A DNA stretch of 63,816 nt, counting the filler, from Dugesia japonica (lineage: Eukaryota), in assembly GCA_001938525.1 (NCBI GenBank). It is 6 parts of 6 records of this genome, joined end to end, with 100 filler letters (N's around TTAATTAATTAA, not from the genome) between each part and the next. Parts side by side here need not be neighbours in the genome. Positions count along the whole stretch, not along the records: positions 32,069 to 42,230 come from MQRL01474310.1; positions 42,331 to 54,793 come from MQRL01598915.1; 4 more parts are not named here. One strand, written 5' to 3'. Under the pieces are notes generated by a model. That model worked only from the letters and a program-made list of their open reading frames with translations. It had not been told where the DNA came from and ran no database searches. Within the stretch, counting starts at the first letter, position 1. Each line of letters opens with the position of its first letter. A program made the position numbers and the translations under genes. This document shows, piece after piece, positions 1 to 63,816 of this stretch.

Positions 1-13605: not shown

Positions 13606-14704
13606 AGAGGTCTGAAGAAGATAAATGCTGAAGATCTGTTCTTGCTCTAATTTTTTCCGTATAAAAAATGTTTAAAATACACCATGAAATACAAAATGAA
13701 CTCGTGCAATGCCAACAANNNNNNNNNNNNNNNNNNNNNNNNNNNNNNNNNNNNNNNNNNNNNNNNNNNNNNNNNNNNNNNNNNNNNNNNNNNNNNNNNN
13801 NNNNNNNNNNNNNNNNNNNNNNNNCCAATTCTAAATTTGGAGCTGTTTCAGCCCAAAAATATTTATTTATAAAATTTGATATTCGTCTAAAATAATTTAC
13901 AATAAATGTATTGACTAACTTCAACTTTCATACTAATCAACTTTATTTTATTATTATTTATAAATTAAAACAAATACATTGTATAAATGTTTTTATTATA
14001 ACTTTATTTTTACGGTATTTTTATAAATATCTATTGTGTGAATCATAGACATATAATTTAAATTATCTATTTTTATCAAATCTGCAAACAAGAATATTTT
14101 TTTCTTGGATTTTTTATAAATAATACAACCTCGTAAATAGTAATATTTCAAGACAAAAGATTTTCTATTTACATAGTGTAAAAAATTTCAATAATGTAGA
14201 AAAATTTAATAAAAACATTTTAATCATATATTTCATCTTTTCTGAGGCTTTTGGAATATAGCTTAGCATATTCCTATAATAATTATGACAATAACCATTA
14301 GAACTTATTGTTAACTTCAGTAGTTAAAGATTTGTATGTTTAATATTTATTTTTGTTTTTTCTTAAAATATTTATCTAATGATTCCAATTGAGTGAATTA
14401 TTTACTCATTTTTTACTGATTATGAAAAGATGAACAGCTTCTTTATTTGGATCATGAATAAAGAATATGTCAAAATTGATTGAAAAATGTCAAAATGTTC
14501 TGAAATAATGTAAAAATATGGTGAAAAACCCTGTAATTAAAATTAATTTGCTTTGAAAGTGCAAATATTACTTGTATAAAATAATTAAGTTGTAAAAGCT
14601 GTTAAATTTATGAATAAAATTTCAATAAAATCCTGGTAATNGGTGTTTTATTATTAAATTATTTTATATAATTAGATTATATAAAATTTAATATAATTTT
14701 TTAG

Positions 14705-17700
14705 GTAAAACACCCATGAAAATAAACCATTTAAAAGGTAAGAAAATTATAGCAAAAATGAACTACCATGTCTTTTGCCTAATAAAAGACATCCTCTTAA
14801 AAAAAGCTCTAGCGTGATTTTCAGGATCTTTCAAAATATAAGCCCACCCCCAAAACAAGTCCTAGTTAAAATAATGTGAAAAATATATAATTATAAAAAG
14901 AAAACATTTTGTTTAAATTTTTCATTTATATTATAAGTTATGACGATGTTCCAGAAGAAGATGACATGAGTGTATTCGAATAAATTTAAATTAACATAAA
15001 CATATACTTAGATTTATCTAAAGTGTACATATATTTGCTAAAATAAATGTAGTTATAATATCATTTAAAAAATGATAAAAAGTTTTAAATTTGTTAATTT
15101 TAAATGATATAATTTGTTTAAATAATTCATTGTTAATAAATAGTTTTTGTTTAAATAAATAATTATACCAAGTTCAAATCTTTTAAGATACACGAAACAG
15201 AAGAATAAATNGTTTATTAAAAGACAAATGTTTAATATGTGAAAAAGAAGGTCATAATTTTTGAGATTGCCCATTAATTCGAATATTAGATTCTACATTT
15301 CCGAAAATTCTGTGTATTGCAGAAAAAGATGATATGTTATATTAAAGTGGTGAATGAATTGAGTATGTACACGTTATTCCTTCTGACGATGATGACATAA
15401 AACGATCAAAAACCCACTCTATCCCATGCTTAGTAAGATTGCAATAAGAGAGAAAAACTTCAAGATGAAAAATTGTTCAAAATTCGATGTTCAGAAGAGA
15501 GATGGAATAGAATAGAGTTTAATGCGTTGCAGTGTANNNNNNNNNNNNNNNNNNNNNNNNNNNNNNNNNNNNNNNNNNNNNNNNNNAGTGGTGAATGAAT
15601 TGAGTATGTACACGTTATTCCTTCTGACGATGATGACATAAAACGATCAAAAACCCACTCCATCCTATGCTTAGTAAGATTGCAATAAGAGAGAAAATAC
15701 TTCAAGATGAAAAATTGTTCAAAATTCGATGTTCAGAAGAGAGATGGAATAGAATAGAGTTTCATGCGTTGCAGTGTATATGATATTGAGATATTATGGG
15801 ATTCAGAAACACCAATATCAGTCAAAAGTGCGGATGTTTGGAGAAGAATCGGATCATCTGATTTATCCTCCTGACACATTGTTCTAGCAGGAGCTTTTTC
15901 TGTAAAAAAGGGGAAAATGCATCAGGAAAACTAAACTGAAATTACAATGGAAGAAGAAGCTAAGAGAGACAGAAGTAATAATTGTTAGAAATATTTGTCT
16001 CAAATTTATTAGAGGTATTGATATGATGAAGCTATTTGGAATGAAAATTACTGAAGTTGATTTTATTACGCAAACGATGAAAATCTATTGGCCGATAATA
16101 AAGAAAGTGTGAAAGGTGACGTTAATACTTCAAATAATGTCAGCCAAAAATTAAATGAAATTATAGAAATTTACAAAGATATATCTATGGCATACACAAA
16201 ACTAGTGAAACATTATATTAAAACGACAGGATCTCCAATAATGATCTCCGATGCACTTCGAAAATAAAATAGATGAATTGTAAAAAAATCTTAGAAAATC
16301 CAATATTATAAAAAATTGCAGAAGTCCATGGAATTCTCTATTGGTAATTTTACCAAAGAAAGATAGGACGATAAGAATGTGTCTTGATTTTAGAAAATTG
16401 AATTNAATTACAGAAAAGTATTCGTTTCCAGTTCCAGATATTCAACTATTATTAGATACGCTTGAAGGATCAATTTATTTTCTTCTTTACATTTAGGGTA
16501 AGCAAATTATCAAATTGAACTAAGAGAAGAATCATAACTGAAGACGGCTTTTAGTACAAAGATAGGCCAATTTTGTTATAATCGAATGCCCGTCGAATTA
16601 TGTACTACATCAGCAAGATTTTGAATCTTGATGCATAAAATATTTGAAGGAATGTTGCGCAANGAAGAATTAGTATATCTGGATCATAAAGCATTAACTT
16701 TTTTGACGAAGAATAGTAAGTCTATTAGTTCTCAGTTTCAAACATGGATAACAAATCTAGCAGAATTTAATTTTGATCCAAAATTCTGTAAAGGAGCAGC
16801 TCATGAAAATGCTGATTGACTTTGTTCCGAATGTTAGACTATACACCAAGATGCCAAAAGGGAACGATCCTAAGTAATAATAATCAACACTTTAGACAAA
16901 ACAAACTTTGATAGAAGACAAATTAAAGAGGCACAGAGAAACGATCCAATAACGAGAGAAATCATTGAATATATTGAAAGTGGAATAATAAATAATAAGC
17001 TGAGCACAATAGTGACCAAAAGTAAATATTTTTGCAAACTGGAAAAGTTTGAATTGGATAATGAGATACTGATTATCAAGGAAGGACACAAGTAAAAAAT
17101 TGCACTGGCAGGAAAATCGATACCCGACCTTATGGATTTCATACTTGATAAGTTATGTCAGGTAGGAAGCCAACAACTGACGGAATATTTGAGTGTAAGT
17201 TATTTTTGGCCAAATGTGCAAAGAAATGTAGAACTAAAAAAATGTATGATATGTAACATTTGTGAAAAGTACACTGGGTGAACAAAGGAATTTCTTATTA
17301 CAAGAACAGAATTTGAAACATTAAAACAGGTTATCGTGGATATCGCTTACTTTCCAGAAGTGAAAGCCAAAAGGAAATATGTTCTCGTCATGGTTGACAG
17401 GTGTAGTAAGTTAGTGTCATTCGTGGCGTTAAGTGAACAGTATGAAACATTGGTAAGTGAAGCAATAAAGGAAAACTAGATATATCGTTTTGTTAAGCCA
17501 AAATCATTTTTGATCAACAGAGTAAAAATTTCTGAAGGAAAGTTATTGCAGTCACTTAAAGAAAAGTTTTAGATTCAAAATGAATTTTCGTGCCCATATC
17601 AACATCAATCAAATAGTTTAGCAGAAAAAAATATTAGAACACTGCAAGACATGATGGCAATAACGATAACAAACGGCTGCATAAAATCAGGTTTGGACAA

Positions 17701-18385
17701 ATTACTTCCACGAATTCAGTTTGTAATAAATCCAATACAACAAAAATCGCCTGGTCTATCTCCTTTTGAAATTATCTTTAGAAGAAGAATAGTCTACCAT
17801 GGATTACCGAAACATGAAAAAATGAAAAAACTGACAGATGAAAATTTACAGAGAGGATCTCAAAAATTAAGCAAATATGAATATGAAAAGCGAACTTCCA
17901 GACATTTTGAAGGGGGAAAGTATTAGTGAAAGTAGAACAACACAAGTTAAAGAAAGAAAGTTTCAGATATGAAAGTCCTTACAAAATCAGTAAAATTTAT
18001 AATCCCACATCAGGTGCTTAAAGATTATGCATAACAGCTTAAACCATGAAGACTTGAATGGCTGAAGAAAATTGAAAATGAAAATTATAAAGAGAGAGAG
18101 AAAGCAGTTATATATCATTTATAAAGTGATATAACGTTTTAAATTTGTTAATATTAAATGATATTATTTGTTTAAATAATTCATTGTTAATAAATAGTTT
18201 TTGTTTAAATAAATAATTTTGGAAAGTTCAAGTCTTTTAACTAAATTAATAAATGTGAAATTCTTATATATAAATAAATATCAAACGAATATATCTAGAA
18301 AAACTTAAAAAATAAGACATCCCCCGATAATAAGAACTAAAACCTATCTTGACTAAAAAAGAAAATTTGACAGTGTCTTGTATGT
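14705..18385 (+). mobile_element. pogo/Tigger-type non-autonomous element split by a Gypsy insertion (arms ~14705-15047 and ~18241-18385)
   Basis: Repeated AAAATAAGAC/AATATAAGCC subterminal motifs of the kind seen in Tigger-like elements occur on both sides of the LTR element (e.g. 'aataaaagacatcctctt' ~14780 and 'aaaataagacatcccccgataataag' ~18310). Confidence 0.5.
15048..18240 (+). mobile_element. Degenerate Ty3/Gypsy LTR retrotransposon with both LTRs
   Basis: Direct repeats 15048-15186 and ~18104-18240 (TGTAGTTAT.. start), with a polypurine tract at 18091-18103. Internal remnants are RT ('IRMCLDFRKLN', 'KTAFST', 'YNRMP'), RNase H and integrase ('GLSPFEIIF'), with many stops and deletions. 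Confidence 0.88.
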
Positions 18386-20139
18386 ATCTGATTAATAATG
18401 AAATTTAACTGAAAATTAACACAAATAATATTCCATAAATACAAAAAAAAATAAATAAATTAAGTAGAAATGAAACAAAATTAGAATTTTTACAGTGAGG
18501 ATTTTTATTTTAGTGTATTTTTAATTTTTTATAATTTGTATTTCAATTCAATTGAATTTGTGTTATTTTTGTAATAATTTTTAAATTAGAAAGACAGTTT
18601 TTGTTTTATTATTCAGGATTGTATGGAGTAGGTTTTAAAAAAGTTGTATATATATATATATATATTTGCATACATTGCATTGTTGGTTTAAATTGTTTTT
18701 TAAAAAACATTTATTAACAGACTTGCAAAATTTTATTTATTTTGATTATATAATTATATTATAATAATATATAATTATAATATTATATAATTTAATTGTT
18801 AAATTTTAAGAGTAATTGCTTCAAGTTGCGATTGGTATTTTTTCAGAGAAGTCAAGAAGAATTAAATTTTATTTTGATGAATAAGTTTTCTGGAAGTAAA
18901 ACACGCGTCTTGTGTATATGCTGGATCTGTGCCTGACATATAGTATTTAATAAAATAATAATTCTCAATCAAGAAAAAAGAATAACCTAAAGGCAACTAA
19001 GACGTTAAACGAAAGTATTAAAACTGAAAGCGAAGAATGTTCACTAAGTCTCAACCAATCACGTGTAACCAATAAGAAATGTTCGCGTGGTATCTTAACC
19101 AATAATAAAACCTCAAATAAAAATTTAGAAAGGAGCTGATCAAAGAAAATCTTGAAGGTATGAATCTGTAAACTACAAAAAAAACCACTGTGTTAGGAAA
19201 ATGAGTTTTGAAATTAAAATTGATTGATTAATTTGGTGGAAATCCGTGGATTGAATTAATTGTAGCTAATAATCGATTGTCAGTTCAAATTTCTACAAAA
19301 ATTGTATCACCATATTGAAAGAAAATTCAAATTTCTAAATAATCGCCGAGAAAAATGAATAGACAATTGTCAACTTTTATCCGGATTTTTAGGTGATTAG
19401 CGTGATTAGCGGCTCTCGAATGTCAGATTTGCTTCTCAAACAAGTTATTTTTGAAACGGGAAAATTTCTAATTTAAATCGTTAATATAGAATTCTGAAAA
19501 AATAGGATGTGGATAATTAGAGATTCGATTGATCGAGTTGCTGTAAATAAAGTTCTGTATTGGAATTATGAATTTTTTCTGGAGTTTTCTTTGATCGGTG
19601 AGTTAATTTTTCTTTTTGTAACTTTCAAAATGAATTTTCAGTAAATTATAATGTTTCTGTGTATTCGATTCGTTTATAAGAATGAGTAATTAAAGGTAAG
19701 TTTTCTATGTTTTTCTGAAGCTTTTATCCTCAATTTAGTATCCAGAATCATTTTCCATTGGTTGCTTTGGCTCATTTTTTGGATGTCTTTCCCAAGAAAC
19801 TATTTTGTATTCTCTGGAGATTTGCAATTTATCCCAAGTAATCATTTGTTTTAGTTTCTTAATTCATTTACACTTGATCTCTTCGATATGCTTCGTTATT
19901 TGAATTTATTCTGGAATTTTATAACTTAATAATGGAATTAATCCGCAATTTGGTAAGGTTTGCTGTCTTTATTGAATAAGTTTTATTTAATTACTGTTTG
20001 TTACTATTATTTTGATTAGGAGTTTTCTTTTTACAAACTGTTGGGTTGGGTTTTGACCCAATAAATGTTATTCTTTTGGTAAATTAAATAGCTGATCCAA
20101 GGGGGGGGGGCTGCCCCCCTAAACTTTTTAAATTAATTT

Positions 20140-20337
20140 TTGAATATCAGGCTGACAGATTGTCAGCCCTATACTGTCTATATAACTATAAAATGACGTC
20201 ATATATCAGTATCCGAATAGTCCGATTTTAAATCCGCACGGCACAATTTACAGTCTGCTGATTCAGGACTATTTGGATATCGATATATGACGTCATCTTA
20301 TAGTTAAGGCGGATAATATGTCTGCCTGATATTCAAA
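20140..20337. mobile_element. Hairpin-forming MITE, apparently inside a hAT-like element (GC-rich ends near 20091-20120 and 20430-20450)
   Basis: Inverted repeats TTGAATATCAGGC...GCCTGATATTCAA, with inner arms TAACTATAAAATGACGTCATATATC / GATATATGACGTCATCTTATAGTTA. Confidence 0.7.
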
Positions 20338-21187
20338 GAAAAATCAACTGAACAATCTTAATGATTTGTGGACAGTTGGCTTGTCTATGGTTGCCACAAA
20401 AACCTGAAAGTTACCTCCCCCTTTACTGGACGGTCCGGATCCGCCCCCCTCCCCTCAGAGGTTTCAAATTTTGAATGACAAGCACAAACATGAGTTCTAC
20501 TTCAGGGGTTTTCAATTTAAGAATGGCATCGTAGCAGGTACCAACACAAAGGTTTGTCGAACAAACTAATGAAGCAACACATATTGCTATTTGTAACGAA
20601 AATCTCCAGCGTACCGCTGTGATTGATCACCTCGTCGACTTAAACAATTATTGAAATTATAAATTGATTTTATCTATGTAGATGACGAGANNNNNNNNNN
20701 NNNNNNNNNNNNNNNNNNNNNNNNNNNNNNNNNNTTAATTAATTAANNNNNNNNNNNNNNNNNNNNNNNNNNNNNNNNNNNNNNNNNNNNTCAATTTTTC
20801 GTAAATTCTAAATATTTGTTATAAATTTGGAATCCTAAATAACTGAATTATTAAAACAATTGTTTTGAAATTTTCATAAATTAAATATTTCAAAATTAAA
20901 ATAAATAAATAAATAAATAAATTAATTAAAAATTATTTTTTAAAATTAATTTGATTATGAAAATATTTTATTTTAATAATTATTACCAGCCAGAAAAGTG
21001 CTTTGAGTCATGCATACACCGAATTTTTTCTAAAGAAAAGGTTGGAGAATTCTATAATAAAAAACTAAATGATATTTAAAAAAACCCAAAAATAAAAATA
21101 TTCGACTTTAGTGATAATGACAAAATTTGGGGTTTTTAGTGGATTTCATAGAATTTTTATTATTTATTAAAAATTTTGTCTTTAGCA

Positions 21188-21599
21188 TAGTGTTTCTAAA
21201 CCTGAGCGATCAAAAGGAATTGATGGGCGTTGAAAAGTGAATACAGAGTTAGTGGGTGTTGGTGAGCTATGAAAGGTTAATTTTTATAACTTGTATACAT
21301 TATGAAAGTAGGACATCTGAGCATTATTATAACATAAAAATAAAAAGTTTACCTTTTTTCAAAGACATTTTGTAAAAATTGCCAACTTTTGTTTTTTCGT
21401 TAACAGAATTCATTAATGAAGAGGTATCATTATATCTTTGCTTTTTTTAAACTATTTTTATTCTTATCTTTATTTATCAGAGTGTTAATTCAATAGTAAC
21501 ATTACATTTCAATGTAATACTAAATGGGTAGCAGAAATTATCGGGGGGGAGGGGTAATCAGTGAAATACGCCGAAGTAAACAAAGATTGGGAAACACTG
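21188..21599. mobile_element. hAT (Charlie-type) MITE with 8-bp TSD
   Basis: Termini TAGTGTTTCTAAACCT and AGATTGGGAAACACTG. Flanks are CTTTAGCA (21180-21187) and ATTTAGCA (21600-21607). Confidence 0.8.
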
Positions 21600-22534
21600 A
21601 TTTAGCATTTGTCATTAAGAACAAAACTATTATTATGTACAGGAGATTTGAAAAAAATAATAGACAGGTATAAAGGGAATTGAACAATAGAAATAAACGT
21701 ATTGATTTATTAAACACTATAGGAAAATTATTTTTTCTTTGGTTGCCATGTATATCATAAGATTTTGAAGATAACTAAGGATAGTTTTGTTTTTAAGTTT
21801 TCCATTAGGTAATTCATGAGAAGCGAAAATTTAAAGAAGCTTCATACTCGAAGAATTCTAAAACACTTTAATCAACTTTNACTTATCACAAAAATAAATT
21901 TCAATACGCTTGGCCTTGTACCATAATTTTAGGGTTTCATAATGCAAATAGATAAATGTTGTTCCTATTGATTCGGTAATAATATTTTAAAATAATTATG
22001 CAGTTTTTATATTTTCCAATAAGAAGGTTGGAAATTCAAAATTTTTAAATTTAATTAATGTGGTCTCGTAAATATATGGTCTCGAAATGAAAAGTATTTC
22101 GTCCACCGAAGAATACACAGGGTTGAACATGTTGAATATTTTCTATGAATCTATTTAATCTACTTAATCTACTTAATTTGGTTTTACAGGTTTTATGATG
22201 AATAATACGAATCAACAACCACGCGTTAATTTGGTTTTACTTTTATATATTTAAAATATTTTAATTCTATTGAAGTTAAAATTCTGAAATTAAAAGAATT
22301 TCTTATTATTATTAAAATTATTTTTAAATACAACAAATATGTATGTTGTATATGTATATGTATATAAACAAAAATATTTAAATAAATTATCAATTTGTTA
22401 AAAGTGTAATTTCCGATCAAGATTTACTTTTTTACAATTTACAATTCACATAATTTTATTTATTTATTATTTATCTTCACAAATATTATTTAGAATTAAT
22501 CATGCATTATTAAAAAAATTAATCTATATTTTAA

Positions 22535-22597
<63 letters not shown>

Positions 22598-22647
22598 NNN
22601 NNNNNNNNNNNNNNNNNNNNNNNNNNNNNNNNNNNNNNNNNNNNNNN

Positions 22648-22710
<63 letters not shown>

Positions 22711-23442
22711 TGCAATTCATATTAACAAATAAATGGTTCAATATATTCATTTTAGAAGTATAATTATTCAGTCAGAATTGGTGTTGTTTGATTAATTAAT
22801 TTGAAAAGATTACATTTTCGATTGATATTAGGAATATATTAGGAATATATTAAATTTTGTATTTTATATATTTAATATCATGCGTTATTTGATTTTGAAC
22901 GACAAATAATAAATGGTATGAATAAAAAATAATTAAGAAAAATGAACCAAAAACTGAAATTTAAATTTATAAAATTAAACGTTTTACTAGAAAATCATTT
23001 TATATAGTATAATTCTTTAATATTTGCGATTGTTAAATTTTTGCTGTAAACAAGATCTCGCCAATGTAAGATAATTCTTTCTAAGAAATTCATCCTGATG
23101 GCATCAACAATAACTTGCCGATAAAGTTCATTTTCACACAAGATTACTCTTTAGATCTCTTTTACGCCTCAGTTACATTGTTTTACTGTGAATAATAATT
23201 TAACTTGTTATAATTTCGGCTTAACGAATTAATTAACTAAGCAACACTAAACTCATTAGACTGCTGTTTATTCAGAATTGTTCTATGAGAAATGTATTTA
23301 TTTTCAACAATACAGAGACATCCTTGTAATATATAAACTAATTGGTAAGATAAATTTTCAAGTAAAGGTCATACGTTTATCTTAAATCAGGTCATTAGTT
23401 GTAATTCATATTCGTTACTTTATTATAGATATTGTTATTACG

Positions 23443-23490
<48 letters not shown>

Positions 23491-23601
23491 NNNNNNNNNN
23501 NNNNNNNNNNNNNNNNNNNNNNNNNNNNNNNNNNNNNNNNNNNNNNNNNNNNNNNNNNNNNNNNNNNNNNNNNNNNNNNNNNNNNNNNNNNNNNNNNNNN
23601 N

Positions 23602-23641
<40 letters not shown>

Positions 23642-24780
23642 AGAAAGTCTCAAAAAATAGTACAACCTACTTCAGTATCAGTTATATACTTCACATTTAC
23701 TTTCATAAAATTATTATTGTAGTGAATCGGAAATAATTCTGATTCGCAATTGAATAAATTTGAAAGCTGAAAGAAAGCGAAATTTATGCATATAATGCTT
23801 TTTAAATAATGAAATATAAATTATTTACATAAGAAAATTAGAATTCATGATTATAATACTAATAAAATGAATATTTAAAAAGATGAATTACAGTCGTATT
23901 TTGATGAAATTGATTACCTTATTTTGCATTATTGCTTATTTTATATTTAGATCTCTTTCAGGAAATGTTTTCTTCTTTTTCTCTTTATAAAGATTTCCAT
24001 TTCTTTCTAACATAACTATCAACTAATTTTATCATAAAATGATACAAGTGAAACACACTATTTTTATAAATATGTTAGTAATATATTTACATTTCACAGC
24101 TTGCTATTTCGATGCGGAATCCGATATTCATCTGTTCTATTCATTCTAGTAAATTAATTTCATGGTTTTTTGTAATTTTTGTTTAAGTTTTAATAGTTTA
24201 ATGCACTTTCGTTTGCCCGATTTTCACATTAAAATTGAACAAAATCTTTATTAAATATAATTACTATATTTGAACCATCTTATTTCCATCTCTTTCATAA
24301 CTTATTAATCTGGTGATTATAGAAAATCAGATCCATGTAATTTTTCAAGTATTTCAAAGTTGAAAAGTTTCTACAATCTAAGTGCTTTTAAAAAGATATA
24401 ATAAATAGTAGTCGGATATCGCAGGTTGGGAGAGTACTCGCTAAAATTTCTTATGTTACGCCGCGTCAAAACTTTACACATAAAAGTAATAACGTTTCGG
24501 CTTTTTGATACATGTCTTGAAGTTATTGAATATTACCAATTTTCACTTCGGGTTTTTCTTTGTATAACATACCTGGAATTCCAGCATATTTTTTATGCGA
24601 TTTCAAGCAAAAATTCAACATTTTAGACAAAATTTATTAAAAAAAAATAAAAATTTTAACATGCAAATAGACATTTAAATGTTTAGTCACATATATAAAT
24701 TAATAATATATAGTTAATTTACATATTAAAATTAACTATTCAAATACAATAAATAGGGAATGATAACTAAAAGAATAAGC

Positions 24781-25536
<756 letters not shown>

Positions 25537-26792
25537 GATTTATTTTACATTCAACAATTTCAAATAACATATTTTAGCAATAAAAATTCATCTTAATAAT
25601 AAGACAATTTAATAATGAGTAATAAGAAAATCGTAAAGTGCAACACAAAAATTATCCATTTTAAATATTATTTTATATCGCCAATTAAACTAGTACAAAT
25701 GACAAATTATAACTGATAAAATCGAAAATCTGGTTAATATCTCGTAAATTAAAATAATAATGCCATATNAAATCTATAAAAAATATTATCTGAACATTTG
25801 TTAATATGGATAAAAATAAACTTTAAAGATTTATACAGAAAATTTATTTATTTTTTATTTATGATTTATTTTTCCAATGAAAATCTTCAAAATTAAAATA
25901 AGTAAACTAAAATTCAATTTTAAGATGTAAAATATACGTGTTACATATAGTATTAGTCAACTTTTTAAAATCCATTAATTATTTGGTCAAAGTTCGTAAA
26001 AATGTATTTTATTGACAATATTGTCAGTTATTACTGAAATTATTAAAATGACCAACTTGATCTAAAGGATTTTCTGGTTCACACAAAATTTGTTTTACTT
26101 CATCTAAAACAATAAAAATATTATTTTCAGTTAACATAGAATGACTAATATTGTAAGTAATATTTAAATCAATGAAAATCGGAATAATTATAAATCAATA
26201 TTCATCAAATTCATCAAATTTATTATAGAAAAACATATAATTGAAAAACGAATTCCAATTAGTATATACAATTAATAATAAAAAATGAATCATTAATCTA
26301 TAAATTAAAAATGATGAAGAAGACGATAATTACAAATAATGATTAAAATATTGATTTATCAAATATACGCATAGGTCATCTAAATAAATAAAATTTAATA
26401 CTAATTTATCATTTCTGCTAAATTACAGTTGTCGATAATGTATTTGTTGGCGAAACATTGGTGTTTTTGGACACACATATGAGATGTCGTGATATGGACC
26501 AAAAACGAAGTAATTAACCGATTATAATTTATAGTAGGGGTGCTCAGAGGTTTATGTCTGCTGAATCATTTTCGAAATTTTAAAAATGCTGTTAAGTTCT
26601 CGATAAAACTTGAATCTGAATTTTATTTTATTATTATAGTTAATATTAAAAAAAAGAAATAAATTTGAAAGGTAAAAAAGGAGAAAAGAAACTTTATTTT
26701 TTGCGTTCATAAAAAATCAAATTTTAATTATTTTAATATTTTACTTCAAGGATTATTAAACATTTAAATGATATTTTTTAATTTTCGTTTTT

Positions 26793-28423
26793 TTGGTAGA
26801 AAAAATTACAAATAAGCCAAACCATGCGAAATTGACACAAAGTACATATAGAATCTTTCGAGGCACAACAACAGGGCGTGCCATATTTCATGAACTAGAA
26901 ATATGTTTTGATAATTCGGGATTACCGTGGAATAAACTTGTGTCTGTAGCAACTGATGGTGCACTAGCAATATGCTCTGAAAAAATTGGTGTTGTTGGAT
27001 TAATGAAAGAGAAACTGGAACATCTTGGTGTGACAGGCACGTTTACAGCTGTACATTGTATAATTCATCAAGAAGTACTCTGTTGCAAAATTCTGCACAT
27101 GGGCGAAGTCATGGACGTTTTTGTAAGTACGATCAACTTTATCCGTGCAAGATGTCTCAGTCACAGACAGTTCAATTACTTTCCGTCTACCTTAGACATT
27201 TAGTATGGTGAATTACTGTATCACACTGAAACTAGATAGTTAAGTAGAGGAAATGCTCTGAAGAGTTTTTTTTGCTTTGCGACAAGAAATAGCGCTCTTC
27301 ATGGCAATGAAGAACAAAGATGTTCAGCATTTATATCTCGTTTAGCGTTTCTGACCGATATCACAATGCTACTGAACTAACTGAACTTAAAGCTTCAAGG
27401 TGCAAATCAGATGATTGTTCAAATGTTTTATAGTGTCAAGTCCTTCAAATGCAAGCTCTAATTATGGAAAAACCAACTTGGCTACGGTAAGCTGGATCAT
27501 TTTCCCGCTCTGCAGTCATTAACAAGAGTGGAATCTGAACAACTGACGGAATTTGTAGGTATAATTTTAAGTTTGCGGGAAGAATTCGACCGCCGTTTTC
27601 AGGAATTTAGAAACTTGAACCGCAATATAAAGTTTTTGCTACACTATTTACAGTGGACGCAAATAGTGTTCCAGATGAACTACAGATGGAGATTTTAGAA
27701 CTTCAATGTGACACCATTCTGAAACAGACTTAAATAACTGTTGATCTTGTAAATTTCTATAAATGCTTACAAAGCGAGAAATGTCCAAATTTACTTGCTA
27801 TGTGTACCAGGATAATGTCAATGTTTGGTAGCACATATTTGTGCGAACAATTCTTCTCATCAATGAGGATTAACAAATCTGTTCTGCGGTCGAGGATCAC
27901 TAATGAACATTTGCAGGCAACCTTACGACTGGCTATATCACATGATATCAAGCCCAATGCTGGTAAATGCGAAACGCTGCNNNNNNNNNNNNNNNNNNNN
28001 NNNNNNNNNNNNNNNNNNNNNNNNNNNNNNNNNNNNNNNNNNNNNNNNNNNNNNNNNNNNNNNNNNNNNNNNNTTTTTTTCTTTTAGAATAATATTTCTA
28101 TGATTTCCAATAATTAGCCTACTAAATGTCCTAAACATATAATATAAATAATTAAATGAAATAATTATGAAGAATTTCAGCCAATAAAAATAGGTGACAA
28201 TAATTAATTTATTCAAAAATAAATTATCTTTGTAAGATTTAACTAACAAATACAATACAATATAATTATAATATTATAATACGTTTATTTTGTAATACTT
28301 TTACTAATAGTGTTGCATACAGTGGAACAAATTGTTGCAATGAGTTACAGTATTACTGCGGTCCGATGACTAACGAATTCGGTCTAATGTGGCCCTAGAG
28401 ATCATTTGAGTTTGAGACCTCTG
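26793..28423 (+). mobile_element. hAT Charlie/SPIN-type (GTF2IRD2-like) transposase pseudogene with right TIR
   Basis: Motifs 'GTTTG..IF', 'LVSVATDGA', 'HCIIHQE', 'LLYHTE' and 'SMFGSTYLCEQFFSSMRINKS..RSR'. The 3' terminus GAGTTTGAGACCTCTG ends at 28423. Confidence 0.9.
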
Positions 28424-28919
28424 GTTTAGTGGTAAAAATTTAATTTATTAATATATTTATTAATAATTGCAAAATATCAGTCACCACAGATTCGTTGAAA
28501 TCAATTATTATGTTAATTTTTTTCTAAAAAATCTAATCAAAGCTCTCTAATTTTTAGTTAGATGTTCAGTAAAGATAATAAACTGCAGAAGTTGTCTAAC
28601 AGTTGTACAGTGTGATCAGCTAATTATTAATGATAATAAATGGGATTTAATATAATACAAACATTCATTAATTAAAAATGTGAAAGGTTTTCATACTTTA
28701 TGTGTTGGGGAACTACTAAATTTTTCTAAATAAATATAGTTAGATGAGTCTAAGACGCTTATTGTTGAATTTAAAAGAGTTTCTTTTTAATTCATTAAAT
28801 ATTTATTGAAAAATAAAAAAAATTTCAATTTCTTTTTTCAAACAAATTAAATAATTTTATAATTACAAATATTGCGAGAATAATGATTGGGTTTAACTAT
28901 TTATATAATTTGCGATTTA

Positions 28920-29507
28920 ATTGAAATAATAGTTTCGATCTAACTTTTGTTTTATAGATATTCGAATTATCGACTATTGTCTTTTTCAATAACACTAATA
29001 ATATTATTAATAATAATTAATAATAATACTAATAATATTAATTATACCTTAATTTCCGGCGTATAGTCCACACCCATGTTTAAGCTGCACCCAACTTTTA
29101 AGAATTTGAAATATAGTTGAAACAACAGGCGCTGAAAAGTGCAATTTCACCATTGTGTTGCGTGTCATGCAGATAGAGTGAAATGCACACCAATGGTGAT
29201 TTTCAAACGAAAAACAATGCCAAAAGAAAATATGATATTATATTATATTATATTAAAATATTATATTATCATATTATATTATATTTATATTACAATGTTA
29301 TTTTGTATATCAAAGTTAAAAATTAAAAAAATTCCCTCGTATAAGCGGCACCAAGAATTTTTTTAAAAAAATCATCTTTTTCCTCGTATAGTCCGCCGTA
29401 AATAAGGACAATTAAGTTTATAAAAAAATGATATTCCTGAATAAGATAATAGACGAAAATTCAAATATCTATAAAACAACAATTTGATCGAAGCTATTAT
29501 TTCAATC
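28920..29507. mobile_element. Inverted-repeat (MITE-like) element hosting a nested pogo derivative
   Basis: 28921-28978 (TTGAAATAATAGTTTCGATC..TATAGATATTCGAATTATCGACTATT) is the imperfect reverse complement of 29448-29506. Confidence 0.65.
29046..29410 (+). mobile_element. Internally deleted pogo/Tigger element
   Basis: DDE fragment 'ACHADRVKCTPMVIFKRKTMPKE'. Termini are TACCTTAATTTCCGGCGTATAGTC and TATAGTCCGCCGTAAATAAGG, with TAAGCxGCAC-type subterminal motifs. Confidence 0.75.
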
Positions 29508-29808
29508 TAATTAAATAAACTAAAAAATTTCGAGACTCAACTTTAATTGTTAAAAAACTTTTACTTTAAAATTAATTTAAATTTTATTTTAAAATTCATT
29601 TTAATACTTTAAATTAATTCTATCAATTTTAAATTTATTCTTTATATTCTTTCATTAATTTATTTATTTCGAATTAATTTTTATAATATTTAAAACTTTT
29701 CATTTAGAATATCTTAAATGACATTTTCGCAAATTTTCAACAAAAATCCATATAATTTATTTAATATTTATTTGATCAAAATTTTGGTTTTTTATTGATA
29801 TTGGATAG

Positions 29809-29846
29809 CAATTCGATATTTCAACCTTGTCTTCGTCAGGAGTTGA
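29809..29846 (-). ncRNA. Minimal type I hammerhead ribozyme motif (Penelope-associated)
   Basis: Minus strand: CAACTC-CTGACGA-AGACAAGGTT-GAAA-TA-TC-GAATTG. It has the conserved CUGANGA/GAAA core, an AUC cleavage triplet, a 6-bp stem I with one mismatch and a palindromic ATAT stem III. Confidence 0.6.
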
Positions 29847-30044
29847 CTTTTTAATATATATGTAAGCCTTTTCTTTTATTTATTTTATTTTGTTTATTTT
29901 GATGTCATTAAATAAATACAAATAATTAACAATTTCATTAATTGGTATATCGAAATGAGCACAACACAAATATACAAAAAGTGATAATGACATTTGGAGT
30001 AAATAAATAAATAACACACAACAATAGTAATAAATTTATTAAAA

Positions 30045-30120
30045 TTATCTTTCTAAATATCAAGCACTTTCAAGCTTTATATTCTGTTGTTAAAACTTTA
30101 AAATGTTACATAATTTGAAC
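30045..30120 (-). pseudogene. Penelope-like element GIY-YIG endonuclease C-terminal remnant
   Basis: With frameshifts, the minus strand reads FKLCNI-KVLTTEYKA*KCLI-LES, resembling the PLE 'IL..E....KRLILES' motif. It lies ~200 nt upstream of the hammerhead on the same strand. Confidence 0.45.
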
Positions 30121-30179
30121 ATACTCAAAATTTAAGTTTCGAAAGATTCTTTTTAAAGATCTACAATTAGACACTAAAC

Positions 30180-30392
30180 CAGTGATTTTCCACCTTTTTT
30201 TACTCACGATAAACTTTTACTAATTTAAAAATTTAGCGACACACTAACAATAAATCATGTGGTCTGGTTTAGCAAGTTCTTGCAAGGAAGATAGAACCGA
30301 CTGAACTACTTTTCTGACGTCGCTTAAGTATGGGTATTCATAGTTGCAGTACACTTCAAGAATTCCCTGGCACAGTGGTCGAGAATCAATAG
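30180..30392. mobile_element. Degenerate hAT MITE
   Basis: Starts CAGTGATTTTCCACCTTTTT and ends CAGTGGTCGAGAATCAATAG (imperfect inverted termini). Confidence 0.5.
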
Positions 30393-32143
30393 TAATNTGA
30401 AAAGATCTTCTAAACCTAAAACCTCAAAGATAGACTACTATCAAGTGAGAAAAAAACAATTTATTAAATTCAAATAAAATGAAAGGATGTTTTCTATTGG
30501 AAATTCATATGTTAAAGTGAAAGATATTAGTACTATACTTAACACTTGTTTAACAAATTAATTACAAATAAAAAACCATAAATTCTAGAAATTATTTCAT
30601 TTTATTGGAATATAATCAGTTGTTGTATCCCTAAGTGTATCAAATAATGAGAGTAAATCTAATGATGAATGAATGATTTAATTGTATTGATTGAATTAAA
30701 TGTTCATTGTGTGTATTACGTTTTATAGATTTAATGAGTATGTTATTGGGTTCATTAGTCTAGTTTTTGTGTATGACTAATATTATGGATGTATTAAATT
30801 TAATTTGTGGGGTTTAATTAATGTATTAATTTAATACTGTTTAACTGATTCATATGTATTGACTAGATTGAATAAATTTAGCATAATACATGAATTGAAC
30901 AAATAAAGTTGACTAATTGAATAATATAAATTTATTGGTTGTTTGACGAGATGAAATATATTAGAGTTAAGTTGCTTTAAAAGTAAAACTTTAACCTTAA
31001 ATCACGGAAAATTAAAAAAAATTATTTAATTAATTAATAATTTAATTTAATTAATTTTTCGAAGATAATTTATTATTTTTATATTTTATCGATGAATTTA
31101 CATATTTGAATAGAGGTTTTGGTAATTATCTGGCAAGAATTGGGTCGCATAACTCGATTCTTAATACTCAAATTGACAGACATTCACTTTAAAATTTATT
31201 TTATTGGATTGATTAATAATAATATATAAAAAATTCTAAAATTATTGTATATTTTTAGAAAATTTTGTAACTTTCAATGATTCGATAATTGTATTGAAGT
31301 AAAACATATTAATAACTAATAAATCATGTATTAATCATTTAATTAATACAGTAAATAATATTTAATTGATTGAATATTTTTTATTTATCATTGATGTTTT
31401 AAGTTTAGGATATCGTTTTATTTTACTATTATACTATAATACGGTTTCATAATTCACATTAGAAAAACAAATTGTCTGCTAAAAATAAAGTACGATTCCA
31501 ATTTCTCACAATCAATAATTTGACAAATTAAATCAATTTCACAAATTGATTGCAGTCAATGAACATTTTGATGCAATTCTTCTGAAATAAATATCAACCA
31601 ATACCACACAGTTGTATGCGATGAGATTTTTTTTGTGAAAATAGATTAATATTAAATAAAATCTATATGAAATCAATTTGATACAATCAATAACCGGTAT
31701 TTCATAGATCTGTTCACTCAGATGTATTCTTTGTATGTTACTAAAATTAAATGTAATTTGTTCATATGAAATCGTTAATTTTGTCACAAATTTATTGAAT
31801 TTTCATGTATAAATAATAAACTAAATAAATCACATAATTGATTAAAAAGAGATTAAGTTTAAACATTTTCAATCATTGAAAAATAAGTATTTCCTGATAT
31901 TTTCGCATTCGTGTCTTTCTATATTAATAAGAAAAATGAGATAAATATAATAACACCAGTGTTTTTTTNNNNNNNNNNNNNNNNNNNNNNNNNNNNNNNN
32001 NNNNNNNNNNNNTTAATTAATTAANNNNNNNNNNNNNNNNNNNNNNNNNNNNNNNNNNNNNNNNNNNNATGATTTAATTAAAGACAATTATTTGATAAAA
32101 ATAGTAAATGTATCAAAACTAATGAAAATATTTAAATGTTTAG

Positions 32144-35100
32144 ATGTCACCGCATTGGTCAAACTCGAGATGTGCATATTTATCGACTTATTAGCCGCAT
32201 GACCATTGAGGAAAATATTCTGAAAAAGGCAAATGAAAAACGTTGCCTCAACGAAATGGCAATTGAAGGCGGTCAATTTAATATGTCCTTTTTCAAGTCA
32301 AATACCCTCCAGGATATTTTCCAAGCTCCTTCTGGATTTGAAAATTTAACGTCTTTAGGTAAAGAAACAGACCATATAAAAGTCTATAAAACAATTCGTG
32401 GGCGAACTATTCATTGGAAAGGAGATAATAGTATTATCAACATTCGAGCTAATAATGAAAATATGGAAACTAAAGATAAAGTAATCGATGCAACTCAATT
32501 TGAAGCTGCTTTAGAGGAAGTAGAAGATGAAAGTGACCGATTAGCAGCTAAGATAACTAGAGCAGAAGCTACGGCTGATTTAGTAGAATTTGATGAAACT
32601 GTACCATGGGATGATAGTGAAGAGTGTTCAGGAAAGAATGAAAACGAAGAAAACAAATTCAGATCGGAAATGGAAGTTCAACTTCAAAATTTCAATGCTC
32701 AATTAAATCCTCTTCAAAAGTATGGTGTAAGTTGGATTGAACAATCATGTGAAATCGTATTGTGTTCTCAAATAGAACTAGAAGAGGTTAGTATTTTTTT
32801 AAATACATTTTAATAAAATATTGGTTCCTAGACTCAAATTGAAAGCAATAAACAAGCATGGGAACTTGAACACATAAAAGCATTACATGAAGATGAGGAA
32901 GAAATAAAAAATATGGAAGAAGATGATATGTTGTATATATATGGACCCTATGATCCATATGCAGCTCAGAAAGAAGAATTAGAAAAGCTACGTAAAGAGG
33001 AGGAATTGCAACAATTACTTGACTTGCGCAAAGAAGAGGAAATGCTAAAAATAGAAAAAGATAAAGCAGCAGCACAAGCGTGGGCTCAAGAACAACATAG
33101 GAATGCATTAAAGAGAAAATCTGAAGTTATTATTGAAGTGGGGTCGTCTGAAAATACGAATAATACAGAAATGCCCAGAAGTTCCAAACAAAGAAAAGTA
33201 AATAGATTGATAAGTTAATGACGTTAACATTGGAAAATGTAATAGGTTATCGTACCACGATTGGAATTCCCCGATGAATCTATCACTACCGTAAAAACGA
33301 TAAACACTTGCATAGATGAAGTCGACCAGCCATTAATTTCCTCGAGTTCTAGCTCAGTGATCAATGACAAGCCATTTTCCACCCGGAGAAAAATTGGACG
33401 TTCTCCATGGAAGAATATTTCTCAGCGGTCATCCTCTGTAAAAAAAATGATAATCATTCGAATTTTTATATTTCATACTTTTAGGATAGAATTTACTCAC
33501 CTAAAGAACAAGAAACAATTAAAAACAATAGTTTCTCACGGAGAAATAATTCANNNNNNNNNNNNNNNNNNNNNNNNNNNNNNNNTTACAGGATTTTTAG
33601 ACTGATAAAGAAGTTGGCTGTAATATAGTGGCACAATCAAAAGCTTTTCCAAGAAGACGTTTCAGTGAATTCAATGAAAAAGTAAAACATTAGTCATTTC
33701 ATTGATTTTTTGAAGTAACATAATTATGTTTGAAGGATGTAGAGAAAAAAGATGATTGTGATTATAATCCTTCTCGGAGATCGTATTCAAGATCCGATCG
33801 TGCAAGTAAAGATTCTATGAAAAACACAATGGTAATTTATTTTATTTATTTTTAAAACAAACAATTTTCTTTGATAAATTTTTAAATTATTGATTTCATA
33901 AAAATTTTACAGAAATGAATTAAATCAAATTATTTTTTGAAAAGGTTTTAATCATTTTATGCTATTAATAATAACACGGTAAAAAAATACTAATATCAAG
34001 ATGGTAAGACAATAATTTCGATTTTAAAATGAAATAACTCAAAGAAAACTAAACTTTATTAATTAAAATACCAACTATTACAATCAACACATGCTTGCCA
34101 GCGAAAAACAAGCTTTCTCATACCAGTCGTATGGAAATCCTCTGATCTGGAATCAATAAATTCACAAATGGCATTTAACACAGAACCTTGATTTTTCAAG
34201 ACTTTTCCATCTAAGAAAACTGCAAGATTTCTAAAAAAAGTAATAATCAGTTGGTGGGAGGTCCTGCAAGTTGGAAGTTGAGCAAAATTTCGCAGCTTAA
34301 GTTATGTAACCGTCGAATTGTCATTTGCGCAACATGTGTCCGAGAATTGTTATGGAGTACAATAGGACGTTCTGTAGAGTAAAGGTGGATGAAAAAGTTA
34401 ACGACAAAAAATACTAATATCAAGATAGTAAGACAATAATGCCCGCTTTTGACCTTCAATTTTAAAAGGAAATAACTAAACTTTAAATGACAACTAAACT
34501 TTATTAATTAAAATAGCAAATATTACAATCAACACATGCTTGTCAACGGGAAACAAACTTTCTTATACCAGTCGTATGGAAATCCTTTGCTCTGAAATCA
34601 ATAAAGTCACAGATGGTATTTTCCACAGAATCTTGATATTTCAATACTTTTCCATTCAAGAAAACTGCAAGATTTTTAAAAAAGTAATAGTCGGTTGGTG
34701 GAAGGTCCTGCAAGTACGATGAGCAAAATTTTGCAGCCCAAGTAATGTAATCGTCGTATTGTCATTTGCGCAACATGTAGCCGAGAATTTTCATGGAGAA
34801 CAATTGGACGTTCAGAGTAAAGGTGAATGAAGAAGTTGAAACGTTTTTTGCATCTCGTCTATTAATTTGCAGTATTTGTCCGCTGTAATAGTTTCACTCG
34901 GAAAGAGAATGTTATAACGGAAAATACCTCCAGAATACTATTAAACGCTTACCATAACCTTCTTTGAATGAAGTTTGAATTTTGGCAATTGTTGTCGGGC
35001 TTGGTTATGGTGGCACGTCACTATCCGATTGATGAAAGGGTCGTAGATATTCCGGAGATGAAGAAGGCTTCAAAACTCCGACCTTTTCTTTTGAAGCCTT

Positions 35101-38100
35101 TAAACCAAGTTGATATTGCAGCTCTGTCAATGGTTCCCAAGTCTTTTACTGCACAAATTTAGGTTGATGTTGTTCGCGCACTTGTACCAGTTTTCAATGA
35201 AATTTAATTAAGGTTCTAATAGTAAATTTTCCCTCCTTTATATTTTACCAAAAAACATGAATAAACACGAAGTATACAATAGAAAATGTCAAACATANAT
35301 TTAATTGAAAATAATACATGATTATGTGACAAAATAATAAATCGATAAAAAGAATTCACAGAGAGTGTCTGTGAGCATTTAGGACACTATTATTCAAAGT
35401 ATTCTGATTAATTTATAAAATTTTATTTCAAACCAAACGAAATTATTATAAAATATGCTATATTTCTGTATTCATAAGATATATTTTTCAATATTTTGTT
35501 TCATTAACATAATTTTTCAGGAAACGAGCAATAATTTTTCTCCAACTAAAAGAGAATTTTCATATCCAAGAAGCACAGGACGTTTTTCTTTGAAAAACAT
35601 TTCGGTAAATTACTTTTATTTAATTTATTTAAAAAAAAATTTAGATCAATAAATCTAAATCACCTAATAACAAANNNNNNNNNNNNNNNNNNNNNNNNNN
35701 NNNNNNNNNNNNNNNNNNNNNNNNNNNNNNNNNNNNNNNNNNTGGATTTATTCATTATTTATTATCTTTCTTTAAGACATCTAAAGAACTAGAGAATCAC
35801 TCCGATCATATCGATCAAAAGGTATTATTTATCATTTATTTTTCATTCTTACTGATTTAATTCTTTTATTAAATATTATCTATTCTTCTATGAATTACCG
35901 TGTTTTCAAGAATCATTTTTGCAAAAATATCTGTTTAAAAATTAAAATTTTTATTCAGGGATTAGCACTTTTCAAATCTATATATTTCTGTTATAAATTG
36001 ATAAGATTGCCATTAAATTACAAAAAATTGATATATTTAAAAGAAGTAATCATTTCGCGAAAGTTCTTCAACTTAAATTAAAAGCTTTTTTGTTAAGTTT
36101 GTGACTTGCTTGTATATTTTAATGAAAAAGATAAAAAGCATTCTTAAATTTAACACTAGAACTACCGACAATATATACATAAAAATGACCGATAATGGTT
36201 AATAAAAGATACAAAATAGAATTACTTTTGTCTTAATGAAATTTTAGTTGAAATGAAATCCTCAATATTAATTAAAGCTATCTAATTAAAAATCTAAAAT
36301 ATTAATTTTCAAGATAAATATTGAAACCAGTCATTTTGACTGGTTCGGTAGTTCTAGTGTTTCCAGTTCTAGTGATTCCATGCATCGACTGAAAATTAAT
36401 TTTTTATGATTTGTTTTACAAGCACTTGCCCACTTGTTATGATCTCAAGCAAAAAAAATCATTTGCAAATCGATTTGATAAATTTACAAACACACATATT
36501 TGAAGAATAAATTTCATAATATGGGTATCCAAAAATTTATCGAAATTAGATGATTTTCGAAAAGTTAACATGATTAGGCACGCATGGAATGTAAATAATG
36601 CCATTTTTGGAAGTGCTTATGTTTATGAGCAACTATTTACCGCAATGAAAATAATAAAAAGTGATACAACCGTTTTAGACTAAGTTACATACGATTGGAA
36701 AGCTGTGTGCGAGTTTCTTTGTTATCTATATCTGCAAGTGCAGACCAATTGATTTCAAAGAAGCAAGCTCACACTTCTCATTAATATTTCTCTGTTTATA
36801 TTTCTATTAGAAAGTCTTTATTTTTTATTTTTATGCTCATATTTTAATGTTACATGCGATCATAACAAAATTTTTAAATTTGAAATTAACCCTTTGTAAA
36901 AATAATTGATAAATTTACTAAGGCTATCTATTAATTCTTTTTCAAAATTTAAGAAAGGTTATAATCGTAGAAATAAATGTAAATTTGATTTTCATAAGTT
37001 TTGACATTTGAGTAGTGAATTGACAATTTTTATTTTACCAAATCTAACAATAATTATGTATTAAATTTTCTTATTAATACTAAATTATGATTTTTCTTGT
37101 GATAGAACCATATTTCAATCAATACTTTGAATCGTATTGGTTCAAAGTGACATTTAAAAAATTTACTATATAATTCTAAGTTATATGGAATCTTTGACTA
37201 TAGATGATTTTCCCCTCCAAAATTTCGATTCATGTCAGAGCTAAAGTTAATATTTTGCTATATTTTCTAAGGCGGTTATACATATATATGTCAGTTTAGT
37301 TTTTTTTAAATTGTTTCATTAAATTATTTTTGTATTATTTTTACTATTAAATGACAGCTTAGCCTTTTCGTTATTGGAAGCGTATGTATATGTTTTTGTA
37401 TAAGTTTGCTCTATAAACGAAGAGCGTATGTTTCCGATTGTTATTTTTTGTATGTTTGAGAACGAGAAATATAAATATGTTTATTATGAAAAATATTTTT
37501 TGCTTAGCATTTTGATGTGTTTTTTACCTTTAAAATACTACGTAACTAAAGAGTTAAACAACAGTTTCGTGCAAGTCTTAATCTATTTTACATTTTTCAA
37601 TNAAGATAACACTTTCGTTAAATTAAAAAAAAATTAAGCTATACAACAGTATTTTCTATTAGCGTCAACATTCTCTTTTTTTAAGTAAATTACCAGCATC
37701 TATTTAAGGATCTTACCTATATTCAAATAGTTTTTGTGAAATATTAATTTAAATATTTTAAATTTAGCAAATTCATTTTAATCGATCTCCCGATGAGAAT
37801 ATTGCTCCTTATTCGAAAGAAATTTTTTGTTCATCCGTTTTATCAAGTCCTTTCAAGACTGGTAGAAATGTATGATATTTTGATTGAGTTTCAGATTTAA
37901 TTTTTCTACGTTTTATCGAATATTTAAGATTTTAAAATACTTATTAAATTGTAATTATTAATTCATGTAGTCTTAGAGACAATTTGACATTTATTGTTTT
38001 CTTCAACCGTGTTCATATTTATATAGAGTAAAATTAATGGCTTTTTATGTAGTTTATGTTTAGAATGTTTGGTGAATTACTAATGTATATATATAAACTA

Positions 38101-40546
38101 ATAAACTAAATCCGTATATTTTCAATAAATTCTGGAAATCTTTTGCAGTCTACCTAATCTTAATTATTAATAAAATAAATTCGTTTCTACTCATACAGTT
38201 AATAAAGTCAATTTATATAAATTAATTGGGCAATCTTGAGTATTCTATCCTAATATGAAAACAAGAATGAAAACAAACATGGAAAATTTTCCAATTTATA
38301 CTTCTAAGGTTATACGTAANNTTATACGTAATTTTCCTTCATATGGCCCGCAAATAATACCAGATTTTACAAATTCCGCGGAGGGTAAGGAATATAACGT
38401 TGCGTAAGTTAAGGTTGCTATAGCTCGCGCCATTACGGATCTCATTCTTTCACAGTATTTTTAAAGTAACTATGTGACGTAATCATTGAATTCGGGTAAT
38501 TTTTTCAATATAGATCAAATTATTAACGATGATTTTTAAAAATTAACATGGATTAAAGTATTTTAATATAGACTTTTATGCTTATTATGTAATTTTTGTT
38601 TTATTGTTCATCATTATTATCTTAAATTTATACACTCACATCTCGCTTTACGGTCTAGATAAGTTTCGGGAAAGCTATTCGTGAAGCAAAAATCCTTATT
38701 AAGAATAAACATCTATTTAAAAGTACACTAAAAAAACATCGTAGTGTACATTATGTTGTTTTCGTCCGTATAACTAACCACTTTATGAGCGTAAATCGAA
38801 AGAGTACCATAATAAAAATAAACCGTAAAGGCGAAAAGCCGTATAAAGAGCTGCCGTATAGGTATGCGTGTAAAATTATAATAAAATAAAATTATTATAA
38901 AGTAAATTTTGTAGTATTAATTTTAAAATTATCCAATTCACGATTAATATAATTTGATTGAATTGTATTTAGGGTATATTGAGTTGTTCGAAAAGTTCGT
39001 ATCGATTTTTCATGAAAAGTAACACATTTAAATTTCAAAATACATTTATTAAAGTACAGTTGCTATTTTCTTTTACAACATTTCTTCATCTTTCATCGAA
39101 CTTAAAGGTTCATCTTTTCAAAGTTTATCAGGTTTTCCAGCGAAAAAATTATCAAGATTTTTTATATCAGTTTTTTAAAAGTTTTTGTCATCTGGCGAAT
39201 TTCACAAAGTTCTAAAAAAGTGGAAATCTAAGGTTCCAATGTCTGGTAAATAAGACGGATGGGATAGTATTTCCAAACTGAGAAACAAACACTTTGTCTA
39301 GTAGCCATACGAGGACGCGGGTTATCATGATAAAACACTATTCACTTCCGATAGCCTAGTGTTGCACTTTTTCTTTCAATTTGTTTGTTTAATTTTTCTA
39401 ATTGTAAACAATAGTTTTCGTAATTTATTGTCCGATTAGTTGGTAGAAGCTCATAAAACAAAATTCATTTCCAGCCCCAGCAGACGCAGAGCATAATTTT
39501 TTTTTGAATGAAGACTGGTTTTCTTTGTAGTTAATAATCTTATTCGCTTTCTCCAATATCATTTCTACTAAACATTATTATAAATAATTCATTTCTCATC
39601 TCATGTCACTACTGGCTTTAAATATTGTGACGCTTCGTTGCACTTATAGAGCAAGTTACATATTAATTCCACTTAAATCGTGTGGAATTCACATGTCNNN
39701 NNNNNNNNNNNNNNNNNNNNNNNNNNNNNNNNNNNNNNNNNNNNNNNNNNNNNNNNNNNNNNNNNNNNNNNNNNNNNNNNNNNNNNNNNNNCAGTTATAT
39801 ATTAGAATATGCAAATACCTGACTTGTTTTCACAAATTCGTATGTATTAAAAACTGCTTTAATTACACATACTGAAAATAGGCACGAACTTTCCGGAAAA
39901 CACAATAGTTTAAAATAGTTAAATAACCTATTTTATTTCATATGTTTAAATAGACTTTAATCGAAAATATTAAATGTTTAAGGTTACAAGTGAAAATAGT
40001 TATAGGACCTATGATTCAAATGAATATGATGATTACGTTAATAGCCCTGTGCCATCGGTATCTAATAGTAAATCCAATGTTCTTGATGATCCATTTAAAA
40101 AGAAAAGGGGTCGACCTTCTATTGCTGATATCAAGGTAAAAATTTTCTTTAACTACTTTTTTATGAAGTTTTAATTTTTAAAGAAAAAAGCTTTACATCA
40201 TGAAACTTTGCGAAGAGATAGAAATTGTTCTGAATCGACTAATTCCAATGCAGTTCTAAATAAAAAGAATTCGTTTAAAATCCCTGTAAAAACGTTGAAT
40301 GGTGAACATAAATTGTTTTCTGCACCTCTATTGCTTCTGAAAACGAAACCTGTGTTTGTAATTACAAGGAAAATCGAAGATAGAGATGGTTAATTTACTT
40401 ATTATTATATTTATTATTTTACAAGGTATATTTTTTCAGGAAATGTATATACTCAAAATTTAACCTATCCTATTGATTGCAACGAAAAGTTCAATGCTAT
40501 TGCAACCAAATTATCCTCATTTGCGTCAACATCCTCTGGGAAATAA
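32144..40546 (+). CDS. SRCAP: 3' portion of a Domino/SRCAP/p400 (SWR1-class SNF2 ATPase) gene, multi-exon
   Basis: Helicase motif VI 'RCHRIGQTRDVHIYRLIS..TIEENILKKANEKR..LNEMAIEGGQF' plus the post-helicase 'QFEAALEEVEDESDRLAAK..AEATADLVEFDE' and 'QIESNKQAWEL' blocks. Inferred GT-AG exons: 32144-32786, 32832-33197, 33246-33437, 33485-gap, 33601-33681, 33736-33831, 35521-35604, 35645-gap, ~35777-35821, 39983-40135 (AT-hook KKRGRPS), 40184-40388, 40440-40546 (TAA). Exons after 33.8 kb are less certain. Confidence 0.88.
33982..35390 (-). mobile_element. Mariner transposase remnant in a Domino intron, with a ~424-bp tandem duplication of its 3' part
   Basis: 'RPIVLHNNSRTHVAQMTIRRL' corresponds to the mariner LHDNARPH motif and is present twice. 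Duplicated blocks start at ~33982 and ~34406. Confidence 0.8.
36154..36359. mobile_element. piggyBac-type MITE
   Basis: Perfect 14-bp TIR CACTAGAACTACCG...CGGTAGTTCTAGTG, preceded by TTAA (36150-36153). The right TTAA is degenerate. Confidence 0.75.
36380..36784 (+). pseudogene. hAT transposase C-terminal dimerisation-domain remnant
   Basis: 'AIFGSAYVYEQLFTAMKIIKS...LESCVRVS..DQLISKKQAHTSH*'. Confidence 0.75.
38979..39905 (-). mobile_element. Mariner-like element with TIRs and TA TSD
   Basis: TA-TTGAGTTGTTCGAAAAGTTCGTATCGATTTT pairs with AAAATAGGCACGAACTTTCCGGAAAACACAA-TA. Minus-strand 'YHDNPRP' and 'HPSY.PDIGT.DFHFF' remnants lie between. Confidence 0.8.
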
Positions 40547-42673
40547 AAAAAAATCTATTTAAAGAGCTCTTTGCAAACAATTATATTTAAACATTTGTAT
40601 TTGTGAATAATTTTTAATTATCAGATTCTGTATGTTTTTAAATATTAAAAAATTTAAAAATTTATATATAAATTGGTTTCTTAATTTTATTTTTTTAAAG
40701 TTTATTTATCGATTATTTTAAATACAGAGTAGGCCAAAAGTTACTTAATTTCTATCCAAAGTCGAAATTTGTGAACGCTCTGACGATCAGCATTTAAAAG
40801 ATATAATTTAAAAGGTGTCACTGAAATTTAACGTAAAAATAAAAATTATTTGTTACATTTTGAAATTTTTATTAAAAGAGGTAGCAAGTGTGACTTGGAA
40901 TTAAATAAATTCAAATTGTTTTTTTTTCCTCACAAACGACACCAGAACAGATTTGGAAATTCAATTTAATTAATCAAAAATAATTATCAGTAGGTCGATA
41001 GTGGCGCATGGGGACACCCCAGGGTTTTTTAAGGTCAATTTTACGCGTTTTGATCGGTTGAATTTTTTTGTGTGCCGATGATTTACTCATTACATAATCA
41101 CCTGATATTGAATTTTTTGTTTAAATTGACAGATTTTTTGTGTTTAAATTGATAATTAAATTTTGAAAATAAACTAGTTTTTGGTTTAACGCGGAATATT
41201 ACTCTGAACAAGAATATCAGCAAATAACTTTACACACCAAAGAAAATGAAAAATTTTAAATAATCAAGCACAGTTAAATAAATTTACCTCGAGCAATATT
41301 AAATTCGGTTGCTTCTGGGCAATATTAAAATCATTATCCCCCGAACAGACGTAATATTAATGTTAATATTAGTTGCACCGGGACAATCTTAATAATAATA
41401 ATATATAAGTAAATCAGAACGCAAGATTGATTGTTGATTAAACACATCATCAGTCATTTCAATCTTGATCTTCATTACAAATTAGATCTTAACAAAAAAT
41501 ATTTTTAATTTTAATTAACAAAATAAATTACCTTAAAATGTGCTTTTCATCCGAGTCTCATTCATTACGAGATCGAATAATATCCGCATAGCATGCTTAT
41601 GTTTTTGTTTTTACTATTTTGTCGTCATTATAAAACTAGTGATTTTTCTTTTCTATTCTAAATTGTTTTACTTAGACTTGTTGACTGTTATTTTAACAAT
41701 CAAGGTTCAACTGATTATTAATGTCAGCACTCTTAGCATTCATATTATTTGATTCGCTAAGAATATTACAACATTTTGGTCTCAAGAAAACCTGTTCTTT
41801 TTATTTATTTCTATTATTTTCATCCTTAAACTCTTCTACTACCGAATGTAGATCCATGCTGTACAGAGTGTGGTCTGGTGATTAATTTTAGGTATCTAAT
41901 AATCGATCTTTTACCATCAGTGACAATAACTTTTCTAACTTAATGTTTCTAACTTCTCAGGTAAAGTTATCAGATTCATATCTCACTATTTTCTTGTTAA
42001 CTATACTCCGCCAGCTCAATGTATACCCTGGTTTTGAGGGTATGAAGATATGAGAGTTGGAGGCCAAAGTGGAATGGCTCTGCACTGAGAACAAGCAACT
42101 GAGTAATAGGATACACAGTCGACCATCAACGTTCTCCTCAGTTTCTCGAACCAGAAAAGCACGGAAAATCTTCATAGACTTATCCGAAAATGATATGTTT
42201 GACAACTGAATTCTTGTTACTTTGTCAGCANNNNNNNNNNNNNNNNNNNNNNNNNNNNNNNNNNNNNNNNNNNNTTAATTAATTAANNNNNNNNNNNNNN
42301 NNNNNNNNNNNNNNNNNNNNNNNNNNNNNNAATTTCTTTAAAAATTTTTTATTTTGTTTTGTGTTTTTTTTACATATAATTTATGTTAAAAATATATATA
42401 TTATTTTTTTNNNNNNNNNNNNNNNTTAAAATTCATTCAAAAATGAACTAATTTTACACAATATTAAAAATTAAATTTTTTTCTGAACTAAAAGTTTTTA
42501 AAAGTTTGTAATTACCTGAAATGTAGCAATAAGGTACACAATTTAGTTTTTGAGTAGCTCAAAATGTAAAGTAGAGCATAGTTGATTAAATTGAAATTAT
42601 AGTATGGAGTAGTTGAATAAATTTGATTTTGGTATGGATCACCATAATTTTTATTGTAGTATTTATTTAGTAA

Positions 42674-43204
42674 AATGAAACAGAAACAAATGAAAATGAA
42701 TCGACATCTAACAGTAAACGTGGATCTTGACGACCGAAGTGCGGAGGTACCGGCACAAACAATTACCCAGATCAACCTTTAAATCCTTATTTTACAATAG
42801 AGAAATTGTTGGACAAACACTGCAGAAGCGTAATGAGAAATTCAGATGTATTAAATGAACAATTACAACAAACCCGACAATTAAATGCAAGCCTTGTGGA
42901 GAATCAAAATTTTTATGTGATGCAGATACATCGATTGAATAAGATATTGGAAAATCAGAGACGACAGATTACCGAGAATCAGAATTTTTACCTACAAACT
43001 TTGAGAGGAACAAACAAAATAGTAGAGGATCTAAGACATCAAGTGGAGGAGTTACAAGGCTATAAAGCAGAGCTGGTTTTATCCCAAAATAATCGACTAC
43101 CGAATATTTCCGGCATCCTGAACCCTATCGAGACGAGTGAGAGGGTGTGGTACGGAGAAGAGAGTAATGTATGACAATGGATGCCAAGATGTAGAGTACT
43201 GTAA
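42674..43204 (+). pseudogene. Orphan coiled-coil gene (array unit 1) with internal ENQNFY repeat
   Basis: The frame of ORF 42806-43174 extends upstream to a TTTAG acceptor at 42670 with one internal stop. The product is heptad-rich and contains ENQNFY twice. Confidence 0.55.
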
Positions 43205-43351
43205 ATTATGTGTTAAATAGTAACTGTATTACTATGCGAAAAAAAACATGTATTATAAAAACTAAAAACATTAAAAGTATAGTAAAAGTATATTGACAAC
43301 TATAATTATTTGATCAGCGCTTAATCAGAATAATTCCAATTTGTATATAGA

Positions 43352-43723
43352 ATGTCTGAAGATTTTTGAAGAGTGTGGAGCTGTGTTATGGATACGATAA
43401 TGATGGAGAAATCAAGTTTAGAACAGAAATCAATCGCAGAATTACAACAAATTAATCAAAAGATGAAGCATGGTAATGTGTCATATTTCGAGGAAATATT
43501 TGGTTATCAAAATGCCATCTTGAGAATAGAGGGAGTATTGACAATGCAACAAGCAAATAAAGATGATAAAAAGTGTGGAGAATGTTAAATGGAAGCATTT
43601 TCAGTATTAAATTTACCATACGTGCATGTAGCAGTTTGTCAGAAATGTCATCAAAGAAACGAGTTCAAACAAAGTGTAGTATGTAAACGGCCAATTGAGG
43701 AGTGGTATGTGATGTATCTATGA
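43352..43723 (+). pseudogene. Small protein with C-terminal IAP/MDM2-type RING finger (decayed)
   Basis: Read-through gives MSEDF*RVW...DDKKCGEC*MEAFSVLNLPYVHVAVCQKCHQRNEFKQSVVCKRPIEEWYVMYL*. This fits CxxC-x(n)-P[C>Y]xHxxxCxxC-x8-[C>S]xxCxxPI at the extreme C-terminus. Confidence 0.75.
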
Positions 43724-43924
43724 GTGGGATACATGGTTAAATTGTAAATAAACGCAAATTTAGGATACAGTACAGTTAAAGTAACAAAAGAAACAACTCT
43801 ATACAATTTGTAAATATTAGTCTCAATTAAAATTTGGTTAACCAGTAAATTATATAATTTGTAACTCCCAATGTCTTAATGTGTAAAGATTCAATATTAT
43901 GTTACTTGTATTTTAATTAAGAAA

Positions 43925-44790
43925 ATGACATGCAGATATCAAAATAGTATGAATCGACAACGAGTCGCGATTAATAGATATTGTGAGAAGAGTAACCCGA
44001 CCAACAAAGACAACTCCCGTCAAAGTTACGAATCGAAAACCCATGAGAACAAAGTGAGTGAGCATAAAAACGGTGTAGAGTCACCGAAGTTACAATCAAA
44101 GATAGTCGAACGAGAGAATCAAGTTGAAAAGTTGGAAATCCAATTACAACAATCCAAGTTCAAAACCCAAGGCTACGACAAGTGATTGGAGGGCCTGAGA
44201 TCAGTGGAAAAAGGAATATTTAGCCAAAGAAGAGAAAATCCATCAACTACAACTGGAGCTATCATCCATCCGAAAAAGGCACCTAGAGCAGGTCAAAGAG
44301 TTAGAAACTGAGATCAGAGGGCAGAGTAAAAAGATCAAGATGCTTGAGAAAACAGTGGAGAATAATAATGAAATCCGAATTACCAACCAACGAATGCACC
44401 AAGAAAAAATAAGCAAATTACAGGAAGAGATCGATCGTTTAATAAAAGATACTCAGGACAAAAAATCCGCAAGAGAACAAAATGTTATCGAAATTCAAAA
44501 CCTGGAGAATGCAGTGAAGCACCTCCATGATGAAAATAATTTTCTAAAAGAAACCCCTATTTGAGTACTAATTCTTCCACGTCAAGTAAAAGCTACCAGC
44601 GTAGAACAAATATTTTACACTTATAAAATCCATATGCAACCTGTAGCTCCACAAATCAGTTTATTGGACCAAAGAGCGAATCAGAGAAAGAAGAATCAAG
44701 TGATTCAATCATCCCGCCAATTCACCAATCCAAGTCAATCCAATCAATGGCCTAATTCAGCATCCGAAGAAGATTTATTCTGGCGTCTCT
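43925..44790 (+). pseudogene. Orphan coiled-coil gene (array unit 3), frameshifted
   Basis: Consecutive E/K/Q-rich heptad ORFs at 43925-44185 and 44340-44564, followed by a P/Q-rich tail. Confidence 0.5.
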
Positions 44791-45517
44791 AACCCAGTCG
44801 TTTCGAGCAGTTCTAGGCTGCGTCCGACTCTGTAAATATTGTTCGTATCTAGGTGTTATAACTCAATATATTTGTGTGATTGAATAATTTCAAGTAACCA
44901 AATGTCCTCTGACAGTCCTATATTGTCCATTTGGTCATGTTATTGAACTATAAACGTCCTATTATTTTCAATCTATACCCAACCGATTCAGTGTTCCGCA
45001 GTTCTATGCTGCATTAATACCTATACTATCCTCGAGCCGAAGGTGTCCTCCGAATCCAATCTGTCGATTAAGAGAAGATCCAAACCAGTAGACTTTATGA
45101 CTATTTAGTGATTCCATGGTGATGAGAATTCAACATTTTTTATTGTATTAAAGTGATCAGGTTATTTAAAGTGACAATTATGAATAAAACATTGAATTTT
45201 AAGTGATCCAGTGGTGTGATTGAATATGATAGTAAATCTGCATGTGCATTATTATATTTGATTGAAATAATGTATTTTTAATTTTATCATTTTCTCTTCT
45301 TATTTCTATCTGTGTTTATTTTTATGACCTATTAGTATCTTGCTTGAGGAATCTGTCTAACCTAGGTATGAGTGATAATCGAGCTCTCGTGAATTTCGTA
45401 AAAGGTTAAAAGAAAAAGAATTTTAAGTTTCCAAAAATAGTGAAGAGTGAACACAAAGTTGATGGTCTGGACCAAATTATTGATTATTATGTACAGGATT
45501 ATCATTATTATTATGTA

Positions 45518-45562
<45 letters not shown>

Positions 45563-45724
45563 NNNNNNNNNNNNNNNNNNNNNNNNNNNNNNNNNNNNNN
45601 NNNNNNNNNNNNNNNNNNNNNNNNNNNNNNNNNNNNNNNNNNNNNNNNNNNNNNNNNNNNNNNNNNNNNNNNNNNNNNNNNNNNNNNNNNNNNNNNNNNN
45701 NNNNNNNNNNNNNNNNNNNNNNNN

Positions 45725-45784
<60 letters not shown>

Positions 45785-46976
45785 GGAAATATCGTAAAAA
45801 TAACGAAAAATAAAATTCGGGCGTGGAAGACCCAAATTTTATGTCACAAAATTAAAAATTGTATGCGATAAAAGGAAAAGAAGAATTAAATAATAAAAAT
45901 AAACTACGATATTATAATATTATTTTAAAGGGGTATCTACGACCCGTTTCATTTATTATAAATAACGCTAAATAACGTTTAATATTAATTATATTTTAAT
46001 TGATGCTGGTCCAGTCATCATTCCTTGTCTAGCTGAGGAAAAATAAATCGAAAATAGTCAGCAAAACAGCTGAATCATTTCCTTCCAGACAAAGACTTTG
46101 CATGGAGATAAAGTTGATGATTCTGAAGTCACACGATGTGACTGACGACAACAAAACCTAGCAGGTTGATGTGCACCAAAATAACAAAAAATCATACTGA
46201 GAAAATGAATGCACATCAACAGTGGCTAGGAGTCGATCAATTACAGGGGTGGAATTAGGAAGGGCGAATAATGATTGGCCGGCTAATATGAAGCCACAAT
46301 CTGGAGAAGGAGAATTCAAATAAAATAAAGTGAATTTTTAAATTCAGGCAGAGTTTTTGAATTGAAAACAATTGTGACTTTAAAAAGATTTTTACTTTAT
46401 AAACCATTTTACTTTAAACAGAATTTTTACTTTGAAGAGATTTTTCTAACGAATTTGCGATTAACAGTTGTCATATTATTTTGGGACATTAGATATCGAG
46501 CTAACAACATTAAAAAATTAATTTACCAGATTGTAAAGTGGACCTATAAACTTAAAAGTAAATTTCATTTTTGTTTTAACATGTTAATTGCTCCAATCTT
46601 TATGTACCGAGTGTTCTTTAAGCAATGATGATCGTGCTCCCGAGAATGAAATAGTTATGAGAAAATAATTCGGCAAGAATACCTAAATATGTATTGTAAA
46701 CTTGTCGAGAGCTCGATGATCATGCGTTACGCGAGAACAAGATAGTTTTTGTTTTTGGAAGGAATGGTTTTGTAAATGAGTGCAGTTATGTCTTAAAAGC
46801 TTTTATTGTTTTGAACGAAAATATCAACATCATATAAACGGAATTTGATTTTTCTTTAATTAGTTGATGATTTTCTTTTAATGCTTTCGAATAATAATAT
46901 TTTTTTATTTAATTATATGTTTATTAGATTATTTTAATAATGTGAATAATTCAAGTTGTAGTCATATAATAATAAG

Positions 46977-47601
46977 GACATCTTCTGAGAATTCCGGAAG
47001 ACGGGAGACGAGCGAAGATGGTAGTTTCTAGCTGATATCTTCTCTGGTTCGCCTTCTAGAAATGAGGATGAAGAACAGAAAGGCCGCAGGCTGAAGGAAT
47101 GTCCGCTGTTTATTATTTTTATTCTTATTTGATTGAAAATATATTTAATATTAATAGTAGAAAATTAGATACTTTTTATTTAATAGAAAATAGACAGCGT
47201 ATTTCAAGGCACAGATTCCATTGGTGCTCTCCAATGACGGCGACGACGGGACATTCTGTATCCCCTGGAGAAATTCAGTCGAGCTTCTAGATTATCAAAA
47301 AGCCGTTTACGAGAAGGAGAAACAGGAGATGCGAGCGGGTCAGCAAGTGTTAATAAAGCCTGACATTGAGTTGCGGCGACAATGGAAAACCGTCTATGTG
47401 GAGAAGGAAAAGTTGGAGGTGCAATTGGCACAGCAGAGACTGGAGATATGAGTGATTGCCAGTGAAATGATCGAGCACCGCTACACAATGGAGAAGATCG
47501 AGGGGAAAATTTTAGAGCAGCTGATGGATGATAAGGGGGTCGTGACCGAAGCACCGGACCCCGTGATCATTAAAACGGAATCGTTGTCGACTGTAAAATA
47601 A
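46977..47601 (+). pseudogene. Orphan two-exon coiled-coil gene (array unit)
   Basis: GC-richer coding-like blocks separated by an AT-rich intron-like spacer (~47108-47186). ORF 47221-47451 reads through one TGA to ~47600 and is followed by AATAAA. Confidence 0.5.
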
Positions 47602-47907
47602 ATGTATTGATGTTGTACAAATGAAAGTGTTATTTATTTAATTTCTTAATGTGATATGTATGTCACATTGTGGTTAAAAGAAATTTTAGTGTCTGCAGAG
47701 GCAGTAATAAGTTTAAACGAATTTTTACTTTTTATTTGGCCGTTGTAAAAAACGCAAGCACGGTTTTAATACTGCGTCTTCAATAATTTGCTGTCGTGGA
47801 TAAGCAATTTACCTATAATTTTTGTCTTTTACTTGATTATAATCACTTATCTTAGTTAAACTTATTACAATTAAATTATGACTAAAAAGGTTTTTGTTTT
47901 TTTAGTA

Positions 47908-48228
47908 GTGAATAGATCTAATGAAGAAAAGATGCTGAAAAAAGATGTAATCGCCGCGCAGTAGAGGTGGAAGTAGGAACGGAAGGAGTTAAAACATGAA
48001 ATTTTGAAGCTGTAGGGACAAGTGATGAAGTCTGTCGTGAAATATAATCAGATCAAAGAAAAAGAGCTGTCCCCTCAGCACGCGAACAGGCTGATGGCTG
48101 AGGTTATAAAGACTTACACCGACCGCGAGACCTCAATGTTTATTTCGTTAAGAACACTCTGGTTAAATTACCGATCGCCAGAGGAATCGACCAAAGCAAT
48201 GGAACCAACCGTAGATCCATACGCTTAA
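47908..48228 (+). pseudogene. Orphan coiled-coil gene homologous to 62883-63241
   Basis: Frame AQ*RWK*ERKELKHEILKL*GQVMKSVVKYNQIKEKELSPQHANRLMAEVIKTYTDRETSM, with AATAAA right after the stop. Confidence 0.55.
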
Positions 48229-48564
48229 TAAATGAAGCCGTAGCTGTTAATAATTGAATAAATATTATGGATGTTGATTGATTGGGTCAGTTTAATTATG
48301 AATTTTATTTGTTGAAGTGAAACTATAATATTAAACTTTTACTGAGCGCGTAAAAGTGATTGCTGTCAGGGTTCGTGGATTCTGTGAAAAAGACGCGATA
48401 CCACAAAGTCGCGCTGAACCCGTGGAAAGGAGGGGCACGTCACAGAGGTGATGCAAACTTTTGAGGTTTTTAGGTTGCTCCTAGATACTTCGATAAAAAC
48501 GATAATTATTAAAAGTGAGATCAGAGCAGCTAAAGAAAAAAGTTAAAACATCAAAATCCTAAAA

Positions 48565-50165
48565 ACCCATCAGATATAAAATTGGAATATAGGAAAGAAT
48601 CGCTTCATACAAATGTGGATATGTTGTCAAGGAGTGAATGCGGTACATATGCACAATGTATAATGTTACATGAAGATCCCAAAAGTAGAAATTAAAAACA
48701 AGGATCATAAATATAGTAGATATTCAAGAAAAACAAGGCAATTTTGGTGAGAATGATGAGGGAACACGGATACCTGATGATAAAGTAGAAGATGTTATAA
48801 TGAGGATACATCATTTTTAGTGTCGTGCTGAAGCAAAAAAAGTAGCAGCGTATAAAAAGCATAATTATAATGCAAAACATTTGTAGAGCAAAGTACAAGA
48901 GGTTGTCCGAAGCTGTATAATATGTCAGAAAGCTAAAGTGTTGACAATAAAAACAAAGGAAGAAACAAAAAAGACGCAGCCAGCCGAAATGTATAAACTG
49001 TTATTTATAGAAGTGTGTGGACCACGGCCGGAGACTAGAGTTCGGAAAAAACATGTTCTCGATATAATAGACCAATGCAGTAAGTATGTAGCCTTGATAG
49101 AAATGACAAAACAAGAGGAAGATACCATAAGGAAAGCAATATTGGAGAAGTGGATATTAAAGTTTGGGTGTCCGAAAGAAATTCAAATTTATTGTGGAAG
49201 AGCTTTTGAGTCAAAATCAATGAAAGGTTTTGCAGCTGAACATGGAATTACACTCAGGTTTTCGAGTCCATGTCATCATAACACAAATGGACAAATCGAG
49301 GGATCTGATTAATGCAACACTTAAAGAAAGGAAAACTTCAGATTTAGGTGGATGTTTTGCCTGAAATAGAATTTACCTTAAACGCTACAAAACAGAAAAC
49401 TATCGGGAAAATCTCTGCTGAAATCATATTTGGAAAGAAAATAAGCAAAAAAATGGTATGAAACCAATACTCAAAAAGTGCACAAAGAACAAGAGGAAGA
49501 AATGTTAACCAAAAGACAATTCAAATCGGTGATGAGATCTTAGTGAAAGCTGAAACAAGAAACAAGAACTAAAATCATTGTGAAGGACCCTATAAAATCA
49601 AGAGGAAGATTCATGACAGACGTTACATCCTAGAGGATACAAACAGAAAAAGTCTCGAAAGAAACCTAGAGAAGATCAAAAATTTCTTAAAAAGTGGGAT
49701 GTGAGTATGTTTTAAGCGAGTTGAAATTTTTGTGTGGTTGGTGATCGTTTTTCTTGAAATCTTTTTTGAAAAAGATTTAAATTGAAATGAAAAATTAAAT
49801 GACTAATAAGAAATTGTTTTAAATTTTAATAAGTAAACAGAAAATTTATTTAAAAAATCTGTTTTAAAAAATCAAATGACTAATAAGTANNNNNNNNNNN
49901 NNNNNNNNNNNNNNNNNNNNNNNNNNNNNNNNNNNNNNNNNNNNNNNNNNNNNNNNNNNNNNNNNNNNNNNNNNNNNNNNNNNNNNNNNNNNNNNNNNNN
50001 NNNNNNNNNNNNNNNNNNNNNNNNNNNNNNNNNNNNNNNNNNNNNNNNNNNNNNNNNNNNNNNNNNNNNNNNNNNNNAAACGATCACCAATTTAAAACAG
50101 GAATTTAATTTGTTTAAAAACTCAATTAGTGTTGTTATAGTTTTTTATATTAGTAAATCGTTGTA
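48565..50165 (+). mobile_element. Gypsy integrase region plus 3' LTR (same family as 57102-59590)
   Basis: Integrase core 'IEVCGP..IIDQCSKYV..WILKFGCPKEI..SSPCHHNTNGQIE' and a GPY motif. A PPT-like AAAAGTGGGA is followed by the LTR start TGTGAGTATG at ~49700, similar to 59328. Confidence 0.85.
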
Positions 50166-50243
50166 ATGAATTTAAATTATGATGTTAATGATTCATTGAG
50201 TTTTCAAAACCCAAATAACAATTATGATCTTCGATCATTTCTT

Positions 50244-50795
50244 TTATGTTTTCAGGATTATCAGATGCATCTTTTGGTGTTGTTTATATACTAGAATGAA
50301 TTGTATTTTTATAACCATTTTATCTAACAAGTTTTTATTCCATTTTTGATTTCCAACTAATGTAAAATATTTCCACATTTTAGTTTTTAAAGTTCTAATA
50401 AATCTTTCAGTAAAAACTGATTTACTCTCATTTTCTGTATGGTATAATTTAATATCATTTTCTTCAAGAAATTTATCAAAATATTTTGATCTAATTGATG
50501 ATTCCTTGTCAAACCAAATATAATTTGGAATTCTAAAATTTTCTTCAAATATATTTTCATAACCTTCTTTTAATGATTCGTGATTTTTATTAGTCATTGT
50601 AACACAAAAACGAAATCTTGTATATAAATCAATACAAACTAAAATATAACGAGATCCATCACTTGAGTTTTTAATATCACAACCCCAAGTATTATCTTTT
50701 TCTTTTATTATTACTTTTAGGAAATAATCTTTAAATAATTCCTTAGGAAATAATCTTTATATAATTCCTTGGCAAGAAGTTTCTTTGATAATGTT
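50244..50795 (-). pseudogene. Maverick/Polinton (adintovirus-type) retroviral-like integrase
   Basis: 'LLAKELYK...KVIIKEKDNTWGCD..RYILVCIDLYTRF..PNYIWFDKES..IKLYHTENESKSVFTERFIRTLKTKMWKYFT' is the characteristic Polinton integrase signature. Confidence 0.88.
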
Positions 50796-51220
50796 TCTCT
50801 ATTTTTAGGAATATGGCCAGCACCTAAAATAATTTTACCTTTCATTACTAATTTTACTAAACCTCTTTGTAATTTTTTGAAATAGCTGGATTTTGGATAT
50901 TATTTAAATCATGAATTAAATTTACATCAGCTTAATGCCTTGATCGTATATTTTCATCTTTATAAGATAAATCATGTTTAAAAGCTGCTTCATCAACTCT
51001 ATTAAGTGGTTCTTCTTCAGGTTTCAAATTATTATTTTCATCTAATCTTAAATCTAATCTTGTTCATGGACCTGTATAATTATGGTTAAACAAATGTCTT
51101 TCACCTGGATACTTTTCCCAAGTAAATGGTTTTAAAATTGCAGTCATGGTTTATAAGCTAAATGGCTTAATTTTACTGAATAATAATTTCCTGAATCTAA
51201 AGTTGTTTTTGAAACCATTC
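50796..51220 (-). pseudogene. Parvovirus VP1u-like phospholipase A2 (adintovirus PLA2X)
   Basis: Manual translation: PFTWEKYPGERHLFNHNYTGP*TRLDLRL..EPLNRVDEAAFKHDLSY..SRH*AD..KGKIILGAG. It contains the YxGPG Ca2+ loop and the DxxAxxHDxxY catalytic motif. Confidence 0.85.
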
Positions 51221-51224
51221 TATT

Positions 51225-52490
51225 TAAAAATGAAACTTGAATAGATTTATGTGTAATTAGTTTGTTCAACATATTTACTTCCATTTTTGAAACTAATCTA
51301 CATTCTGGAATATATAATTCTAAAGTTGTTTATTTTAAAGTAGCAGCTGTATATTTATCACCGTAAAATAATAATTTATCATTTGTTTGTCTATTACAAG
51401 TAAATTCAATCATTACATTATATAATAATCTATTATAACATTTTAAAAATGCAAACAAATTTTTTAATGAAAAATAACCTTCAAATTTTTTTTAGAATTA
51501 TAAAGTTTCTTTCTTTTATAAAAACCTAGATTTGCTCCCCAGCTAGTAACATCTAAATCTCCTTTGTTTGTATCTGGAATCCATCCTGATAATTCTCCAT
51601 ATATATTTTTATAGGTTGAACTAGTTGAAATAAAATTCAACATTGTTGATGATATTCCAGGATCATTAATTATTTCCACATCTGAGGATCCTAAAGTTAA
51701 TCTCATCGATTTAAATAAACTTGGAAGCCAATTATTTTACAAAGTTATTTTATCTTTGTGAGCATCTGTAACATCAATCTCTATTTTAAAATATAACATT
51801 GAGTTACAAATGTCTAATGGGTTGGTTGACTGTAAAGATTGAAAAACTATATCACCAGAAGGCATTAAATTACTAATTGATCCAGATGAAGGTGAAATTA
51901 TCAAAACAAACTAAAAGTCCAGTTGTTGGATTCCGGATCTTAAAAAATATTTTATCTTCAATACAAACGCCGGTTTCGGCAAAATAGGAGCAGTAATGTC
52001 GCAGAAAGATGTCAACGGCAGAGAAAAGGTGGTAGCATACGAGTCATACTCATTAAACAATAATTAAAGAGGCTATTGCGTGACAAGGAAGGAACTTCTA
52101 GCTATATTTTACTTTTGTAAACATTTTAATTATTATTTATTTGGTAGGAAATTTTGGTTACGCACAGATCACATGGAACTAGAGAAACCTAGGACGTGGA
52201 GGCTGAATGTAGTAGAGAAGAACCCGGACAGCGAGACATAAAGAATGTCAGAAAAAGAAGCCGAGGAGAAATACTCACACACGTGGTTCCGGAAAANNNN
52301 NNNNNNNNNNNNNNNNNNNNNNNNNNNNNNNNNNNNNNNNNNNNNNAAGATTGAAAAACTATATCACCAGAAGGCATTAAATTACTAATTGATCCAGATG
52401 AAGGTGAAATTATCAAAACATCATTTTTAAGAAAAAAGTGTTAAAAATTAATATTATTATCAATATTTAATTTTGTTGCATCAAACATTT
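51225..52490 (-). pseudogene. Maverick/adintovirus major capsid protein (double jelly-roll), truncated; interrupted at 51909-52346 by Gypsy sequence and a gap
   Basis: 'NNWLPSLFKSMRLTLGSSDVEIINDPGISSTMLNF', 'GFYKRKK', 'YNRLLYNVMIEFTCNR' and 'LELYIP' match the Polinton MCP pattern. It is adjacent and co-oriented with PLA2 and integrase. Confidence 0.7.
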
Positions 52491-52607
52491 TCTTTACTGA
52501 TAAAATAACAAAATAACAAAACCAGATTAATAGTGATAACTACGAATTTTTTGTTGACGAAATGTGTACTGATATTTTTATTGCAAAGCTGTGAACTAAA
52601 AACCTAC

Positions 52608-52805
52608 AAGCCAAAAATACAAGCCAAAAATAAAAGTCAAAAATACAAGCCAAAAACACAAAAGCCTTGGTTCTTTTAATTCTCAATTCTGTTCCACTGG
52701 TATTGACTTATGTTGTACTAATAATGATAACCCTCTTTTTTTCCTATGTAATCACTGCTTAATTTCTGTTCCACTAGTATTAAAATCTGTTGTACTGGTA
52801 TTCTC
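52608..52805. repeat. Short tandem repeats (13-bp ACAAGCCAAAAAT x~4; TTCTGTTCCACTGGTATT-like x3)
   Basis: Directly visible. Confidence 0.7.
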
Positions 52806-52962
52806 TTATCATTTGCACTGTAATGAAGCCAACTCTCTCGGCTCACATTCGTAGTTATCACTATTACTAATATCGTTGTTTTAATATTCAGATTTCGGAT
52901 AGGTAATATTTTGAATTAATAAATTAGTTATGGATTTGACTTCAATTTTAATCAAATTAACA

Positions 52963-54793
52963 TGGTAACCACGCCTGTTGACCCATTGGCCGAAAGATTA
53001 CTACCAAAGATGTTGAGCCGGACGGACCATTTGGAGGTTTTAATCAATCAATGCCAACGGTATTTTGACATTCTGGCAAAGCCGAAAAGATGCGTGAAAC
53101 GTTAATATACAGAATGATCGAGGAAAATTGGATTGCCGACTAAGAAAGAACGGTAGCACAAGGAGAAGGGTTCCAATCATGATTGAGAATCGCATTTGAG
53201 AAGCCCAAGCAGATTGGGAAGAGATGCTCTGATATAAAAAAGGATCAGAGAGCATCCAGCTATACTTTCGAGTTGTGAAAAGGAAAATTTGAAAATTATA
53301 TGAAAATCAAATAACCGAAAAACAAATGATCGCAAAAGGTTTGGTATATTGCAGTGGCAATGATGAAATGAACAAGGAAGTGGAAATCCGAGAATAAGCA
53401 TCAGTCTAGGATATTGAGACACTAATGATAAAGATGGACGAAGTACAGACGAAAAGTAATTGTAGAATCAATGCAGTACGAAACTATAATGAAGTACTAA
53501 AAGGAAATAAGAGACAAGTTTGGGCAGTTTAACCGAGAACTGACAGGAAGACCAAATGCGGAGAACCAACCAGAAACAAGACAGAAGAGAAAACATTTGT
53601 AAAAAACACTACCAGAGAAATTCACATTAGACAGATAGAATGTTGGTCGTGTCACAAGATGAAAGACATCAGCCGAGAATGTCCGAACAGAGAGATACTA
53701 AAGTGTTTCACGTGTAGACAGGCAGAGCACATTCATTGATTTTGTCCAAATAGCAAGTGTAGAAAGAAAGGACATTACGCGGTAGATTGTCAGATACAGA
53801 GAATTTACAGCAGTAACAACTTGGAGAGGGACGACCACAGACATCAAAACAGAGTATGGTGTGAAAAATATAGAATGAACGGAATAAATGCAGAAGATCA
53901 GGAAGACACGACAAGTTTAGAGAACTACCCAAATAGACAAGCTCTAGTCAATTAAGTACTGTGACTATGATACCCCAAGTGAACGAGAGAAGTGAATTTG
54001 ATCAGGAAGTGGCAAAGAAGGTATATATATTTTTGAAGAGCGAAGGCTTTAGGACAGAGGAAGAAAGAGACAACAATGTGATAGGAGTAATTGGATACGT
54101 TTCCGGGACAATAATAAACTACGAAAAATGCAGGGGAGACCCAGAGTCACGGTTAGGATAGTTAAACAGGTTTTTGAGTGCTATTTAGATACAGGAGCCT
54201 GAATAAACGTGATGAGTTTGAATATAGCAAAGGAGTTGTAAAAAAACTTAAGGAGCTTTTAAGGGATTTGCAATTATCACCACAAATTCATAGAAGGATA
54301 CTCGGAAAAAGCAGGAATTCTGGGAAAGATGTGTGGAAGAACTACCAAGAAACTAGACTGGAATCAAACAGCAGAGAAAGAATTCGAGAATTTAAAAAGG
54401 GCACTTACTAAAAGTCCAGTTGTTGGATTCCGGATCTTAAAAAATATTTTATCTTCAATACAAACGCCGGTTTCGGCAAAATAGGAGCAGTAATGTCGCA
54501 GAAAGATGTCAACGGCAGAGAAAAGGTGGTAGCATACGAGTCATACTCATTAAACAATAATTAAAGAGGCTATTGCGTGACAAGGAAGGAACTTCTAGCT
54601 ATATTTTACTTTTGTAAACATTTTAATTATTATTTATTTGGTAGGAAATTTTGGTTACGCACAGATCACATGGAACTAGAGAAACCTAGGACGTGGAGGC
54701 TGAATGTAGTAGAGAAGAACCCGGACAGCGAGACATAAAGAATGTCAGAAAAAGAAGCCGAGGAGAAATACTCACACACGTGGTTCCGGAAAA
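52963..54793 (+). mobile_element. Degenerate Gypsy element: PBS-like start, gag zinc knuckles, protease, RNase H
   Basis: ..AACA-TGGTAACC at 52963; CWSCHK..ISRECP and CFTCRQAEH knuckles; LLDTGA*INVMS; FIFNTNAGF..IGAVMSQ..YCVTRKELLAI..RTDH. Confidence 0.85.
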
Positions 54794-54893
54794 NNNNNNN
54801 NNNNNNNNNNNNNNNNNNNNNNNNNNNNNNNNNNNNNTTAATTAATTAANNNNNNNNNNNNNNNNNNNNNNNNNNNNNNNNNNNNNNNNNNNN

Positions 54894-55111
54894 GCATGAC
54901 TGGAGCGGCTAAAAGATTATATCTCGATAAAACAAAACAATTAACTGAATTACCAAGTACCCGGATTGAAGTTAAAGAAATCCTCACTGAAAATTTTACA
55001 AGCCAAAGAACAAGAAGCCAAGAATTCAAAGAATTTGCAAGAAGACCGCAACACAAAGATGAATCTTATCACACATATGCTAGTGAACTCAAACGACTTG
55101 GTGAGACTTAG
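54894..55111 (+). pseudogene. Retrotransposon gag fragment
   Basis: 'GAAKRLY..EILTENF..EFARRPQHKDESYHTYASELKRLG' fits the R-x-Q-x3-ES-x3-YA-x2-L-x2-L gag motif. Confidence 0.65.
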
Positions 55112-56512
55112 TGAGATTTATTTAAACATAAATTTAAACTTTGATTTAGTCGACTTTTGAAATTTAATAATTTAATAATTATAATAATAATTACATAATA
55201 ATAATGATATTAGTAATTATAATAGTCAAATTTCTGCCAAGCACTATGTTTTCTTATTTTTCTGCTCGTTTTTGTGTTGAATTTTTTTATATTATTTCGG
55301 AAAATTCAGAAATAGCGGCATTGGGAAACTGACGTCATGTATTAAAAGGTTTTTAACACAAACTTATTTTGAATTTATTAAATGAGAATTTCAAGATTTA
55401 TTTATTCAAATTTAAAACGATTTCTATTATTAAATTTAATTTAAATTTAAAATGGTTCGTTTGTAAGGAGGTTTAAATTTATTAAGGAACCCTGAAAGTT
55501 TGACGGTGTTAGTAAGAAGGGGGCGGAGGGTAAAAAAACTTAAAATTCTTGACATAATTAAAGGTCGTTCTCTTAAGAGCTTAGTTCAAGTTTAACTGTA
55601 ATTTATCTTATGATGTCAGGAGGAAACGATAAGACTATTTTATTAATTTAATTGATTTAGATAATTAGAATGAATTTACTTATTTTTTAAAATTAGATTT
55701 CAAGTTTCATTGAATTAAAAATTCAAATTTTTTATTGTATATTAGAAATACGACGGCCGACTTGGAGTAAGCAACTAAATATCACGCTTTAGCCTTTTTA
55801 TTGTTTTGGTAGAACACCCGATATAAAAAGATGAAGACTAAAATCGATAAGTTGTGTATAAATCAAAATAAATATTAGTAAAGTGAATAAAACTCAAGAG
55901 CTTAAGGCATACAGATGCTCTGATTGATGGAACAAATAGAGACAAGTTCAGAATAAAAGATAATACCCAATATAGAAGGAAAGATCATGGAACCCATGAT
56001 CAAGAAAATCAGCGGTGAAGAAATAATTGGTTGATAAAGCAACAGGGCAGGAGAAAGAGCGAAAAGAAAATTGGGCAAGGGTAGGATAAAATAACTCATT
56101 TGGAAGATCAACAGTATAAGAAGAGAGCATTAAATCAACAAAACGAAAAAAAGACGCCAATAATTACCTATGAGAAGAAAGGCTAGAGAAAGTATAAATT
56201 TCAAAAAAGTATCTAGAGTGGAATAAAAAAATTTGAACCAATTTGTAAATTAATTAAGAGAAAATTGAATAAAATAAAATATTAAGTTGTGTAATAAATT
56301 CCTGCGTTATTTATATTTTATGTTTTCCTGCAAATAAGAATATATATGCATTCGAGTTAGTGTTAATTTTAATCAATTTGTAAAAATCATAAAAACATGG
56401 AACTTTTCTATAAAAAATCATAAAAGTGTAAAAACCTTTGTATATATATATATATATTTAAGTATTTAATTTATGTTTTTAAGTAAATATTTTTTATTTG
56501 TTAAATTCCCAT

Positions 56513-57101
56513 CGGTTTCATATGTGTATAAGACTCTATTTGATTCATTGCATGTATTATATGACTTTATATTGTTCATTGTGTATATTGTTTTTCTCTA
56601 AAGGTTGAATTATGTGTATTGTAAAAATATATTGAGTTAATTATGTGTATTATAAGACCGCATTAGGTTAATTGTGTGTATTTATTGACTTTATAGGATT
56701 TATTATATGTATTATATGGTTCTGTTGGGTATAATATGTGTATTATATAACTCTATAGATTTTAGTGTATAAGACCTATTGGTTTTTTATATATAAGACT
56801 ATATTAAGTTATTTATGTGTATTTAAGTGACTTTATTGCGGATATTTGTATATTATACGACTATATTGAGTTTATTATATGAATATATAAGGTATATTAT
56901 GACTATATTGGGTTTATTATACTAATTTAACTGTAAGTATGGAGTTTATGATGTGATTTTACTAGGTCAAGTGAGTTTTTTGTGTGCATTTAATGACTCT
57001 ATTTGTTAATTTTATGTATGTTATGTCTTAAAAGATTTATTGTGTGTATTATAAGTCTTTATTAAATTTATTGAATGTATTATATAACTATATTGGGTTA
57101 A
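56513..57101. repeat. Degenerate ~31-bp minisatellite (consensus ~TGTGTATTATAAGACTATATTGGGTTAATTA)
   Basis: Recurrent TGTGTATT..GACT.TATT.GGTT units, roughly 18-19 copies. Confidence 0.7.
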
Positions 57102-59590
57102 CATCATCAGCAATGGAATACGCCATTAATCTGTGTTTGGAAAAAGGAAAAAAGGATATATGATTGTGCTTAGACTTTAGACAGATCAATGCAATAACAG
57201 AAAACAAGCTTTTCCTATGCCAAATGTAGACGAAGTGCTAGATGCTTTAGAAGGTACGCAGTATTTTAGCTCAATAGACTTGAGAAATGCATACTACCAA
57301 GTGAAACTCAGTGAAGATTCGATCACACAAGGGCAATTTTGTTTCAATTGAATGCCTTTTGAAATTGCAACCGCACCAGGTACGTTCCAGGAAATGAGGA
57401 ATAAAGTAATCGGAAAAATAAAAGGAGCGATAGTTGATCTAGATGATATTCTCATATTTACCCCAACAAAGGAGCAACACTATGAAATAATCAATAAAGT
57501 ATTTACAGAAATTAAGAAAGCTGATTTTAAAGTTAATCCAGAAAAATGCCAATTCATGCGAAAGTAGATCAAATTTTTGGGACTCGTTATCAGTAAAGAA
57601 GGTTTCAAAACAGATCCAACTAAAATAGAAGCAATGAAAAACTTTGGTAAACAAAAATGCGTTAAAAAGACGAGAAGCTTTTTGAGAATTCGCAATTACT
57701 ATCGCAAGTTTATTAAAGACTATTCGAAAAAGACTAGATAGCTGGAACATCTGTGTAGTGGGCCAAGTAACAAGAAAATTGAATGGGCGAATGAATTAGA
57801 ATAAGTTTTTAATGAAATGAAAGAAGCACTAATGATGTCTCCAATATTATGTTTTTCAGATACAAATAGAGGATTTATTTTGGACACAGATGCGAGTTTC
57901 GATACGGTTGGTGCTGTACTATTTCAAAAGGACAACAATTAATAAGAAAGAGTAATTGCATATGGGTCACAACCAATGACGAGTCATGAGAAAGAATATT
58001 GTACTACGCGGAAAGAATTGCTCGCAATTTACTACTTTTGTATTCATTTCAAACATTACTTGTATGTGAAGAGATTTATCCTCAGAACAGATCATAAAGT
58101 CATCACTTTTATGCTAAATAACAAGAAGCCGATTACATCACAGTTTCAAACCTGAATTAATTATTTGAGCAGTTAAGATATCAAATTGGAATATAGAAAA
58201 GGATCGCTTCATACAAATGTGGATATGTTGTCAAGGAGTAAATGCGATGCATGTCCAAAATGTTTTATTCCAAATAAAGATCCCAAAAATCAAATATTAA
58301 AAACAAGGATGTTAAATACAGAAGATATTCAAGAAAAACAAGGCGATTTTGGTGAGAATGATGAAGGAAAATGGATATCCGATCATAAAGTAGAAAAGGT
58401 TATAATGATGATACACCATCTTTTGTGTCATGCTGGAGCAGAAAAGGTAGCAGCGTATATGAAGCATAAATATAATGTGAAGCAGTTGTGGAGCAAAGTA
58501 CAAGAAGTTGTCCGAAGCTGTATAACATACCATAAAGCTAAAGTGCTGACAACAAAAACGAAGGAAGAAACAAAAAAGACGCAGCCAGCTGAAATGTTTG
58601 AGTTGTTATTTATAGATGTGTGTGGACCACTACCGGAGACAAGAGGTCGAAAAAAATATGTTCTCAGTATAATAGACCAATGCATTAAATATGTAGCCTT
58701 GATAGCAATAACAAAAGAAGTTGAAGATATCATAAGGAAAGCAATATTGGAAAGTGGATATTAAAGTTCGAGTGTCCGAGAAAAATTCAAGTTGATTTTT
58801 GAAGAGCATTTGAGTTCAAATCAATGAATGATTTTGCAGCTGAACATGGCATTACCCTAAAGGTTTTGAGTCCATATCATCATAACACAAATGGACAAAT
58901 CGAGAGACAGTTTAAAACTATGAGGGATCTGATTAATGTAACACCTAAAGAAATGGAAAACCTCAGATTGGGCGGATGTATTTCCAGAGATAGAAATTAC
59001 CTTAAACGCCACAAAACAGAAAACTATCGGGAAAAGCCCTGCTGAAATCGTATTTTGGAAGAAAATAAACAGAGAAAAATGGTATTTAACCAATACTCAA
59101 AGAGAGCACAAAGATCAAGATAAAGTGATTATGATCAAAAGACAATTCAAGGTTGGTGATGAGATTTTTGTGCAAGTTGATACAAGAAACAAGAACCAAT
59201 ATCGTTTTGAAGGATCCTAAAAAGATCAAAAGAAAGGTTTATGACAGACGTTACATCCTGGAAGATACCAACGGAAAAAGTCTCGAAAGAAACTTAGAGA
59301 AAATGAAACAATTTCTTAAAAAGGGGGATGTAAATATGTTTTGTAAAGTGGGTTGAAATTTTTGTGAGATTGGTGATCATTTTTTTTAAAAAATCTTTTA
59401 TTTAAAAATATTTCAATTATAGATGGAAATTTTATATAACGAAAATTTAGTTTTGAATTTATAGGCTATTAATTAAAAATTAAGATTTTGAATAAACGAA
59501 AATTTAGTTAAATTATTTTTTTAAAATAACTTAAAATGAATTTTAAATAATTTGAAAAATGATCACCAATTAAAACACGGGATTTTAATT
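57102..59590 (+). mobile_element. Gypsy pol (RT-RNase H-integrase) pseudogene plus 3' LTR
   Basis: LCLDFRQIN, SIDL..AYYQ, MPF..ATAPGTFQ, DLDDILI, FILDTDASF, RKELLAI, LRTDHK, HHLLCHAG..C and SPYHHNTNGQIER. The PPT AAAAGGGGGA is followed by an LTR starting TGT at 59328. Confidence 0.92.
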
Positions 59591-59745
59591 NNNNNNNNNN
59601 NNNNNNNNNNNNNNNNNNNNNNNNNNNNNNNNNNNNNNNNNNNNNNNNNNNNNNNNNNNNNNNNNNNNNNNNNNNNNNNNNNNNNNNNNNNNNNNNNNNN
59701 NNNNNNNNNNNNNNNNNNNNNNNNNNNNNNNNNNNNNNNNNNNNN

Positions 59746-59791
<46 letters not shown>

Positions 59792-60029
59792 GTAATAATA
59801 ATTATAATAATAATGATAATAATAATAATAATAATATATATGAGGAAATAATTAGTAATTAATAATATCATCCGATGGAAATTGAGTTATCTGAATATTA
59901 ATATTGAAATTCTAGTATTTCAATATTATTTATCTTATGAAACATGGGTTGTAGAAGTAAAATAAACAATGTCTAAAAATATTAATTGTGATTTGCAAAA
60001 TGATTTACCAATTGAAGATTTACTTAACA

Positions 60030-61400
60030 TGGTGGCAACGGTAAATACCGATTCTATTACAGATAGGTTATTGCCAAAGATGTTCTGCAGAGGAGATAAT
60101 ATTGAAAAATTCATCAAGCGGTGTGAATTCTTTTTAAGCTAAAAACATTACCCATTTGAAACAACAGGAGAGATTAGTCTCTTGTTTGTTAGATGAAGAT
60201 TTGTTGGAAGAATATGCAAAGACGTTGAAAAACCTTGAAGGTTTTCAGGCTTGTTTACGTATGGCATTTGAGAAAGAGAAAGATGTTTTCAAAGATTTTC
60301 AAAATTTGATTAACTACAGGTGTGGAAACTGATATAATTGAGTTTATGCGATTGAAGATTAAGATGTTTATACAAACGATGGATATGAAGTGTTTGAAAG
60401 TGATTCTGAAAGTTAGTACCCAAAAGGCAAGGCTCTGCCAGTAGAGAAGTTTTTTGGAGCCATTCATTGTTAAATGAAGTTAGTAAGTATCCTCAAGGGG
60501 TCGAAAATTGGGATATTATCAGAAAAGTTATAGAAATAGTATACAGGTTCTTAAAGAGGGAAAATTTTGCGAATGAAAGAAAAATAGAATGGGTTGGAAC
60601 AATTGAAACAGAACAGAAAACAAATATTTCGTACCATAAATTGCAAGGCCAACCAAGTATTACGGTATTAATTCAAGGAAATAAAGTAGAATGTTTATTA
60701 GATACAGGAGCTCAAATTAACGTGATGAGTTTGAGTTGTTTTAATAAATTACGAGAAGTAAATTCAGAAATGAGTGATGAAAGATTGCGTTGTGCAAATC
60801 ATAGTACACTTGAAATTGTTGGGAAACTTAGTACTGGAGTAATAATTGATGAAGTTTGCAAAGAGATTACTTTCTTAGTTGCTGAAAGAATAACACCAGA
60901 TCTGATAGGAGGAATATGAACGATGGATGCAGAAAAACCTTGGATATTAACTTATGCAAAAGGTTGATAACAAAGTGAATAAAAAAGTTGAAAATTACAT
61001 TTGAAATATTGTAATATAAGGAGACAAATTAAAAAAGGAGAGTGACTGGCAGAAGCCTTAAATATTTTGTAGGATCAAAAGTATTAAAGAGGATCAACTG
61101 TTATTGAAAATAATTGAAAGTAAAGAAGATGCTTTTATGGCAGATAAATGGGATGTAGGACGCACACATCTGACAAGACACAAAATAATTACCAATCAAT
61201 GTAAACCCGTATAGACAATCAATGAATTTAGAATCTTAAATTAAAGCAGCTATCCAAAACCTTTTCGAAAATAATATTATCCGGAAATGCAACTCTTCAT
61301 GGAGTACCCCATTGATCTCTGTTTGCAAAAAAGGAAAAGAATGACATAAGAATATGTTTGGATTTCAGACAATTGAATGCTGTAACAAAAAGACAAGCCT
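60030..61400 (+). mobile_element. Gypsy gag-protease-RT 5' fragment
   Basis: AACA-TGGTGGCAACGG PBS-like junction; aspartic protease 'CLLDTGAQINVMS'; RT start 'SSWSTPL..IRICLDFRQLN'. Confidence 0.85.
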
Positions 61401-62882
61401 AATTAATAAGCCTAACTAATAATAATTATAATACACACCGACGACCTTCATGGTGCTAGGAAACAAATAGCGCCTGAATTTGATTTAAATTAAAATCTAT
61501 TTATTTTTAACTCCTAGCTAACATGCTGGAAATAAAGTAAAATTAAATGAATACAACCCTATAATAAATAACACCACATAATAGTATTATAATAATATTA
61601 TATATAGTGACGTATAAATAGCGAAAAAGTTAAATCTTAGACATTGAATGAAAAAGCAAGTAATATGTTGCTAATGTATTAGCTTAATGTTACTATATTT
61701 TATAGTAGCGTTATTAAAGTTATTACTACCCATGCCTCAGGCATCATTGCTGTTATTATTGAATGAAAACTTTTATAGCAAACTTTATTAAAATGACAAT
61801 GTAAAGTTAGTAATGCAATTATGATATTTTCCACTACCCACCTTAACTGGTAGGTTCAGGTTCTTGAACATCCCATGGGTTAAATTGATTTTCGTTGTTT
61901 TCAATTATAATGAAGTCATGAGTATTGCCCTTAATAATCATCAAAGACAAATGTGTAAATATTAACTCGGTGAGGGTATGATAATGTGAATCTGTTTTAG
62001 ATATCCTATGTCTGAATTACTCCTATTGACCCTTCAATTAATTCAACGAAAGCGCGAACGATCACGCAAACGGCAATTGATCCGACACCTCATAGCCCTG
62101 AGTCTGGTTATGCATCCCGACGAAACAGATTTGATTTGATTCACCGAGATGTTTCCGTTGACAGCAAAAATGGACATGAATGAGAAATAACGATCGTTTC
62201 GATAATGAAGCTCATGTAGTTGAAATAAAATATAGGATGGTCTAAAGCTCTAATTTTAAATTTTAAATTTGATTGTTTATTGATGTCTTTATTAACATTT
62301 ATAATTAAATAAAATCTCTGTTCTAGGATGGAATCTATATGGGAAAGAATTTTTTATCGTCGAACGCGGCGCATCTTTTTCAGGCGTCACCACAATCCGC
62401 ATAACCGAGATGCCGGAATATTGGTAGATCGCTCAAATTTGCCTCTCGTAGAAGCCGCAGTAGCGTGAATACGGAATTTTGGCGAGAGGCTTAATTTCCA
62501 ACATTGGAGTGGGCCAGTACGCAACCACACTACTGCGTTCTAGTATCAACCTCCGGCCCCACCCCCAGTCGTGCAGGCTTTCATCATTAACTTGCTCTGG
62601 GACGTTAAGGAACCCTCGGGCGTGGAGAGTGCCGAAAACACCGCTCCTGCCACGGACCCTACGACTAATCTACAGTGACTCCTTTGTTTTATGGGTTGAA
62701 TGCAGAAATAAATACGTGTCTTTACTTAAAATAATTTTGCTTCGTTTCCTTCAGGGTTTTAATAAAAGACAATTTTTTAATGTTGTTATAAGTATATTTT
62801 GCTGTCTTAAAATTGGAAAGGATTTCGGGTACTTCTGTAATTTGGTTGATAGTATCTTTAGTAAAATTTTACTATTTTGTAG

Positions 62883-63241
62883 TGCATTCCTCTCTAAATC
62901 GTCCTTCAGCTCCTACTAAGAAGATAAGAGACACCAGCGAGGACCAAGAAATCACTTAGGACCTCTATCGCCTGACAAAGTGACGCTGGGAGGCCGAGAT
63001 GGCCACCGCTAAAGGTAAGGTGAGCCGGTATAAAAAGAAATGCCTAGCATTCAAGGCAGAAGCTGAAGCTTCACATACGCAGGAAAGAGTCTGGAAGGCT
63101 CAATTAGAATCTTTCACTGAGATTATCCGGTCCTTCCAAGACTGAGAGAATAAACTGGTTCAAGATATTCACAAACTAAAATCTGCAATGCCCCTCGAGC
63201 CCTTGATGGTTGACAAGGGTACCCAGATTCCAAGAGCTTAA
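62883..63241 (+). pseudogene. Orphan coiled-coil gene (second array) with C-terminal DKGTQ motif
   Basis: Frame DQEIT*DLYRLTK*RWEAEMATAKGKVSRYKKKCLAFKAEAEASHTQERVWKAQLESFTEIIRSFQD*ENKLVQDIHKLKSAMPLEPLMVDKGTQIPRA*. There is a TAG acceptor at 62882 and AATAAA at ~63258. Confidence 0.55.
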
Positions 63242-63362
63242 TAGTTGTCGTTGTATAAATAAATGTTTTCATATTAAAATTTATTTTAATTCTCTTACTT
63301 TTGCTTAGTTAATTTGGCCTATCTGTCGCAGATCGAATAAACTAATGTTATATCTTGTTTAG

Positions 63363-63745
63363 TGCCGCGAATCACTTTCCCAAACAACTTGAGAAGATGC
63401 CACCGAATTATGCAACGTCTCTTAGTCGTGCGATAACTTAAGCGAAAGACCGACCGAGCACTTCTGAAACACCTTAATCAGAGATATCAGTTAATAAAAA
63501 GGCTTGACTCGATAGTCAAAAGGCAGAGTAGTCTGGCCGAGCAAACTAAGGCCCTTGCACAAGAAACCACTTTACTGTTGCAGCGCAAAATTGATTTTTA
63601 AAAACAGTATATTGCAGATCTCTCCCGTCAATTAGGAAACCCTACATGGGTCCAATGGGATGACAATGACGATTCGGCGTCGTTCAATTTTTTGACGACT
63701 GATCCAGCCCAGTTGTTAGACCCGGGCGCATTGGATCTCATCTAA
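63363..63745 (+). pseudogene. Orphan coiled-coil gene (second array) with acidic tail
   Basis: Frame ..IKRLDSIVKRQSSLAEQTKALAQETTLLLQRKIDF*KQYIADLSRQLGNPTWVQWDDNDDSASFNFLTTDPAQLLDPGALDLI*. There is a TTTAG acceptor at 63362 and AATAAA at ~63793. Confidence 0.55.
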
Positions 63746-63816
63746 TTTTTCTGTAAAATACAGTTTTCATTGTTCGACTTATTCTAGCCTTTAATAAATT
63801 CGTGATAATAGGGAAA

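Follow-up and report, generated by a model that had tools for sequence, protein, structure and literature searches.

A co-oriented array of decayed mini-genes in Dugesia japonica, a candidate accessory module of a large mobile element

The window analysed here, the whole stretch of 63,816 nt of Dugesia japonica DNA, is a concatenation of scaffolds of 10–12 kb, and at 42630–48300, on a scaffold of 12,463 nt, it harbours an array of six clear and two weak mini-genes, all on the plus strand (U1–U8, Table 1). The preliminary description of at least five compact plus-strand gene-like units is thereby borne out. The array begins 300 nt past a scaffold join and is interrupted by an assembly gap within an ATT repeat (45563–45724); it is surrounded by remains of transposons, in an animal genome rich in AT. 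A scan of frame and strand, for which ORFs lying outside the array served as training set, found 19 of 70 scan windows in the array coding-like (z≥2), every one of them on the plus strand, against 13 of 191 in control DNA (4 of the 13 on the plus strand). GC content alternates between 0.30–0.49 in the coding blocks and 0.19–0.26 in the spacers, in agreement with the GC-richer blocks first described, and the GC3 of the units is 0.29–0.61 compared to 0.23 in a host SRCAP exon. Stop depletion is by itself significant in two of seven blocks (U1, P=0.005; U3b, spanning 44199–44789, P=0.001; the others 0.13–0.95). The scattered stops ascribed to all units are found unit by unit but not block by block, the main frame of U1 being open over 147 codons and U3a having no internal stop, and the proposed joint decay fits a density of 0–2.8 stops per 100 codons in the units against 2.4 in the neighbouring Gypsy. 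U3 contains a frame change near 44190, one internal stop and a putative 3' part at 44800–45130; a second RING considered at 44840–45130 received no support from Pfam. U4 is a short gene split by the ATT repeat and the assembly gap, with a weak coding signal (stop depletion P=0.83). The coding z of U7 reaches 5.8 (heptad P=0.033), its second block being helical with one internal stop, and U8 is a helical ORF with three internal stops.

Table 1. Positions of the mini-genes and of neighbouring features in the window
Feature	Position	Strand	Description
U1	42671–43174	+	orphan, predicted coiled-coil gene, ~165 codons; main frame open 42731–43174; start region broken; internal 25-residue repeat
U2	43349–43752	+	acceptor AG (ends 43350), ATG 43352, stop 43721, AATAAA 43747; two internal stops
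U3	43920–45188	+	acceptor (ends 43921), ATG 43925, long coiled-coil gene, AATAAA 45183
U4	45364–45903	+	acceptor (ends 45365), ATG 45368, stop 45869, AATAAA 45892 and 45898
U5	46003–46329	+	weak, multiply broken GC-richer block; AATAAA 46319, 46324 at end; no Pfam match
U6	46590–46840	+	doubtful GC-richer block; frame inconsistent; no Pfam match
U7	46975–47602	+	two GC-rich blocks around AT-rich intron-like stretch (~47108–47190); AATAAA overlapping stop (47597)
U8	47855–48262	+	donor-like site 47855, acceptor 47908 then in-frame TG; stop 48226; AATAAA 48227 and 48257
LTR-terminus-like motif	48432–48444		G-run then CGTCACA; minus-strand reading TGTGACG; ends CpG-rich stretch from ~48340
Gypsy neighbour	48572–49746	+	5'-truncated integrase (rve E 1.8e-9), purine tract 49690–49699, LTR start 49700
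Second array	62000–63816	+	V1 62008–62190, V2 62328–62678, V3 62885–63241, V4 63365–63745; another scaffold

A second array shows the same grammar as U1–U8, with acceptors present and AATAAA after all four stops. Its coding scan is weak (4 of 22 scan windows, 2 of them plus), and the heptad signal of V3 exceeds that of all 150 shuffles. Kinship of the units with one another or with the second array was rejected, as sequence comparison gave no match, including none between V1–V4 and U1–U8. A third coiled-coil-like remnant is found at 41943–42210, behind a canonical ATG mini-exon and a 54-nt intron.

As the preliminary description had held, nothing in the array resembles gag, pol or a transposase: Pfam identified no such domain in 12 frame translations of 42426–48600. 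Large protein sets were searched with U1, U2, U3a, U7 and U8, while U3b was compared with Pfam, PHROGs and Atlas, and U4–U6 and V1–V4 with Pfam only. A phmmer search over 1.84 billion representatives with U1, U2 and U3a as queries gave matches for U1 alone; a word search likewise found no homologue of U2 and, among 86 candidates (proteins under 189 aa), 0 of U7 or U8. U3b scored 0.94–0.96 in Atlas to mixed generic coiled-coil families, host coiled-coil fragments, with recognition below threshold.

Three intact single ORFs of 150–159 aa from three sources (P0001–P0003) are 38–40% identical to U1 and 63–69% identical among themselves, and all stop at the same C-terminal motif as U1. They are intronless ORFs in sample-derived collections, each on one contig of 1.1–1.8 kb without gene context. 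U1 is a member of a true orphan family, for which 101 pattern matches in GTDB genomes gave 0 confirmed members and the best Atlas score of P0001 was 0.86, to unnamed clusters; the Atlas scores of P0001 and U3b were judged uninformative. A match of the U1 profile to influenza HA2 helices (E ~5e-4) was attributed to heptad similarity, raised by redundancy, and not to kinship. A single helix is predicted over residues 23–121, and the trimer model of U1 scored 0.68 against 0.01 for the best control, with a contact agreement between runs of at least 85% and pLDDT of at least 81; the mark used for such models was passed by 21 of 30 homo-pairs from microbes, by 7 of 16 in animals and by none of 23 single chains. 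The U1 family is thus predicted to form a trimeric coiled coil, and for U1 the coiled coils claimed earlier find support, although a simple heptad test was marginal unit by unit (P 0.03–0.17).

Because stand-alone relatives of 150–159 aa exist, U1 is not an exon of a long host gene. More generally, it is very improbable that the blocks are exons of a single ordinary coiled-coil gene of the host, or ORF-like by chance. Several blocks fail the stop-depletion test when taken alone and the Atlas neighbours of U3b come from host coiled-coil genes, but each unit has its own stop and AATAAA, the strand bias is complete, and the completeness and common end of the U1 relatives largely refute this explanation for U1. 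Together with the lack of relationship between the units and their decay to roughly the level of the neighbouring Gypsy, these observations support a multi-gene cassette over exons of one host gene, as originally suggested.

U2, a gene of 123 codons, has a helical N-terminal half followed by what appears, on weak scores, to be a degenerate C-terminal RING of the IAP/MGRN1 type (~43565–43702). Pfam zf-C3HC4_3 matched at E 2.6e-4, and the best PDB matches were the RING of cIAP1 (E 0.067) and MGRN1 (E 0.46), with cIAP2 also among the best. Six of the eight zinc-ligand positions are retained in this copy, and 12 residues follow the last Cys, compared to 13 in cIAP1. The anticipated RING can therefore be placed in U2 as a RING-like domain, albeit at 21.2 bits where the Pfam cut-off is 27. 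Spacing and terminal tail liken it to the C-terminal RING E3 ligases of the IAP/MGRN1 class, from which U2 differs in its weak scores (E at least 0.067), in the loss of two ligand positions and in having no BIR domain, none being detected by Pfam in the array. An MGRN1-like motif ahead of the RING was dismissed, as it had no score once the RING was removed, and the structure model of U2 was unusable (pLDDT 43).

The common build of the units is an acceptor, one short ORF, a stop and AATAAA, followed by 100–310 nt to the next acceptor. That units end near AATAAA, as first noted, holds for five of the six array units with a defined stop, where the signal lies at −3 to +63 nt from the terminal stop; among control stretches the count is 351 of 1464 (P=0.004; U1 is the unit without AATAAA, and U3 and U6 were excluded for an ambiguous last stop). 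Over both arrays the count is 9 of 10 stops against the same control (P=2e-5). Intron-like spacers had been described ahead of several units. U2, U3 and U4 open with an AG acceptor and an in-frame ATG 1–3 nt behind it and U8 with AG and then an in-frame TG, whereas U1, U5 and U7 match neither pattern. AG with in-frame TG is found also in V3 and V4; at control TAG sites TG came next in 14 of 167, and together with an A/GT donor in 2 of 167. A donor-like GT is located 44–64 nt upstream of all eight acceptors and in 123 of 247 controls (P=0.004 binomial, 0.014 shuffle), in an interval picked from five tried after the data were seen; the narrower interval of 44–56 nt held 6 of 8 (P 0.026–0.059). 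This spacing is close to the lengths of two putative host introns, 45 and 48 nt. No spacer motif other than AT-rich words was shared across units, and CTTAGTTAA, common to U8 and V4, can be put down to chance (10 of 100 shuffles).

The distance from AATAAA or stop to the next acceptor or start is 103–182 nt in seven of eight pairs and 308 nt in one. Such spacing on one strand would also suit a pseudogenised host operon or lineage-specific cluster, SL trans-spliced, with transposons arriving later; for flatworm operons, PMC12582326 gives a 300-bp criterion between genes and a median of 99 bp. We consider this origin quite unlikely, as the units are unrelated orphans that decayed jointly, their GC3 exceeds that of the host exon, the donor-like sites above every acceptor point to cis introns, and a second such array is found 14 kb off on another scaffold. 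In Macrostomum, trans-spliced genes are mostly conserved, according to PMC8629364. Pure trans-splicing with a leader providing the ATG was rejected, as the phases do not match.

The LTR-terminus-like motif hints at an LTR carrier. It is the sole match within the window to a pattern that was chosen after the site was seen and that is modelled on known LTR ends; the pattern was present in 1 of 100 shuffles, and the hairpin z is only −1.9. No second LTR, target-site duplication or primer-binding site was found within the window, the left end being lost at the scaffold join, and no gag-pol is linked in cis to the array in the same stretch. Sites at 52957 and 60024 were rejected as LTR end with primer-binding site, both lying in or at the gag frame; a similar candidate is located at 61445. 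The Gypsy neighbour, whose homology to 58176–59378 (84% identity) sets in abruptly at 48572, belongs to a compact family with contiguous gag-PR-RT at 59969–61398 and RT-RH-INT-PPT-LTR at 57105–59330, and adjacency to it consequently identifies no carrier. This Gypsy was discarded as carrier: other copies run from gag and pol to purine tract and LTR uninterrupted, and so compact a family offers the array no space.

Introns and internal poly(A) sites, both kept here, would be cost-free for a carrier replicating as DNA, be it an endogenised large DNA virus, a Polinton/Maverick-like element or a Helitron. The combination of an IAP-type RING with a coiled coil is frequent in genes of the baculovirus type, the U1 relatives are intronless in sample-derived collections, and a Maverick-like remnant (minus strand, 50.2–51.9 kb; rve E 3.5e-9, PLA2-like E 5.1e-7) lies on the same scaffold ~1.8 kb from the array. 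We nevertheless hold such a carrier to be unlikely, if well worth considering. The remnant is on the opposite strand, with the Gypsy integrase lying between, and its composition is different (GC 0.27 and CpG o/e 0.56, against 0.33 and 1.04 for the array). By Pfam the array has no viral or DNA-transposon core gene, and its PHROGs matches were weak and all of unknown function (best E 0.0012). None of the Polinton/Maverick set (PolB, integrase, ATPase, protease, capsid, terminal inverted repeats) is in the array, whose co-orientation is strict across 5.7 kb.

We infer a mobile origin of the array and judge it highly probable; the array DNA is not repeated elsewhere within the window. On balance, we lean towards a large mobile element, in all likelihood an LTR retroelement, as the carrier of which the array was an accessory module, now decayed, and the LTR class of the carrier overall is likewise somewhat favoured. 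The carrier's LTR terminus would lie at ~48444, the array being nested among remnants of the unrelated compact Gypsy family. Sense poly(A) sites and introns speak against a carrier that passes through RNA, and since eight such sites and the introns are hard to carry in genomic RNA, the most plausible arrangement would place the module antisense to the carrier's gag-pol or within its terminal repeat. The units may have been expressed as separate spliced and polyadenylated mRNAs, each with a very short first exon followed by an intron of ~50 nt, and in U8, V3 and V4 splicing would complete the start codon. Their products could have been non-enzymatic host-interaction factors, that is, oligomeric coiled-coil adaptors or decoys and a dimeric RING ubiquitin ligase directed at apoptosis or silencing proteins, a theme shared with the BIR/BCL2/RING cargo of Burro. 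A bolder and rather doubtful proposal is an undescribed flatworm LTR lineage in which batteries of unrelated mini-genes are cut from one long precursor, each with its own acceptor and poly(A) site, by way of a shared element leader (from which some genes would take the first base of their start codon) or the host spliced leader, as a virus-like, operon-style unit.

LTR elements with accessory ORFs have been described before, in most cases with one or two orphans whose role is unclear. If our interpretation is true, an element family expresses multiple genes as complex viruses do, with a grammar of 6–8 separately processed mini-genes occurring twice in a 64-kb window in unrelated sequences. It would also offer a set of small proteins open to testing, among them a trimeric coiled coil and a RING ligase, for studying how such elements deal with host apoptosis and silencing in stem-cell-rich animals, and would show where some orphan gene models in such genomes come from.

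Burro/GYPSM1 is a giant Gypsy element of planarians, which the window also resembles; it is >30 kb long, with paired LTRs and thousands of copies, encoding Gag, AIR1, Smc, MATH, BIR, ankyrin, BCL2, env, PR, dUTPase, RT, RH and IN. As it is described, RING, Smc, MATH, BIR, ankyrin, BCL2 and env are mostly within one polyprotein of ~4,900 aa (ORF1, 4,873 aa), with accessory ORFs beside gag-pol (PMC6431247). RING, coiled coil and the apoptosis/ubiquitin theme of its cargo agree with the array, which differs in consisting of 6–8 separate genes of 100–300 codons with their own acceptors and poly(A) signals. The array could be an accessory or terminal region of Burro proper, a case contained within the LTR reading, as Burro has accessory ORFs and tandem repeats, its internal region reaches 25 kb with ~10 kb outside the polyprotein ORF, and decayed copies are reported from Dugesia japonica (PMC6431247). 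This is improbable: the suggested link to Burro was unsupported by every test, Pfam detected no MATH, BIR, ankyrin, BCL2, dUTPase or env in the array and the flanking retroelement pieces, the RING is C-terminal in a small gene and not a domain inside a polyprotein, and two unrelated arrays suggest a broader class. Were the array Burro's unannotated flank, it would complete the picture of a giant element already known and open no new class.

Terminons of bdelloid rotifers (PMC6431247) are giant retroelements whose numerous accessory ORFs include ones for coiled-coil proteins. The array differs in having no Penelope-type RT, enzyme cargo or hammerhead ribozyme; Rfam on 41800–63816 gave one match, at chance level, and no hammerhead, which decay could hide. 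In Drosophila gypsy env (PMC2585583) splicing likewise completes the start codon, as AT + G there and putatively as A + TG in U8, V3 and V4, but a single env gene and a single LTR poly(A) site are involved, and no array unit is recognised as env. Sense and antisense accessory ORFs are described for the plant elements Grande, RIRE2, Retand and PvRetro13 (PMC7264820) and as ORF3s in bdelloids (PMC5408684). Like the units of the array these are orphan, often coiled-coil or SMC-like genes near the LTR, some with their own promoter or a spliced message; in the cases described there, single or few extra ORFs are added to an element, whereas the array is a battery of mini-genes with separate poly(A) signals, to which no gag-pol is linked within the window.

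The first array (units U1 to U8) is genuine and non-random: a cassette of decayed mini-genes in which one grammar of splice and poly(A) signals (acceptor AG, a short ORF, stop, AATAAA) is repeated, and a cassette of this type occurs twice in the window, the second time as V1 to V4 with unrelated sequences. A coding scan by frame and strand, for which ORFs beyond the array supplied 2,101 training codons, reached the threshold of z≥2 in 19 of 70 scan windows of the array, all 19 on the plus strand, and in 13 of 191 of control DNA, four of them plus. At least five plus-strand gene-like units had been proposed in the preliminary description; six are clear (U1–U4, U7, U8) and two weak (U5, U6), the signals of U4 being complete although its coding signal is weak. 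Stop depletion taken alone backs just two of seven blocks. Internal stops number 0–2.8 per 100 codons in the units versus 2.4 in a Gypsy RT-RNase H of the window, in keeping with the joint decay suggested earlier. The reported lack of gag, pol or transposase likeness also held, as no such domain was found in twelve frame translations of 42426–48600, where a RING and a SNARE-type coiled coil were the sole domain matches. No sequence similarity was found between the two arrays.

Features of the window, in order of position
Feature	Position	Strand	Evidence or remark
406-codon open frame	4846-6066	minus	C-terminal half hydrophobic; no significant Pfam match
Further transposon debris	9376-10396; 13249-13604 + 16200-18000; 26772-28087; 33988-35200		
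Artificial 100-nt spacers	10999, 20691, 31969, 42231, 54794		N runs around all-frame stop
CtBP-like exon, broken	24760-25080		PDB CtBP1, E 2.9e-23; stops and frame changes
Host SRCAP/Swr1 exons	32136-33218		E 9.4e-26; 45-nt intron
Remnant on preceding scaffold	41943-42210	plus	short coiled-coil-like second exon
First array, U1-U8	42630-48300	plus	
Polinton/Maverick-like remnant	50200-52700 (also placed at 50.2-51.9 kb)	minus	integrase rve, E 3.5e-9
Compact Gypsy	57105-59330		RT-RNase H-integrase, purine tract and LTR in succession
Second array, V1-V4	62000-63816	plus	four mini-genes; acceptor-ORF-AATAAA grammar

In five of the six U units with a defined stop an AATAAA accompanies that stop, against 351 of 1464 control stretches (P=0.004), and in nine of ten against the same controls when both arrays are taken together (P=2e-5). 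The distance from AATAAA (in U1, from the stop) to the next acceptor or start is 103–182 nt in seven of eight pairs and 308 nt in one. An in-frame ATG follows 1–7 nt behind the AG in 5/11 units (U2, U3, U4, V1, V2; control ATGs 71/245), while in three of the 11 examined (U8, V3, V4) the AG is followed by an in-frame TG. A donor-like site with a preceding A is situated 54–55 nt upstream in U8 and V4 and 91 or 31 nt upstream in V3, and a full start codon would therefore be formed by splicing. TG follows 14 of 167 control TAG sites, two of which additionally have an A-preceded donor. Neither pattern fits U1, U5 and U7 (3/11). A donor-like GT stands 44–64 nt above the acceptor in 8/8 cases against 123/247 controls (P 0.004–0.014), pattern and interval having been picked post hoc, with five intervals tried, of which a narrower one gives 6/8. 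The pattern of ATG mini-exon and intron is seen cleanly in the remnant at the end of the preceding scaffold. It has an ATG at 41943 and an 18-nt exon, which a 54-nt intron with a canonical donor separates from an in-frame second exon. A whole-window scan for the grammar, circular in that it was fitted to the arrays, gave eight plus-strand and no minus-strand matches. Six fall within the arrays and the other two at the CtBP exon and a gag start; U2, U4 and V1 were not picked up.

At the protein level, phmmer was run against 1.84 billion proteins on the frame that contains U1, U2 and U3a (the first of two parts of U3, divided by a frame change near 44190) and gave one match, P0001 (E 3.8e-10), 40% identical to U1; P0002 and P0003 came from a profile search (3/74 candidates). 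All three are unnamed intact ORFs of 150–159 aa with a mutual identity of 63–69%, and they share with U1 a non-helical C-terminal motif and the end point. U1 thus belongs to a small conserved family and is no internal exon, which for this unit bears out the view that these are not exons of one host gene. U1 is modelled by AlphaFold as a single helix (residues 23–121; 89 residues at pLDDT ≥90), and in three copies as an in-register trimer (0.68; best control 0.01) with contacts agreeing in at least 85% and pLDDT at least 81. The mark for this score, calibrated on two copies and applied to three, was reached by 21/30 microbial homo-pairs, 0/23 single chains and 7/16 animal pairs, and resemblance to coiled coils of known structure may underlie the trimer score. 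The RING at the C-terminal end of U2 was matched but scores under the Pfam cut-off; among solved structures it comes closest to cIAP1, MGRN1 and cIAP2 (E 0.067–0.66), and 6/8 zinc-ligand positions are retained. The tail behind the last cysteine has 12 residues, compared with 13 in the cIAP1 chain; in RINGs of the IAP and MDM2 classes this tail serves dimerisation. No homologue of U2, U3a, U7 or U8 was detected in large protein sets, the searches of which covered these four and U1.

The window is AT-rich (GC 0.278) and eukaryotic, with ATT/AAT microsatellites, the SRCAP and CtBP-like exons (the latter a pseudogene) and two putative introns (45 and 48 nt), traits that suggest a planarian as the probable host. 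Being a concatenation of six pieces of about 9–12.5 kb joined by five spacers, it has no meaningful long-range order. The first array begins 300 nt into the piece 42331–54793 and its left end is lost. Duplicates that are 100% identical at contig ends (51910–52296 and 54407–54793; 51835–51908 and 52347–52420) are probably local mis-assemblies. The transposon debris comprises a locally duplicated non-LTR endonuclease-like tail, another Gypsy pol and pieces that we take to be hAT-like and mariner-like.

Directly 3' of the first array, homology to a Gypsy integrase (84% identical to 58176–59378) sets in abruptly at 48572. This family is compact, its gag starting at 59969 and running on into protease and RT, and gag, pol, purine tract and LTR leave no space for the array; the downstream Gypsy is therefore a neighbour and was rejected as carrier. 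This same Gypsy family occurs at 48572–54700 and again at 57105–61398, each time permuted to pol end, LTR, gag and pol start and with an assembly gap inside the LTR, as either tandem elements or a scaffolding artefact. The Maverick-like remnant, in which 13-nt tandem repeats and a PLA2-like gene (E 5.1e-7) were also seen, lies on the opposite strand to the array and has a different composition. The region 54894–57100 abuts a Gypsy RT and looks like the 3' part of a large LTR element; it holds a gag-like fragment, an AT-rich stretch, a small charged ORF remnant (55900–56190; AATAAA at 56222) and a 31-nt tandem repeat (56520–57100). Upstream of the second array a Gypsy RT is cut at about 61398; the 600-nt leader that follows it contains a CRE-plus-TATA-like site (61608) and a candidate CA-TGG site (61445).

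A mobile origin of the cassette is likely, and an LTR carrier is our best guess, held with slightly better than even confidence. One candidate for a terminus was found, at 48432–48444, about 175 nt past the second AATAAA of U8, where a G-run is joined to CGTCACA, presumably of the kind found at LTR ends; the pattern, fitted to the site after the fact, is unique within the window and was found in 1/100 shuffles. On the plus strand the motif would mark the right end of an LTR, and the array would extend into the terminal repeat. Taken from the minus strand, it would be a left end, the array lying antisense to its carrier. The antisense arrangement would account for introns and eight poly(A) sites surviving retrotransposition.

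According to PMC6431247, Burro, the giant planarian Gypsy element suggested as carrier, encodes a polyprotein of 4,873 aa that includes the extra domains; it also has accessory ORFs, and its internal region is up to 25 kb long. The comparison, which covered the polyprotein, gave no Pfam match to MATH, BIR, ankyrin, BCL2, dUTPase or env in the array and thus no support for the suggested link; Burro as carrier is neither shown nor excluded. The literature search, with most subscription papers, Repbase reports and supplements outside its scope, found no account of this architecture, and the accessible parts of PMC8532177, PMC11410931 and PMC10558129 hold nothing on such arrays; the type may already be annotated in planarian repeat libraries. 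Flatworm operons are treated in PMC12582326 and PMC8629364, and the spacing of the array fits them but the donor-like sites do not. LTR elements with extra ORFs are described in PMC7264820 and PMC5408684, and splicing creates the start codon of gypsy env according to PMC2585583. In its way of working the cassette, while not assigned to a named family, resembles the accessory genes that LTR elements and complex viruses carry.

Follow-up and report, generated by a model that had tools for sequence, protein, structure and literature searches.

A decayed BIR-less RING ORF in a Burro-type Ty3/gypsy retroelement of Dugesia japonica, probably an independent capture of an IAP-type RING

Introduction

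What is the RING-coding frame that lies behind a stop codon at positions 43352–43723 of the window, a stretch of 63,816 nucleotides of Dugesia japonica DNA? It might be a hidden gene, an exon of a host IAP or the cargo of a mobile element. A first-pass annotation favored mobile-element cargo, namely a BIR-less RING gene of the IAP type, and pointed to an anti-apoptotic cargo protein of a giant retrotransposon in Schmidtea. Such a precedent exists. BIR, RING-related, and BCL2-like motifs are known in Burro elements (PMC6431247, Section 7 for the cargo), and the accessible part of PMC13465017 reports that B-IAP, the BIR+RING cargo of Burro1, protects planarian stem cells and aids regeneration. 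That Burro elements can carry IAP-type cargo has already been published, and the addition here is a BIR-less version. The explanation that we consider likely as a whole is that the locus derives from a BIR-less helical-RING cargo, captured independently from a host, whose product would be a dimerizing ubiquitin-ligase module directed against host defense or death.

Results

Structure and decay of the window copy

The features of the locus are listed in Table 1. Read on the plus strand, the frame at 43352–43723 consists of a short N-terminus, a TGA, 72 codons leading to KKCGEC, a TAA, a C3HC4-like RING, and a tail. The C-terminal RING with an IAP-like hydrophobic tail that had been predicted behind the TAA is present, and the two mutated zinc ligands are Tyr at 43619 and Ser at 43673. 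The peptide with X at the TAA matches Pfam zf-C3HC4_3 with an E-value of 2.4e-4, so the suggested scan does return the domain, though its 21.3 bits fall short of the curated 27-bit cut-off. No BIR domain was found in the window copy.

Table 1. Features of the element fragment and its RING ORF in the window
Feature	Position	Strand	Basis or remark
Burro-type Ty3/gypsy LTR retroelement, 5′-truncated (3′ fragment of ~6 kb)	42510..48569	+	Family matches start and end there
ORF A (accessory, coiled-coil), with an early frameshift in the window copy	42696..43174	+	Sequence comparison
AG one base before the ATG, putative splice acceptor	43349..43351	+	AG in 23/31 motif matches across loci
Decayed BIR-less helical-domain and C3HC4 RING ORF	43352..43723	+	173 codons in the sole stop-free copy
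First premature stop, TGA	43367..43369	+	Five codons after the ATG
Junction of an in-frame ~147-bp deletion, within a short direct repeat	43567..43587	+	Comparison with spanning loci
RING domain and hydrophobic tail	43574..43720	+	Contains the TAA at 43586; ligand changes at 43619 and 43673
ORF C (accessory, coiled-coil), interrupted by frameshifts and stops	43925..44792	+	Sequence comparison
3′ LTR, ~3.1 kb; start approximate	45420..48569	+	Inverted termini, and start from other copies
Small ORF remnant in the LTR	47194..47448	+	49% identity to 5′ LTR copies; no Pfam match
Second small ORF remnant in the LTR	48016..48228	+	54–63% identity to 5′ LTR copies; no Pfam match

The position of KKCGEC should be noted. 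The fragment 42510–43587 is 78–86% identical to 29 other loci, 24 of which span the site, and all 24 have an extra ~130–149 bases there (mostly 147). As assembled, the window copy has lost ~147 bp (49 codons) in frame, and since this deletion creates the join, KKCGEC is a junction product. The first-pass annotation was right that the ORF track ends there at a TAA, but had noticed neither the deletion nor the upstream TGA. Read-through or recoding of the window ORF is ruled out by the two different stop codons and by the other copies breaking at different places, which makes the window stops private decay. Judging from the two stops, the deletion, and the two lost zinc ligands, the window copy is a dead, decayed remnant, and a working gene hidden behind a stop codon finds no support at this locus.

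RNA reads were examined over 6.4 kb in three runs, of which 25%, 25%, and 6% were read. At 80% likeness, 727, 53, and 52 reads are found, respectively, and the depth over the two RING bins is 0.25–3.2 in one run and zero in the other two. In the best run, 7 of the 727 reads are 99% alike. No splice joints were seen over the 6.4 kb in these partly read runs. Splicing of ORF A to the RING ORF was considered and rejected, as by our reading the phases of the most evident donor (43169) and acceptor (43350) do not agree, and RNA joints were not seen. Rfam gives no match in 42331–48700.

Copies of the RING ORF and selection

The RING ORF is repeated in the genome. A DNA search with 206 candidates, 40 of which were scored, gives at least 71 matches, and a protein search with 229 candidates, 150 of which were scored, at least 149. 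These at least 149 matches, with diverged stop-free relatives that clear the zf-C3HC4_3 cut-off (32.7–41 bits), make the family more than a chance resemblance. At E ≤ 1, the domain is recognized in all 24 aligned relatives. One intact paralogue of the kind sought does exist: locus L013 has a stop-free ORF with all eight RING ligands, scoring 26 bits, just below the cut-off. However, after 43 loci were compared, of which 34 cover at least 300 bases, and three near-duplicates were dropped, 30 of the remaining 31 copies contain a stop or frameshift.

The absence of a BIR, as first proposed, extends to the family. The BIR profile has no match in 81 family stretches (426 kb, partly overlapping), whereas it finds 21 of 21 controls, and Pfam BIR is absent both from the element RING protein (P0002) and from the top 25 families for 24 aligned relatives.

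The proposed comparison of substitution rates is informative. The pairwise dN/dS is 0.31 in frame (465 pairs of the 31 copies), against 0.88 and 1.25 in the shifted frames. The reverse frames give 0.37, 0.71, and 1.27, the first of which mirrors third positions. Divergence at the three codon positions is 0.153/0.114/0.224 in the RING ORF and 0.134/0.086/0.214 in ORF A (24 copies). The dN/dS method ignores transition bias, and therefore the contrast between frames, rather than the value itself, is the evidence for selection. The spacer between ORF A and the RING ORF was tried as a neutral control; it has a codon-position bias of its own (0.146/0.079/0.128), so the shifted frames were used instead. 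The pattern among copies indicates purifying selection on the RING ORF during the active period of the family, followed by decay of the copies. A short conserved CxxC peptide, which overlaps the end of ORF A at 43170–43220, recurs in several copies; together with the spacer bias, it possibly marks a further small exon or ORF.

With these copies at hand, it is hardly tenable to regard the window ORF as the terminal exon of a single-copy host IAP, or as a gene that is still live by read-through. The acceptor-like AG before the ATG and the resemblance of related single-copy loci to terminal exons fit a host exon, but dozens of dispersed copies are colinear with the element ORFs and the LTR, and this copy number and context refute it. 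Against a live gene stand the lesions described above and the small share of near-identical reads.

The carrier element

In other copies, the LTR start with its inverted termini lies after ORF C; because the LTR begins only there, the RING ORF is located in the internal region between two coiled-coil ORFs. In the window copy, the start of the 3′ LTR is deleted and its last three bases are missing, and the 5′ LTR of another copy matches it from 45729. A sharp LTR 3′ end followed by a primer site is found at 89 genomic sites (control 0; other LTR families included). We take the primer site behind the 5′ LTR to be of the tRNA-Pro type.

On three single contigs (L105, L093, and L104), the RING ORF lies behind RT-RNase H or integrase, in agreement with the view that a mobile element carries it. 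The pol regions of L105 and L093 are 85–92% identical (L104: 74–78%) to those of contigs with gag and env, on which gag is followed by a long insert, BCL2-like sequence, a fusion protein of the Monjiviricetes type, two proteases, and dUTPase-like sequence. This is the Burro order, where BCL2-like and fusion-protein regions lie between gag and protease and a dUTPase-like region precedes RT (PMC6431247, Section 7). The BCL2-like, env, and dUTPase-like regions were located in L274, L281, L284, and L286 by tblastn with sister-lineage domains, which themselves match Bcl-2 (E = 0.002), the fusion protein (1e-77), and dUTPase (5e-4); a fusion-protein match of 2.2e-19 is found in L283. The link from env to RING goes through overlapping pol; no single contig joins the two, and the one candidate (C583123) runs into other sequence beyond the membrane ORF. 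LTRs, primer site, and the PR-RT-RH-IN order of Burro-type elements are all present in the RING family. Burro-type elements exceed 30 kb and encode a single polyprotein of ~5,000 amino acids; the pieces of the RING family sum to roughly 25–30 kb, a figure from a fragmented assembly and broken copies, with gag to RT taking ~9.7 kb in L274 and the LTR ~3.1 kb. MATH/TRAF, SUMO-like, and ankyrin motifs are further Burro features; no Pfam matches to them occur in four gag-env insert segments and three further segments. The membrane ORFs after integrase were considered as env-like and rejected, as they have no fusion-protein match and the real env precedes the protease.

Several other properties of the elements were observed. 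The 3′ LTR start is preceded by no plain purine tract in L036, L037, L089, L096, L112, L113, L116, L188, and L189. Instead, the stretch before it resembles the reverse complement of the 5′ primer-binding site (13 matches, nine contigs), so that the terminal inverted repeat reaches past the LTR into internal sequence; this extension could pair the two genome ends or reflect unusual plus-strand priming. The sister lineage described below has an ordinary purine-rich tract at this place. Two tandem aspartyl-protease domains are found in both lineages (L283:3393–4205 (−), L278:7544–8754, and L195:464–1123), separated by CCHC knuckles in the RING family. Four copies (L035, L089, L091, and L108) are internally deleted, with env and RT gone and gag, proteases, and membrane ORFs kept; the RING ORF is also kept where the contig reaches. 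Their common layout suggests non-autonomous replication.

Other features were noted elsewhere in the window. A Maverick/Polinton fragment with an integrase and, judged by eye, capsid-like remnants (50244–52043, minus strand) is inserted among remnants of a second, unrelated Ty3/gypsy family (48570–49783, 51910–54793, and 57181–60919), two integrase pieces of which are 84% identical. Positions 51910–52296 are a perfect duplicate of 54407–54793. The plus-strand exons at 32136–40547 presumably encode, judging from motifs, the C-terminal portion of an AT-hook-containing chromatin remodeller of the Domino/SRCAP type. Pfam gives only a weak INO80F match there, and the gene seems to end ~2 kb before the element fragment.

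A sister lineage with BIR-RING in the same slot

BIR domains are frequent in the genome, with at least 150 matches listed of 360 candidates. The large contigs with BIR are elements with the layout of the RING family and a BIR-RING ORF in the same slot. In L195, L200, and L201 the order is integrase, membrane ORF, coiled coil, and BIR-RING, and a second coiled coil follows in L195 and L201. By joining contigs L197, L195, and L196 (C645809), a near-complete BIR-bearing Burro-type element is obtained: primer site, gag, BCL2-like region, fusion protein, proteases, dUTPase-like region, pol, membrane ORF, BIR-RING, and the start of the 3′ LTR.

The RT/RNase H of the BIR-bearing elements is 62–67% identical to that of L105. 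The best of the 120 listed public matches reaches 48%, and no Burro sequence is among these 120. In a quick RT/RNase H tree of 26 rows, from which one locus with fewer than 140 aligned residues was left out, the RING-linked and env-linked rows group with an SH-aLRT value of 99, the BIR-linked rows with 100, and both together with 100. This topology indicates that RING-family and BIR-RING elements are sister lineages in separate clades. One membrane ORF after integrase matches between the lineages (hhalign probability 88.9%), while ORFs A and C match their counterparts weakly (6.4% and 0.6%).

Since both lineages end this slot with an IAP-type RING, the RING ORF could be the BIR-RING gene of the sister lineage after loss of the BIR and divergence, and a single capture would then suffice. 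The sequences speak otherwise. P0002 resembles the BIR-RING of L201 in the RING region only (28% over 58 amino acids, E = 0.013), whereas its similarity to the best single-copy locus, L097, extends over 153 amino acids (33%, E = 3e-30). The helical-domain profile has no match in the BIR-RING ORFs (E = 0.16 or worse), and grouping of the element RINGs with BIR-RING is rejected by the AU test with a modest p-value of 0.024. BIR loss from a shared gene is thus highly improbable.

Relatives of the RING and its source

Four loci without stops, present in single or low copy, align with P0002 from end to end. For L097 there is no near-identical paralogue; within the genome it is closest to the element copies, and its upstream flank contains an unrelated fold-back repeat and mostly unique DNA, not element DNA. 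Six stop-free helical-RING loci in single or low copy were observed in all (L097, L098, L099/L100/L190, L101, L102, and L103), in AT-rich, intron-like surroundings; L102 has two modules in tandem.

In a tree of 41 rows built against IAPs, as had been suggested, the six element rows form a group (100/100) that joins L097 and two database proteins (83/95); all of these lie within a BIR-less clade of 31 rows (95/94), apart from BIR-RING, which is placed loosely beside true IAPs (86/84). Many branches of this unrooted tree are long, and the L097 grouping is not starred, so that the direction of transfer has to be argued from context. We infer transfer from host to element from the single-copy, stop-free, and intron-like contexts of the relatives. 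L097 could also be an element gene that was domesticated.

Searching 1.84 billion proteins with a profile gives 25 matches at E ≤ 1e-10, many of them unnamed ORFs of 100–220 amino acids. One relative, P0009 (153 amino acids), adjoins a packaging ATPase on metagenome contigs L212–L214, with a Maverick-type integrase on two of them. L212 and L214 are Maverick/Polinton contigs with a BIR-less RING, and L212 has TRAF-MATH and dual-specificity phosphatase cargo besides. A scan of viral contigs with P0009 found no relative. A word-index protein search with P0002 found nothing (nine candidates), nor did one with alignment A2 for longer proteins at E ≤ 1e-6, a weak piece of evidence; from these empty searches, neither a full-length host protein nor a BIR link can be given for the single-copy loci. 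Judging from these relatives, an unnamed small helical-RING family occurs as single-copy loci, as LTR cargo, and as Maverick cargo.

The Maverick copies raise the question whether the RING gene came by way of a Maverick/Polinton DNA virus, or whether the single-copy loci are themselves domesticated mobile-element genes. The genome has many Mavericks of its own, with ATPases 64–78% identical, and many more relatives are stand-alone ORFs of 130–190 amino acids, all of which would suit such a route. However, none of 15 own Maverick loci checked has the ORF, and no Maverick gene was matched on the contigs of the single-copy helical-RING loci. Searched with the Maverick protein, the genome yields nothing beyond the LTR family, the single-copy loci, and weak RING matches, and the Maverick and LTR copies, ~21–25% identical, are not sisters in the tree. 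We consider such a route quite unlikely and prefer capture from a host gene family.

Fold and contact residues of the RING protein

The predicted model of the element protein (pLDDT 83.9) comprises a helical domain, a long helix, and the RING. The best structural matches of the RING are BIRC7, MUL1, IDOL, and cIAP2 (Z 6.0–6.6; Foldseek E ~1e-3), and the sequence profile ranks cIAP2 and cIAP1 first. The helical domain aligns with the post-BIR region of IAPs in register at a GY/FGY motif; the alignment is weak (15.8% probability), with none of 100 shuffles scoring as high, and is only suggestive of a UBA. Among the 50 listed rows of a wide fold search, generic helical-bundle matches and no UBA entry are found, and an atlas search with residues 20–120 gave no usable match.

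The counterparts of the E2-contact residues should be noted. We took the cIAP1 contacts, including Val573 as an E2 contact, from the accessible part of PMC6349121. In the alignment, the counterparts of cIAP1 His588, Ile604, and the linchpin Arg606 are His, Val, and Lys, respectively. The counterparts of Val573 and Met575 are Glu, the former in 26 of the 29 unique copies that cover it, and the Pro in loop 2 is absent. Because of the Glu at the Val573 position and the lack of this Pro, E2 binding by the element RING may be weak. In cIAP2, Leu585/Ile590 is the E2-binding mutant pair and Val568 a dimer residue, according to the accessible part of PMC3172091; the counterparts of the pair are hydrophobic, and that of Val568 is so in most copies.

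These residues bear on whether the RING, with the same carrier and origin, was a decoy that would pair with host IAP-type RINGs or the sister BIR-RING and alter their turnover, recruiting no E2. The two Glu residues and the missing Pro agree with a decoy, as do the retained aromatic tail and the mostly hydrophobic Val568 counterpart. A heterodimer model of the cIAP1 and cIAP2 RINGs is proposed in that same part of PMC3172091, and the closest relatives of the element RING are single-copy genes of the same genome. On the other hand, the Leu585/Ile590 counterparts stay hydrophobic, the linchpin is cationic, and several non-element relatives also have no equivalent of Val573, so this contact may not matter in the family. 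A decoy has a minor but real chance of being correct.

Discussion

The identity of the locus as a remnant of an IAP-type RING ORF, captured independently, seems to us likely. Given that much, we lean slightly toward an active E3 rather than a decoy, a choice that depends on aligned residues. The steps that we envisage are as follows. A host gene family would have been the source of the gene, in a capture separate from that of the BIR-RING gene in the sister lineage. Its protein would be translated from a spliced subgenomic RNA, with the AG before the ATG as a candidate acceptor, and would dimerize via the aromatic tail. The helical domain might bind substrate or ubiquitin, and the resulting IAP-type ubiquitin-ligase module could dampen host defense or death signaling. 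Having no BIR, the element protein would not inhibit caspases directly, and its gene cannot act as Burro1 B-IAP is said to. The RING ORF, lacking a BIR, is not an IAP, and the carrier is not Burro1 itself.

An IAP-type RING was probably captured a second time, independently, when a sister lineage filled the corresponding slot. That this position holds a different RING, one with no BIR, indicates that cargo can be exchanged and has been acquired repeatedly, and comparing the two lineages offers a natural way to ask why a BIR was kept in only one of them. More speculatively, Burro-type elements may have an exchangeable "host-control" slot, filled either by a caspase-blocking BIR-RING or by an unrelated BIR-less decoy RING that lost an E2 contact and acted on IAP ligases of the host or of rival elements; with the RING family also in Mavericks, this would be a common anti-defense module of retroelements and DNA elements in animals. 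As a whole, this broader scheme is rather unlikely to hold.

We found no BIR-less RING of the Burro lineage in print, though Lee et al. 2026, Grohme et al. 2018, or their supplements may describe one in Burro-2, -3, or -4. The accessible parts of PMC8532177, PMC11410931, and PMC13238120 contain nothing bearing on the RING. The GAG-ENV-POL errantiviruses of Platyhelminthes (PMC13524379) resemble the present elements in having a fusion protein between gag and pol; the accessible part of that paper makes no mention of RING, accessory ORFs, or Burro.

Among known RING proteins, cIAP1/2, XIAP, BIRC7, and the BIR-less IDOL/MYLIP and MUL1 share with the element ORF the C3HC4 spacing, the helix leading into the RING, and the aromatic C-terminal tail. 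Unlike metazoan IAP-type RING E3s, the element ORF has Glu at the Val573 contact and lacks the loop-2 Pro, and unlike metazoan IAPs it combines the missing BIR with an N-terminal helical domain that has no clear known match. Accessory genes of Maverick/Polinton elements are also comparable: IAP and Bcl2 homologues of adintoviruses are mentioned in the accessible part of PMC8502044, and a BIR-less relative lies beside ATPase and integrase genes on the metagenome contigs, but the carrier here is an LTR retroelement and the copies are not sisters. The closest system is Burro1/GYPSM1 of Schmidtea mediterranea, compared here by the published description of its layout. It is likewise a large Ty3/gypsy LTR element with the same domain order and an IAP-type RING. 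Its B-IAP resembles the cargo of the sister lineage in Dugesia japonica, which has BIR plus RING, whereas the RING family differs from Burro1 in having no BIR, a short 173-codon ORF with its own helical domain, membership of a different gene family, and decayed copies.

What the first reader, a model, noticed from the sequence alone, without database searches (positions are those of the whole stretch)
61980..63800. Second small-gene array on a different scaffold, sharing a diverged protein family with the first
Four plus-strand units (~62001-62230, 62327-62680, 62883-63241, 63363-63745) have the same acceptor / coding block / AATAAA layout. Unit 62883-63241 aligns without gaps to 47908-48228: RW is followed exactly 44 residues later by E in EIIRSFQD*E versus EVIKTYTDRE, with identical E, K and E at offsets 3, 8 and 32. 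I see no DNA similarity. This suggests an old, diversified family of multi-gene cassettes rather than a recent duplication.
Basis: seen in the sequence. Interest (0 to 1): 0.75.

Follow-up and report, generated by a model that had tools for sequence, protein, structure and literature searches.

The report
Decayed small-gene cassette in flatworm retroelement
Four short, broken protein-coding genes lie head to tail, each with its own splice-acceptor-like and poly(A)-like signal; they are likely the accessory cassette of a large retrotransposon in a likely flatworm genome, but the claimed protein kinship with a second such array scores no better than chance.

Summary
The array is real. In all four units the proposed plus-strand frame is the best of six. 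Each unit starts at an AG acceptor, ends with a stop and has AATAAA 17-48 nt later. Spacers are 121, 204 and 121 nt. GC3 is 0.46-0.51, against 0.22-0.23 in host genes and 0.22-0.32 in flanking gypsy pol. Each frame has 2-3 internal stops, so this copy is decayed.

The shared protein family is not supported. The register exists but holds 11 identities in 99 positions. 65 of 1000 plain shuffles, 159 of 1000 heptad shuffles and 36 of 279 unrelated charged pieces score as well. No homologue was found in any collection searched.

A host gene groups with flatworms. The array abuts a truncated Ty3/gypsy gag-PR-RT. The other array lies 200 nt upstream of a polypurine tract and LTR-start-like motif. 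Best reading (0.4): the 3' accessory cassette of a complex LTR retroelement, expressed by splicing one leader to successive terminal exons. Main rival (0.25): an operon resolved by spliced-leader trans-splicing. No expression data were obtained.

The parts
62001..62229 (+). U1: acceptor, own ATG at 62008, basic ORF of about 60-65 codons, broken at 62137 (62188 may be the terminal stop), AATAAA at 62224
   Evidence: (7 of 300); first five ATGs of the exon are all in frame
62327..62712 (+). U2: acceptor, ATG at +2, 116-codon ORF with Arg-rich N-terminus and Pro-rich/acidic tail, broken at 62466 and 62541, AATAAA at 62707
   Evidence: (16 of 300); fold uninformative, pLDDT 46
62883..63241 (+). 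U3: acceptor, exon starts TG in the coding frame, 118-codon coiled-coil ORF broken at 62957, 62981 and 63143; poly(A) hexamer 17 nt after the stop
   Evidence: 0 of 300; heptad periodicity 0 of 300
63363..63798 (+). U4: acceptor, exon starts TG in the coding frame, 126-codon ORF (basic N-terminus, probable coiled coil, acidic tail) broken at 63434 and 63599, AATAAA at 63793; the window ends 18 nt later
   Evidence: 0 of 300; heptad 16 of 300
61400..61570 (+). tentative 3' end of a further, truncated unit followed by ATTAAA/AATAAA; AAT-repeat-like junction with the gypsy RT at about 61395-61433
   Evidence: coding signal not significant (75 of 300)
61648..61990 (+). tentative AT-rich hydrophobic reading frame (5 stops in about 115 codons) after a TATA-like motif at 61613; doubtful
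   Evidence: (27 of 300)
59969..61395 (+). decayed Ty3/gypsy gag - protease - 5' part of RT, cut abruptly where the array region begins
   Evidence: Pfam PF13975, PF13650 and PF00077 above cut-off; gag N-terminus matches the gag at 52962, 0 of 2000 shuffles; RT start aligns to 57100-57200
59942..59968 (+). LTR-end/PBS-like junction and short leader with a donor-like site (intron would start at 59957, exon ending in A); candidate common leader, weak
   Evidence: such sites occur 1.13 per kb, P about 0.03 in 25 nt, post hoc; 24 donor-like sites lie in 59900-62000
47906..48232 (+). A3, the compared unit of the first array: same layout and phase as U3; homology not demonstrated
48424..48572 (+). 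polypurine tract plus imperfect LTR-start-like motif 200 nt downstream of the first array; this segment ends in CA at the junction with a gypsy integrase piece
   Evidence: 2 matches in the window, the other being the gypsy PPT at 59318; 0.2 expected; pattern chosen post hoc. Junction

Best explanation
The four units are broken, head-to-tail, single-exon protein-coding genes of foreign composition that likely formed the 3' accessory cassette of a large Ty3/gypsy-type LTR retroelement, and each would have been expressed by splicing one shared 5' leader onto its own acceptor and ending at its own poly(A) site. SHOWN: coding frames, strand, acceptor/stop/AATAAA layout, about 120-nt spacers, GC3 contrast, decay, abutting truncated gypsy gag-PR-RT, and no homologues in the collections searched. 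INFERRED: (1) the carrier is an LTR element, from the PPT/LTR-like motif behind the sister array and co-orientation with gypsy pol at both loci; (2) expression is by alternative terminal exons, because every unit has its start at the acceptor: U1 and U2 have their own AUG, and U3 and U4 begin with TG in frame, which a leader ending in A would complete to AUG; (3) the products (Arg/Lys-rich N-termini, coiled coils) are Rev/CERV-like RNA-handling or particle-associated factors; (4) full-length genomic RNA must read through the internal poly(A) sites by a regulated route. The sister array at 46-48.5 kb is probably the same kind of cassette from another family; protein kinship is unproven.
For: Coding signal. 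AATAAA in 4 of 4 units, p^4 about 0.0015. T-rich spacers, 175 T against 121 A, p=0.002; 2 of 3 spacers lack strong donors and none has TATAAA between hexamer and acceptor. An in-frame start at the acceptor in 4 of 4 units, per-unit chance about 0.075; TG in frame has chance 0.017 per unit and is seen in U3, U4 and 47908 (post hoc). GC3 is unlike host genes. Stop density of 1.6-3.1 per 100 codons is like the gypsy RT, 2.2. PPT plus LTR-start-like motif after the sister array. Precedents: spliced extra ORFs 3' of pol in rotifer LTR elements (PMC5408684, passages), spliced CERV export factor of Cer1 (PMC10309623, passages), giant planarian gypsy elements with accessory ORFs (PMC6431247, sections).
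Against: No splice junction or transcript was observed. The window ends 71 nt after U4's stop, so no PPT or LTR can be seen for this array; the PPT motif belongs to the other array, is imperfect, and was found with a post hoc pattern. GC3 of the array (about 0.5) differs sharply from the adjacent gypsy pol (0.22-0.32), which argues the neighbour may be a different, nested element. The junction holds a short AAT repeat and could be a mis-join. The two integrase-bearing gypsy copies in the window go straight from IN to PPT and LTR with no array. Several sense poly(A) sites are a liability for an RNA-replicating element. The 5' 39 codons of U3 hold 2 stops in the main frame against 1 in another frame, so its phase is not secure. 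Alternative AGs exist near U3 and U4. The U2-U3 spacer has 2 donor-like sites.
Confidence: 0.4

Rival explanations
1. A mobile-element-borne operon: one polycistronic pre-mRNA cut into single-gene mRNAs by 3'-end cleavage coupled to spliced-leader trans-splicing at each acceptor.
For: Hexamer-to-acceptor distances are 103, 176 and 105 nt, and stop-to-acceptor distances are 121, 204 and 121 nt. These match the roughly 100-bp operon peak in the flatworm Macrostomum and in C. elegans (PMC8629364, passages) and the 300-bp-or-less flatworm criterion (PMC12582326, passages). A host gene groups with flatworms, 98/96. Planarians have SL trans-splicing (PMC10899757, passages).
Against: The flatworm SL ends in AUG (PMC12582326), which would be out of frame with U3, U4 and 47908. 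U4 and 47908 have an out-of-frame AUG before the first in-frame one, and U3's first in-frame AUG is 117 nt in. The shared in-frame TG start is then unexplained. Compact packing of poly(A) and branch signals alone also gives about 100 nt.
Confidence: 0.25
2. A fragment of an endogenous DNA virus or DNA transposon (Maverick-like or unknown) with an adenovirus-late-type transcription unit, nested among unrelated gypsy debris.
For: Internal poly(A) sites cost a DNA replicon nothing. GC3 and CpG differ from both host and gypsy pol. Stop codons overlap AATAAA in the sister array. Junctions with gypsy are abrupt.
Against: No viral hallmark gene is linked to the array. The Maverick piece in the window has GC3 0.14. 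No hits in Pfam above cut-off, in PHROGs below E 0.03, or among viral contigs beyond one 13-residue match. A PPT/LTR-like motif follows the sister array.
Confidence: 0.17
3. A pseudogenised host gene cluster, host operon, or array of alternative last exons of a lineage-specific host gene.
For: Host-type processing signals; flatworms have operons (PMC8629364, PMC12582326).
Against: GC3 is about 0.5 against 0.22-0.23 in three host ORFs. The units have no introns, decay is uniform across all of them, the context is pure transposon debris, and no homologues were found.
Confidence: 0.08
4. Independent single genes with their own promoters, or internal exons of one multi-exon pseudogene, with acceptors or AATAAA arising by chance in AT-rich DNA.
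For: AATAAA is common (3.5 per kb). U1 and U2 acceptors are only in the top 15%. Acceptor-like sites also occur on the minus strand at block ends.
Against: GC 3' boundaries include the stop in U2, U4 and 47908. The only donor-like sites near unit ends are poor or lie after the stop. Minus frames score worse in 4 of 4 units. Spacers of about 120 nt leave little room for promoters.
Confidence: 0.1

Closest known systems
Burro/GYPSM1 giant Ty3/gypsy elements of planarians (as reviewed in PMC6431247; the primary paper was not held)
   Same: Likely the same host group; gypsy context; accessory ORFs outside gag-pol; decayed copies with stops.
   Different: Burro's extras are mostly domains in a polyprotein of about 4,900 aa or upstream ORFs (MATH, BIR, BCL2, env). 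None of these domains hit here. The adjacent gag-PR-RT is compact. Separately polyadenylated 60-130-codon genes are not described in the review.
Vesta LTR elements of bdelloid rotifers and errantivirus-type spliced ORF3 (PMC5408684)
   Same: Extra ORF 3' of pol, typically from a spliced message, some with coiled coils.
   Different: One extra ORF of 220-600 aa (PMC5408684), presumably ending in the LTR (inference); here four or more genes, each with its own AATAAA, and no TM or env features in U1-U4.
Cer1 CERV of C. elegans (PMC10309623) and retroviral Rev/Rex (recalled)
   Same: Spliced accessory protein of an LTR element with basic and zipper motifs, solving genomic-RNA export; a functional analogue for the Arg-rich and coiled-coil units.
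   Different: No sequence similarity tested or found; CERV is multi-exon and overlaps gag.
Terminons, giant Penelope-like elements (PMC6431247)
   Same: Many co-oriented ORFs, including coiled-coil ORFs, in a giant retroelement.
   Different: Defined by hammerhead ribozymes and telomeric attachment; no Rfam hit in the window, no hammerhead core in this array, no PLE RT seen.
SL2-type and flatworm operons (PMC8629364, PMC12582326)
   Same: About 100-nt gap between poly(A) site and next acceptor.
   Different: Known operons hold conserved host genes; here orphan genes of foreign codon use inside transposon debris.
Adenovirus major late transcription unit (recalled, no call)
   Same: One leader spliced to successive acceptors with several poly(A) sites.
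   Different: DNA virus; no adenoviral or Maverick gene is linked to this array.

Membership tests
Shared protein family U3 / 47908-48228 | alignment score above shuffled and unrelated coiled-coil controls | tested here: not met
   65 of 1000, 159 of 1000; 36 of 279 natural pieces; BLASTP none; hhalign 0.29%
Shared protein family U3 / 47908-48228 | profile-profile match from genome-wide copies | not testable with these tools
   no genome held; no relatives found
Ty3/gypsy LTR retroelement (carrier) | gag-PR-RT-RH-IN in the same unit as the array | tested here: inconclusive
   gag-PR-5'RT abuts the array co-oriented but is truncated and differs in GC3
Ty3/gypsy LTR retroelement (carrier) | PPT and 3' LTR downstream of the array, paired LTRs, target-site duplication | tested here: inconclusive
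   the window ends after U4; a PPT plus imperfect LTR-start motif follows the sister array only, with no second copy in the window
Burro giant elements | giant gag-env-pol polyprotein with MATH/BIR/BCL2/ankyrin domains | tested here: not met
   no such Pfam hit in the 13 proteins scanned; the adjacent gag-PR-RT spans only about 1.4 kb. This does not exclude that the array is a detached accessory region
Burro giant elements | DNA similarity to Burro/GYPSM1 library sequences | not testable with these tools
   no repeat library held
SL-resolved operon | intergenic gap of 300 nt or less on the same strand | tested here: met
   121, 204 and 121 nt
SL-resolved operon | spliced leader on the mRNA of downstream genes | not tested
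   no read data were obtained
Terminon / PLE | hammerhead ribozymes between ORFs, PLE RT | tested here: not met
   0 Rfam matches at gathering score; no core motif in 61300-63816
Maverick/Polinton or other endogenous DNA virus | pPolB, DJR capsid, ATPase or TIRs linked to the array | tested here: inconclusive
   none adjacent; the array runs to the window end; the Maverick piece at 50.2-51.7 kb has a different composition

The most novel reading that the evidence does not exclude
Flatworm genomes harbour a lineage of 'complex' metaviruses that carry a long 3' cassette of five to nine orphan accessory genes, each with its own acceptor and poly(A) site. They are expressed like a DNA-virus late unit, with the start codon completed at the splice junction, or as an operon that hijacks host spliced-leader trans-splicing. 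Different families carry cassettes diverged beyond recognition.
Probability: 0.3. Interest if true: 0.75.

Novelty: new variant of a known kind. Interest (0 to 1): 0.5.

Why it matters
LTR elements normally carry at most one or two extra genes and use a single poly(A) site in the LTR (general knowledge). A cassette of many separately polyadenylated accessory genes would show a new way to expand a retroelement genome. It would pose a testable problem: how full-length RNA escapes the internal poly(A) sites. It may also explain part of the unannotated internal DNA of giant planarian retroelements. If the SL reading holds, it would be a mobile element exploiting host operon processing, which my searches did not find described. 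This copy is dead, and the homology claim that drove the first score is unsupported.

Tried and rejected
HOMOLOGUE SEARCHES, all blank.
- 5.8-billion protein set: U3 0 of 2 candidates, U2 0 of 22; near lengths only.
- 1.84-billion representatives, run only with the sister-array unit 47200-47598: 1 hit, a low-complexity repeat protein P0127, rejected.
- Viral contigs: U2 gave one 13-residue match, L001, rejected as chance and not examined further; U4 gave 0 of 30 stretches. Metagenome contigs: U3 0 of 111, U4 0 of 381.
- Pfam: no unit reached a cut-off. PHROGs best E 0.03. PDB best E 0.52.
- U1 was searched only in Pfam and PHROGs; U4 was not searched in the two large protein sets.

OTHER TESTS
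- Single-sequence fold of U2: pLDDT 46, not used.
- All-against-all hhalign of 16 unit translations: best probability 2.8%.
- Minus-strand reading rejected. Alternative genetic code rejected, because all three stop types interrupt the frames.
- Hammerhead or structured RNA: none; the hairpin before the PPT-like motif has z 0.03. No tRNA. No DNA similarity between spacers. A bacterial promoter scan was uninformative.
- Sequencing runs: 7 of 24 listed runs (3 studies, organism A) hold 0.21-0.31 of the words and 1 run of organism B holds 0.06; none was laid, so they are not used as evidence. No RNA holder listed.
- Earlier scan findings: nothing in 6 look-ups.

LITERATURE
- Searches were made; none listed a paper describing this layout.
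- The primary Burro and Terminon papers were not held.
- No supplements were read; planarian repeat libraries in supplements or Repbase could already hold this element.

Full report
Context. The window is AT-rich animal DNA made of short scaffolds joined by N44-12 nt-N44 linkers; one linker at 54794-54893 separates the two arrays. A domino/p400 helicase fragment at 32136-32810, on another scaffold, has animal best hits of 50% identity or less over most of its length. It groups with five parasitic flatworms at 98/96, sister to them together with one unnamed protein (26 rows, 25 chosen from 120 listed hits; long branch). A free-living flatworm host is therefore likely but not proven. No genome is held.

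The array is real. Four GC-rich blocks (GC 0.43-0.51) alternate with AT-rich spacers. The plus-strand frame proposed for each block is the best of six by amino-acid likelihood; 7, 16, 0 and 0 of 300 shuffles reach it. Codon periodicity is reached by 6 of 2000 shuffles, and the chosen frame set ranks 2 of 81. Stop counts alone were not significant. Each block begins at a pyrimidine-rich AG. The GC change point falls within 1 nt of that AG for U3 and U4, and 31-46 nt downstream of it for U1 and U2. AATAAA follows the stop by 19, 29, 17 and 48 nt, against a background of 0.198 per window. TGTA lies just upstream of the hexamer in 2 of 4 units (background 21 of 372). Stop-to-acceptor spacers are 121, 204 and 121 nt and unrelated in sequence. 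They are T-rich on the coding strand (175 T, 121 A). Each frame holds 2-3 internal stops of all three types, a density like the neighbouring gypsy RT. This is neutral decay, not a variant code.

The shared protein family is not supported. The register described is present but holds 11 identities in 99 positions. Local score 37 is reached by 65 of 1000 plain and 159 of 1000 heptad-preserving shuffles, and an unrelated coiled-coil ORF of the window scores 39 against U3. The full-overlap score is reached by 437 of 5000 and 1540 of 5000 shuffles, and by 36 of 279 charged natural pieces. BLASTP gives nothing and hhalign gives 0.29%. In its favour, it is the best full-length register, and both units share phase and first exon bases. 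U3 has strong heptad periodicity (0 of 300) and 47908 does not (130 of 300). I put true homology at about 0.25. What the arrays do share is layout and composition: GC3 0.46-0.51 and 0.54-0.61, against 0.22-0.23 for host ORFs, 0.22-0.32 for gypsy pol and 0.14 for the Maverick piece.

No relatives were found in the protein, viral, metagenome, family or structure collections (not every unit was searched everywhere, see Tried and rejected). Weak Pfam hits of U3 are to coiled-coil families, below cut-off. U1 and U2 have Arg-rich stretches, with 5 and 6 Arg in 12 residues.

Carrier. Upstream and co-oriented lies a decayed Ty3/gypsy gag-protease-RT start (59969-61395), cut in the RT N-terminus at a short AAT-like repeat. 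The sister array is followed by an abruptly starting gypsy integrase piece. In between, 200 nt after its last clear unit, lies a polypurine tract with an imperfect LTR-start-like motif. The only other match to that pattern in the window is the true gypsy PPT, and 0.2 matches are expected (pattern chosen after seeing it). This suggests that such arrays sit at the 3' end of LTR elements, in the env position. The present locus may then be an internally deleted element, or two nested ones. Against this reading: the GC3 contrast with the adjacent pol, the two array-less integrase-LTR ends in the window, and the cost of internal sense poly(A) sites to an RNA replicon.

Mechanism. All four units have their start at the acceptor. 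U1 and U2 carry an in-frame ATG at +8 and +2. U3, U4 and 47908 begin with TG in the coding frame and lack an early in-frame ATG. Chance is about 0.075 per unit for either arrangement and 0.017 for TG in frame; these figures are post hoc and should be discounted for the choice of AG. A common cis leader ending in A would complete AUG at the junction and leave U1 and U2 unaffected. A donor-like site with that property lies between the LTR-end-like junction and the gag ATG (59957), but such sites are common. The flatworm spliced leader ends in AUG (PMC12582326, passages) and would be out of frame for these three units. That is why I rank cis-splicing to alternative terminal exons (0.4) above an SL-resolved operon (0.25), although the spacing fits the roughly 100-bp operon peak (PMC8629364, passages). 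A DNA-virus-like carrier (0.17), chance or independent genes (0.1) and a host cluster (0.08) remain. Protein roles (Rev/CERV-like RNA handling, oligomerising adaptors) are inference from charge and heptads only. No transcript evidence was obtained, so splicing, polyadenylation and expression are all untested.

What is known. Papers seen: PMC6431247, passages and parts 3-4 of 8 (Burro, Terminons); and passages only of PMC5408684, PMC10309623, PMC8629364, PMC12582326, PMC10899757, PMC11410931, PMC8532177 and PMC6880638. The primary Burro and Terminon papers were not held, and no supplements were read. Nine searches listed no description of an LTR element or virus of flatworms with an array of separately polyadenylated small genes. 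This does not show absence from subscription journals or repeat databases. The adenovirus late unit and Rev/Rex comparisons are recalled.

Verdict. A real, decayed, orphan multi-gene cassette of foreign composition, probably part of a large mobile element. The headline homology is unsupported. New variant of a known kind; interest 0.5.

Noticed in passing
window 42670-44800: A third group of plus-strand orphan ORFs (coiled coil 42731-43171; Cys-pair-containing 43352-43723 with acceptor and AATAAA; coiled coil 43930-44790), GC3 0.30-0.38. It is separated from the first array by an (ATT)n-gap-(TAT)n break and may extend it to about nine genes. Two of these ORFs share a 20-nt start at 80% identity.
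   Followed up: partly
window 46003-46320: A further unit of the first array with its own ATG 46 nt after a TATA-like motif, ending near AATAAA-like sequence; weak coding signal, 43 of 300.
   Followed up: partly
window 48424-48572: PPT plus LTR-start-like segment ending in CA at the junction with a gypsy integrase piece.
   Followed up: yes
window 57100-61395: RT-RH-IN, PPT, LTR (with an N gap), then gag-PR-RT of a related but different gypsy family: a tandem sharing one LTR, or a scaffolding join.
   Followed up: partly
window 50247-51736 (-): Maverick/Polinton fragment: rve integrase above cut-off and a weak double-jelly-roll hit, very AT-rich.
   Followed up: no
window 51835-52420 and 54407-54793: 100% identical duplications next to gaps, likely assembly artefacts; similar near-identical pairs flank several 50-N gaps.
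   Followed up: no
window 56530-57100: Degenerate AT-rich tandem repeat region upstream of a gypsy RT.
   Followed up: no
window 4849-6066 (-), 9737-10393 (+), 26772-27200 (+), 32136-33551 (+): By eye: a multi-pass membrane host ORF, a non-LTR endonuclease-like C-terminus and a DDE/hAT-like transposase piece (labels recalled, not tested); and a domino/p400 helicase tail.
   Followed up: partly
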